NCBI RefSeq assembly: GCF_000150275.1
Contig: NW_002060987.1
Span: forward strand, 1 to 64,000
Direction of reading: 5' to 3'
Origin: Trichoplax adhaerens
Taxonomy: Eukaryota > Animalia > Placozoa
DNA: 64,000 nucleotides
Below, one piece after another: positions 1 through 64,000 of this stretch (its first letter is position 1; every line of letters starts with the position of its first letter). The notes beneath the pieces are model-generated. The model worked only from the letters and a program-made list of their open reading frames with translations. It ran no database searches and had not been told where the DNA came from. The translations under genes and the position numbers were made by a program.

Positions 1-341
1 CTAACCCTAACCCTAACCCTAACCCTAACCCTAACCCTAACCCTAACCCTAACCCTAACCCTAACCCTAACCCTAACCCTAACCCGAACCCTAACCCTAA
101 CCCTAACCCTAACCCTAACCCTAACCCTAACCCTAACCCTAACCCTAACCCTAACCCTAACCCTAACCCTAACCCTAACCCTAACCCTAACCCTAACCCT
201 AACCCTAACCCTAACCCTAACCCTAACCCTAACCCTAACCCTAACCCTAACCCTAACCCTAACCCTAACCCTAACCCTAACCCTAACCCTAACCCTAACC
301 CTAACCCTAACCCTAACCCTAACCCTAACCCTAACCTTAAC
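1..341 (-). repeat. Telomeric repeat (CCCTAA)n / (TTAGGG)n, chromosome end
   Basis: About 56 near-perfect CCCTAA units from base 1. One CCCGAA variant (G at 86) and a CCTTAA variant at the junction with unique sequence. Confidence 0.99.
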
Positions 342-3300
342 ATCTGATAATATCTTTTAAGGCATTTATTTTCGTTTATTTAGTGTTTTAATAATTACCG
401 TAGTAAATCCTTGATATTGGAATTAACCAGTAAAAAGTGCATAAATCATAATTACAGTAATAATAAATCATTGCGGTATGATGCAAGAATAAATTGGGTA
501 ATGCTTGAGTACTAAGTTGAATATGCTTATAGTTGTTAACACAAGTTTACCAAGCTACTTTATGTAAGGTAAAATGTAGAATACAAAAATTAGTAATTTT
601 ATATCTGCTTAAAATATTTATGAGTTTGTACGTAATCAAATGGCGGAATCTTTATCTATCTAATCAACTAGGAGTATGTTGCTAGCTTGCTTTTAGTAGA
701 TCAGATAGAACAAATTTGGTATGTGCAGAAATAATGTCTATACGAGCAATACGTAAATGCAGCTATATACTGTACAAAATTATTAAGCATGGAACACATT
801 AGTTTCTCAATTATCTCCTCAAGATCACTTATTATACTGTACTTGTTCCTAGATGTTGTTATTGTAACTATAGACTTTTATTCATTGGAATTATAAATCA
901 ACCATTAAAATATTATTATTTATCAGTAAATAAATAAATTGAACCTTTCCATTGCAAATTTAAACACATCTCTAGAACTGTTATACTCATATATCAATGG
1001 ATACGTGAATTAAAATGCAGTTAGGTTATATTACGGATCAAAAAAATTTTTCCGTGCCATTTATGCGCATACATATTTTGATTACCGAATCTATTAGATA
1101 TTTGCAATCCTTAATTCGCTTTAAAAAACGAACAAGCCGAAATTTAATAATTGATAGTGTTAAATATTGCCAGTTACGATCAAAGTTCTACAAAATTATC
1201 AAACATCATCTCGTATAATTGATCTTACTAGCAAAAATCAGACTTAAATCATTCAAATTTAAAATAATTTTAAGTTTTAGTATGACTTTAGACCATATAG
1301 TTATTGCAATACTGAACGAATATAATTTCAAATAAAACGATGAAATAATTATAAATGAATGTAAATCGCTTAACTTTCAAAGGTTATAGATTGCAAAAAC
1401 TGCTTACCTCTAGACTTAAATTATCGTATAAACTCATCAAAAATATTATATTAGACCAGATTCATATCTCAGAATTTGTAAAATTCTTTATCTTTGACAA
1501 TGCAGGCTTCAGAGTCCTATCAATCTCATTAACATTTGTTTAGCGCATTCCGCTCGTTCAATTATGCTAAATTTAGCATTATGGCTTCGTATGTACCTAT
1601 ACCTTTAATTACAGTTTTATTACATTTTAATCGTATAATACTATAAGTATCTGAAAACTTAGCACCTATGCTAGTTTAAGTGAATATGTATTATAAATAT
1701 AAACGAAAATTTTATATCCAAACCCATATAATAAATACTGTTTGTTCACAGAGCTTTCAAAGACTAGAGTCTAACACCAAGTTGGTGAGCATAATTCTGA
1801 AACCTTAGTGCTAACACATAGCGGTTATCATCGATCACCTTTGCGTAAAAGAAAAAATTGGCTCTTACGCTTGTAAGGCAAGGCAAGGCAAAGCATCTTT
1901 TTAATCACAGATTTTCGATAATAAGCATCATACAACAAATTCTTTTCCTTTGCGAATGAAAAAATAGAGACCATCCTGAGAGAAATTCAAGCTCTCAGGC
2001 ATAATAATTAGTATTCGGTATACTCTGGTAGACATGTACCAAGGTTAAATAATTAAAGCATTTGAGTTAAAACCTACGGAGATACTGAATTCGTTGTTAT
2101 TTAAATGCTTAAGTATTATCGGTGATTTGAATATATCGACAGTTTTCATGTAGTATTCATGTCTTATATTGCTTTATATGCCATCTATTACTTGGTAAGA
2201 TACCTTGAAATATCTGTTAAATTGTTACAAAGCAGTAGATTGTAGTAGTCACATAATCATGTTAAATGTAAAATGAAACATTACAGAAGGCTAAAAGTAT
2301 ACATTTCCTCCTTCTGTGGGTACCAAAGGTGTAGTGAGTAGCAGTTCTTCCATACTGAATGAAATTATCCAATAATATTACCGTTATCCTGTTTGCTATA
2401 ATAAAGATTGTTGATCATATTACTGACGCAACATACAGTTGTAGAATATTTATAATACCTATCGCTATAAAACAAACTAAAAGAATAAGCTTTTGTAAAT
2501 ACTGTATACGATTGCAGATATTGAGTCCGTATTATAATGATAATTATATTATTGATGAATATGTTATTACCTTGTTCCAATCTTGTCTTGTTTTATCACA
2601 TATATGATAGAGATAATAAGCCAGTATCAAACATATTTCAGGACACTGTATCGATGCAAATCTAACCATGAATATATATTACAGTGCAATCGTATGTAAG
2701 CTCGTTTCGCATTGATTTTCGGTTTATTGATCTGTTTACGATGCTTAGTAAGATATCCTTTTTAAACAGTGCACTACCAGCATCAGTTGCCGCTCTTTTA
2801 CCGCTATCTACAGCGTACCAATCGAATGGCAAATTTACCTAGTGCATTCTTACAAATACATTTTCTATCCTTCTAAATATGAAATACTTAATATTGGTAG
2901 TTATGCAGGAATTTTTTGTTATATAGGTGTAATTTATCAAGACAGACATATAATATGGTTCCATTGGCGAAATTGATTACCGCAAGGTAATAGCAATTCT
3001 AGTAGTAGATTGCGAATTAGTAGTTCTTAATTTTTGGAGCACAAAATTCTTCAGAAGTAAAGATAGTAGTGAAACTGATAAACATGGTTGAAGTTGAATG
3101 CCTGATAGAAGGGAGAAATATTTATAAAGTACGGTACATAATTGTCATACAACATTAGGGACAAAGTAGTCTAAACATGCCAATGCTTATGAAAAACGCT
3201 TCTTATTGACTTTAAGAGGCGAGATTTGCTATATCACCAAATAGTTCAGTTTCAACGAACGAATACTATAGTATAATTATAGCTTCATTGAAAGTGCAGA

Positions 3301-4915
3301 CGAGGTAGTCAGAGGTTTACTTTTATTTATCACTGAAGAAATCTTGATAAACAAGATTATAGTCTTGACAATGTAATAGCATTTGACAAACTATTTCATT
3401 AACTAACCGACCAACTAACTAAAAAGTGGTTTTCAAGCACCAGCCTTTTATAGTCTCGTCAGAAATTCCCGGTACGCATTAAGTAAAATTATCCTTCTAA
3501 AGTTATAGGAATTAATATGAATATTGTCATTAAAGACTTCATATAAGACAATTAATAACATCTATTATTTAGAACTAACAATAAATTAATAGAAAGCTTA
3601 ACACTTAACAGAAGATGATAATTTAACACCTTAATCATATAATAAATTAATTAAATCAATTGACTATAACACTAGCAGTGTATTATCATATTGATCAAAA
3701 ATTAAACAGGTTATATGAAGAAATGATAGTTAATAAAACGTTAATTCATATAAACAATCTTTTATACTACGCTATAATAGTATTGGCATCAAATGAATAC
3801 TTCAATCAGTCAATTTTTGGTTAATGGAATACATCCAAAGGGTTTTCATAAACTTATAAGAAATATTTGTTAATGGAAACAAATGATATTTTTAATTAGG
3901 GCCAATTAAGTAAGAAACTAGTGTTTTTTTTCTAACTTCAAAAGTGTCATTTGAGTTTTCACTTTCTAATTACATAGGACCATTCATACTAGTAAATATA
4001 CGATACATTGAATTAGTGTCAAATGAGCTCTTTAAGATTAACACGTATAAACCGCATGCTGTTCCTCAATTGCACATAGGCTCAATATTGAAGCGTTTAT
4101 ATTGTTTAATAACCTCAAGTGTAAAAACTATATAGCAAACGTAGTCAAATTGAAATTTAACACCAGCTTTAAGATTATAACAAATATAAAATTTCAGAGT
4201 ATTTAATATATGACTATGTTGTTATCGGGAAACTGTAGTTATTTTAAATAAAATCTGTAACATTTCCTTCCTAGCACTAATAACAATTAATAGGGTTCGC
4301 TGGAAATAAAGTATGAATCATCTTGGAACCACATACTATAAACCTAATTATAAAAGTAAATTACAGCGGTTCACATCACATCGCAACACAACTAATATTA
4401 TGACTATTACCAACTAATATGCAGTTATTAGCAAGTAGCCAATCACGTATTTGATGGTGAAGTTTCCCGTGAAAATCTTGAAGTGATAATTTAATAATTT
4501 AACTATTAAGAATTTCTGGCCAACTTTTTCCATATAACTAAGAAAAATTGGAAAACCAACGCACTGTAATGTAGTATAGCACCCTAATTAAGGTACTTCG
4601 GAAACTCTCATGACGGCAAAATATAGTACATAATGAAAAATATCGATACTACGTTAAAATGTTACTCTATATTACAGAACACCGTAGCCAATAGGAAACT
4701 ACCGGTACTGCATGATAACATCATCAGCGTCACTAGCAACAAACCAACATAAATACTGCATGGCGTTGTACTACATTTGGAACGTCAATTAATCATTTAT
4801 TAAATATGTTGGTTTCATGGCAATATTGTACGCTATTCTATTTGATTATTGAAGTCAAAAAGCAGACGCAATATACAGTTATCATTTTCCATTATCTAGA
4901 CATGCTACTATCTTT

Positions 4916-5010
4916 CTACGCATAGGGTTGTTCCATAAACTCGTCAATTCTTTCAGCTTCACCAGCAATATACATTCTCAATTGATTATCCTCTATCGAA
5001 GGGTCTGAGA
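4916..5010 (-). pseudogene. Decayed relic of the KDM1A/LSD1 last exon (copy 1)
   Basis: Translates FSDPS...GEAERIDEFMEQPYA*, compared with KDM1A WFSDPF...[18 protein letters not shown] at 19761-20087. Confidence 0.7.
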
Positions 5011-5488
5011 AAATATTAGATAGATTCAAGTCTGTTTGGTCTCGGCATCTGCTTAAAATTATCTTATTTCTCCTTTTGCACTGTCTGCTTTTACATAGCA
5101 TGGTCAACAAAATTTCTTCATTTTTACGTACTATTGAATCAAATCTCAGAGAATCAACCTATTAGGTTATTGATCTTTATTTTGCTTTCATTTTTAAACC
5201 AATTCAAAAGAGATCTTTAAAACAGAGTGTAAACAATGACACAATCAAGTATTTGGCTTTAAGTTTTGTTTACTTAAGGCCAGAGAATATGCTCGAGTTT
5301 GATGGAAGCTTAAGTACTATAGTCGTTAAATTCTAAAAATTCGCATCTTAGTGGACCTAAAATGAAGGTACGATAGTACATGAAGGACCGTATTCATTCT
5401 AATAATTTCCTAATACAGTTCATAAAAATTATTTCGTGTTTATTAAGTGGAAGGATTGAATATTCTTTCAAATTTTATCTAAAGATAA

Positions 5489-7344
5489 CTAATTTTTGCA
5501 CAAACTTATTGTCTCGTCGAATTGCCCGAATAAAGAGCTTGATTGCAGATGTACTTGTTTTCTTTCTGCTATTATCTTCTCGAAATGGGCCATATCGTAT
5601 AAAGGAGGACTATTATCCTTTTTTTCTGAAATATGGTTTGCGGGGTCTACTAAAAAATAACAGAGTATCCTTCTCATTCCATCTGATTTTGCGGTGAATG
5701 GTAATACCTTATGTTGATATTTGTTAAAGAATACGATACATCTGCCTTTTTTAGCTTGTAACGATCCAATTGGCTTGATTGTCGATTCGCTATTATGTAC
5801 ATCATTTATCTCTGCAACCGGTTCATGGAAGTCTGATTGGTAAGACGCCAAAGTTGATTGGTCAATCCATTTCCTAAATGCCAATCTTGACGTATATATT
5901 CCTTGAATATTGGTATAACATACAGCACTGGCAACTATTTTTTCATTTGTTGTTCCTTCCACATGCCAACTTCCACCTGGGTATGATTCTCCCTTTTTTA
6001 ACCTTATTTCTGCGATTTTAACGATGACTTGAAGTTTTCTATTTCGGAGGCTTATTTTATTATGTTTAGAATCATCTTCATCAAATGAACGCTTTCTGGA
6101 TGATTGGTAATAACAATCATTTACGTTTAAAACATCTTCAAAAGCGGGCAGTACATCTTTTAATGAGGAAGTTATTGAATCGTAAATGGCCTTGTCTAAA
6201 TCTCTCGATAAATTTCCGATATTTCCTGAAATAGCTATGTTTCCCAAATCGTCTACAGTGATATCTACTGCTGGCCATTGATATTTAGACGAAATAGAAG
6301 CAGTTTGTAAGAAATACAAACTCGAGGGCATATTATTCCAGTCTTTACTCGGAGCAATTCCGTGGATAATAGGATCCAATGAAGGATGAACAATATCTAA
6401 AACCTTTCCGTCCGATCCCGGATGCCAAACTTCTTTAAACCGATCAGATAATAGATATTTGTCTACGGCTTCGTTAAAAGTTATATAGGATAAATCATCT
6501 TTCGTAACAATTCCTTCGGATTGAAGTAAAGTGTCGCCGCATACCTTTCTTTCCCTCGCAAACGTAACAAATCTGATATCGCCCGTCTGATTTCTGCCTC
6601 CTTGTATTTTTCTGCATTTTGTAACTCTTGCTTCCATTTTTCACAATATTTGAAGATTTTACTCTCCCAGTCAACCTTTGCCATACAAGCATCTTTGATA
6701 GCCACGACATTAGAATTATTACTAGGGATTCGCCAAGTATCTATAAATATCCGGATAAGGTATCTGGCTAATTCAGGATCTTCGTAGAAAGTCGGCTCCA
6801 TCATAGGATGATGTTGGTAATTTCCTTGCAATTGAAGAAGATAATGCACTACATCATAACATTGACCACGACAAGCCCAGCGGAAACCTTGATAGTTCCG
6901 GACAGAAACATCTACACCAATCGCTACCAGTTTTTCAAGTGAGCCAAGGCTTCCGTGGTGACATGCCCATCTCCATGCGTATTCATCTTTAACGCCAATA
7001 ATTTCTTCCCAATATTTTTTCGGAATATTTTCACTCATATCAAATCTAAAAGCTAACATGGTGAAATTGACCCTCGACGTCTTTTCCATGTAAGGCAGAA
7101 TACAACTTGACATAAAATCGAATAAAGGTTCTGCTTCGCTACTATATTCATCTTCACTCAATCTGAAAAAGTTAATCCACTCACCATCGTCATCTATATC
7201 TATATCAAATAATTTCGCTATTTCCTTTTTGCGTTCTTCTGAAGATTCATCGAAGAATTGTTCTATTTCTGTTATGGTTTCTTCTTCAATGCTATCGAAG
7301 TCTCCATATTTCATGTTTTCCATTAATTCTTTTACTTCTTCCAT
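5489..7344 (-). pseudogene. Ankyrin + DUF4246 gene copy 1, frameshifted
   Basis: ORFs 6481-7344 and 5489-6637 together match the intact 619-aa copy. A 1-bp deletion in a C-run (CCC at 6553-6555, CCCC in the other copies) breaks the frame and could be a sequencing error. The C-terminus is LCKN rather than LCEH. Confidence 0.8.
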
Positions 7345-9098
7345 TTTGTGTCAAATAATAGGCCAATCTATACTTACTGTCGCTTAAAAATCTCTGAGTA
7401 TATCACTAAAACTTCTAGCTATAACAATAAACTTTTCCTGCATAACCATGGAAATGCATTAGTCCAACTGACAAACAGGACCGCATGGCCTTCAGTTTTA
7501 GTTAGTAATCAAATAACAGTTATTTATAATCCATTAATAATTAATAATATGTAAAGTACTACATACTAATTCGGTGTGCTACCTCACTTACTTAGCACGC
7601 TATACAGTGCAGGCTCATAATTGTATTTATCAGCTCAACCTGTTGAGCATAATTAATATTGTAGTAACACTAGCTGAACACGCCCCATGCCATACGAATG
7701 AAAGTTCTGATATTATCAAGAAGTTAATGTTATGCAGATGCATAAGAAGTATCTTGAGTGGAATTGAAATCTAATTTCGATAATAACTTGTAGCATTTAA
7801 CTATGGCGTTACTTTCTTCAGCAATATAGTTATACAAATTAAGAAATATTAACGTAGAAAATAGCTGTTTGAGCACAGTGATGGATTCTATCACACCTTA
7901 ATTAATGACTACGAATTCAGCTATTAAGACCAGTACTCAGTTCTGCTTTAGGCAAATTTACTAATTCAAGACTTAGGGTTTTGCTAACTTCTGTAGTGCG
8001 GTATAGCAATGCCAAGTGATTGTAATATTAGCAATAAACAATTACTTCAAACTTATAGATTTTACTTAGATCAAAGACATTCATAGAGTTTTTACGAGTG
8101 AATAACGATCATACTGTATACAGAAACAAAATTACTTTTTTCAATCAGTGCCAAATGAGAATAGAATGCTTTTTATTTCAATCTAAAGCATCTTTAGGGT
8201 TTCCGTTTTCATATAATGTTGTATCATTCATACATGCAAATATATTTTGAATCAGCATCAAAAGTGTGCTTCAAAAATGTTATTTTCAGGAAGATCTGAG
8301 ATATTTCTAGATTTGAAATTGAAATCGCATTTCTGAATCGGCACCGAGTGAAGAATTGAAATAGGCAATATTCTATTCAAATCTATGCGTAGACCGGCCT
8401 ACTACTCTTCTACAGAGCTTTACTATTTATCTCGATAATACCTTCTAAATCCATTGCTAACACGAAATTCCATTGTCATAGTTTATAGCAACGGATGCAC
8501 TAGTAGGAAGTACGGTATTTCGCCATAAAATATTGATCCGAATAATAAATGGCTATATTACAAATTAAATTCAGTCTTTCGTATACTGTATTTTTTATCC
8601 AAGCTTATAGGATTTATGCTACATTGTAATAATTACGTATAATCAAACATTAAATTAAATCATACACGTGCAGTGCATGCATTGGTCCTCAATCAACCAT
8701 CGGCTTAGAATCGAAGTACTCAACTTGTTGTAAACATCAATAATTATTTAATAAATCATTAGTGGCCATTTTCTTATCAGAAATAGTTACTTTTTATAAA
8801 ATATGTAAGATTTCACTCCAAACATTTATAGTTATCAATTGAGTTTACAGACTGTAAAGAACAAGCATACGATATATTAGCACATAAATCAATGTAATAC
8901 TACTAATATCAACTAATGTAGCGACCAAATAGCCAACCACGAATTAGATGATAAAATTTCTCTTGAATCTTGGTGACAATTTAGCAGCTTAACTATTAAG
9001 AATTGTTACGCCAAACTTTTTCCATATCACTAAGAAAAATGGAAAGCTAAGAGACATACTGTGTTACAGTACATTAAGGTAACTGGAAAACTCTCATT

Positions 9099-9148
9099 NN
9101 NNNNNNNNNNNNNNNNNNNNNNNNNNNNNNNNNNNNNNNNNNNNNNNN
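9099..9148. other. Assembly gap (50 N)
   Basis: Run of N at the junction between duplication copies A and B. Confidence 0.99.
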
Positions 9149-10818
9149 GCACCAGCCTTTTATAGTCTCATCAGAAATTCCCGGTACACATTAAGTAAAA
9201 TTATCCTTCTAAAGCTATAGGAATAATATGAATATTGTCATTAAAGACTTCATATAAGATAATTAATTAATAACATCTATTATTTAGAACTAACAATAAA
9301 TTAATAAAGAGCTAAACTCTTAACACAAGATGACAATTTAACACCTTAATCATATAATAAATTAATTAAATCAATTGACAACAACACTAGCAGTGTATTA
9401 TCGTATTAATCAAAGATTAAACAGGTTATATGAGGAAATGATGGTTAATAAAACGTCAATTCACACAAATAATCTTTCATGCTACCTTATAATTAGAACG
9501 AACTTACGTATCGTAACAATAATATAATCGATATTTTATATAAACTGTAAAGCGCACAAACAGGTATAAAATCAACGCTCACACCATAGTGCAGCTGGGT
9601 GGAACACCTTTATGCTGCACTTTAAAATGCACACACGGCTATTTGAACAATGCTTGCACTAAGGTGGCTGCTAGTGGGATAGTATTAGCATCAAATAAAT
9701 ACTTCAATCAGTCAATTCTTAATTAATGGAATACATTCCAAGGGTTTTCATAAACTTATAAGTAATAATTGTTAACGAAAACAAATGACATTTTTAATTA
9801 GGGCCAATTAAGTAAGAAAATAGTGTTTTTTTTTTCTAACCTCAAAAGTGTCATTTGAGTTTTCACTTTCTAATTACATAGGACCATTCATACTAGTAAA
9901 TATATGATACATTGAATTAGTGTCAAATGAGCTCATTAAGATTAACACGTATAAACCACATGCTGTTCCTCAATTGCACATAGGCTCAACATCGAAGCGT
10001 TTATATTGTTTAATAAACTTAAGTGTAAAAACTATATAGCAGACGTAGTCAAATTGAAATTTAACACCAGCTTTAAGATTATAACAAATATAAAATTTCA
10101 GAGTATTTAATATATGACTGCATTGTTATCGGAAAACTGTAGTTATTTTAAATAAAATCTATATCATTTCCTTCCTAGCACTAATAACAATTAATAGAGT
10201 TCGCTGGAAATAAAGTATGAATCATCTTGGAACCACATAATATAAACCTAAGTACAAAAATAAATTACGGCGGTTCACATCACATCGCAACACAACTAAT
10301 ATCATACTAATGCCAACTAATATGCAGTTATTAGCAAATAGCCAATCACGTATTTGATGGTGAAGTTTCCAGTGAAAATCTTGAAGTGACAATTTAATAG
10401 CTTAACTATTAAGAATTTCTGGCCAACTTTTTCCGTATAACTAAGAAAAATTGGGAAGCCAACGCACTGTACGGTAGCATAGCACCTTAATTAAGGTGCT
10501 TCGGAAACTCTCATGACGTCACAATATAGTATATAATGAAAAATATCGAAACTACGTTAATATGTTACTCTATATTACAGGACACTGTAGCGAATAGGAA
10601 ACTACCGGCACTGCATGATAACATCATCAGCGTCACTAGCAACAAACCAACATAAATACTGCATGGCGTTGTACTACATTTGAAACGGCAATTAATCATT
10701 TATTAAATATGTTGGTTTCTTGGCAATATTGTACGCTATTCTATTTGAATATTGAAGTCAAAAAGCAGCCTCAATATGCAGTTATCATTTTCCATTATCT
10801 AGACATGCTACTATCTTT

Positions 10819-10915
10819 CTACGCATAGGGTTGTTCCATAAATTCGTCAATTCTTTCAGCTTCACCAGCAATATACCTTCTCAATTGATTATCCTCTATT
10901 GAAGGGTCTGCGAAA
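10819..10915 (-). pseudogene. Decayed relic of the KDM1A/LSD1 last exon (copy 2)
   Basis: FADPS...GEAERIDEFMEQPYA*, paralogous to 4916-5010. Confidence 0.7.
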
Positions 10916-11393
10916 ATATTAGATAGATTCAAGCCTATTTTGTCTCGGCATCTGCTTAAAATTATTTTATTTCTCCTTTTGCACTGTCTGCTTTTACATA
11001 GCATTGTCAACAAAATTTCTTCATTTTTACGTACTATTGAATCAAATCTCAGAGAATCAACCTATTAGGTTATTGATCTTTATTTTGCTTTCAATTTTAA
11101 ACAAATTCAAAAGAGATCTTTACAACAGAGTGTAAATAATGACACAATCAAGTATTTGGCTTTCAGTTCTGTTTACTTACGGCCAGAGAATATGCTCGAG
11201 TTTGATGGAAGCTTAAGTACAATAGTCGTTAAATTCTAAAAATTCGTATCTTAATGGACCTAAAATGAAGGTACGATAGTGCACGAAGGACCGTATTCAT
11301 TCTAATAATTTCCTAATACAGTTCATGAAAATTATTTCGTTTGTTTATTATGTGGAAGGATTGAATATTCTTTCAAATTTTATCTAAAGATAA

Positions 11394-12649
11394 CTAATGT
11401 TCGCATAAACTTATTGTCTCGTTGAATTGCCCGAATAAAGAGCTTGATTGNNNNNNNNNNNNNNNNNNNNNNNNNNNNNNNNNNNNNNNNNNNNNNNNNN
11501 TAATCTCTCGATAAATTTCCGATATTTCCTGAAATAGCTATGTTTCCCAAATCGTCTACAGTGATATCTACTGCTGGCCATTGATATTTAGACGAAATAG
11601 AAGCAGTTTGTAAGAAATACAAACTCGAGGGCATATTATTCCAGTCTTTACTCGGAGCATTTCCGTGGATAATTGGATCCAATGAAGGATGAACAATATC
11701 TAAAACCTTTCCGTCCGATCCCGGATGCCAAACTTCTTTAAACCGATCAGATAATAGATATTTGTCTACGGCTTCGTTAAAAGTTATATAGGATAAATCA
11801 TCTTTCGTAACAATTCCTTCGGATTGGAGTAAGGAGTCGCCGCATACCTTTCTTTCCCCTCGCAAACGTAACAAATCTGATATCGCCCGTCTGATTTCTG
11901 CCTCCTTGTATTTTTCTGCATTTTGTAACTCTTGCTTCCATTTTTCACAATATTTGAAGATCTTACTCTCCCAGTCAACCTTTGCCATACAAGCATCTTT
12001 GATAGCCACGACATTAGAATTATTACTAGGGATTCGCCAAGTATCTATAAATACCCGGATAAGGTATCTGGCTAATTCAGGATCTTCGTAGAAAGTCGGC
12101 TCCATCATAGGATGATGTTGGTAATTTCCTTGCAATTTAAGAAGATAATGCACTACATCATAACATTGACCACGACAAGCCCCGCGGAAACCTTGATAGT
12201 TCCGGACAGAAACATCTACACCAATCGCTACCAGTTTTTCAAGTGAGTTCAGGCTTCCGTGGTGACATGCCCATCTCCATGCGTATTCATCTTTAACGCC
12301 AATAATTTCTTTCCCAATATTTTTCCGGAATATTTTCACTCATATCAAATCTAAAAGCTAACATGGTGAAATTGACCCTCGACGTCTTTTCCATGTAAGG
12401 CAGAATACGACTTGACATAAAATCGAATAAAGGTTCTGCTTCGCTACTATATTCATCTTCACTGAATCTGAAAAAGTTAATCCACTCACCATCGTCATCT
12501 ATATCTATATCAAATAATTTCGCTATTTCCTTTTTGCGTTCTTCTGAAGATTCATCGAAGAATTGTTCTATTTCTGTTATGGTTTCTTCTTCAATGCTAT
12601 CGAAGTCTCCATATTTCATGTTTTCCATTAATTCTTTTACTTCTTCCAT
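11394..12649 (-). pseudogene. Ankyrin + DUF4246 gene copy 2, frameshifted and interrupted by an N gap
   Basis: An extra T at about 12311 splits ORFs 12293-12649 and 11380-12339. The gap at 11451-11500 stands in for roughly 650 bp of the oxygenase core. Ends ...SLCEH* with TAG at 11394-11396. Confidence 0.8.
11451..11500. other. Assembly gap (50 N)
   Basis: Run of N inside ANK-DUF4246 copy 2. Confidence 0.99.
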
Positions 12650-14734
12650 TTTGTGTCAAATAATAGGCCAATCTATACTTACTGTCGCTTAAAAATCTCT
12701 GAGTATATCACTAAAACTTCTAGCTATAACAATAAACTTTTCCTGCATAACCATGGAAATGCATTAGTCCAACTGACAAACAGGACCGCATGGCCTTCAG
12801 TTTTAGTTAGTAATCAAATAACAGTTATTTATAATCCATTAATAATTAATAATATGTAAAGTACTGCATACTAATTCGGTGTGATACCTCACTTACTTAG
12901 CACGCTATACAGTGCAGGCTCATAACTGTATTTATCAGCTCAACCTGTTGAGCATAATTAATAATGTAGTAACACTAGCTGAACACGCCCCATGCCATAC
13001 GAATGAAAGTTCTGATATTATCAAGAAGTTAATGTTATGCAGATGCATAAGAAGTATCTTGAGTGGAATTGAAATCTAATTTCAATAATAACTTGTAGCA
13101 TTTAACTATGGCGTTATTTTCTTCAGCAATATAGTTATACAAATTAAGAAATATTAACGTAAAAAATAGCTGTTTGAGCACAGTGAGGGATTCTATCACA
13201 CCTTAATTAATGACTACGAATTCAGCTATTAAGACCAGTACTCAGTTCTGCCTTAGGCAAATTTACTAATTCAAGACTTAGGGTTTTGCTAACTTCTGTA
13301 GTGCGGTATAGCAATGCCAAGTGATTGTAAAATTAGCAATAAACAATTACTTCAAACTTATAGTTTTTACTTAGATCAAAGACTTTCATAGAGTTTTTAC
13401 GAGTGAATAACGACCATACTGTATACAGAAACAAAATTACTTTTTTCAATCAGTGCCAAATGAGAATAGGATGCTTTTTATTTCAATCTAAAGCATCTTT
13501 AGGGTTTCCGTTTTCATATAATGTTGTATCATTCATACATGCAAATATATTTTGAACCAGCATCAAAAGTGTGCTTCAAAAATGTTATTTTCAGGAAGAT
13601 CTGAGATATTTCTAGATTTGAAATTGAAATCGCATTTCTGAATCGGCACCGAGTGAAGAATTGAAATAGGCAATATTCTATTCAAATCTATGCGTAGACC
13701 GGCCTACTACTCTTCTACAGAGCTTTACTATTTATCTCGATAATACCTTCTAAATCCATTGCTAACACGAAATTCCATTGTCATAGTTTATAGCAACGGA
13801 TACACTAGTAGGAAGTACGGTATTTCGCCATAAAATATTGATCCGAATAATAAATGGCTATATTACAAATTAAATTCAGTCTTTCGTATACTGTATTTTG
13901 TATCCAAGCTTATAGGATTTATGCTACATTGTAATAATTACGTATAATCAAACATTAAATTAAATCATGCACGTGCAGTGCATGCATTGGTCCTCAATCA
14001 ACCATCGGCTAAGAATCGAAGTACTCAACTTGTTGTAAACATCAATAATTATTTAATAAATCATTAGTGGCCATTTTCTTATCAGAAATAGTTACTTTTT
14101 ATAAAATATGTAAGATTTCACTCCAAATATTTATAGTTATCAATTGAGTTTACAGACTGTGAAGAACAAGCATACGATATATTAGCACATAAATCAATGT
14201 AATACTACTAATATCAACTAATGTAGCGACCAAATAGCCAACCACGAATTAGATAATAAAATTTCTCTTGAATCTTGGTGACAATTTAACAGCTTAACTA
14301 TTAAGAATTGTTACGCCAAACTTTTTCCACATCACTAAGAAAAATGGAAAGCTAAGAGCTATACTGTGTTACAGTACATTAAGGTAACTGGAAAACTCTT
14401 ATTACGTATATCACTAAATAGTACCATATGTACTGCTATAAAACTAATATTGCGTTAACATGCTTCACGGTATTACAGAACAGTACAGTAAATTATCGTA
14501 TAGCAACTAAGTACAATAACGACGCCTACATGAATGTCGTATTATTACATTAGTGCTGCATTAGGAACGACGATTTATCATTTGTCCAATATGTTTGTAT
14601 CATGATTGTACTGTAAGTAAAACAAGGATCGAGTAGAAAGAGCATCAAGTACTGTAGCCTCAATATTAGTTACCATTTGAGCCATTTATCTAGAATTCAT
14701 GCTAAAATTATTATAATTATCGTTACCCGAGTGA

Positions 14735-15230
14735 ATGAACATTACTTCTTGCTATGTAACAATCTACAACAGATACATCATCCTCTATATAGTATATTGC
14801 CGCCTTTCTGGGCATAGTACAGTTATCACTTGAACCATTTATCTAGAAATCATGGTAAAATTATTACAATTATCATTACCCGAGTTAGTGAACATTACTT
14901 CTTACTAAGTTATAATCTGCAATAGATACCGAACCTCTAACACCTATTTCTGGGTATAGGGTTGTCTTATAAACTGTGCTGCAATTCTTCCAGCTTTACT
15001 ATCAAGAAGATTTATCACTGATAACCCCCTTTCAGCATCGGTTCTAGGACAATTTTCTCCTGGGCAGCTGTTGAAGCAATAGGTGAAACAGGTGTTGCTA
15101 ATACGTCATAGTCAGCACCGAAAGTAAGAACTAAATACTGTACTATACCATGAGTAAGATCCTTCCGTCGAAGGTCATTGATCTGTTTGGTTGATTCATA
15201 CGATTTGTTCCCTGCATCGACCTAAAATTA
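14735..15230 (-). pseudogene. Decayed duplicate of the KDM1A/LSD1 last exon and proximal 3' UTR (copy 3, best preserved)
   Basis: GTTGAAGCAATAGGTGAAACAGGTGTTGCTAATACGTCATAGTCAGCACCG (15070-15120) aligns to GTTGAAGCATTAGGTGAAACAGGTGATGCCATTATGTCATAATCTGCACCG (19957-20007). GGGTATAGGGTTGTCTTATAAACTG...AATTCTTCCAGCTT aligns to 19781-19825. 14738-14817 aligns to the 3' UTR/stop region 19712-19788. Confidence 0.85.
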
Positions 15231-15651
15231 TCTTTTTGTTTGCATTTTATGCATGGTATCGTTAACAATATTTCTTCGCTTTCCAACGCTGTTGGATGGA
15301 ATTTTGAAGAATAAATCAGATCGCTGATTATCATTTTTCCTTTTTATTTTAGGGTTTATTAGAAGGAGACCATCGACTCATAGTGTAAACAGTCACATAG
15401 TCAAGTATTCAGTTTCAATTTTCTTTCAAATTTATTACCAGAGTCTGCTCGAGACTAATAAATGGATACATATCACAGCCATTAAATTCTTAAGTCCACG
15501 TTTAAACGGATTTAAAATGATGGTAAAACAATGTTTCATTATATTTATAGCACTAATTTTACTAATACAGTTTACTATAACAATCAATTCTTTGCTATTT
15601 ACATATTTTGTGGAACGACTGCCTTATCTAAAAAGTTTCATCTAAAGGAAA

Positions 15652-17511
15652 TTAATGTTCACACAGACTTATAGTCTCGTCATAGTTTGCCTGTAAAAGT
15701 ACCTTTTTTCTTTCTTCTATTATCTTCTCGAAATGGGCCATATCGTATAAAGGAGGACTATTATCCTTTTTTTCTGAAATATGGTTTGCGGGGTCTACTA
15801 AAAAATAACAGAGTATCCTTCTCATTCCATCTGATTTTGCGGTGAATGGTAATACCTTATGTTGATATTTGTTAAAGAATACGATACATCTGCCTTTTTT
15901 AGCTTGTAACGATCCAATTGGCTTGATTGTCGATTCGCTGTCATGTACATCATTTATCTCTGCAACTGGGTCATGGAAATTCTGTTGATAAGACGTCAAA
16001 TCTTCGAATTCGTCAATCCATTTCCTAAATGCCAATCTTGACGTATATATTCCTTGAATATCGGTATAACATACAGCACTGGCAACTATTTTTTCATTTG
16101 TTGTTCCTTCCACATGCCAACTTCCACCTGGGTATGATTCTCCCTTTTTTAACCTTATTTCTGCGATTTTAACGATGACTTGAAGTTTTCTATTTCGAAG
16201 GCTTATTTTATTATGTTTAGAATCATCTTCATCATATGAACGCTTTCTGGATGATTGGTAATAACAATCATTTGCGTTTAAAACATCTTCAAAAGCGGGC
16301 AGTACATCTTTTAATGAGGAAGTTATTGAATCGTAAATGGCCTTGTCTAAATCTCTCGATAAATTTCCGATGTTTCCTGAGATAGCTATGTTTCCCAAAT
16401 CGTCTACAGTGACATCTACTGCTGGCCATTGATATTTAGACGAAATAGAAGCAGTTTGTAAGAAATACAAACTCGAGGGCATATTATTCCAGTCTTTACT
16501 CGGAGCAATTCCGTGGATAATAGGATCCAATGAAGGATGAACAATATCTAAAACCTTTCCGTCCGATCCCGGATGCCAAACTTCTTTAAACCGATCAGAT
16601 AATAGATATTTGTCTACGGCTTCGTTAAAAGTTATATAGGATAAATCATCTTTCGTAACAATTCCTTCGGATTGGAGTAAGGAGTCGCCGCATACCTTTC
16701 TTTCCCCTCGCAAACGTAACAAATCTGATATCGCCCGTCTGATTTCTGCCTCCTTGTATTTTTCTGCATTTTGTAACTCTTGCTTCCATTTTTCACAATA
16801 TTTGAAGATTTTACTCTCCCAGTCAACCTTTGCCATACAAGCATCTTTGATAGCCACGACATTAGAATTATTACTAGGGATTCGCCAAGTATCTATAAAT
16901 ACCCGGATAAGGTATCTGGCTAATTCAGGATCTTCGTAGAAAGTCGGCTCCATCATAGGATGATGTTGGTAATTTCCTTGCAATTGAAGAAGATAATGCA
17001 CTACATCATAACATTGACCACGACAAGCCCAGCGGAAACCTTGATAGTTCCGGACAGAAACATCTACACCAATCGCTACCAGTTTTTCAAGTGAGTTCAG
17101 GCTTCCGTGGTGACATGCCCATCTCCATGCGTATTCATCTTTAACGCCAATAATTTCTTCCCAATATTTTTTCGGAATATTTTCACTCATATCAAATCTA
17201 AAAGCTAACATGGTGAAATTGACCCTCGACGTCTTTTCCATACGCGGTAGAATACGACTATTTATAAAATTGATTACAGATTCTATAGCCCTACTGTAAC
17301 TGGTACCGTTGTAGGTATCTGTGCACTCTTTGAAAAAGATGATCCACCCATCATCATCTTCAATATCTATATCAAATAAATCTGCTATTTCCTTTTTGCG
17401 TTCTTCTGAAGATTCATCGAAGAATTGTTCTACTCCCTTCAGGCTTTCTTCTTCAATGCTATCCAACTCTCCATATTTCATGTTTTCAATCAATTCTTTT
17501 ACTTGTTCCAT
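15652..17511 (-). CDS. Intronless 619-aa protein: acidic N-terminus, about 2 ankyrin repeats, DUF4246 (2OG-Fe(II) oxygenase-like) domain
   Basis: Ankyrin segment YAWRWACHHGSLNSLEKLVAIGVDVSVRNYQGFRWACRGQCYDVVHYLL. DUF4246 hallmarks WHPGSDGKVLDIVHPSL, SKYQWP, LQVIVKIA, YPGGSWHVEG, NEKIVASA, GRCIVF, QHKVLPF, RRILCYFLVDP and terminal LCEH. Confidence 0.9.
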   Translation of the reverse strand: MEQVKELIENMKYGELDSIEEESLKGVEQFFDESSEERKKEIADLFDIDIEDDDGWIIFFKECTDTYNGTSYSRAIESVINFINSRILPRMEKTSRVNFTMLAFRFDMSENIPKKYWEEIIGVKDEYAWRWACHHGSLNSLEKLVAIGVDVSVRNYQGFRWACRGQCYDVVHYLLQLQGNYQHHPMMEPTFYEDPELARYLIRVFIDTWRIPSNNSNVVAIKDACMAKVDWESKIFKYCEKWKQELQNAEKYKEAEIRRAISDLLRLRGERKVCGDSLLQSEGIVTKDDLSYITFNEAVDKYLLSDRFKEVWHPGSDGKVLDIVHPSLDPIIHGIAPSKDWNNMPSSLYFLQTASISSKYQWPAVDVTVDDLGNIAISGNIGNLSRDLDKAIYDSITSSLKDVLPAFEDVLNANDCYYQSSRKRSYDEDDSKHNKISLRNRKLQVIVKIAEIRLKKGESYPGGSWHVEGTTNEKIVASAVCYTDIQGIYTSRLAFRKWIDEFEDLTSYQQNFHDPVAEINDVHDSESTIKPIGSLQAKKGRCIVFFNKYQHKVLPFTAKSDGMRRILCYFLVDPANHISEKKDNSPPLYDMAHFEKIIEERKKVLLQANYDETISLCEH

Positions 17512-17669
17512 TTTGTATCCAGCAACAAAAACAATTTCAGTGAAGATGATAACCTAGATAGCGCTTAAAACTCTCTTAACTTGATGCAGTTTATAGGTGC
17601 AATTAGAAGCAAAGATGAAATTTATTTTGCTGCTTAAACCATTGAAATGAGTCAGTTTGCAACTAGCAG

Positions 17670-17788
17670 ATACTGTATACTGTACAGTACTGCATAGTAC
17701 AGTATAGAGTACAGTACTATACACGGTATACAGTACAGTATGTACTGTACTGGACTGGAGTGGATGGTACTGTATACTGTACTGTACA
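17670..17788. repeat. ACAGT/ACTGT pentamer-rich microsatellite upstream of the intact ANK-DUF4246 gene
   Basis: Dense TACTG/TACAG units 160-280 bp upstream of the ATG at 17511. Confidence 0.85.
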
Positions 17789-19760
17789 GCAACTAACGAA
17801 TAAAATAAATGATGCAGGCTGGATCATGCCAGCATCGTTATTTGGAGTTAATTACCCTAACTGCGTACGCAACCCTAACCCTAAAAAATCTCCCGCAAAA
17901 ATAGGCTGACAGATTCCGTAAATTCCAACGTTTTTAAGTCATCGTACAAAATACAGTACTGTACAGAGTCTTGTAGTAACAACTACAGTATTAGCTACTC
18001 AACTATCAAACTATCCAGAAAGTTTTGTTTGCTGAATGTTGAAAACTCTATTGTTATCTATTTCCATACGCTTATGACCAACTGTACATTCTGTACAGTA
18101 CAGTATAGTAGCTAGAGATAAGCATTTTTTTAGTAAAAGAGTAATACGCACCCGGTCTTCTACCATATACAGTACTGTACTGTGCTTTATTAGCTCTGAA
18201 TATACGCGTATATGAATTATAATTGAAATAAAAATAGGCTGCTTTACTCATAACATTATTATAAAATAGCTGTTTACTAGCAAATCTCATTTAATCGATT
18301 TCATAGGAAATTAAAGTGCTATATAAAGTTGGGATTATATTGTTGGCCTAATTCTGTGTTCTTAGAAATTGTACTTCGGCTGGATATATAATATAAGTTA
18401 TAATATAACACAGACCTCTGCTCTATCTACCGCACGGAAGTAAAGTGTAAATAACAGAAAATACTTACAGTATTATTTTCTGTGTTAGTAAGAGCCAATA
18501 TCATAAGATGAGAATAAGCAAGCTAGAATTGCTCTATTACGAAATTCATCGGGTAGTAATGTCTATAATAGACGAGATGATTTAAATGATCTTCGAACAC
18601 AATTATTTATTCGTCTACATTGGTAGCAAAGTCTTAATAATCTCTAATTAGAGATTAGCATCGGGAGGGTCAATTTGGTGTAATGTGTTTATGTACGTAC
18701 ACTTGTTCATTTTATCGCGCGTTAGCATAGAAAGTATTTCAGTACTTCAATATTCTTTCGGAAATAACTCGCGCGACACTGTCTAAAATCTATCGAATGT
18801 CACGTAGAATGTATAATAAGTATAATAAAAAAAATATTTCCTAAACGCTTAGAAATATGGACTTGCAATTTAAATGAGTCAGACCATCGATGAATAATCA
18901 AGATTCATAATTTCTTCAGAATATTAAATAATAAATTTATGCAGAAAATAATCATGTAAAATACTTTGGATACCGTTAATTAGAATGGATACCGAACGTT
19001 TTTACAACATTTAAAGCCACGTATAGTTATCTACTCCTATAATGTGACTACTGTACTTAATTCGTTAACTAAACTCCATTTAAAGTATACTCTGAGATAT
19101 TAGCTCATTAGATTGATTTCAAATATCGAAAATGTTTATTTTGATTGCGCAATTTCACACAGTGAACTTACTATGTGTAAATTAAGAAAATCGAAATCTT
19201 CCCAGTACTACTTTAACGAAATTGGAAACATAAATAAGCTACAAAATAGAACTGCCCATAGCTAGCCTTGTCGCAATACACATAGGAACGTGTATACAAG
19301 CATATGTGCTTGCTGAAAAAGGAAATCTGAAAACTTACTGTATCTACTCGTATATTAACAGGTCAGGATAAAGCATTGGGATTAGATTATTTTATATCAG
19401 ATCATATGTCGCCAAGGCTACCCTTTAAATATCGTGGGCATTTTAAAGCTTTATCGTTTGTTGAATATGTCCGATGGCAAACAACATTATTCGACAACGG
19501 AAATTATGAAGGAGCCTCGATGATATAGTTAATATATAAACCTTATCTAGAAGACAATATAATTAGTTATCACCGTACTTGTACAGAAATAACAGAATGG
19601 CTAGGTAAAATGTAATTTCTATACTTACAATGATATCTACATTGATCGGCATTTTCAAAGTCAAAAAAAATGTACATGAAATAGACCTTGAAGTATGAAC
19701 ATCCAATATGAATAACATTAATTTTAGATATCTAACAAGCTACAACAGGCATATCGTCCT

Positions 19761-22700
19761 TTATACATTGCTGTCTTCCGGGGCATAGGGTTGTCCAATA
19801 AACTGATCTGTAATTCTTCCAGCTTCTCTTAAACCACTCAAAATCGCCCCATGTACCGTGGCAGGATAATTTCTACAAGTATGTTCACCAGCAAAAAAGA
19901 CTCGTGGCTGATTAGGACCTTTTTCAACAGTACCTAAAGGCGTTCGGTTTGCAGTTGTTGAAGCATTAGGTGAAACAGGTGATGCCATTATGTCATAATC
20001 TGCACCGGAAGCGTGAACCCCGACATATGAATAAGATCCTTTCGAAAAAGGGTCACTAAACCATCGTGAAATACAGGTTTCCTTTGGCTAGAATTGTAAT
20101 TATAATCAAGCATTATAATTATCGCAAAACAAGTTGATGTCTAAAAGGATTTCTAATAGCAGAACCTTACCTGCGGTACATTATTAGCACCAAAGATACC
20201 TTTCAGGATTGCTACGGTTCGAGCGACAATAGTATCGTCGGAAATGTTTTCAATCGCTTCAGCAGCTTCGCCAGCGATTAGAGCGATTAAAACTGGACTT
20301 CGTTTCGTTGACCAAAATAAGAAAAGCTCACCTCTATCGCTCGTACAGGAATTTACATGGCCAAATAAATTGCTTTTCGAGTTCCAGAATATGCTTTCGA
20401 AACACAGTACAACCTTCGTTCATTTGAGGTGCAGATACAATTAGTGACGGGGAAAATCATGTTCAAATAATACTATAAATTACGGTTATTAAGATGGTAC
20501 CTTGTTAAGATTTCCGTACCCAAGCCTCTTAATGCCATTTGTCTTCCATTCAGGAAGAGGAGGATTAAATTGTATTAAAGAAGGATTATACTTATAGATT
20601 CCCAGTGGAACAGTCATCAGGACAGCATCGCCGCAAAATTTAGTTGTAGTATTGTCACTGCCGCCACTTTCATAGTTTGACTGCGTTATGATTTCTACTC
20701 CTGAAATATTCACATAATAATGTCGGCTTTATCACGGAAGAGAAGTTGATGGATAGAGATACAAAACAGTGCCATAGTACTATAACTAGAGACAATTCTC
20801 ATTTTAAGGCTAAAATACCGTACCTCTTTCATTGTAATTGATATTTCTTACGGTTGTATTTAGCTTTATATTTAATCCATCAGCAAGGGCTTCAGGAACA
20901 CATGAATAGCCATTTTTTACAATCAAGTGAGCACCAGAAAATTCGAAATCATCATCTTGATCCCAATATTTCAGAGATAGCCTTTTTAGTGGACATGCAT
21001 TCGCAAACTCCAAATTGGCAAAATGCCAATTTAGTATTTGGCAGTCTCTTGGAGATAGGTACACATCACTAGCAAATGTAAAGGATGGTATTACTTATAC
21101 TTATCCAAACATAAGAACACTAAAAGACATCAAAATTTTTTATTTTGAATGTAACATAAATCGCAATTAAATCGTACCTTGGTGGGTTTGATTCCAAAAG
21201 AGATAATTTCTGTTGAATTTCCTGTTGTTTACTAAGAAGTGAATCATGCTCCTGGAAAAACAGAGACCATATGAGGCATAAATGAGAAATACTATCCAAG
21301 TGAAAGTGTAGCAGAAGCGTTGCTACACTGCTACAATTTCCCAATAAGACATAATCGAAACAAACTATCTGATGGTCTTTTTACCTTAAATAAAGATACT
21401 AATTCTCTAGCTTTGCTTCTAGCTTGAAATTCATTGTCAATACTGCTGTAAAAAATACCAATTCCTCAGCACTGATATCAGTATTTCAAGACTAGATTCC
21501 TTACTACCATAGCATTTTGAGTTAGCTAGCGATACCTTACAACTCACCTTGGCTGTTTCTTGGCATCAACACCAACGTGTTCTCTATGTATTTGAACGAT
21601 ATCAGTCTGCACAGTAATCAACTAAATATCACAAATGTAAGTAGCATTCGTATCAAGAATAGTATTATTCCAAGAATGAATATTAAGAAGAATTTCAAAT
21701 ACCTGTCTCTTGACAGCTAGACATTGGTCCTGCAGCTCATTGATTCTTTTATAATGTTGAATCAAATCTTCTTTCACTTGTCGCTCTCGAAGTCTAAAAT
21801 CGTTATCGATTATAGCTACTTAGTCATCCAAAAAAGCACAAGTACATTACAAATAATGCTGGATTTGTATGAGAAAACTAAGTAATGATAGCGCTAGATT
21901 CACACAGTATCTACTACTAACAGCCTTACAAAATTCAGTAATCAGTTTAATTTCTGTTTTCTAAGAGTATAAATATTACGTATACACACGATATCTAACC
22001 TCTATAAACAACATCATTGATCAATTATATTATCACGCATACAAAACTTAATTTTGTAATAGGATAATCAATTAAAGCTAAATATGCGTGCAGTTGAAAG
22101 AATATTCATTCTATTACTGTATTGATCATATAAAATAGTCTCTCAACCTATGCTGTTCAATTCAATGATTGATCAATGCAGTCCAAATGCTCAAAGGCAA
22201 CTTACTTAATCATAAGTTCTAAAGCTTCTCCTAAAGAAATTGGTTTATCGTCTACGCTATTAAAATCTATTTGATGGGACATATACGAAGTTGCTTCTAG
22301 TAAGCGATTGAATTCAGTTTCCACCATGTTATCTTTATCTTTGGGCACCAGAGAAGAGTAGGACTAATCAAATAGTTTAATACTTTATAAGTGTTGCATT
22401 CAACTATGACTGAATGAAATTAACGATTATTACTTACCATTTTCCCACTAGTTTCATAAAGTGGACAATCCTGCTTGATTCTTGATAATTCCATAGATAT
22501 CTGCTTAGATAAAATATCTATCGGATTTCCGCCTAAATATATGAACATATGCTACATTTATCAATTCTGCCATCAAATATGACATGCTACTGTACAAGGA
22601 TGATGAAATGATGTATCAATTATTTATTAAAAACTCGAAGATACCTAAGCCTGTTATAACCATGGCTCCAAGATCAGCAACCCAGCTTCCTTTAGAAAAC

Positions 22701-24963
22701 GTATTAATCCTTCCACCGACTCTATTCTGTACAGAAAGGAAATAAAACCGGTTACCAATCTGATTAATAGCTATCTGCAAAGGAAAGGACTGTACGTACC
22801 CTCCCTTCAATTACTATGACATCGATGCCAAATGATTGTAGTTGTCGAGCTGCAATTAAACCTGATGCACCGGCTCCAACAATTAAAACGGTTGTTTTTG
22901 TAGCTGTAGAGTTAATATAAAGCAAGTAAGAAAATCATTTTAAGTGCTAGTACAGATGGTCTTTAATTATAATTAATAACCCTGGAAAATAGTAAACATA
23001 CATGTAGGTCTCTTAAGGAGTCTGTAAATACCAAAATTAATCAATCCATAACGCGTTAAATAGCCATGCAAACGCGTTATAAGGTGCCTATTATCTAGAA
23101 AATTTTCAGAAATTTTTGATTCATATTTGTAGGATTCTAAAATATCATTAATATGCTATTTTGATGTATAATACAATTATTTATCGATATTATACTTACT
23201 ATTATACGGTGCCTGAAATTGTGGAATGGCTGCTTCGATAGTAAGTTCTACCTTGGGATTATTAAGCCATAATTCCAACTAGAGATGATTTAATACATGA
23301 AATTTATCACATGATCATTTCTATCATCTAAGAGCATCTGACGATAACGAACAATTTATAAAATATTAACTTTAGTTAAGATTACCAAGCGATTCCGAAT
23401 GTATAAAAATGTAGACTTTAGTGAATTGTTTTGAGCGATATCAGGAAAACAATTCATCTCTTGAGGTGTAATTTGATCATGTGGCAAGCGACTTCGAAAG
23501 GCTGCTCCTTCCATTCCTAATCAATTACAAGTTATGAAGTATCAGCCATTAATGGTTCATAAAGACCATGGAATAATGATGATGCAATGTTACTTTCGTT
23601 AGTATTTGAAGTTTTTTACCTTCAGGAATTTCTCCATACTGATCGTCTTCATTAATGGAAGCATCAGAAAATTCTGGTGATAGTTCATCTTCAGTTAATT
23701 GAGCTAATTTCTCGTCCATTTCTCGATATTCAACCTACATTATGAAAGGAATTTACGGAATTATTAAAGGGGCATTTTCTATACCTGCAATGAAGCAGTT
23801 ATATAAAGTTTATAAGCCTTTGAGTAAAATCAATTCATACTGTATTATAACTTAAGCAAAATACTTTGTTGTTAGCAAAAAATAATTAATAACAGGAAAA
23901 GAGTAATATTTAGTCACGACAACGAGGGTACAGTAAATTGACCATAGTAATAATTTCATTAAAGGGAAACATGAATGATTAATCCACTTAATTAAGCGCT
24001 AATCGCGTAGTATTAGTTGCTAAGGTTATGGTTATACGTGTGGTATACTCGTATGTTGATGGGAAATGGCACTTGTAGATCAGCAGTTCCGTTCAATACA
24101 CTCGAGTACAAGAGGCAGGAATGCAAAGAGCGTTATCTCCCCCATAGATGAGTGTAATTGTACCGAATGTATTGGTAGATTGTTGACCACTTGGTAATAA
24201 ACAGTTAACGAAGGATTATAGCAGAATACTTCGGTGTTGACTGTTTATGACTCTAATTCGAATGGATTTGATGTGTCATTGTAGCCACGCATTCACTGTT
24301 CAATCGAATAGTTACAATGCTATGACTTTTTTTTGTATGCAACCTGAAGAAACAAACTGCATATTGCCGGCCCGCGTCAGATCAGATTTTAGAAACGTAT
24401 ATTACATACCATACTACAATCAGTGGCACCAACTGCCCTACATACATTTCAATGTTGCATTTATCAGTGATTGTGCCACTAGAAAGATCAGACATGGGGA
24501 TATTTTCTCTCGCCGCATTATTGCATTCAACATTATACGCAAAGTAAAGCACTTTCCATTTCTTGATAATAACCCTTATACCAATACTGTAACTATGGTA
24601 AGTCTGTCAGGTAGATTTAAACTGCCAGTTAGTTATCTTCGATTGAACAAGGAATAATAGTATTTTAGCTTGCTAACTACATTTCCTGTGGAGAATGTTG
24701 AACGTTATATTGATGCAATAGATCAAGTGCAATGTTAATGGTGAACAATGTACCGTTATTGGGAAAGTGGACATGTCTATTCTGGGACATCTATTAAGTG
24801 TTTTCAGTACTTTGTTTTTCGATAGTGACTGGTGTATTATGATGTATACCTTGGGTCGTTTTCGCTGGCTTTGACGGCGTGTTATTACATCTTCTTCGTC
24901 GCTGTTTCTCGCACCTGGAGAAAGCCACTTATTTTCTGGTACGCTTTGTTTGCTTCCGTTCAT
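19761..24963 (-). CDS. KDM1A: Lysine-specific histone demethylase 1 (LSD1), multi-exon
   Basis: Spliced translation gives RKRPK|[34 protein letters not shown]...[15 protein letters not shown] motif [31 protein letters not shown], tower helices, [21 protein letters not shown] (catalytic Lys) and [30 protein letters not shown] introns; first coding exon 24850-24963, last 19761-20087. Confidence 0.96.
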
Positions 24964-25585
24964 CTTCTCTCAGTCTACTCTAAATGATGACTATGATGAA
25001 CCCATTTGATAACGTTAACACTGATCCATGTTACAATCAATCTACTCCATTACAAGTTGACAACGTCCATGATTACATCTATACCTCACTACATTAACTA
25101 TCGGTATACTGACTGAATTTCAATTCAAAATAGTCAAATTCTCCATCTTCTGATCAGTTGACTACTAGAGGTACTAGAGCATTGATACGAGTAAAACTTG
25201 CATCCCGTACAATGATGATAATGGCAGAATCAATTACCAGTTTCAATGGTTATCCGATTTCTTTCCGCTACCAATGAAAGGATAGTAATATTCTTTCCGG
25301 TAATAGTCCAACAGTTTCTACTTGTTTCTATCAATCCTTCTTCAGTTCTAGGATAAATGAAGTGAGAAATATTCAATTGACTACCTAGACAAAGGGCAGC
25401 TTGAGTCGCAACTTCACCAACACTAACACTACCGTACGATGCACTGCGTATCATGTATCCTACACCAGCTGACTACAGTGACAGCACTAAGCCAGCGTCG
25501 AATCTATTTGAATCGAGTCGATTCAATTTTGCTTGTTTTGCTGATTGGATCAGAGTCCGACTAGCGTCACACCGTACTAAGGCTT

Positions 25586-26030
25586 ACAGTACTTTTACTG
25601 TAGGCTACAGTACAGCACAGTACAGTACAATTTTGACAGTGTACTGTACAGTACTACAGTATAATCGCGTACAGTACAGTACAGTGCTGTACAGCACAGT
25701 ACAAATTTTACAGTGTACAGTACTACAACCACATACTGTACACTGTACAGTACAGTACAGCACAGTACAAACTTCACAGTGTACAGTACCATAATCGTAT
25801 ACTGTACACTGTACTGTACTGTACAGAACATGAAACCTTATTCGTCTGGTACTAGACCTGAGAAAGGTCCGGTTTACAGCATAGTACAGTACAGTATGAG
25901 CCTTTGTGGCCATTGTAGTACTGTACACTGTGTACAGTACAGTATAATAGTACAGTACAGTACTGTACTGTACAAGCTCAACAATTCATGTACTGTACGT
26001 GTGTATAAAAGAAAGCATCACAGTACTGTA
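25586..26030. repeat. ACAGT/ACTGT microsatellite array in the divergent KDM1A/TMEM181 promoter region
   Basis: Dozens of TACAG/CTGTA units in both orientations with a higher-order repeat of about 65 bp. It generates the spurious TVQYS-type ORFs. Confidence 0.93.
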
Positions 26031-26173
26031 CTCTACTGGCTCTCCAGATGGCTCAATGGCAAACTTTTAGTCATCATCGAAAGTAGTTGCGCTTATTGCG
26101 GCTGGAATCACCATTAAGGAATTCTATCTGTCTACATCCATCGTTGAAAAAATTCTTTCTTGTCCATGTAGCC

Positions 26174-29100
26174 ATGGAATGGTAAGGACAATATGTCTAT
26201 TCTAGATGATCGAGGATGCTAAACATGACTCTATTATCATAGCATCACAGTACCGCAGGATAAGATGAATATCAATTAATTATACGCGTATATTATAATT
26301 GTCAACCAAGCACATCTGGCCAGGTAACACTAGCATAGAAGCAATAGACTCACAAAGTATTTGTAGCAATATCCCTATGACATGATTATGTTGTGCAGTG
26401 GAATTACTAGTACTCCTGCTAGATGGCAATACAATCTGCCACAGATTGAAGCGATACCATCGGTCAGTCTAAGTTAAATTCAAATCCATGGTACAAACAA
26501 GAAACCACAGTATTAGATTAACAATTACAATCAAGAAGAAGAAGATTAACTGAAATTCTTCCATAGCTTATAATGTGACCTTTAGCCTCAGTAGATTGTA
26601 TGCTGCAATGATAATGGAACACTTTCTTCATAAGTTCACGGTTCTTGAGATCGATTGTGTCTTGCTACTTGTCATGTTGCCTACAGTACGAGTACAGATT
26701 AATAACATGAATCAGTCATCACGTCTACAAACTTGAAACCCTCGAGTCTCCCACTAGGCGGGTTGCAAGTAGAGTGTGTATAGTACTTTCTTGCATTAAT
26801 CACTGATGTTCAGTTGATCTTTATACAAATTATACAACACGGAAATTGACTGTGATAGTAAATATCATCTGTGCAGTACATGCTAATAAATCACGTACAA
26901 CAATAACTACTGTAATAAGTGTACTATCTGTTATGTATAATTATTAAATCGTCTCTTGTGTAATTGAGTTGGTGGCGGCTCTCTTTTGTGGTATTGCGAT
27001 AAATTGCACAAGGGCTTTGTATTAACCTCACAAATGATACTACTACCATCACTTATACAGTAATTAAAGTTTTCCTTTACATTCTTCCAATTTATCGATG
27101 AGAATCCAATTTACACTCATTGCATAACTAGGTGAAGAATAAACTGATTCGTAGTTTGTGTCAAGCGTGATGATAATAATGGTAAAGCTTTGCATACTTT
27201 ACAAAGGTATTCATAAATCGGTCACACTCTTACTTCACAGTACAGCATACGTACATATAACGGAGATGGAAGCATCATTTCTACTGCTCTACACTAAACT
27301 ACTTACTTCTTTGCGATGCTAATTTAATCAAGACAACTACATCCATTTTTGCCTACAAAACATACTCTCAATGATTTATTATTGTATACGGTGGTTGATA
27401 ATTATAATTATTACATGTACAGTATATAGTACACTGTAATGATAACGAAATAGAGTTACCGATGGGTATTAGTTATCATATTGATTACAATTTCTCTTTC
27501 GTCTTATCAAGTTCGATGCAATTGAAGTTACATGCTCTTACAAAGAGACAATTTGCCTTGGTTTACCTAGCTTTCTTTTTTGGCTTTATTATCCTGATAC
27601 TAGTTGGAGTTACGGGTAAGATGTAATGGTATTATTGCAATTATAAGAATTGTTCAAAAGCATTATACGCGTACTTTATTGGAATGTAGTCTAACAAATG
27701 ATATGTATACGAACTTGGACTCGATCAAGTAGCAATCTCTAATTGTTCAATATTAGCCAATTCAGCATCACTTAATACTAACCTCCATAAATCCTTACTT
27801 TGTCGTATTACATCTACCACTATTATAAAGATCATTTGCAAAGATAATGTTATGACAACAGTCAGATCATTGAACAGTGAAGTAGTAGTAGATTAATCGA
27901 ATCATTTCTTTGAGAAGCGAATAGAATTTAGCAGTGTACCCTAAATATCACAAGCATTTCACTAACGTAAGGTCTTTCTTTATGCATACTTGAATTAATT
28001 GCGTAAAATCAGTTATTTTAGCGATATTTAATATAGGTACCTTTGCATTTCTAATGTATGCGATATAGTACAGTACAGCATAAACTACTAAACATTTAGT
28101 AGTCCATGAGTACAGGTAGCTACACTCACATGCTTTCATTATCGTCGTTCTTAAGAATTTGCTAAAGGTTACATTCTCCAAAATTGATCTTGAATCATTT
28201 ATACTATTCAATACTAACTTGTGTGCTTTACGGCTCAGCTACTAAGTACTCTGAAAGTGATCATGACTTGCTATTACGCTGTGGGCTTAAGAATAAGCTT
28301 TCGCCTTCAAGCTTATTTTTATCATCTTCTATTATTATACAGGGCCTCCAGTATTAACTCCAATTGCTGCAAACTACAGCAATTCGGTAACAAAACCTAC
28401 GCATAGTTCTCTAAATGTAAGTTAAAGGGAACAACACCAAAGAATAATGACTATCTACATGAATGAGTGAACACGATAACGCTAATATATCGATATGATT
28501 ACCTTTTGCAACTAATTAATTATTCATTGCAGCAGAAGATTTTTCTGTAGTAATCAAAAATATCCATAGCGTTACTGATTGTGGATATATTTCAGAGTGG
28601 ACCTTTTACAGTAAACACTGGAGAACACGCTTTAAATTTATTTAATCAACAACTCTGGCTATTTTGTCGCCTGAAAATCAACGAGCAATCTTCCGGTAAA
28701 GCAAGTTGATTGTGCTGTTTTATGTAAACAATGTATTTAATATGTTAAATCACTGATTTTGTATGATTTCATAAAATTTCTACTTGACTCGTTTGTTTTC
28801 TCTTTATCTATAGTACGTATCTTGGGTATAGTATTTCAAGTTAAAGCAACTGTAAAAGGTAGAAATAAAGATGGACATTACGTGATACTTTCTGACTTTA
28901 ATCGTACTCGAAAATTAGAATGCAAGGGATCGGTATGTCTATTTGCTTTGAGTATCTTTCATACGGCTTACAATCATTTTATATATATGTTAATATATAT
29001 ATATACAGTTTGAACATTTTTTTATGACATTGTATTATTTTGATAGAAATGTGAAGAATTCATGGTATTTCATGTGGGATTTCTGAACTTTGAAAAATAC

Positions 29101-31357
29101 GAAGTAATAGTACGATTTCACGGATTGGATGCAATTAATGTTACTAACGTACGCTTTGAGGTATGTTAGAAGCCTTTCATTAAGGAATACGTTATAAAAT
29201 TTTTATAAGTAACTTGCATAGAATAATGCTTACTAGCTGTACCAGCAATTAGGACTTGGATTATAATGAATGAGTTTTGAAAATGAACTTTTAAATTGAT
29301 ATATTTATTCATTAATATATTTAGTTTCAACACTACAATGTCGCCTATTCCAGAATTGAACTGTGGCTTCGATTCATATTCGCCGTTTGCTCTTTTGTCA
29401 TTGGCGTAAGTAGAGTGTATAATCTACAGTTTGAATATAAAATATCTGTATACTAATAACAAATCTTGATGATAATCTCTTTAACAGTGTGTTTTCATAT
29501 ACATCCTTCGGACATTTGGGATCCATCAGTGGACAGTTGAGCAAAAGTAAATGATTATGATATAATCCGAATTTTACTACAAATAATCCCAATTCCATAC
29601 TGTTGTTATCGTAGTAATAACAAATTTTTCATTGCTAAGACTGCCATCATATCACGCGACTTTCTCGGAATGTAGTACCACCACCTTTATAAATTATATA
29701 ATTAATGAGACTTTCTTATCTTTCAGATGGCTTTCATTTCTTCTTCCATTACTGCTACTATTCAACAGTCAGTAGAAAATGTATTTCTCCGTTTATCTTG
29801 AAAGTGATCTTTAAATTCTATTGACTCTTTTGTTATAGATCCTTTATATCCATTAAAATTCCTTGTAACCAATGCGTCTGCATACGTTATCGACGCCATT
29901 TTTGAATCAAGTTTTATTGCTGCTCTTCTATTATTTTGGTTATGCATATCTCACAGTATGAGAGAAGTATGATATTGATCGGACGGATGATTTTGATACT
30001 AACTTACATTCTTGTGTTCTAAGCTAAACTACAGTATAAGGGCTAGTTTGGATCCATTTGCTATATTAACATCTCAATACATATTAGCATTATAGCAAGA
30101 AATTCTTCACATTTTATGCGCCGAAGATATTATTAGTCGGTCTGCTATGGATTGCTGCTTTTACCTTGTCTGTATGGCAAGAGTAAGTGTGTAATGTTCA
30201 TCAATAAAATTGTGTATAAAATGACATAATAAGTGCTTCCATTTTAATAGAACTATTGAATTAAATGCTCCAATCGAACAATACACGCAATATGCCGCCA
30301 AATTTGAGGTAAGAAGTAATTACAGATACAAATGCACGCTTTTATACATCGAAGTATGAAATTATAACTTAAGCCAAATTTCTGTCTCTATGCGTAGGGT
30401 CTAAAAGTATTTCTGTACATCCTGATTGGACTGTATGTGTTGTACTTACTTTATTTGTTAGTCAGAGCATATGGAGAACTACGTAATTTAGCCTTTCATG
30501 GTAAGGAATTCGTAACTATTATAGCATATTAAATGTTATATGAGTAACTCTTTTGGTATTTCTGATGTAAGCGCCCTAAAGTTAACTTTGAGCTGTTTTT
30601 CGGTCATTTTATGGCATATGCTTTATTTCTCCTTATGTAGATGTAAAAATGAAATTCTTCACATCATCAATGCTCTTCGTGATGATTGTATGGTAATAAC
30701 AATTATTCTTTACAGCGATCGATCGATTATAATTAACTATAAGCGTAAACCCACAAATTATAAATCTTTTGGATGACATAACGCTTACCCTATGAATTTT
30801 TTATTTATTTCAAGCGTTGTTCTTTTAGTCATTCAATATGAACGATCTACCTTGCATACCAACATTTTAGCTCAGTTAATCACTCTCTATCAAAGACATA
30901 TCCTAAGAAATTGATACAAATCAGAAATTTTGTCAACTTTTAGCCAATATCGCTGCATTCCTTAACCTATTTTACATTCAGAATTCGTTATCCTGTTTGG
31001 AGTATTAAACTTTTACATTTACATGATGGCATTCGTCTATTCTCCAGCGAAATTTGCAATTGAAGGTTAGCTTTATTAATACATCGCTGTAAGATTTGTC
31101 GATAAACTAAAACTAACACGTAGTTTATACCTCTCTGATAGAGGCTATGAATAAGCGCAATGCAGTTTTTTCAGCTTTAAATGGAGAAGAGCGTGTCATT
31201 TACGGGTAAGTAACTCTTGATATCCGTTTCAATTTTAGCTTATAATTAATTGCTTAACCAATTAATTAATTTCCTTTTGAAAAATGGCAGTAGGAAGAGG
31301 AGTAAAAATCAACGATTACCGCTAGAGAGCGACGAAGATGAAGAGTTATCATCTTAA
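26174..31357 (+). CDS. TMEM181: Transmembrane protein 181 (Wntless-like multipass membrane protein), multi-exon
   Basis: Spliced exons give ME(C)SMQLKLHALTKRQFALVYL, FNQQLWL, NRTRKLEC, FHVGFLNF, YNVAYSRIELWLRF, WTVEQKWLSFLLPLLLLFN, ALLLFWLCISH, FYAPKILLVGLLW and FGVLNFYIYMMAFVYSPAK, matching TMEM181 motifs as I recall them. The 8-nt first coding exon (26174-26181) is inferred; the next in-frame ATG is at 27516. Stop TAA 31355-31357. Confidence 0.9.
30898..30975 (+). other. U12-type (minor spliceosome) AT-AC intron in TMEM181
   Basis: 5' site ATATCCT, branch point TTCCTTAAC (30958-30966), 3' AC. Removal restores the frame LYQR-H-SEFVILF. Confidence 0.88.
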
Positions 31358-32409
31358 TCTTTTATACATTAAAATGACTAGTCTGTCACTATAATTGAAT
31401 ATATTTTGTTTGCAGTGTACTTTATGTATTTAGTTCTTGATGAAAAAGTACCATCCATCGTTACTTATGTACAAATTGCATACCTGCTTCGATTATATTT
31501 ATGAATTCGACCTATTATTAGCAGTACGATAAATAGGGTTTCAGAACTGTTAAGGTAAATTGTACTTTTTGTGCTTTGTATTGATAAGCCTGACTGCAAA
31601 AACAATTGAAATGTCGCAATATCATTAATTCGATAGAAAGCTATCTAAAAAAGCCTATAAATTGAGCATAAATTGAAGCCTATAACTGTAACCCTGAAGA
31701 AATTCGAACGCATCTCTAAGAATTAAAGTAGACAGATTTATTTGTTAAGTTCAAAATTAAATTTTATAGATGATTATGGCAGTTAAGCGTAATCCCTCAC
31801 ATTACAGTCATATATTTATTATGAAGCATAGTTACCCTCATTATTTATCATTTAAATATCTTCTATGCTAATAAAATTTGCAACAATTTTGCCACGCATA
31901 AATCTGATTGCCTAATCTTGTTGCCATTAATCATGGGATTGTAATTGGTACAAAGCAGCCTTAGAAGGATGATTTGTTGTTCTTGCTATCTATCCTATGC
32001 ATACAGTACTACAGTACAATGAACAGCAATACCAATAATAATTCATAGCTTCAATTAGGTAATTGCTTATTCTATATACTTTATATTATCACGGATTAAA
32101 CTTAGAAGTTAGAATTTTAAGCTGAACGTGTCAGTATTCAGTAACAGCAGTGAATTTTCCAGCGTGTACACTGGAGAAATAATGCCGTACTCGCTGAGAC
32201 CCGCGGAAATTCCACTACTATTCGTAGCTGAAACTGGTAGGAATTCCACTGCTATACTGTAGAAAATATGCAAATCATCTACGTTAGTGTCCACCAGTAC
32301 GGGCAGTATCACATTGTGGATTGTTTAATGGAGCAATCGGTTGGTCGTCAAAACTTATTTGCTGTTGCTGGTCAAAACGTCTTTACTGTTGCTATGCTAC
32401 AGAACCTTA

Positions 32410-32525
32410 CAGTTTACAGTACTGAGTGTAGAGTTACAGTACTGTACACTGTAACTGTACAGTACAGTACTCGACTAAATACTGTACTGTATACTTAGTG
32501 TAAAGTACTGTACAGTAGTACTGTA
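32410..32525. repeat. ACAGT/ACTGT cluster upstream of RWDD1
   Basis: TACAGTACTGTA palindromic units about 270-380 bp upstream of the ATG at 32791. Confidence 0.85.
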
Positions 32526-32790
32526 CTCATGCGCGAAAGCTACCGGTGCATTAATTAACTACAGTATATTGAATAGAAGATACTGCGCCTTACAGTATTA
32601 GGCTTTAGAGCTCTTTGACTGTATCCGAAACAAACAAAAGTTTCGTGATCAGTCCATTGCTAAATATCAATTTGCGATTCTAATTCATCGCTACTAGTCA
32701 ATCTGCCAGTCTATAAGTAATACAGTGTTATAACTTAACTTATAAGAAAGATTTTTTGATAGTAGGTAAGCTTTAAAATATGCTAAGGTG

Positions 32791-34459
32791 ATGGATTTCG
32801 CCGAAGAACAGCGTAATGAAGTAGAGGCTTTGGAATCCATTTATCTGGATGATCTTCAAAGTAAGGAGCACATGTGAATGTTGAGTGATATAGTTATTGC
32901 TAATTTGGAAAGGCGAGATATACGTGTACAGTACAGTATTTACTTTCTCTGACTACTGTATGTCGTATGCTTCACCGTGGACATTTAAAGTTTTTAAAGG
33001 ATCTTTTAGTTTGTAAAGGTAGTAATTCCAATGTTGGTTAGCCAAACGCTAAAGCTGTACAATTTATTCAGCATTTTTGTTATACACTATCACAATACAG
33101 TATACTACGATGTAGTATACCATAGCACGTGAGACATTTTGCCCTTATTGCATATACTCGTACCTAGCTACTAAAACTATATTGCTTCAACAACCTTTCC
33201 AAGATGCATTTCTTGCTTTTATCTTGTTTTCCTATCAAAACGAGGTAAGATTAAATGCGCATTTCTTTCAAATTTTGCAGTAATAGAAGAAGATCCATGG
33301 TCCTTTACTATTTACGTCGAGTGTGATCAACAGGAGGATAACCCAAAATTCGAAGGTAGTACTCATTCTATTTATATTTATTTTATATTACGCTGTAAGG
33401 ACTTTCCACCACAATGTGAATAAATTGCAACTAGCACTAATTATGGTTATAATCGCTGATTCACGTGGTTTATTGACGACTTGTCTATTTAGTCAAGAAA
33501 GTTTAGATTTGCTGGTTGTTTACCTTGAGCGCGTACAAACTACAATGTTTTCTATTTTCAATATTTCGGAAATAGCATGTTCGGTACAGTTTCGCTTTAC
33601 TCTTACCCCGTGTTACCCAGAAACTCCGCCGGAGATACAAATTATTGAAAAAGATAACCTATCTGATAATGATATATCTGATATTATGGAAATAATGAAG
33701 GAACAGGTTAGCTCTCATGAATTCATTTATGTGTATCATCAACGGAGTCGCTCAGTAACCTTTCGTAACACCGTTAGGCTGATGAAAATTCAGGCATGGC
33801 CATGGTATTTACGTTACTATCAGCCGCCAAGGATAAGATGGCAGAAATTGCAGAGAATATTCTCATACAGAAAGAAGACGAAATCCAGAAGCTGAAAAGG
33901 CTTGCCGAAGAGCGTGATAAGGTATGAATTGTTATGTCAAAAGGCATCTTTAGATACAGTTTATGATCATAAAATCACAGAGTCAATTAGACGAATGATA
34001 ATTCTTTGGGTTGAGTTTATTTTGAGTACGTCTATTTCTTAGGCTATTCGGTTAGGAACTCCTGTTACAGTTGCAAACTTTTTAAAATGGAAAGCTGAAT
34101 TTGAACAAGAGCAGTCGGCTGCCAAGAAGCGCTCGAAAAATAACGATAGCACTTCTACTAAGTTAACTGGTCAATAAATGTTTCCGTAACTATTACTTTA
34201 AATTAACTCCAATTAAACTATGTGCTATTAATTATCTTGTTTCTTAGGTCGGCAATTATTCGAAAGTGATAGCTCTTTGAAAAATTCAGATGCTTCATTT
34301 ATGCAAGACGGTAGTTATTTGCAATAATGAATTTAGTCTACAGTGTCATTTTTAAATTAAACACTAACGGATTCATTTATAGGTGATGTGAGAATTGATG
34401 AATCACTGTTCGAAGATCTTGACGGTTTGGATATTGAAGAAGATATGGAAGACGACTAA
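32791..34459 (+). CDS. RWDD1: RWD domain-containing protein 1 (Gir2/DFRP2 homolog), 7 coding exons
   Basis: MDFAEEQRNEVEALESIY, YPETPP, GMAMVFTLLSAAKD, GTPVTVANFLKWKAEF, KLTGRQLFE, IDESLFEDLD. Exons approximately 32791-32860, 33281-33355, 33576-33706, 33778-33921, 34043-34169, 34248-34310, 34383-34459. Confidence 0.94.
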
Positions 34460-34766
34460 CGAATATAGTTACGTGTACAATAATAGTATCTTCGCATCAT
34501 GGCGACCAAATTTTATATAGAACTGTATCATTTATTGGCTACTATTTTATGTAAATCATGGTAAACTTTTGTTGAATAATCGGAATAATATAATATTACT
34601 TGCTGCAAAGACGCATTAATATTGCATAACAATTTATACAATTAAACCTCAAGCAGGCCATTCAATTTCATTTCGAAAAAATGTCTATTATACAGGAACT
34701 AATTATTATTGCATGCGAGTGCCTCGATATCACCTATTTCTTAGTGCTAGAAGCAATTTTAGATAT

Positions 34767-37700
34767 TCATAGCCACGTTAAAGTAAAGTTATTGGCCAAA
34801 CTCTGTTCAACATCAGTGACATTCAGTACCTGCAGATACACGTAAATGTAGTAAATATCAAAACAATTGGTTAATTTTAAAATCTTGACTAATATCCAAT
34901 GACGCCGCACTATGATCTGGATATTAACTCATTGATTTAGCATATCCTGCTCTAGCAATATTAACTTAGGCTTTAATGATTACCTTTGACGCGGAATTAA
35001 ATTGAAATGTCGTTAACGAAATGCCATTTAGGAAAATATTAGTCACTGTTTTTGACAACCCAAATATAAGGATACGACCTAACGTTGGCAACTGTCGGTA
35101 TTCAAATTTGGTAGTGATTCCGTCTAATTGTGTCTGAAATTCATAGAATTCGGCAAGGTGAGTTTGATTCAAATTACGCAAGTTTACTGCATATTCACGT
35201 GCCTACATTTGAACCTGGCATATAAACTATTCCTTATTATCATATCTAAGCTATGCTTACCCCGTTGGCCTTAAATTCCAGTAAGGAAAAATTACCGTTT
35301 CTATACGTATCTAAATTTCGAAGCAATGAATGACTCAAAGTTAAAATAGCATCTGCAACACCATAATAACTGCTGTGATTTTCTCTATCAATCATTAGGT
35401 TTCAAATAGTAATAAGAACGGCTGCATTAGCATATATTATAAGGGATGCTGCATTGTTGAGCTATCACTATGCAAGCAACCATTAAGTCTTGCTATTGTA
35501 CATAATTGTTAATTTGGCTATTACACTACAGACAATAATTAATTTATATTTTCTATTGGCATAATGATTTACAACTATACGTTCCTACTATTATGTTGGC
35601 AGAGTGAACGTAAGTGGTATAGTAATCATCACAGATCATACACGGTGCATAGAACGCTAAAATACGACACAGATGCATGCGAGTAGTTACAAACCGATAG
35701 ATATGCCGTCATCCCAAAATAAGTTTCCAGTTGCGCTGCTGTTATCGTCAAGTGCCACTATTAGTCCGAACTGATTTAATCGACTATCGGAAAAATCCGT
35801 TATTTAGAAATCTTTAATTAAAGTTTCTTAACGCACATCCTGTACTACGTAGTAACGTACTTAAATTATTATTTCACAACTATCGCTGTTACCGTTCGTT
35901 CATACCTGTATTCAGTGTTGTTTGCCGGCTCCTGGGTGGGCAATATATAGCCTCCTCTCACATGCAATGGTATATAATCGGCAGGAGCAGATAACACTAC
36001 CGTTGTACCTCGCTGGTTTGACAAAATTTCAACACCAGTCCTGTAATCATACCATCGAGCGTTTGGGAAATAAGCATGTACTGTTATGGCTCCCTGAGTG
36101 AGCACCGGTGAAATTAACAATCCTCCTCCCCACATAAATTGTTTATCAGTACTTCTACAATTAATGTCTTTAGGGAATTCCATCATTAATGGCCTCATAA
36201 CTGTGAAACCTTCCGTGTGTGCTATATGAAAGAGCGTATATAGATACGGTAGTAAGGTATATCGAATTTGGAGTACGTTAAGGGAATTTAATGCAATTGC
36301 TCCATTAAAAGCAGCTGGATCTTGATCAATGCTATGGATGCTATTATGATTCCTCGAGAAGGTATAGAATGCTCCCAATTGCATCCATCGATTGCATAAC
36401 TCAACAGAACTATCTCCAGAGAAACCACAAATGTCGGCACCAATATAAGGAATACCAAACATATTAAATTCCAAGCAACCGATTATGGAGTAAGTCATAG
36501 AAGGCCATTCAGATTTATTATCGCCCAGCCAGTGTCCACCATACCGTCCGCTACTAGGAAATGTAGATCGTGATATAACTATACTCCTTAAATTGTTGCC
36601 TAAAGCCATCCGTACTGCAGTCAGAGACGGCAAAATTTCACTATGACCATATAAGCTGTGAACATTATAATGGAGTGATTGATATTGCTTTGCATCCATA
36701 CAGATAGTTTTATCATATAGCACAGCTCCCCATAAACCTCTAGGCTTATATGGAGGATTATTATAGGCGTTATTAGGGCATCCAGCAATAGATCCTTGAA
36801 CAAAATTAGCTGGCTCATTCATATCAATCCATAAGCCATCAAATTTTAGAGATTTGTGAAAAGCGACGACTTGATTTTGCCACCAAATACTTGCGGAAGG
36901 ATTACTAAAGTCAGGGAAGACCGCATTACCGCGTGGCCAAACTTTACCGATCAAATTTTTTCCTGAACTATCATTAACAAATACATTCATCCTAATACCT
37001 TCGAAATAAGGAGGATATGTGTCATTAGTTTGATTATTACTAATTGCAGGATCCAAGATAATAATATAGTGTTGACCATGTGTATGTAACTCTTCCACAT
37101 ATTCAGGTAAACCAGCATAAGCATTTGTGTCGTACGTAAAATCTAAAGCATATCGCATATAGTCAATATCCCCATATAGTACATCTAAGGGTATATTGTA
37201 ATCCTGCATCCTTCGCATTACTTCCTTGACACGAGTAAGGCTACCGTATCCATATTTGCTAAGTTGAAAACCTAGGGACCAATAGGGTGGCATTAATGGC
37301 AATCCAATGGTTTTTGTGTAGTCTTGAGAAACTGCAGAAGGAGATTCACCGACAAATACGAATATATCGATAATACCACCAATTGATCGAAAAGTTAAAG
37401 CAGGGGCACGTGAAAGTATAAATTCCATTGCATTGCTATTGAGGAAAAGAGCTCCATTACTATGGCCCTGACTGTCTTCGATATTGAGGTAGAAGGGATG
37501 AACTCCGTATAAATTAGCATTTTCTATAGGTGGTTGATCTCTTGCAAATAAACCCCATAGTTTCCAATTAAAATCTTGGTGTTTTAATGTACGGTGTTCG
37601 TGTTCGCCTAACCCGTAAAAATCTTGCGATGCTAACCTAGTGCTTATTTCTAAAAACTGATTTTCGTAAACTAACCCACCAATTGAAGTATCAAATATTA

Positions 37701-40700
37701 CTTTTCCTGTAGATTTTCGCTTAATGGAAATTGCAAAGGGCATTGCAGTAACTGAAATATTATATAAAGTTGAAGATAAAGCCCTGGGTGACGACGTTTG
37801 ATCTGTATTTGGTAAATCGATCGGAACTTGATAACGTTCCTGGTTGGGATCGTACATTCGAATACGGATTCGCGAACTAGTTTGAGTTTGAATGTCGACA
37901 ATAAGTTGCTTTACTGCATTTTGGATGATAACTGGATTATTTTTACATCTTGTTAAATAAGCTCTAATGCCAAAATTCGTTGTGACGATAGATGCGTTAT
38001 AAGCTGCATAATTGTGAGGAAAAAAACACCACGGAGCGTTAGCATAATTACCATCATGATTTGGAACCCAACAACAGCCTCTTGCTCTGCATGAATTTTC
38101 ATTTGCACCATGTTGCGGAAAGCAATCAATTCTTTCAGCAGTTTGTACTGCTAAACATGATGATGATGATGATTCATGGCTTCCACATTGATCGCTAGGA
38201 TAAGCTGGTACTTGCTGAGGTGTTTCTTGGGTGTAATTCCAATGAATAATGAATTTTTCGTCAACAGGTATTTGTACTCCACTGATATTTAAGATTTTAA
38301 ACTCACTATCGTATGCATAATTCTCGATAATTGTTTGATTTATAATCAACTCATTTATAGAATAAGCCATGCCGTAGAAAATAATATTCTCTATTACACC
38401 TTGAATACCGTAGCCCTTATGCAATACTGTGGAAAATAATAAGTTTCCTTCAACAGTGTATCGTATTAATGTATAGTTACCAAGTTGATAAGTGCTAGCT
38501 GATTCTCCGTCATCTAGGTAAAGTTGGCCGTCAGCAGTATTATTATCATCAAGGGCAATTAATAGTGTGTAATTATTCATTCGACTGAGTAGAGTATTAT
38601 TGGAAGGTTCTTGCATAGGCAAAATTGAACCTCCTCGTACATGTAGAGGAATGACATCGGCAGGAGCCGATAAAGAAAGACTGGTTCCTGGTTGAATTAC
38701 TTCTTTTCCAGTATAAAAATCATACCATCGGGAGCTTGGAAAATAAGCATTGACCGTTGTTTTGCCTTGCTCGACAACAGGAGTAATCAATAAATTATTT
38801 CCCCAAAGAAATTGCTTATCTACTGTTCTGCATGTTTTATCCTTGGGAAAGACTACAAAAAGAGGACGCATAACCGGCACTCCGGTAGAATGAGATTCAA
38901 ACATTAACGTATACAAGTAGGGAAGTAAACGGTATCGAATAAGAAGAACTTTACGGGCATTAGCTGCAAAAGTTGCACCGAAACTAGCTGGGTCTTGTGG
39001 AATAGCAGAATCGCTGTTATGATTTCTTGCCATTACATAGAAAGAGCCTAGCTGCATCCAACGACCACATAATTCAGCATTGCTGTTACCTGAATAACCG
39101 CAAATATCAGCTCCTACATATGGAATCCCAAATAGGTTAAATTCTAAACAACTTATAATAGATGTCGACATTGCCTCCCAGGACGCGGTATTATCACCTA
39201 ACCAATGACCACTATAACGGCCACTGCCTGGAAAAGTCGATCTTGATAATATTATTCCCCTCTTAAGAGGATTAGCTTTACGAATTCCAGACGATGTTGG
39301 TAACGTTTCGCTATATCCGTAAATATTATGAACGTTATAATGTCTCGAAGTAAATTGGTAAGAATCCAAACATATTGTTCTTTGATATAAATAAGTTTCA
39401 TCGATGCTACCTGCCATTAGATACCGTATAGATTATAGAATTATTAAAAATTAGTGGTATTTAATTTAGCTAAAATTCATCGTCTTACGAGGTTTATAGG
39501 GTGGATTATTATATTGGTTAACTGGACATCCTTGTGTGGAACCATCAATAAAATTTGCCGGTTCATTTTTATTCTATATCGTTAGAACAATAATGTAAAA
39601 GTCATTAGGCCTTACATAAAATCTCTAATTATCGTCTTAGATACTGCAAAACTTGAACTGTATTTCTTACAATCCAGATTCCATCAAATTTAATAACTTG
39701 ATGAAACTGCTGAATTTTGTTTATCCACCATTCTTGTGTAGCAGGATTCATAAAATCTAAAAATACTGAATCTCCTATAGCGAGGGCCTTTTCAGACATT
39801 AGCATGCAGGTAAGAATGGAATAGTCACTGGCGAATTCTACTTCATTTTTGAAAATATTTATATGGCGTATTATAACAATCTCTTACCTTGCCAATTAAT
39901 GGTTTATTACTGCTGCTAGAATTAATAAATAAATTTTGTGCTAGCCCTTCGTTGTATATAGTATAATTAGATATCGACTGATTATTGCTTATGGCTGGAT
40001 CCTAAATAAAACAAAATTATATAAAGACAAATCTATGGTAAGCTTTTATCGAAAATTTATGGTATAGGTAAACGAAATTTTAATTTTGTATTAAAAATAA
40101 CTGTTTTGGACAATTTTATTCTAGTCGAACTACAAGCTCCTACCAAGGTAATCAAATAATGTATTCCCATTTCATGTAGCTTGTTAACGTAATTGGGCAA
40201 GCCTGCATACGTATTTTCATTATAGGTAAAATCCAAATTTGCTCGCATATAGTCAATATCACTTAAGATTACGTCCTATATTATATTTGGTAAAATAATA
40301 ATGTAATTATTTTATCTCATTTCTGTATTGTTTATATTTCAGGCTACATACCACTGGAATATTGAAATTGCGATTGTTTTCTAATACATCTTTAATTTGC
40401 TGCAAGTTCTTATATCCATATCGACTTAATTGAAAACCAAGAGACCAATAAGGAGGTAGAAGTGGCAATCCAATTGTCTGTTGGGAAAATGAGTAAGACT
40501 GCTAAGCGTGACAGTACGGCTGAATTTGGCACAATAATGTTGCATACGAATTGAACGTTTACAGCCAAGAGTCAGAAGAAAGAGCCATTCTATTAACATT
40601 ACGGACTTTCTTTGAATAATACTTAAAGTATCTGCATGAACTGAAACTACTAATCATCTCTAGTACGCGATCCTCAATTAATGCTAATGTGTGCGTTCAA

Positions 40701-43700
40701 ATAGTGCCAATGAATGTAAATTCGGATTATGCGACAGTAATACCTGTATGTAATCGCTAATAACATCCAGAGGGTTATTGCCGACGTAAATAAACAAATC
40801 AATGATACCTCCAGTGATGTAATATGTTATAGCTGGTGCTGGAGTAATTTCCACTTCTGTTGATTAAATTGATAACATAGAACGAGTCGATTAAGTGTAA
40901 ATGCAAATAAATCATTCACTGTACTGTATCTAAACTAGCGTATTTCAGTCATTTACAAAAAAAATTCTATAGTAACGTAGTTATTTAGTTATTGTAAAGC
41001 TATAATGACCCAAAGCATTGCTATTTAAGAGGAAAATGCCATTGGAATTGCCGTCGTCATCTTCAATGTTGAGATAAAATGGATGTACTCCGTATAAATT
41101 TTTATCAGCCTAATTATACAAAATACAAAATTTAATTTAGTCATCGTGAATATATAGCGGCTTTTGTGCTAATGTCACAAAGTTAAGCAAATAGCAGTGA
41201 TTAAGGAATTAATTCAGTACCTGAGGTTGGTTATTAGCCGAGAACATCCCCCATCGTTTCCAGTTAAAATTTTGATGTTTTAACTGTTGATGCTGATGCT
41301 CTCCGAAACCGTATAAATCCGTAGATTGTATCTTTGTAGCAAATTGAATATACTGGTCCTCAAATACCAGGTTGGCCAGGCTGGTATCAAATCTAATAAA
41401 GTAAACTAGTTAACCAGACTTCCTCTAGTCCCAATAACTATTTTTACATAAATCAATTGTGTAAAGAACGCAGCAGAGTACTTGTAAACAGTGCTATCAT
41501 ATGAGATGATGACTTTTATTACATCTCAGTGACACTGTAATAATTCTTAATATCCGTTTTAAGCGCGAATTTTACAGTTGATGAGAATGGGCAGTCATGA
41601 AAATCAAAGGCTATATCTTCAATAAAGTATCATAGCAACCTTTAATTACTCAATTGCAAATGCTTACAGTATTAGAAGATATGAGAGCAATAACTTTTAA
41701 GACTTACACAACAGCATTGGTCGATTTTCTAGTAACAGAAATAGAAAATGGGAATTCTTGAACTTCAACTGAATATGCCGGTTCTAAAGGAGCTTGTGTT
41801 TTGTTCCGATTTAATCCTGGTAAATCAAGTGGAACCGTATATCTGGCACTGTTTGCATCGAATATCTGATAACGAAGATAGTAATAAATTGCTTATCACC
41901 CATACCGTACTATGCATTTTCTGGTAACTTAAGACCAATATAAGTATGGATACAAAGATAGCGTAGTAATGTGATATGTTAGTTATTAGTATAGGGGAAA
42001 CTTACCTTTATTCTTAACCTCGAATTTGTTTGATAGTCGATATCAAGAATTAGATAATGAATTGCAATACTGTACATTGTTGATGCCTGATTACATCGGG
42101 TAAGGTAAGCTTTGATGCCATAGTTTGTTTTTTCCGCTGCAGCACGATAATGCGAATAATTTGCGGGATAAAAGCACCACGGTGCTCCTTTTACCTGAAC
42201 AGGAGACCAGCAACATCCATTTTCTTCACAAATTTGTTGATTTATGCTGCTGGAAGTACAATCTATGCGCTTGTTTACTTCAACATTTGCGCAAGCTTGG
42301 CTTCGTTGCCATGAAGATGTGCAATTATTTGTGGGGAAATGTGTAGGAATGGAAGAAGCGGTTGGGGCTAATATTTGTGTAGATGATAAGTCATTATCGA
42401 CTAAAGTTGAAGACGAGATAATTTCCGAAATTGTGGTCGAATGTAAGCCGATATTTGAAGGCGAATTCAAAACAAATGTAGCCGTTGGACTTAAATTTTG
42501 CGTCAAGAATAGATTCGAATCTGATGAGACAGAAGGTAAGATAACTTCCGGGGTATGATGAGGCGAAACAGGAGAAGACTCCACTGTTAGTATTTCGGAA
42601 GAGCGTGATTCAATTTCTGTTAGATGGGAAGAAAAAGAGGCACTTTCCGCAATTGTGGGAGGGATCAAGCTACTAACTAAAGGTGAATTCCAAACCGAAG
42701 ATCCGGATGAATTCAGAATTTGAGTAGAGGACAAGTCCGCATCCGTCAAGGTTGAAAAGGAGTTAACCTCCAATAGCACAGAAGAGTACAAACTACGGCT
42801 TAAAGGAAGGTTCAACATCGACGATGTTGTAAATGGATTCTGGCTTATCAATGAATCAGTATCACTTAATGCAAAAGAAGCCGTTTCTGAAGTAAGACTG
42901 GATGAAAGGCTGGAACCAGCTAAAGCCGATATTAGAGATGAGGGCAAATAAGTATTTACCAAAACTGAAGAAGAGATTGCTTCTGATATTATAGATGATG
43001 TCGGAGTAAAATTTCGTGTTGAGAGTGAGTCAGTATCAGCTAAAATAGAAGAGAAGAAAATTTCTGAAGTAGAACTGGATGAAAAAGAGTAATCAGGTAG
43101 AGTTGGAGAGTATAAGTTAGTACTTGATAAGACTGAAGAAGAATAGATTTCCGAAGTAGAAAGAGATGAAAATATTGGTACTTGTGTAGACGATAAATTA
43201 TTATCTATAGAAATAGAAGAGGATATTATTTCTAAAATTTTCGAAGAAAAGCTACTGCGTAATGGTAACTCAGAAGATCCAGACGGCGTAAATTGTTGGA
43301 TGGAGGATAAATCGGTATCTACTTTTGCTAGAGACGAAATAGTTTCTGAAGTAGTATAAGATGGAATCGATGAAATAATTGGAGGTATTTGTGTTAGTTT
43401 AGAAGACAGATTAGAGTCTACAAGAATAGTTGAAGAGAAACCTACTGTAGAATCTAAGCTTACACTCATGTATGAATTCCAGGTTGAAACAGTAGATAAG
43501 ATCAATGCCGGTGTAGAGGAAAAATCAGTATCTTTGGAAATCGAGGAAGTGATAATTTCTGAATTTTTTGATGAAAATAAATTGTTAATTGAAGGCAATT
43601 TCCAAGAAGAATATGTCGGAAGCAATTCTGTCGAAGATAAACCGTTAGTCTCGACGTCGGAGTTAGAAACAAGTTTTGATATTGCCAGTGAGCTTAAATT

Positions 43701-46054
43701 GTAATTGTTAGTCGTTACTAAACTTAAAGACGCAGCTTTGGTTAATATATTTGAGGTGATCATATCAAATCCTGCGATGTTAGTATGAGATGTAAAAGTT
43801 TGATCTTGAATAATTGAAGATAGGGTAGATAACGATTTGCCAGTTAAAGGTGCAATATTACTAGACATTTGATTTACTGTTGGAACAGATCCTTCGCTGA
43901 TAACTAGCACCGACGTAGATTGTATACTGTTGATCAATGACGTTGGTTGTATTGAAGGAAAACTGCTGATAGGCTCGAAATTCGGATGCGATGAAGTACT
44001 AAAGGACAACCGGTAAAAGCTAGAAAATTTTGACTGTTGAGGAGTCAAAGGTATAAAAGTTGAAGAATGAGCGGCGGTGGTGCCAATATTCTCTTCTTTG
44101 CTAATGATAGAGGACATTAAATCTGTTCTTGATAACTCTTGAAAATACAAGCTAATAGAAGATAAAGTAGAACCCGATGGCTCCTTGCTAGTGAAGGAAG
44201 TTATTGAATCGAAACTAGTCAAGCCTTGATTTTTGGTCAAAATCAGAGTTGTAGGAGAAACTGAATGTTGTCTAGAGGCTATAGTATGATAGCTATAGTA
44301 CTCTGGCATTGATTGAAAATTTGTATTAATTCGAGATAAGGTATTGGAGCCCACATTTTGTGAAACAGTCTGCGATAATAATGAATTTGAAGGTATCTGA
44401 TCGCTCTTGTAGCATGGCATATTGCTATTCATTGCATTAATTGTATTGCAAGATTGGACTTCGGTCGATAGAATCGATGATCCTGCTATGGTTGAACTTT
44501 GATGAATTGAAGTCGTGTAGGATGCAGTTTGCTTTATTTCTTCATTTGAATAACTTTGCAGAGAAAATTTCGATGGTACTATAGTTAAGCTGGTAGCGAC
44601 CACAGAAGGCCTTTCTGTTCCATAATTAAAACTTGAATATGTGACCGAATTTTGCTGCAGCGTTTTGGAAATTTGATCGCTTGTTACAATAGAAGCTGAC
44701 ATGCTTGGGTTGTCTAGAGAATTTTGCTGCTTAGTTTCTGAAATGGTAACTTGTTTGGATGAAATATCGCTAGTATCAGGTGCTGCTCCTAGAGATGTGG
44801 ATATTTTTGTTATTTGTGACCTTAAACTTAGTACATCTGTTGACGATATTTCATACTGGTTGTCGTTCATAGAAGCAGACCTAGTTGCAGTTGAGATTGA
44901 ATTGATCGCACCTCCAGACATCGACGACGGGAACGCTACAGTGCTTAAATCTTCCTAGATTGATACAATTATATAGATAGTGCTTAGTTCTTTTGCGATT
45001 GGGTTCTAGGTTCAATCGTTAAATAGCTATATTCCTAAAAGTTAGAATGTCTGTTAGCTTCTATCAAATAACTGACTTTAAAAATTTATAGTTATAGAAA
45101 AAGTGTGCTAGTTGTTGATTTAATTTCAGACTGGATATCGGTTATGGTCGATGAAGCCATTCAAAAAAATTGTTGTTATATATCTAAAAAATTCTAATCT
45201 GATTTTTTAGTAATCATAGCTAAATACCGTATATACAATAGCAATAAATAATTTAGTCTTGTACCTAATAAACAGTAGTGATGTTTCAAGCTTTAAAGAA
45301 GAATTATTTATGAGCGTCTAAAATATCGTCCATTGTCACAATGTGCTATCTAGAATAGTGTTAAGCAGGATACAGAATTGGCTCTTAATTTGATTAAATT
45401 GTTAATCTTGAGGGTAATTGTTGTGCATATGATTTCTTGCTTAGATATCATTAGCATACCCGAAGCTCGTATGTGCATATCATAATAATTGGTTATGCCA
45501 CTATTCTGGCATATATACTTAAGTTCTATTTTCGTTATAGCAATTAAATCATACATTATCGTAAACTTTTATAGCTTCTTGCTAGTACTTTTATTGGGTA
45601 GGAGATTAAGAAAAATCGAATAACATATGATAGTACTGTAATTATTTTAATAATTAATGGATATGAATGTATTAAATACTATCATTCTGATACAATATAG
45701 ACCGTTAAAATGATATGACAGTAATCTTCACTATGGCTTGCTGAATTTATATCTGATAAATACTTACTAAAATGTATAAAGGCTACTTCTTATTATATAT
45801 AAATCTTACAGTCGAAAAATACCAACCTGTTTCAATGTTGTTTTAAGTGACTGGTAAGAAGAGGGTACTGTTAAAAAAGCTGAGTCCGTAGGGGATGTAG
45901 TATCCACAGGCAATTGCGTTCCTGTTAGAGCTTGAAATTCCAACAAGTTTGGTACCGAGACGTAAGCAATCGGTACCACAAAGATGGTAGTAATGGTAGC
46001 TACAAATGCTACGCCGATGAGTAGTTTCATAGAATTATTCATAAACAACTTCAT
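34767..46054 (-). CDS. Sucrase-isomaltase/maltase-glucoamylase-like type II membrane protein: signal anchor, Ser/Thr mucin stalk of about 900 aa, trefoil + GH31 domain 1 (degenerate active site), trefoil + GH31 domain 2
   Basis: Anchor [22 protein letters not shown] in exon 45828-46054. Exon 42006-44955 is S/T-rich and ends in a trefoil (RIDC...CEENGCCW...PWCFYP). GH31 motifs [29 protein letters not shown] (domain 2), HWLGDN, GADICG. Large exon 35906-39410; last exon ends ...NFTLTWL* at 34767. Confidence 0.93.
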
Positions 46055-49000
46055 TTTTATTCTGCTGCTGGTGTAGAAGTGATATTAATAATGATTATAG
46101 AAGACTTTAGGAATACATCAAAGTTTGCAAAGTGATTACAAGGGCCTTCAAATTTCGCCTCTAATCTTTAATCATGTTGATGGTATGTTGATCTAGGAAC
46201 GATTATGATGATGGAAATTCGTATCTCGAAATATTAGTAACGAATGTTACGGATAAGGCACGTTTGCTTCTATTGTTTATGGCATAGACTTTATATACGG
46301 ATAATCCAAGCAAGTACACTCTTAATTATTTACTTAGTATGTTTACATTTGAGCTTACGTGCTACATTAAAAATAATGGTGGGTAGGGTTAAAAATCAAT
46401 TACGGTAAGGAAAGAATAATAATTAAGTTTTGATCCTTTACTACCATAATTTGTATGGCTCAATCAGATCTATGTTACGAAGTCACATATTGTCCGGGTA
46501 GTGACTAGGAAGCGTATACAGTAAGATAATCTAGATGTGAATGTTCTTTCGATGCATTGCTTAATGCAAAATATGTTCCCATTCATTTGAACGAGTAATT
46601 TACTAGTAATTTATAAACGCTCAATCTTTCATTCTCTTACAATTCTTGGTAACACTTCCAAGTCTTCCATAATGGAATACATTTATAATATGAAAAATCA
46701 TTATAGAAAGTAGATGGCATATTACTAAACCTTGGCAATGTCTTAGTTGTTAGCACTTGAAAGTTCTTACTATAGATACCTTCAGATCTTTCTTATTTAA
46801 GAAATGCTATCATTATGATAGTATATAGAAATTAGTTTGTGTTATGCAATATAATATCTAGGCAATTTTGCTCATTATTCTATATCTGATCACTGCTATT
46901 TATTAGCTAGCCACAATAGGTAAGCTTCTAAGAAAGTATTGATTTTTCATGGTTTGTTTGTAGATAGATGATATTTTACAATTTGTCTAAATTTTAGATA
47001 TTTTGCAAGTATTTATTGTAAATACTGGAGAAATTCTTGAAGTTTGAGATAGTTATTGAGCTCCTAGGGTATGGAATTGGAACTGATTGCATTAAAGAAG
47101 GCTAAGTATGAAATACTGGAAATTTTATCTGTTTTCTTAAACGATGCCAGTCGTTGTTTATTAGTTACTTATTATACCGTGAATATACATTTTTCCATAG
47201 GGCAATTTAATTGCTTGGCGTTAGGGTTTGTGTATGCGGTAAAAATTCAGATTGGAATGTTATAATGATGAATCTATTGCTGTAATAAATAAAGCATATC
47301 CTCTACATGGGAATATTAAATTAGTTCGTTAATTACTTTAATTATCTGATTCTAAAAATGTAATTACGATGGTCATTTAAGTTAACTATAAAAGAATGTT
47401 ATAAGTATAGTAACTATTGCGTAATAAAATTAATTTCAAATTTACTTTCTTTCAGAATCTGATTAATTTTACTATGGTATGAGTCAACCTTCTAACACTA
47501 TGGTATTTTAATTGAAATCTCTATCATAATTTGTTATGCATACTATATGGAAGTATCTTTAGTATAAAATCTAGGTACACTACAAATACCAAATGTAGTA
47601 TGCGTGTCTCTGGAAAATTCTGAGGCTATTCTTAAAATACCAAGATATCTTTAAATTTGTTATTTCTTTATTATATTCACTTAATATGACTCGTACCTGT
47701 ATATATTACAATGCATCTCATTTTATTTTCATTAACTACGGAATGTATTACGAAATTCACTGAAAGTAAGTTAAGAATTTCTGTTATTAAATAATTCTAA
47801 TGTTAATGTGCATACTGTACAGTATATAGAATTAGAATTATTTACGTATGAGTAATTGTAAAGCGCAGGAAGTGACTATCTTAAACAATAGAAAATATTC
47901 AAAGGTATGCTAGTTGTTTAGCGGATATTTTATTGTAAACGATTTTTTTATATGTAAAGTAAAACTGTGGAATGCTTGTTATAGAGATGAAATATCTATA
48001 GCTAGTTGAGTAGTAGATGTTGGACACACTCATATTAACTAATAATTATGAATAAACATTATATGAGTATCGTTAAAGTTTTCTAAATTACATGGCACAG
48101 ACTTATAAGTTTAGAGGAATTGAAAAAGCCTGAATTTAAATTGAGCGAAGTGCGAAGAAAATTTGTATACTCATATTTGGTAATATGGGCATGATATACG
48201 GTAATTAGATTTAACATATATTACAAAATGATTTGTGTTCGATTTTATATAAAATTGTCTGAAGCTATCATAAATGGCATGTTTGTCTTCGTTATCTTTC
48301 TAGGGGCTACGTTGTCTATTTCTATGAATATTATATTGTACTTCAATTTACCGCTTATTAAATTATATGCAATAAAGCATTGACTACCATGTACATCTTT
48401 ATACTTTTGAGCTAATTTCTTAGGCAGTTAATGACGAACTAGCCCATGGAATGTCAAAACATTACAGAAAGTTGTCTCCAAATAGACTTTTAGTTATACG
48501 ATTAGTCGCTAGTTGACTTATAAACCATGAATTCATCATATCTTGGATCTACTAATAATGCAAGGGAATATTATTAAAAGAATTTAGCCTCGTCTGTTTA
48601 TTGTGCGAAAGTGAATATAGATATAGGAATAATGGAAAAGCTCTCATTGGAAGTTAATTCGCGCTAAATTTGAATCTTTTAATAATTATTGGCATTGTAG
48701 ATGAAGTAGATCATATAGCGTGAAATTGAGTGTTGGATCAGTAACTGGTCATTCCGATCGTTTTATCATAACTAATTAAAAGAGTTGTCGTAGTTGCATA
48801 ATTATAGCTTGAGTACTTTTTTACAAGTAGGATTAGACATCTAATAATAAGGTGACAAATGATGTTTGATTATAGTGCAAATTTTCAGTCTTAAGCGTAC
48901 AGTATATCGTAGCTTTGCAGATTTAATTTCTCTGACAAAGAAATTACAATACTTTAATTCAGGCATCACTTGGCATCAAGCTGGAATAGAATTGCATTGA

Positions 49001-49714
49001 TAGACGTAATACACATTAGTGTAAAATATAACTAACTTACTGACATGATTAAGGTGATCACTCTATTTATGTCAGTAGCCTTGGTTGTTCAATGCAATTC
49101 GAGAGTTTGGAACCATAAAATTCTGCATTGTTTATTAAGATAATTTTAACCATTTACGTACAAAGTAACGCTTACAATAATTATTTTTTGCATGTTATTT
49201 ACTACGGGTGTAAAATTTCAATGAAATTAATAAGCAATATACATTATCGGGGCTTTTACAATAGCATCTTGCGTAGTTACAATATCTTCTGAAAATATCA
49301 GAATAGTCAATTTAGTGGTAAAACTACAAAAGCTTACACTAGCGAGAAATTGATTCGTTATACTCGTGTATGTCAGCTAGAACCCAGTTTATTAATTGCA
49401 GTATTCAGTAATGCATAAAGCTAGAGCATATTTTTAATATAGCATTAAGTTTAGCTATGATTTTACGTCTTATTAATTAATTTTTAGATCAGCAGCTAGG
49501 ACAGTTTCACCCATTGATATTGCTTAGTAGCCTGTATCTAACTGATGACTTGGTACGCATTGAATATAGCACAGCGCCATATCGCAGAAAGCAGCTTATT
49601 CTTATGTTTAGAATAGGACAATCTCCACCGTGGAATGAAATTGATAGAACTTATGGCACAATTAAATTATCATGTTAAATAGTATTTACGAATTTCTTTA
49701 CAATGCCGCCATTT

Positions 49715-51829
49715 TTAGCGGATATCAGTAGGCCATTTGGTATGGAAGGGTTGAGATTTGAAAGATAGTCCATTAGAAGGCCTTGAAATAACATCATCAT
49801 CTTCACAGCAAAAGACGATTACACTTGGAGTTGTAGCTGTACCTTTATGAAGTTCATGTTCTTCACCAGGAGCTAACTCCGTTACGGCTGTCAGCAACTG
49901 ATAATCAACATGTGGCGCACTTTCAGTAATAGGTTCCCAATCTATCGGTGGTGATGTCGGTGGCGATAATAAATACTGTTTGGTTGGCGTTGGAGGGCGT
50001 AAGTAACGGTCTTCATCGGATACTTTTGGTACCTGGGTTTTTTATAATATCACGTTAACATAGTCCGCAGTATTGTAAATTTGTAGCGTCATAAATTTGT
50101 CAGAAAATGACTGCAGACTGTAATATGGTATTAACTCGTAGAGTATAAATCGGCTTTGATATATCTAGGATAAGGATTGTTATTTAAATACAGCCATAAT
50201 ATAAATCTGTTACCTGTATCAATATGACTTTTATTGGTTCGCCATGAAACGGTATTTGGTGTAGTTTTGCTTGAGCGATTTCGGCATTGTTTCTATTTTC
50301 AAAAGTGACTCTTACTTTCTTGAAATTTTTCAAATAATTAAATCTGATATTGTTATCCACTGTTCTGAAAAGCTGTTCAAATTCTCTCTGTATATTAATA
50401 AGAATACAATATAAGAATTTCATCTCATGAAAAGGTATACGAGTATTTTATTACTTCCGTGGTAGTGAACGGTAATGGATAACTGGAAATTTCTAAAATT
50501 AGGTATTGATGCCACACGACCGAAAAAATCTCTGATTTAAGTAACAATCTACGCGTATTCATCACTACTACTTCATTTTCAATTCACTGGGATAATGTTC
50601 TGCTCATACATTCAAGAAGAGATGTGGAAATGGATTATAAAATAATACAGCATGTAGTAATATAAAATTGATTTATAACATTAGTTGTAACGATCACTGC
50701 TACGATGATAATATCGCTGTATAACAAAATAATACCAGGCTAACGTATTAATTCAAAAGATGTTATCATTAAAATACAAGAAGAATCAGAAGACAGTGAA
50801 ACTCTTCCTGCAGTATATTAACGACTACAAAAGTCGAACGGAATTCAACGCAACATCAAGTGATGAAATAGTTTCGAACTTACGCGTAATGTACAATAAG
50901 TGTACATGATGTATAGTACTACACTTTTCGTTATCTATGTTCAATGATGTTGACATCATGATGATTATTTACTGTAACAACAGTAACAAAATGAATCATG
51001 AATTATAACATTTTAGTCCATGCATCATTCTAACGTTAAGTCAATCATGGCTAACGAGAATAGGGTACTGTAATCTATTGGCGTTCATTTCATTTTATAT
51101 AGGGAAATACAAAATCACTCCTATTTCATTGCACTACATCGGCTATGCAAAGTCAGAGTCACTTGCTAGTACTGACAAAAATACTGTTGCATGGTTAAAT
51201 TACTTGTGGCAGCGATTAAGTCAAGTACTGGACGTGTACAGCATTGGCAACTTTATTACTGCAGAACGGAATCCCAATTTCTGAATAATCCAGTAGTCGT
51301 ATAACGAAAGAATTTTAGTTTATGCATTATTTCATGCAGGCAAGATTGTCAACGAACATTTGATAAAGCCGAAGATGGATCGCTTGAGTCAGTCACTAAT
51401 TAATTGTACTGTATAATAGTGTACATATAGTATAGCAGTTTAACTATTTCAACGCATATCATTGTTGATGCCGGATTCTATCATCAAATTGAGGCTCCAT
51501 AGCAGTGATTTCTACAGTATTTTGCTCTACGGTACCATGATCCGATTAATGTAATATATCATACAAAATGGTGGAAAAATATTGACGAGATTGGATTACA
51601 GACGTAACCACATAATCGACAGCAAAGTCTAGATGGATAACACTTAAAATCATCAATTTACAATGTTGATGATTAATACCTTTAAAGATAGGTCTTGGAA
51701 GAAAGCATCTGGTAAATCAGCGATAGATAAAACGGTTTGATTTTCGGCTTGTTCGTGTTGCGAAAAATCATCTTTTACAGCGTCATCATTCACGTTTTCA
51801 TTGGTAGTATGATTATAATTATCTAACAT
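49715..51829 (-). CDS. RCAN: Regulator of calcineurin (calcipressin), 3 coding exons, about 213 aa
   Basis: Exons 51680-51829, 50214-50387, 49715-50032. RRM-like FNYLKNFKKVRVTF, LRPPTPTKQYLLSPPTSPP (FLISPP motif), ELHKGTATTPSVIVF (PxIxIT-like). Confidence 0.93.
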
Positions 51830-52121
51830 GGCTAATTGAAAACAATATCAATATGATATAGTGCTATGGTTGATTTTGAATCGATCAAAAAATGATAATG
51901 TGTACGTATTCGTATGTTATGCGCATCGACAGGGTGATACAAATATATGGAAACGCTTTGCGGTTTTTTGTATGGATAATGTTTGCCCAATTTTCTTCGC
52001 TTCAAATTGTGCAGCCAGTTTAGAATTTTCTACTTGAATCCGATCAAAAGCTTGGTGGATGGTCTCAAGCAAAGTTGTTTACTACAGTAGAATGTACACT
52101 ATACTAAGAAAAAAATCATTC

Positions 52122-52242
52122 GAGTACTGTACAGTACAGTACTGTAGTTCTTGCTTTACCTCTACAGTACTGTACAGTTTGTATTTCATCAACATACTGT
52201 ACGTACTGTACGGAGGAACAAGGCCTACTGTACACTGTACAG
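52122..52242. repeat. ACAGT/ACTGT cluster between the RCAN 5' end and tRNA-His
   Basis: Repeated TACTGTACAGTAC units. Confidence 0.8.
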
Positions 52243-52300
52243 TAAGAAGAGTGGATAGGAATTTTTTAAATTGTCTATTTTTCCCTCTTCCTTCAACTTC

Positions 52301-52372
52301 GCCGTGATAGTATAGTGGTCAGTACTTTGCGTTGTGGCCGCAAAAACCCAGGTTCGAATCCTGGTCACGGCA
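52301..52372 (+). tRNA. tRNA-His (GTG)
   Basis: GCCGTGA/TCACGGC acceptor stem, D-arm TAGTATAGTGGTCAGTACT, anticodon stem TTGCG-TTGTGGC-CGCAA, T-loop GGTTCGAATCC. Confidence 0.97.
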
Positions 52373-52379
52373 TTTTTTT
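52373..52379 (+). terminator. Pol III oligo-T terminator of tRNA-His
   Basis: T7 run directly after the discriminator base. Confidence 0.85.
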
Positions 52380-52716
52380 GCATCAAGCGTATCGTACGAT
52401 TTTTTACTGTCCAGCCATGCGGACGTACAGGGTACAGTAACTGATACTGGTACTGTACATTTACTGTACTGTACTGTAGTAAACAACTTTTGTTGAAACC
52501 ATTCACCAAGCTTTTGATAGCCACTACTCAGGGACTACTCCAAAGAAGAGAAGGACATTTTTTGCAGCTTTCGGCCGTGTCCCGCCCTTTCTCTTCTTTC
52601 GAGTACAATATTTTTAATAATTGATTGTCGGTGTGAATATTTTTCAAATAATTAATTATAAGCTTTTTCGAGACTTATAACATTACAGTCAGTATTTTGG
52701 AAATCAGATGAATCTA

Positions 52717-52765
52717 CGTACAGTACAGTACAGTACAGTACAGTACAGTACAGTACAGTACTGTA
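52717..52765. repeat. Perfect (GTACA)n microsatellite upstream of the orphan membrane-protein gene
   Basis: About 8-9 tandem GTACA units ending in GTACTGTA, about 200 bp upstream of the ATG at 52965. Confidence 0.92.
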
Positions 52766-52964
52766 GAATCAGAACTTTAGAATTTAGAACTTAGAATTTG
52801 GTACTGTAGCAAATCATCTTTGCACTGTAGACTGACCATGCCGAACGGTGAGGTGATTTGGATACGACAGATTAACTTGATTTCACTCGTACAGATCATA
52901 GCTTGAAAAATAGATTCCGTTTTCGGTAGAGCATACAATATTGTCAAGATTCTATATTTCAACG

Positions 52965-54965
52965 ATGATAGTCAATTCTGTACCGCTACTTCTACCAATC
53001 ATTTTATTAGCCATATTGCAAATACCTATGGCTCGCTCGGTTTGTGATGTAATATTCACTAATCGATCCTCAGAAGATGGAATGGGAACTGATACCATTA
53101 GTAAGCTTAACAATGATCGTTATCACTTGATTAACTTACCTTTAAATTATAACGTAACTGTTCAGGTGGATGTTGGTGACGAAACACGGAATTTATATAT
53201 CATCAACTATTATATAGCAAATCTATATAAAAGTAACGCGCAAAATTTTGTGAGGCTTCCAACCGAATACATAAGGCTTTTAAGTGGATTGATAAGATGG
53301 CTTTTAGGTGTTAGAAGCAGTAAGGATATACTCAGTATAGATGTTCAACTTGCATGTGGCAATGAGAGTTTGAACCAAATTTTTAATGGCAGTTGCCAGC
53401 TTGTACCGAAGCGGGCCCTAAAAATCATGGCTGACTATTGGTTGGATAAGTTTCAAATTAATTGCAAGTCAGACGTACACTGTGTTGATCAAAAAATATG
53501 TATGCGTATGGATCCGAATTGCCCTCTTTATTGCAAGGAACATAATGGGCCTACCAAAATGGAAGAAGAGAAGACCCTATCCCCAATTAGCGTATTGTTG
53601 ATATATACAGCCTCTGTTTTGCTGCTCTTCAGATTCATTCTCTCGGTTTTCATGCATCCCACAAGTCCAAGTACGGCCATTATACAAGGTGAACAAATGA
53701 TTTGTACATCTCAATCACTTTCTCTCAGAGATACTTTGAAGCTAGTGACTTATCATTATGTTCCTGAGGGACAACATTATCAAGTACTACTCTTCCATTT
53801 GATAATAACTTCGATATGGATAATTGAATACTTTACTGGAGCGCTAGGTAGTTTTAGAGCAGATAATTTTCAAGTGTGGATTGAAGTTTTATGGTTCAAC
53901 TTACCGCGATTCTTTATTTGGACTATAATTATCTTCGTTAATACCTTACAAGGCATCATCGTTGCTGTCATTGCTGCTATAAGAAAAAAAACTGTACAAC
54001 ATTGTAACGACTACAAGAAAGCGAGTGATGATTGGTTTGCAACTTTTATTCATAAAGGATTCTTTTACAAAATTCTGTATTGGCTACAGTTGCACGTATT
54101 TATTTTCGCTATTTCTTTCAAAGTCAATGACTTTAACATAAAATCCAATCGCTTTTATAAATATTTTCTAACAATCTATTTTACGATGACATTCCTAACA
54201 ATATCTTACGTATTAGTGGATTTTGGTTTTATTGTTCTAGGTGCCATCATCTATGTCACTTCCTTTCAAAACACATCGATACCTTATCTTATAATCGGGT
54301 TACCGTTGAATATCGTTTTAATTGCTTTAATTCAAAATCACTTAGGTCAAAGACGATACTTGTTAGACTTATTCAACAAAGTGAATGCAACAGATATTCC
54401 AGTATATATTAAAACTAATCAAAGACAAAACAAAGTCTTGATGAAAGTTTCTCGTAACGCAGTTCCGTTCACTAAACAGTTAGAACATTTCTTCCGACAG
54501 AAAAAAACTGGAAAAGATGTTACAAATGAGTATTTTATATTTAACGAAAGAAGTTCTGATGAAACAATAAGCGAATTAGCTGAGATAATACATTGGGAGG
54601 ATGTTGGATCAAACTTTGAAATTGTTGAAAATTGGAACGGGCAGAAGTGGATAAGATCATCTATTTATAAATCAGCAGTTGACGCTTCAGGTATTGCAAG
54701 TGTAAAAAAACTGTTTGTAGACTGTCTTATTCTAGTATGTATTGAAATTGCCTATTTTTTAATAGTATCTATAGTCAACGATGAAAACATCGATTCAGTA
54801 CGCAGTATTATTGGTGGTGTATTAATACCTTATATTTCTATAGTTGTTGCTATTTTTATTACACGTACATCTACAAATGAAACATCTGATAAAAGAACTA
54901 TCTGTAAACTTATAGCTAAAGACATAGATTATTTAAAAGCAACAGCTATTGTATCCGAAGTGTAA
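52965..54965 (+). CDS. Intronless uncharacterised multipass membrane protein (666 aa from the first ATG): signal peptide, Cys-containing ectodomain, about 8-9 TM helices
   Basis: 2-kb uninterrupted ORF in AT-rich DNA. Signal-like MIVNSVPLLLPIILLAILQIPMARS and several hydrophobic segments. No family recognised. Confidence 0.82.
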   Translation: MIVNSVPLLLPIILLAILQIPMARSVCDVIFTNRSSEDGMGTDTISKLNNDRYHLINLPLNYNVTVQVDVGDETRNLYIINYYIANLYKSNAQNFVRLPTEYIRLLSGLIRWLLGVRSSKDILSIDVQLACGNESLNQIFNGSCQLVPKRALKIMADYWLDKFQINCKSDVHCVDQKICMRMDPNCPLYCKEHNGPTKMEEEKTLSPISVLLIYTASVLLLFRFILSVFMHPTSPSTAIIQGEQMICTSQSLSLRDTLKLVTYHYVPEGQHYQVLLFHLIITSIWIIEYFTGALGSFRADNFQVWIEVLWFNLPRFFIWTIIIFVNTLQGIIVAVIAAIRKKTVQHCNDYKKASDDWFATFIHKGFFYKILYWLQLHVFIFAISFKVNDFNIKSNRFYKYFLTIYFTMTFLTISYVLVDFGFIVLGAIIYVTSFQNTSIPYLIIGLPLNIVLIALIQNHLGQRRYLLDLFNKVNATDIPVYIKTNQRQNKVLMKVSRNAVPFTKQLEHFFRQKKTGKDVTNEYFIFNERSSDETISELAEIIHWEDVGSNFEIVENWNGQKWIRSSIYKSAVDASGIASVKKLFVDCLILVCIEIAYFLIVSIVNDENIDSVRSIIGGVLIPYISIVVAIFITRTSTNETSDKRTICKLIAKDIDYLKATAIVSEV

Positions 54966-56094
54966 TTCAAGAAATTGGAAAATCTTCTAAGTTTTTAGAT
55001 AAAATGAAGCTTCGGTGAACGTATATTGATAGATGCTTTTTACCTATTTGAAAGTAAAGTATGTTTATACATAATTATAGATTGCCCGTAATATGTAATA
55101 TTTAGATTGTACTACAGTGTAAATGTCTTACTACAGGCATTTAATATTGTTCTTAAATTCTGATTTGGTATCTATTGTATCTAATGCTACGATACTATTT
55201 CCTGCATGCATTCTATTCCTAAAGCTCTAAATACCATCGCTTTCCGCCTTAGAAATCATTAATTACAATAGTTACAATGTTCGTATTTCCTTACGTTACT
55301 TCACGACAGTTTACATACTGCTCTACTGTAACTACCACATTGTGCACCATTATCGTCTACAATAAAGCCACCTTTTCTTCTTCATGCTAAAACCCTTGTG
55401 TATTTCTCTGCATCGCAACTAAATCTGGTACTGGTGACTCATTGAAGCCTCCATCACGAACGATAGTTCTAAGAGGAACTGTTACTGCTTGCTTTTGCTT
55501 TGGATTAAATCGTATTTAATCGTATTACAAAGCAGAATATTTTAAGATCGGAGAATGCTCATCTTTGTCGCATATAAACTACTCCTGTAATTACGCGTAT
55601 GGCTGATAGAGCTACTGTTGTAGCCGATAGTCACACAAGTCAATATCTCAATTTGTGTAACTCGAATTTTGTTCCAAATAACTGTTAATAAGTTCAATTA
55701 ATGCTTGATTGAATATCAAATAAGACTTAAAAATAGGTAAGCCAGTGTTGGGTTAATGAATTAGCTTCCGGTTAGAATTACTAGTACTGTATATTGTCGA
55801 TTAGTACGGTATACTGTCATTTACTGTACAGTAGTTATACTATAACTAGTATGAAATCTGTCGCGTTGCTGACGGATGAACACCTTAATTAGGAATCTGC
55901 AAGACATTGAGATTTTAGATGCTGATTGTCTAAAGCTACTGGTAGTAATGCTATCCTGAACTGCCTCTTTGCCCAACTGTTGAATAACACTGTGCACTTA
56001 TTTATACATTTGTTAGCAAGAATATAAAATTCAAGAACAATTATAGGGCGGGAAGGTGAGATTACAAATCCGTCCGTAATCGGTCCGAAATACG

Positions 56095-56150
56095 GTACTG
56101 ACGTATAGTGTACAGTACTGTATACTGTATAGTGTTAATAGATACTGTAG
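56095..56150. repeat. ACAGT/ACTGT cluster upstream of REV3L
   Basis: GTACAGTACTGTATACTGTAT about 450 bp upstream of the ATG at 56590, with a second small cluster at 55783-55832. Confidence 0.7.
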
Positions 56151-56589
56151 ATCAAAATAACAACACTGGTTCTATCCAATCTTCGTGAATTAAAGTTTGC
56201 TACTGTTGCACTCTTCCAAGTTGGTTCTAACCTGATCATTATTGTTATTATTACCTGGTAATCATTACTTTTTCTACTACTGTATCGATGAATTGGATAA
56301 CTAGATACTGGAACTAGATACTGGAACTGAGCTGTCTTTCTCTTCCTTTATGGTAATTATGGTACAGTGGGATTGATGTTGAAATTATTTTTATTATTCA
56401 GATTAATGATAATATCAGTTATCCTTCCAAGAATGCATTGAAATCCAGTTGATGTCGATCCAATTGATGTATATTGCAAAATTTCAACGCCTTGTATGCT
56501 TAGAATAGGATTTACTTAGGACAATGCTATATAAAAAAGACACAGGCTCAAGGACCTAGTAAGATAAACCAGCTCAGTTAAGATCGACC

Positions 56590-59500
56590 ATGTTTTCAAG
56601 TAGAATTGTCGCTGCTGATTTTTACCTCGCCAAACCCATTCAAAAATTGGATGCATGTTACTCGGATTTTCGACGATGCCCAACCAAACGAGTTCCGGTC
56701 GTTCGAATATTTGGTGCTACACCGGCTGGCCAAAAGACTTGCCTTCATGTACATGGCGTTTTCCCCTATCTTTATGTCCCTTATGATGGTAGTCTGCCTG
56801 TTAGTAAATACTTATTAGAGTTTGCTAATAGCATCGATAAAGCTATTCATGTCGCTACCGGTGTCAAATCAACCGATCAGGATACATCGAATATGGCTTG
56901 GCAACAAGTCGTTTTTAAAATAGCCATCGTCAATGGAATGTAAGAATCAAATTGATTACTAATAATGTGCTACAGGTTTCTATATGGTACTATCGTAAGA
57001 CTAATGTATTGTATATTACTGTCGTGTTCTTTACTTGACTACTGTATCTGAAGTGCATACTTCAGTGCAGTTTGAAAGAATTTCGAGCAAACTGCTATTC
57101 TAGACTCATTTTGTTATTGCTATTCTGCAGGCCCATGTATGGATACTACAACGAAGAAAAACAGTTTATGAAGATTTATTTATATAATCCAAATCTAGTA
57201 GGGAAGTAAGTTAGAACGATCTCGGATAGTTTTGTGTAAAAAGGATACCAAGTACAGACATGCAGTTACTCTGTGCTTCATATATCGAATGTAATATGCT
57301 CGCTTCTTACGCTTCAATAGGCTAAGGTAAAGAGTTACGTTATGTTCTTTGCATATATGGTACCCATGACATTGAGCTAATGCCACTTTGAGTCTTTCTG
57401 CTGCGTTGAAAGTTGCAGAATAGACGATAATAATAGATAGCAATTCTAATCAATCGTTCACTTTACCTGTAGTTACATGAAACGTTAGACCTTCGTATTA
57501 AGAATGGTAGACAACTTTTGACCTAGTGAACTGATATTTATTAATTATTGTAACAGGGTTGCAGAGTTATTATTAGCCGGTGCTATCATGAATAAAGTCT
57601 TTCAACCGCACGAATCGCATATTCCATTCATTTTGCAAGTAAGTCACAATATGACTCAACTGATTGTATTGGAAAATGGTTGCTTAATAACATTAATGAT
57701 GATTCCAGTAAATATCAGTTAAGAATACTTACTAATTTTTGTGTTGCAGTTTTTCATCGATTATAATTTATATGGGATGAACTTAATCAAGCTTGCTGTT
57801 GTTAAATTTCGCGCCCCATTGAATGAAGATAGTGAGTATTTCAGAATTGATTTAGTACTAATCGATTTCTAATCGGCCATAATAGGATAGTTTTCTCAGC
57901 ATAATAAATATCGTACCAAATATTATAGGCATTCACTATATTAGCCCTGTAGGTGAAACACCTCGTACTCCCATGATGTCTTCCTCGGCAGTAACTGGAT
58001 ACTCTCCTTATCGTAGCCCTGGACATAGAATTTGGAACAACGCATCCATTCCAGCGTAATTGACTAGCATTGTATAGTTGTTTTAGTCTTTTGCAGAATG
58101 TCATTTACTAATTCGTGATTTGTATTGCCATGATTCCATCTTTTGATCGTATTAATGTTTCAAAAATGTGTCGATAATTAGGAATCTGATGACATCATAC
58201 GAAGCTGAACGAATGAGTACTTGTGAACTGGAAGTCGATTGTGTTGCTGCAGATATTATTAACAGGCTAGACTTGGAAGGTGACTGTAATTAAAAGGGCT
58301 TTCATTATCTTGAATTTTGATAATGTGTTTCTGGTGTTTAAGCTACTGTTTAAAATTACTATCTAAAACTTCCATCTGTATTTGGCATAGCTACAAAGGG
58401 AATAAATCCTGGTATTAAAGCAATATGGGATGACGAAATTCAACGTAGAAAGAATAAAGGCGAATCCTCACAGCTAACGCCGCCGGCTTCTCAAGGTAAA
58501 ATTGATTAAAGTGACCATTAGTTTGTCTATTTTTCGTGGTGTAATTATTAGGTGCTATGGCAGTGGTAATGAATGTTTAACATTACTTTGTTTTCATTTT
58601 GCAAGAGCGCTGCCCAACTTACGAAGACTCATCTGAAATAGAATTTAAAAGAATAGTTGCTGCAGCGATTAAGCAATTTGAAAATGAGCAAAGGTAGCGA
58701 ACTGACAATTGTATATCTGACGAAATTAGCATATGTTCGGTCTAGGTAATTTATTGGAAACTTGTTCAGCAATCTTCGTATAATGTGAACTTTACTCGGT
58801 TATGTTTTAGCCAGCAGGATGCGAATGTCAGCTTGGATAGTGATCAGTTAGAATTATCGCAAATCGGTTCTACCCCTTCCTGTCAAATTGAGATTCACTC
58901 GACAAGTTTGAACTCCAATAAAGGTATTGCTAGCTGTAGGAATAATATAAAATTAAAACATTGGGCAAATAATTCTTAAATTATGCAGCTTTGATATAAA
59001 TTTTTGTTGTGAATCCGGACTTTAGAAGTCAACTCCATAATTGAGCATACTGACTCTGCGATCAATGATAATGCTGTAGGAGAAACTGACGTATCTTATC
59101 GGCGTAAGATCCTCCGTTAAACTTTTGTGTCTATTATTTATTACTAACATGTGTTTGTGGTATGCAATTATATGGTAAACTTTCGAAAACTTGTCTTTAT
59201 AGGGTCCGAAGTTTCAATGGACTCTGAACTGGTGGATCTTTTAGCCCATCTTGGCAGTAGTAACGACACTAATAGCCTATTTAGCAGTAGCCAATTAAAT
59301 GATATAAATTCACAAGATGAAGTTAGCATTTTCAGCGGAAGTGGTAGAATGGAAGTAGATGCTAGTAAAGAAGACAATGAATTGATAAAATGTGATGATG
59401 ACGATGAAGCGTTGTTAATGTCGCAGATTTGGACGTTAGATGCTTTTAACAATAACGATACTGTTGTTAACACCGGTGTACAAAGGTAAATATCGTGTCT

Positions 59501-62500
59501 CAAATTACTGTTGCTTTGCATGCTTATCCAATGCACATTGTTTTTATTTTGCTAACGGTCAATCGAAAGGTGAAAAATATAACAATTCTGTGTAATTTGT
59601 CTAGTATTGCAGTAGACAGCGAGCGATCTTTTTCGTTTGTGGAAGAAAATACGCTTATAGAACAAGTTGATGGTGAGGATGATTCTGATAAAGAAGTAGA
59701 AAAGAATACAGCAAAATCGTTAAAGTTAAAATCAAATCGAAAAACTAACGAATGCGGTAATTCTATGACAAGAAATGTGAGCGGTACCACATCAGGTTTG
59801 AATATTTTACTAACCTAGTCTAGCTGATGTACTATTACGTAGTCACATATATTATTGTACCCACAGTGAATGAGTATAATACATTGATCCTGAGCTAAGA
59901 TAGAACGAATACTTCAGTACAATTGTAATACTGGAGTTTGTATCCTAACATGGCTAGAAATGGAATTAGGATTAATTGAGCGCTTTCCTACACAAGCTGT
60001 GATTATTCCTATAATAATTTAGAAATTTTGTGTATAGATGTTATTAAATCTAAAAGGAAATATATAGTCAACGATGACCAAATGGAAACGAACCTGACAA
60101 ACGTCAAGAAGAAAGTTGCAAGAAATTTATACAACGACTTTTCTGTTGATGAGAAAGCAAGAAAGACGGAAGAGATTACGGTGAACCAATCAAATAATTC
60201 CTCAGAAGTCATAAAACATGGAACGGAGATGAAAGTTAATTTTGGTTCCAATTCTTTTTATATTTACTTAAATGATATGGGCATTAATACCGATACTTTA
60301 GGTTATGAATTGAAGACAGCTAATAAAATAGAATCTAATCAAGAAGAATTAGTGAAGAATCTTTCAGCTGCTGTAACACCATTTGTGCAATGCAACCTTA
60401 ACAGCGAGAACAATCTGAGCAATGATATCGATCATACTTTAATCTCAGAAAATAAGTTATCGGTTATCGAAGATACTATTAGCCACGATAAGATTGGAGA
60501 AAATAGAAGTTTCGTTGACGATAGTAGTGATATCGAAACAAACACGTGTGATGTCTTGTATAAATTATCATTTTTATCGCCTACTTACCCTATGAGTCCT
60601 ACCGAGACACCACCAAGACCATCTACTCCAGATTTTGGTATAGATAGCTTAGCAGTTGGAGGTTATGTGGATGTTGACAGATTGAATGATATGCCACTGA
60701 AATCAAATGAAAATAGCGCATCTTTTGTGTCGGTAAAAGTGGAAAGACAAGATGATGATGCTTCTGGCAACTTTGATCTGCGTCCTGGCTTAGACAGCAC
60801 AGTTACTGAAACATCAATAGAATTAAAGCCAGCCAAAAGTTCTCTACCAGTAGCAGTATCAGCTATTACAAATGAAGATAAACTTCAAGTAGTTAAGCTG
60901 GATGTACGACCTGGATTCATCAATGACTGTGAAAGTGCTCAGAAGGAGATAGATGGAGGCGAAATTTCGGGGCGATTATTATCTATGACGAAAGATTGCG
61001 AGGACGTCACGGTAGCGATGGAAATACCATCAAAAGAAGATTTTGATACACAGAAGAATCTTCAAGCTACGATAGGACATAGTTCTTCGTCAAATCCGTA
61101 TGATTATGAAAATGATGCAGAAGAGAAGGGAAAGATGGAAAAAAATGTTGAGAATTTTCTTGTAAATTATCAGCAATTAAAGGATGTTTGTGATAATTCA
61201 CTGAAAGATCAATGTAATGTACTTAAATATTATTACAATCCACCGCAGCGACATGAGATCAGTAGTACTCTATCAGACTACGGGCTACCTCATGCCAAGT
61301 ATCAAGAACCATTTTATAGCAACGCGGAAGACTTACCAAATATGTCTATGTAAGCGAAGTACATATTAAAGAACGATGTTATATCGACCTAATGTTATGT
61401 AATGATTCTAGTTTAACTAACTCTGCTTTTTGATTTTTCTACAGGGAAGTAGGGAGTATGGCGTTAAAAGTCAAATCATGTATAGTAAGTATGGTATCAT
61501 TTTCAATTGTTGTTCTAAATAGATCAGATTGTTGATAATTTTTTTAATAAATTGGCAGATAGAAAATCTGACTGAATTTGATACTGGGTGCTCGCTTTCG
61601 TTTATGTTGGGTTTAAATCAGTGGCAATCTATTCTATTTATTAATCATCCAAAAGTAGATGAAACATTAGCCCATTTAGCATGTCGGTCTTTACCTGATA
61701 TAAGTTACGAGATGCATAAAAATTTTATTGCTCGCGATGCTATCCTTGGCGATAGAAATGTTATAGTTATCCCAAGCCTAGAACCTCCAACACGAAATAG
61801 CGTTGAAAAGTGGATAACTGATAAAAGTTATGGTATCAAACGAAAGCAATCTTGCATCGTAGACGTTGATAATCTGGACTCCAGTGTAGTTGGCGATGGT
61901 GCTAAAAAGCAGAAATCTGTTCAGTTTGACAAAATATGTCATCAGGTGGGAGATTTTACGCAAGACCCTTCAATGATTAGTGCTATTCTCAATGAGAGTA
62001 CGCGTGAAAGCTCATCACCCGCCAGTCAATTATCTACAAGTACGAAAAATTTAATCACTGATAGTGAGAAGTTCCTGATTCCCTCCCCTTGCTCAAAATC
62101 TTCGTTATCAAATTCACCTAAAACTGGATCAATAACTGATAATAAACCAATGGTTAATATTGCTGGAGACGCGTACGTCAAAGGAGATTTTAATTGTTCT
62201 CCTCGCACACCGCTTAGTAAGGAATCAATACATGACAATAACCTCAAATTTAAACCAAAGGATAGAATATTTACTGCCACTGAAATGGTAAAAGAGTTAC
62301 GCATTATTTTTTTATCGTAATATTATCATGTGAATCAGCGTTATACCTTTTGCTTCGATAAATCATGCTAGGACTCTGTACAGAAGTTTGGGCGTCGTTT
62401 AGCTGCAGATTCACAAATTGAAGGCCCATCTCCAAAAAACACATATGACTTTCGTATTAGCCAACATAATCCAGACACTGCGAAGGCTGTTCATGAAGTA

Positions 62501-64000
62501 CATTATTCTTGCAATTGACAAAGTACTTGGTTAGACTGTAATTAATTTGAGTTCTGTTTATTAATAAGTACAACATCTAACAATAATGAGCATAGAATTG
62601 CATATAGAACGAGAGCGAAGCTAAATCCTGATCCGGAATGTGATCCAATACGCGTATTATTCTATCATTTATATCGTGATATTCCACGTAGTTCACATCT
62701 TAAGAATTCCTTTTCTGGTATGATTATTGTTGATCCAAGCCTGTACGACAGGGAGAGTTCAGTACAAGCTGATTCAAAAGGATCATTCGATATTAAATGT
62801 AACGATTCAATTACGCTATGTGAAGGTTTCAATTCTGATGATAGTTTATTCACGTCTCCTGATGAGAAGAAGTCTAATCGTAGCGGTCGTGTAATGGACG
62901 TATTAAATTTAAGTGGTAGAAGTAGAATGCTTGATAAATGTGGCGTGACAAATGCTTGGGTAGAATATGTACCTGATGAAGATAGCCTTTTGAAGTCTTT
63001 AGGATTAGTTATGAAAAGGTGCCTATTAGTAAATTTAACAAAATGTACGATATTAAAATTCCGGATTTTGATATCGCATCCGGCAGCATGTTAATTACCT
63101 TGCAACTGACATTTAGATGTTTTCCTTCTTTAGTTATAATTTAGTTTCATAAACAATTTTAATTACAATTGTTATTTGTATGTATAGCTGGGATCCGGAT
63201 ATTCTAATTGGCTATGAGATTCAAATGCTTTCATGGGGCTATGTATTCGACAGAGCTAAATTTTTGAAAATCGGTTTAGCGCCTAGATTGTCGCGTATTC
63301 CTGAACAAAAAATTAGATCCCAAATTGAGTTAACTGATAATTCACTCGCTCGTTATAAAACAGACTTATTTGTAATCGGTAGAATTTTATTGAATGTGTG
63401 GCGAATAGTTCGAAGCGAAGTAAGTTTTACATGTAATAAAATGTACTGTTTTGACGATTGGGTAAATGGTATGCTATTCATGTATCATTAAGGATAATGG
63501 ATAACCATTTTAATTGACTTCAGGTTACATTGAATATTTATACATTTGAAAATGTTTCATACCATGTATTACATCAAAGGGTGCCTCATTATTCCTTTGA
63601 AACATTAACGGAATATTTTAATCAAGACTCTCACAGGTAAATGCGAATATCTGTTAAAATCCTATAGGATATAGGCGTTAGTAAGCCAAGAGTAGATTTG
63701 TACATTTTCGGTATGTAATATCTGTTGGCTCTTATAGGTGGAAGACAATTGAATATTATCTAATGCGCTGTCGGAGCAATTTTTTATTGTTGAATGAATT
63801 GGATACGGTCGGTTTAACTAGTGAATTTGCAAGACTTTTTGGAATTCCGTTTTATTCCGTTTTATCAAGGGGAAGTCAAGTAAGACTGGAAAAGCAATAT
63901 GAACATCACATTAAAAACACTATATCGATCTTATGGGATACACAGAATGATATCTTCTCCAATTTTAATAATTTAGTTCCGAGTAGAATCCATGATGTTG
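56590..64000 (+). CDS. REV3L: DNA polymerase zeta catalytic subunit, multi-exon, runs off the window
   Basis: MFSSRIVAADFYLAKP...VPVVRIFGATPAGQKTCLHVHGVFPYLYVPY, QPHESHIPFILQFFIDYNLYGMN, STCELEVD, NPGIKAIWDDE, YQEPFYSN, SQIEGPS, WDPDILIGYEIQMLSWGY, GRILLNVWRIVRSE, TSEFARLFGIPFYSVLSRGSQFRVESMML. Apparent 1-bp indels near 62568 and 62605. Confidence 0.96.

What the first reader, a model, noticed from the sequence alone, without database searches (positions are those of the whole stretch)
15652..17511. Intronless ankyrin + DUF4246 oxygenase gene amplified at an animal telomere: candidate horizontally acquired enzyme
Seen: a 619-aa single-exon gene in a window where all the conserved genes have introns, present in three tandem copies within 18 kb of the telomere. 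It retains an HxE...H triad (WHVEG...QHKV) and a downstream Arg (RRIL), the layout of a 2OG-Fe(II) dioxygenase. Known: DUF4246 is an uncharacterised family typical of fungi, actinobacteria and protists, not a standard animal gene. The YAxRWA..G..VV.YL style of ankyrin repeat resembles those abundant in giant-virus (Mimiviridae-like) proteins. Inference: a foreign, possibly viral or protist-derived, ANK-oxygenase fusion has been domesticated and expanded in the subtelomere. The ankyrins could target a protein substrate for hydroxylation or demethylation.
Basis: partly seen in the sequence, partly recalled or inferred. Interest (0 to 1): 0.82.

Follow-up and report, generated by a model that had tools for sequence, protein, structure and literature searches.

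The report
Foreign ankyrin-oxygenase gene at placozoan telomere
A single-exon gene beside a Trichoplax chromosome end encodes a predicted iron/2-oxoglutarate oxygenase whose only relative with the same domain layout sits on a contig that looks like a giant virus, so it is a credible case of gene transfer into one of the simplest animals.

Summary
Window 15652-17511 (-) is an intact 619-aa single ORF. It is the public Trichoplax adhaerens gene TRIADDRAFT_62423, already labelled "DUF4246 domain-containing". It lies 15 kb from a (CCCTAA)n chromosome end. Two more copies lie nearer the telomere, but both are broken.

- **Domains.** The C-terminal two thirds match Pfam DUF4246 (6e-54). They fold as a 2OG/Fe(II)-dioxygenase barrel (Z 12-15), and H466, E468, H551 and R564 are conserved. 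The "ankyrin" part is only two repeats, below Pfam cut-offs.
- **Not contamination.** A Trichoplax sp. H2 contig is collinear at 98.8% through intron-bearing KDM1A, the intact copy and part of copy 2.
- **Relatives.** Named relatives are fungi, oomycetes, an actinobacterium, giant viruses and one nematode record.
- **Same fusion.** The only protein with the same ankyrin+DUF4246 layout (35% identity over 487 aa) lies on a gene-dense 41-kb, 56% GC contig carrying giant-virus families.
- **Telomere relic.** A relic sits 360 bp upstream of the gene, in H1 and H2.

Horizontal origin is likely. A giant-virus link is plausible, but the direction of transfer, expression and enzyme activity are not shown. 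The scan has not noted this gene on other DNA.

The parts
1..335 (.). Terminal telomere tract, (CCCTAA)n on the + strand: the chromosome end.
   Evidence: Read directly. 55 overlapping TTAGGGTTAGGG matches, against 0.18 expected by chance.
15652..17511 (-). Intact single-exon gene of 619 aa (= TRIADDRAFT_62423; ortholog TrispH2_009728): N-terminal helical region, two ankyrin-like repeats, then DUF4246.
   Evidence: ORF. Pfam DUF4246 at 6e-54. 99% identical 619-aa H2 protein. Public names. GC 0.37 and GC3 0.32, like native ORFs in the window.
16957..17151 (-). Two ankyrin-like repeats, residues about 121-185 (DEYAWRWACHHGS...VDVSVRN / YQGFRWACRGQ...YLLQLQG).
   Evidence: Four Pfam ankyrin models hit here below their cut-offs. 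In a low-confidence model, Foldseek's top hits are nearly all DARPins or ankyrin proteins, over about 57 columns at rmsd 2-3 A and E about 1. This stretch is conserved with P0033 at BLASTP 2e-26.
16774..16836 (-). Retained canonical DUF4246 N-terminal motif, residues about 226-246 (K.DWESKI....KWKQEL against the family consensus KPxWxxK..D..I..KWKxE).
   Evidence: E245 falls in a column at least 90% conserved in the family alignment. The motif is visible in the alignments. The local Pfam copy gives no significant PF21666 hit.
15763..16707 (-). Catalytic domain, residues about 269-583: DUF4246 core, predicted double-stranded beta-helix 2OG/Fe(II)-dioxygenase fold.
   Evidence: AF2 pLDDT is about 90 over most of this range. 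VIA-align Z 12-15 with about 190 aligned residues to BelL, HrmJ, PHD2, P3H1 and Trichoplax PHD. Foldseek E about 1e-5.
16108..16116 (-). Codons for H466-V-E468, the proposed first two iron ligands (HxE).
   Evidence: H466 is invariant and E468 at least 90% conserved among 30 family members. Their role as ligands is inferred from the 2OG-oxygenase pattern.
15859..15861 (-). Codon for H551, the proposed distal iron ligand (QHKV).
   Evidence: Invariant. It lies on the predicted strand at residues 549-553.
15820..15822 (-). Codon for R564, the proposed 2-oxoglutarate C5-carboxylate binder (RRIL).
   Evidence: At least 90% conserved. It lies on the predicted strand at residues 556-572, thirteen residues after H551. 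The role is inferred.
5437..7352 (-). Copy 1, full length but broken. A one-base length difference near 6.55 kb splits it into ORFs 6481-7344 and 5489-6637.
   Evidence: The central 1.1 kb is 98-100% identical to copy 3 while the ends are 86-91% identical. dS is 0.027 centrally against 0.17-0.30 at the flanks, which indicates gene conversion.
11502..12657 (-). Copy 2: only the 5' 1.17 kb of the gene, with a one-base length difference near 12.30 kb. It is annotated publicly as TRIADDRAFT_62422, 'Ankyrin repeat protein'.
17855..17884 (-). Interstitial telomere relic: TTAGGGTTAGGG, then 12 other bases, then TTAGGG. It has the same orientation as the terminal tract and lies about 360 bp upstream of the intact gene's ATG.
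   Evidence: It is the only non-terminal TTAGGGTTAGGG match in 64 kb (0.18 expected for the whole window). It holds three of the seven CCCTAA hexamers found outside the terminal tract, and it is conserved in H2 at L006 9652-9663 (sequence read).
19770..24966 (-). Neighbouring spliced gene KDM1A/LSD1 (SWIRM + amine oxidase). Coordinates are projected from the H2 gene model.
   Evidence: The H2 model is 761 aa over 5.2 kb. The H2 contig is collinear with window 27543-11675 at 98.8% identity.

Best explanation
This is a chromosomal Trichoplax gene of foreign origin.

What it encodes. A short N-terminal module holds two ankyrin-like repeats. It is fused in front of a complete DUF4246 unit: the family's N-terminal KWKxE motif followed by a double-stranded beta-helix catalytic domain.

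Likely mechanism (inferred). The catalytic domain most likely works as an Fe(II)/2-oxoglutarate-dependent oxygenase. Iron would be held by H466, E468 and H551, and the 2-oxoglutarate C5 carboxylate by R564. The ankyrin-like module would act as a docking surface that brings a protein partner or substrate to the active site, or that localises the enzyme. The substrate is unknown.

Likely history (inferred). The composite gene shares a recent ancestor with a gene carried by a giant-virus-like element. It most likely entered the placozoan lineage from such a virus or from that virus's host. It appears to have been joined onto a former chromosome end just beyond KDM1A. It was then duplicated in tandem towards the new telomere and partly homogenised by gene conversion. 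Only the innermost copy is still intact.

Shown here: the gene structure, its chromosomal context, family membership, the predicted fold, the conserved residues and the shared architecture. Inferred: catalysis, the role of the ankyrin module, the direction of transfer and capture at a telomere.
For: Integrity and context.
- Intact 619-aa ORF.
- The H2 contig is collinear at 98.8% through KDM1A, the intact copy and into copy 2.
- Native-like composition: GC3 0.32 against 0.28-0.30 for neighbouring ORFs.
- dN/dS against the H2 ortholog is 0.21 (7 synonymous, 6 non-synonymous differences).

Enzyme.
- Pfam DUF4246 at 6e-54.
- Conserved H466, E468, H551 and R564.
- The AF2 catalytic domain has pLDDT about 90.
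- 2OG/Fe(II) dioxygenases fill the fold-search list, at Z 12-15 with about 190 residues aligned.
- An oomycete family member gives a sub-threshold 2OG-FeII_Oxy_5 hit across the distal-His region.

Foreign origin.
- No introns, next to a spliced neighbour.
- These are the only DUF4246 copies in the genome.
- Of 1969 relatives in 1.84 billion proteins, those that could be named are oomycetes, chytrids and other fungi, Nocardia, Yasminevirus, and one nematode record.
- Four giant-virus MAG contigs, and a fifth IMG/VR viral contig, also carry DUF4246.

Viral link.
- The best non-placozoan hit, P0033/P0177 (E 2.5e-72), aligns from the ankyrin-like repeats through the catalytic domain: 35% identity over 487 aa.
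- The N-terminal module alone aligns at 2e-26.
- On catalytic-domain columns alone the two sequences pair with UFBoot 94 / SH-aLRT 98.
- The contig carrying P0033 is 41 kb and 56% GC. It has about 45 intron-free genes on both strands, most without known relatives. Two genes are VP39-like cap methyltransferases; the one searched has Medusavirus among its named relatives. It also has DUF5766 (three copies), DUF5754, a polynucleotide kinase-phosphatase, and MYND and C2H2 fingers.
- DUF5754 is annotated in the giant virus CpV-BQ1 (PMC12085832). The Atlas cluster carrying DUF5766 is 85% viral, mostly Nucleocytoviricota.

Telomere capture.
- The only interstitial TTAGGG repeat in the window sits at the inner edge of the gene block, oriented like the true telomere, and is conserved in H2.
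Against: - Only one sequence cluster (P0033/P0177) with the same architecture is known. Trichoplax is therefore not nested inside a viral clade, and the direction of transfer is undetermined.
- Trichoplax and P0033 are both long branches.
- The deeper position of the pair is unresolved. An AU test does not reject Trichoplax plus the nematode sequence (p 0.26).
- The virus-like contig has no capsid or other hallmark gene in its 41 kb. The relatives of its cap methyltransferase also include protists such as Thecamonas. It could therefore be a compact eukaryote or an endogenous element.
- No NCLDV capsid family and no relative of the contig's other genes were found in the Trichoplax genome or window.
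- Scans of IMG/VR and JGI metagenomes for the fused architecture found nothing.
- Only about 50 of the relatives could be given organism names, so absence from other animals and from choanoflagellates is not proven.
- Interstitial telomere repeats are common at the borders of subtelomeric duplications in general.
- Expression and activity are untested. No DUF4246 protein has a solved structure, and no paper in the library mentions the family.
Confidence: 0.6

Rival explanations
1. Host-to-virus capture, or a shared third donor. The ankyrin+DUF4246 fusion arose in a cellular eukaryote: a placozoan relative, or an unsampled protist or fungus. It was then taken up independently by the giant-virus-like element and, if the source was not a placozoan, by placozoans. 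The virus would be a recipient, not the donor.
For: With only two lineages in the clade, the tree carries no information on direction. Giant viruses are known, from general knowledge, to take up host genes. The pair sits loosely near chytrid, yeast and metagenomic sequences, not with the Yasminevirus or GVMAG DUF4246 group. No other gene of the virus-like contig is found in the window, and its cap methyltransferase has no match in the genome.
Against: No cellular organism with the fused architecture turned up in 1.84 billion proteins or in JGI metagenomes. The Trichoplax gene has no introns and sits distal to a telomere relic. This argues that it arrived there and did not originate there.
Confidence: 0.22
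2. Vertical inheritance. DUF4246 was present in the opisthokont ancestor, which would explain why it is common in fungi including chytrids. On this view it survives among animals only in placozoans, after loss elsewhere. The ankyrin-like module would be a lineage-specific addition, and the virus copied the gene from a placozoan-like host.
For: The family is widespread in fungi, the sister kingdom. The pair branches near chytrid and yeast sequences, with weak support. Composition is fully native. Monophyly with a nematode record is not rejected.
Against: This needs many independent losses across animals and their unicellular relatives. No holozoan other than placozoans and one nematode record appears among the named hits. 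The gene is a single exon in an intron-rich genome. It lies in the outermost 18 kb of a chromosome, beyond a telomere relic. The genome holds no other copy.
Confidence: 0.12
3. A decaying, non-functional subtelomeric relic. The intact copy merely has not yet picked up a disabling mutation and does nothing for the animal.
For: Two of the three copies are already broken. The signal of purifying selection rests on only 13 differences. Expression was not tested, and no paper mentions the locus tags.
Against: All catalytic and family-invariant residues are intact. The 619-aa frame is kept in both H1 and H2. dN/dS is below 1 in every comparison, including between paralogs (0.30-0.56).
Confidence: 0.05
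4. Contamination or misassembly. The block belongs to a microbe or virus in the culture and was wrongly joined to the KDM1A scaffold.
For: Nothing beyond the foreign look of the protein.
Against: An independent assembly of a different isolate (Trichoplax sp. H2, NOWV01000215.1) has the same junctions at 98.8% identity over 15.9 kb, including the relic and KDM1A. The block ends in an animal-type telomere. Its composition is that of the host.
Confidence: 0.01

Closest known systems
Canonical DUF4246 proteins (Pfam PF14033, with PF21666 DUF4246_N) of fungi and oomycetes, for example Aphanomyces euteiches and Spizellomyces punctatus SPPG_01399
   Same: Same catalytic domain, same invariant residues (WHPGS, VHPS, GGSWHVEG, QH.V, R) and the same N-terminal KWKxE motif. 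Identity is 28-36%.
   Different: They have no ankyrin-like module. The Trichoplax protein carries about 215 extra N-terminal residues and does not reach significance on PF21666. No family member has a known function.
P0033/P0177, a 717-aa protein on Logan contig SRR20820732_18236 (also present in SRR20820733 and SRR20820735)
   Same: It is the only protein found with the same composite layout. The two ankyrin-like repeats share near-identical signature strings (DEYAWRWAC, VDVS.R.YQGFRWACR), followed by the KW..EL motif and DUF4246. Identity is 35% over 487 aa.
   Different: GC-rich (GC3 0.58 against 0.32). It has a longer N-terminus, a 12-residue insert in repeat 2 and a longer C-terminal tail. 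It lies among virus-like genes, not animal genes.
DUF4246 proteins of giant viruses (Yasminevirus sp. GU-2018 VBB17719.1; four GVMAG contigs in IMG/VR)
   Same: They show that DUF4246 is part of the giant-virus gene pool.
   Different: They have the canonical N-terminus with no ankyrin module. They form separate groups from the Trichoplax/P0033 pair in the trees.
2OG/Fe(II) dioxygenases with solved structures: BelL, HrmJ, PHD2/EGLN1, Trichoplax PHD, P3H1, IDO
   Same: Same double-stranded beta-helix core, at Z 12-15 with 180-200 aligned residues. The H-x-acid...H...R order on the expected strands also matches.
   Different: Only 8-12% identity, and no sequence-level match to any PDB chain. The acid is Glu, where PHD2 has Asp (the D315E entry). 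The domain is larger, with a long helical insert. Activity is untested.
Foreign genes piled up at bdelloid rotifer telomeres (Gladyshev, Meselson and Arkhipova 2008; recalled from memory, not checked here)
   Same: An intron-free gene of non-animal type sits in the outermost part of an animal chromosome, with a telomere-repeat relic at its inner border.
   Different: A single gene family in a placozoan, not massive uptake. The nearest relative is virus-like, not bacterial or fungal.

Membership tests
Pfam DUF4246 (PF14033) | Match to the family HMM above the gathering score | tested here: met
   184.2 bits against a cut-off of 26.7, E 6e-54, in two stretches covering profile positions 47-185 and 228-385 of 401.
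Pfam DUF4246 (PF14033) | Family-invariant residues present | tested here: met
   H313, V324, H325, P326, W362, K448, L454, G463, W465, H466, G469, E473, I475 and F495 are invariant across 30 members including this one.
Pfam DUF4246_N (PF21666) | Match to the N-terminal domain HMM | tested here: not met
   No hit at E up to 1. Only the last motif (KWKQEL, E245) is recognisable in alignment.
2OG/Fe(II)-dependent dioxygenase superfamily | Double-stranded beta-helix fold | tested here: met
   The AF2 model has pLDDT about 90 in the core. The best structural matches are 2OG oxygenases, at Z 12-15 and Foldseek probability 1.00. This rests on a prediction, not a solved structure.
2OG/Fe(II)-dependent dioxygenase superfamily | H-x-D/E ... 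H iron triad plus a basic residue for 2OG | tested here: met
   H466-x-E468, H551 and R564 are conserved in the family and lie on or next to the expected strands. Their spatial convergence in the model could not be measured because no coordinates were available.
2OG/Fe(II)-dependent dioxygenase superfamily | Fe(II)- and 2OG-dependent turnover | not testable with these tools
   Needs a recombinant protein assay.
Ankyrin repeat (Pfam clan Ank) | Match to an ankyrin HMM above the gathering score | tested here: not met
   Ank_3 19.7 bits against 22.3, Ank_2 18.8 against 27.3, Ank 17.6 against 21.1, Ank_4 14.2 against 22.7, all at residues 131-202. The virus-like homolog scores weaker still.
Ankyrin repeat (Pfam clan Ank) | Stacked helix-turn-helix repeats of about 33 residues | tested here: inconclusive
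   The model of residues 101-285 has mean pLDDT 66, with helix pairs at 25-34/38-46 and 51-64/68-77. Foldseek's top hits are almost all DARPins or ankyrin proteins, but at E about 1 over about 57 columns. Two repeats are likely. A larger ankyrin domain is not present.
Horizontally acquired gene in an animal genome | Physically integrated in host DNA (not contamination) | tested here: met
   Same junctions in H1 and H2, spliced KDM1A on the same contig, and a host telomere at the end.
Horizontally acquired gene in an animal genome | Absent from related animals and their unicellular relatives | tested here: inconclusive
   Among the hits that could be named, none is a holozoan except placozoans and one Acrobeloides nanus record. 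Other placozoan genera could not be checked.
Horizontally acquired gene in an animal genome | Nested within a donor clade in a supported tree | tested here: not met
   It pairs with one virus-like sequence (94/98), but the pair's position is unresolved. The AU test does not reject an alternative grouping.
Giant virus (Nucleocytoviricota) origin of contig SRR20820732_18236 | Hallmark genes (major capsid protein, packaging ATPase, PolB, and so on) | tested here: not met
   None appear among the roughly 45 genes of the 41 kb. The assignment rests on gene density, many genes without relatives, paralog families, VP39-like methyltransferases, and DUF5766, DUF5754 and DUF5763.

The most novel reading that the evidence does not exclude
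A giant virus, or an element derived from one, delivered a ready-made ankyrin + 2OG-oxygenase gene to the placozoan germ line. The DNA was joined to an uncapped chromosome end beside KDM1A and sealed with a new telomere, and the animal has kept one working copy. This would be the first genomic trace of giant-virus contact with Placozoa. It would also be a second animal group, after bdelloid rotifers, in which telomeres serve as entry points for foreign genes. Finally, it would offer a tractable protein for giving the large, uncharacterised DUF4246 family its first function.
Probability: 0.4. Interest if true: 0.75.

Novelty: new variant of a known kind. Interest (0 to 1): 0.6.

Why it matters
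Placozoans are among the simplest animals, and few well-supported cases of gene acquisition are known for them. Here the gene's chromosomal anchoring is secure. Its family is otherwise fungal, oomycete, bacterial or viral, and its one architectural twin sits on a giant-virus-like contig. If the viral link holds, it points to an unknown virus-host relationship near the base of the animal tree, and to telomere capture as a route for foreign DNA. DUF4246 has about two thousand detectable members and no known activity. A compact animal copy with a built-in protein-binding module is a reasonable starting point for finding its substrate.

Tried and rejected
Rejected:
- **Contamination or misassembly.** The H2 contig has the same junctions.
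- **A large endogenous giant-virus insertion.** tblastn of all 116 ORFs from 38 kb of the 41-kb virus-like contig against the window matched only the gene copies. The NCLDV capsid family and the contig's cap methyltransferase found nothing in the genome. The subtelomeric block holds no other ORF above 105 aa.

Led nowhere:
- Scans for more members of the fused architecture in IMG/VR and JGI metagenomes, using patterns from the ankyrin module, found none.
- A word search with the N-terminal 285 aa alone found only Trichoplax paralogs.
- A profile search against PDB sequences gave only chance-level hits.
- Paper searches for DUF4246, the locus tags and the SRA run returned nothing. The metazoan HGT compendium had no supplements held as text.
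- 'Giant-virus flavour' of the repeats: the Atlas neighbours are viral ankyrin clusters, but at 0.88-0.89, below the level at which such hits are more than leads. A motif scan of the five viral DUF4246 loci found no similar repeat.
- Donor lineage from the tree: unresolved with FastTree on 180 rows, the quick tree on 48 rows and the careful tree on 28 rows. The careful 48-row run did not finish.
- The AU test of Trichoplax + Acrobeloides did not reject the grouping.

Handling notes. Overlapping pieces of one public 41-kb contig were laid back together in a script, only to list ORFs.
Full report
**What is there.** The window starts with 335 bases of (CCCTAA)n, a chromosome end. On the minus strand, 15652-17511 is an uninterrupted ORF of 619 aa. 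The assembly has 105.6 Mb in 1414 contigs. The best protein hit is TrispH2_009728 of Trichoplax sp. H2, at 99% identity. The same 90% cluster holds TRIADDRAFT_62423 of Trichoplax adhaerens (XP_002118391, UniProt B3SDR3), labelled 'DUF4246 domain-containing protein'. The gene is therefore already in public databases, with an automatic label. I found no paper that mentions the family or the locus tags.

**The three copies.** Repeat finding, BLAST and alignment show three copies in the same orientation.
- Copy 3, the finding itself, is intact.
- Copy 1 (about 5437-7352) is full length, but a one-base length difference near 6.55 kb splits it into two ORFs. It also has in-frame 15-nt and 3-nt gaps.
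- Copy 2 (11502-12657) keeps only the first 1.17 kb and has a one-base length difference near 12.30 kb.

Identity between copies is uneven. It is 98-100% over the central 1.1 kb and 86-91% at both ends. Synonymous divergence is 0.027 centrally against 0.17-0.30 at the flanks. This is the pattern expected from gene conversion between tandem paralogs. The flanking spacers also repeat: 7353-9098 matches 12658-14403 at 98.5%, and 9149-11450 matches 3437-5545 at 91-94%. Short, diverged pieces resembling the 3' end of KDM1A lie at 14732-15124 and 4920-4960. This partly bears out another first-stage note on this window. No other DUF4246 match exists in the genome. A 200-bp fragment of the gene's 5' end lies on small contig C1293.

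**Not an artefact.** The H2 contig NOWV01000215.1 aligns with window 27543-11675 as one 15.9-kb block at 98.8% identity. It runs through a spliced KDM1A/LSD1 gene (SWIRM + amine oxidase, 761 aa over 5.2 kb), the intact copy and into copy 2, where the H2 contig stops. Base composition matches native coding sequence in the window: GC 0.37 and GC3 0.32, against 0.37-0.38 and 0.28-0.30. The H1 and H2 orthologs differ at 7 synonymous and 6 non-synonymous sites, giving dN/dS 0.21. This fits purifying selection, but the counts are very small.

**The protein.** Pfam gives DUF4246 at 6e-54. An alignment with 29 relatives shows invariant H466 and H551, and at least 90% conserved E468 and R564. An AlphaFold model built on that alignment is confident over residues about 220-620 and poor before that. 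Foldseek and VIA-align both return only 2OG/Fe(II) dioxygenases for residues 269-583: BelL, HrmJ, PHD2, the Trichoplax PHD, P3H1 and IDO. Z is 12-15, with about 190 residues aligned, which covers most of each target. An oomycete member also gives a sub-threshold 2OG-FeII_Oxy_5 hit over the distal-His region. No PDB chain matches at sequence level, so the family has no solved structure. I read the domain as an Fe(II)/2OG oxygenase. The fold and residues are shown. Catalysis is inferred.

**The N-terminus.** All ankyrin HMM hits are below Pfam's cut-offs and confined to residues 131-202. A separate model of residues 101-285 reached only pLDDT 66. Its Foldseek hits are almost all DARPins and ankyrin proteins, but over about 57 columns at E near 1. 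Two ankyrin-like repeats (about 121-185) is a fair description. 'Ankyrin domain' is too much. After the repeats, residues 226-246 (K.DWESKI....KWKQEL) align with the family's usual N-terminal motif. The repeats were therefore added in front of a whole DUF4246 unit and did not replace its N-terminus.

**Relatives.** An exhaustive phmmer search of 1.84 billion representatives gave 1969 hits at E of 1e-3 or better. Those I could name are:
- oomycetes (Aphanomyces, Pythium, Phytophthora);
- chytrids (Spizellomyces, Gaertneriomyces, Rhizophlyctis, Entophlyctis, Polyrhizophydium) and other fungi;
- Nocardia;
- Yasminevirus;
- one Acrobeloides nanus (nematode) UniRef record.

IMG/VR holds five viral contigs with DUF4246. 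Four are giant-virus MAGs, and all have the canonical N-terminus.

The best hit outside placozoans is different in kind. P0033/P0177 (717 aa, E 2.5e-72) aligns from the first ankyrin-like repeat to the end of the catalytic domain, at 35% identity over 487 aa. It shares strings such as DEYAWRWAC and YQGFRWACR. The N-terminal module alone scores 2e-26. On catalytic-domain columns only, the two sequences pair with SH-like support 99 (180 rows), SH-aLRT 94 (48 rows) and UFBoot 94 / SH-aLRT 98 (28 rows, site-heterogeneous model). Both are long branches, so the shared extra module is the stronger argument for kinship.

**The contig that carries P0033.** It is a 41-kb Logan contig, seen in three runs of one series (SRR20820732, SRR20820733 and SRR20820735), at 56% GC. 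It holds about 45 intron-free genes on both strands with roughly 100-bp spacers, and most have no known family. The recognisable ones are:
- two VP39-like cap methyltransferases; the one searched has named relatives that include Medusavirus as well as Thecamonas and other protists;
- three DUF5766 genes, one DUF5754 gene and a weak DUF5763 hit;
- a polynucleotide kinase-phosphatase;
- a phosphatase-DUF4326-fucosidase fusion;
- a GH64-like protein, and MYND and C2H2 fingers;
- three 'Gad2' paralogs.

DUF5754 is annotated in the giant virus CpV-BQ1 (PMC12085832). The Atlas cluster carrying DUF5766 is 85% viral, mostly Nucleocytoviricota. No capsid or other hallmark gene lies in these 41 kb. I put about 80% on a giant virus or an element derived from one. 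The alternative is a compact cellular genome.

**How it got there.** The only TTAGGGTTAGGG outside the terminal tract is at 17873-17884, with a third unit at 17855-17860. It is on the same strand as the true telomere. It lies 360 bp upstream of the intact gene's start codon, between the gene block and KDM1A. It is conserved in H2. The simplest reading is that the chromosome once ended about 1.9 kb beyond KDM1A, and that everything now distal to that point was added later. Such relics also mark ordinary subtelomeric rearrangements, so this is supporting evidence, not proof. No other gene of the virus-like contig is in the window, and neither the NCLDV capsid family nor the contig's cap methyltransferase was found in the genome. 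At most a single gene was kept.

**What remains open.**
- Direction of transfer cannot be read from a two-member clade.
- The pair's deeper position is unresolved. An AU test does not reject joining Trichoplax to the nematode record (p 0.26).
Absence elsewhere in animals is likely but not proven.
- Scans for further fused members found none.
- Expression, metal binding and substrate are untested.
- The claim that the repeat style is typical of giant viruses rests on a language-model lead below its own reliability level, and on the single homolog.

**Verdict.** Horizontal origin is well supported, at about 0.8. A shared origin with a giant-virus gene is supported by one strong piece of evidence, and virus-to-animal direction is the most economical reading. 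I give the whole chain about 0.6. The protein is a new architectural variant of a known but uncharacterised family, and the setting resembles known telomeric uptake of foreign genes. Interest is moderate to high: it rests on a single gene, a single viral relative and no functional data. The broken copies were only compared and described.

Noticed in passing
window 17855-17884 (-); L006 9652-9663: Interstitial telomere relic: TTAGGGTTAGGG, 12 other bases, then TTAGGG. It lies between KDM1A and the intact gene, in the same orientation as the terminal tract, and is conserved in Trichoplax sp. H2. It may mark a former chromosome end.
   Followed up: partly
window 14732-15124 and 4920-4960, against 19709-20011: Short pieces at 74-87% identity to the 3' end region of KDM1A lie distal to gene copies 3 and 1. 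This suggests the tandem unit once included the end of KDM1A.
   Followed up: partly
G000:C1293:4213-4412 (L021): A 200-bp fragment covering the gene's start and 58 bp upstream, at 85.6% identity, lies on a 13.7-kb contig with no telomere repeat in its first 10 kb. H2 also has a partial 213-aa model (TrispH2_012165) on a 6.3-kb contig.
   Followed up: partly
window 35869-39417 (-) and 41979-44921 (-): Two very long uninterrupted ORFs (1182 and 980 aa). The first has GH31 and trefoil domains and the second a trefoil domain only. Long intron-free coding stretches are therefore not unique to the DUF4246 gene in this window.
   Followed up: no
window 52941-54965 (+), 60028-61353 (+), 61529-62320 (+): ORFs of 674, 441 and 263 aa with no Pfam match at E up to 0.001. 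Their nature is unknown.
   Followed up: no
window 17620-17790 (-): A stretch of GTACAGTA/CTGTAC-type short repeats lies between the telomere relic and the gene's start.
   Followed up: no
L007/L015/L022 (Logan contig SRR20820732_18236, 41,041 bp): A giant-virus-like contig with paralog families: three Gad2, two VP39-like cap methyltransferases and three DUF5766 genes. It also has an unusual fusion of dual-specificity phosphatase, DUF4326 and alpha-L-fucosidase (707 aa).
   Followed up: partly
P0039 (UniRef A0A914DG99, Acrobeloides nanus): A canonical 542-aa DUF4246 protein is recorded for a nematode. It groups with unnamed metagenomic sequences (P0036 and P0070, or P0038). It could be contamination or a separate transfer.
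   Followed up: partly
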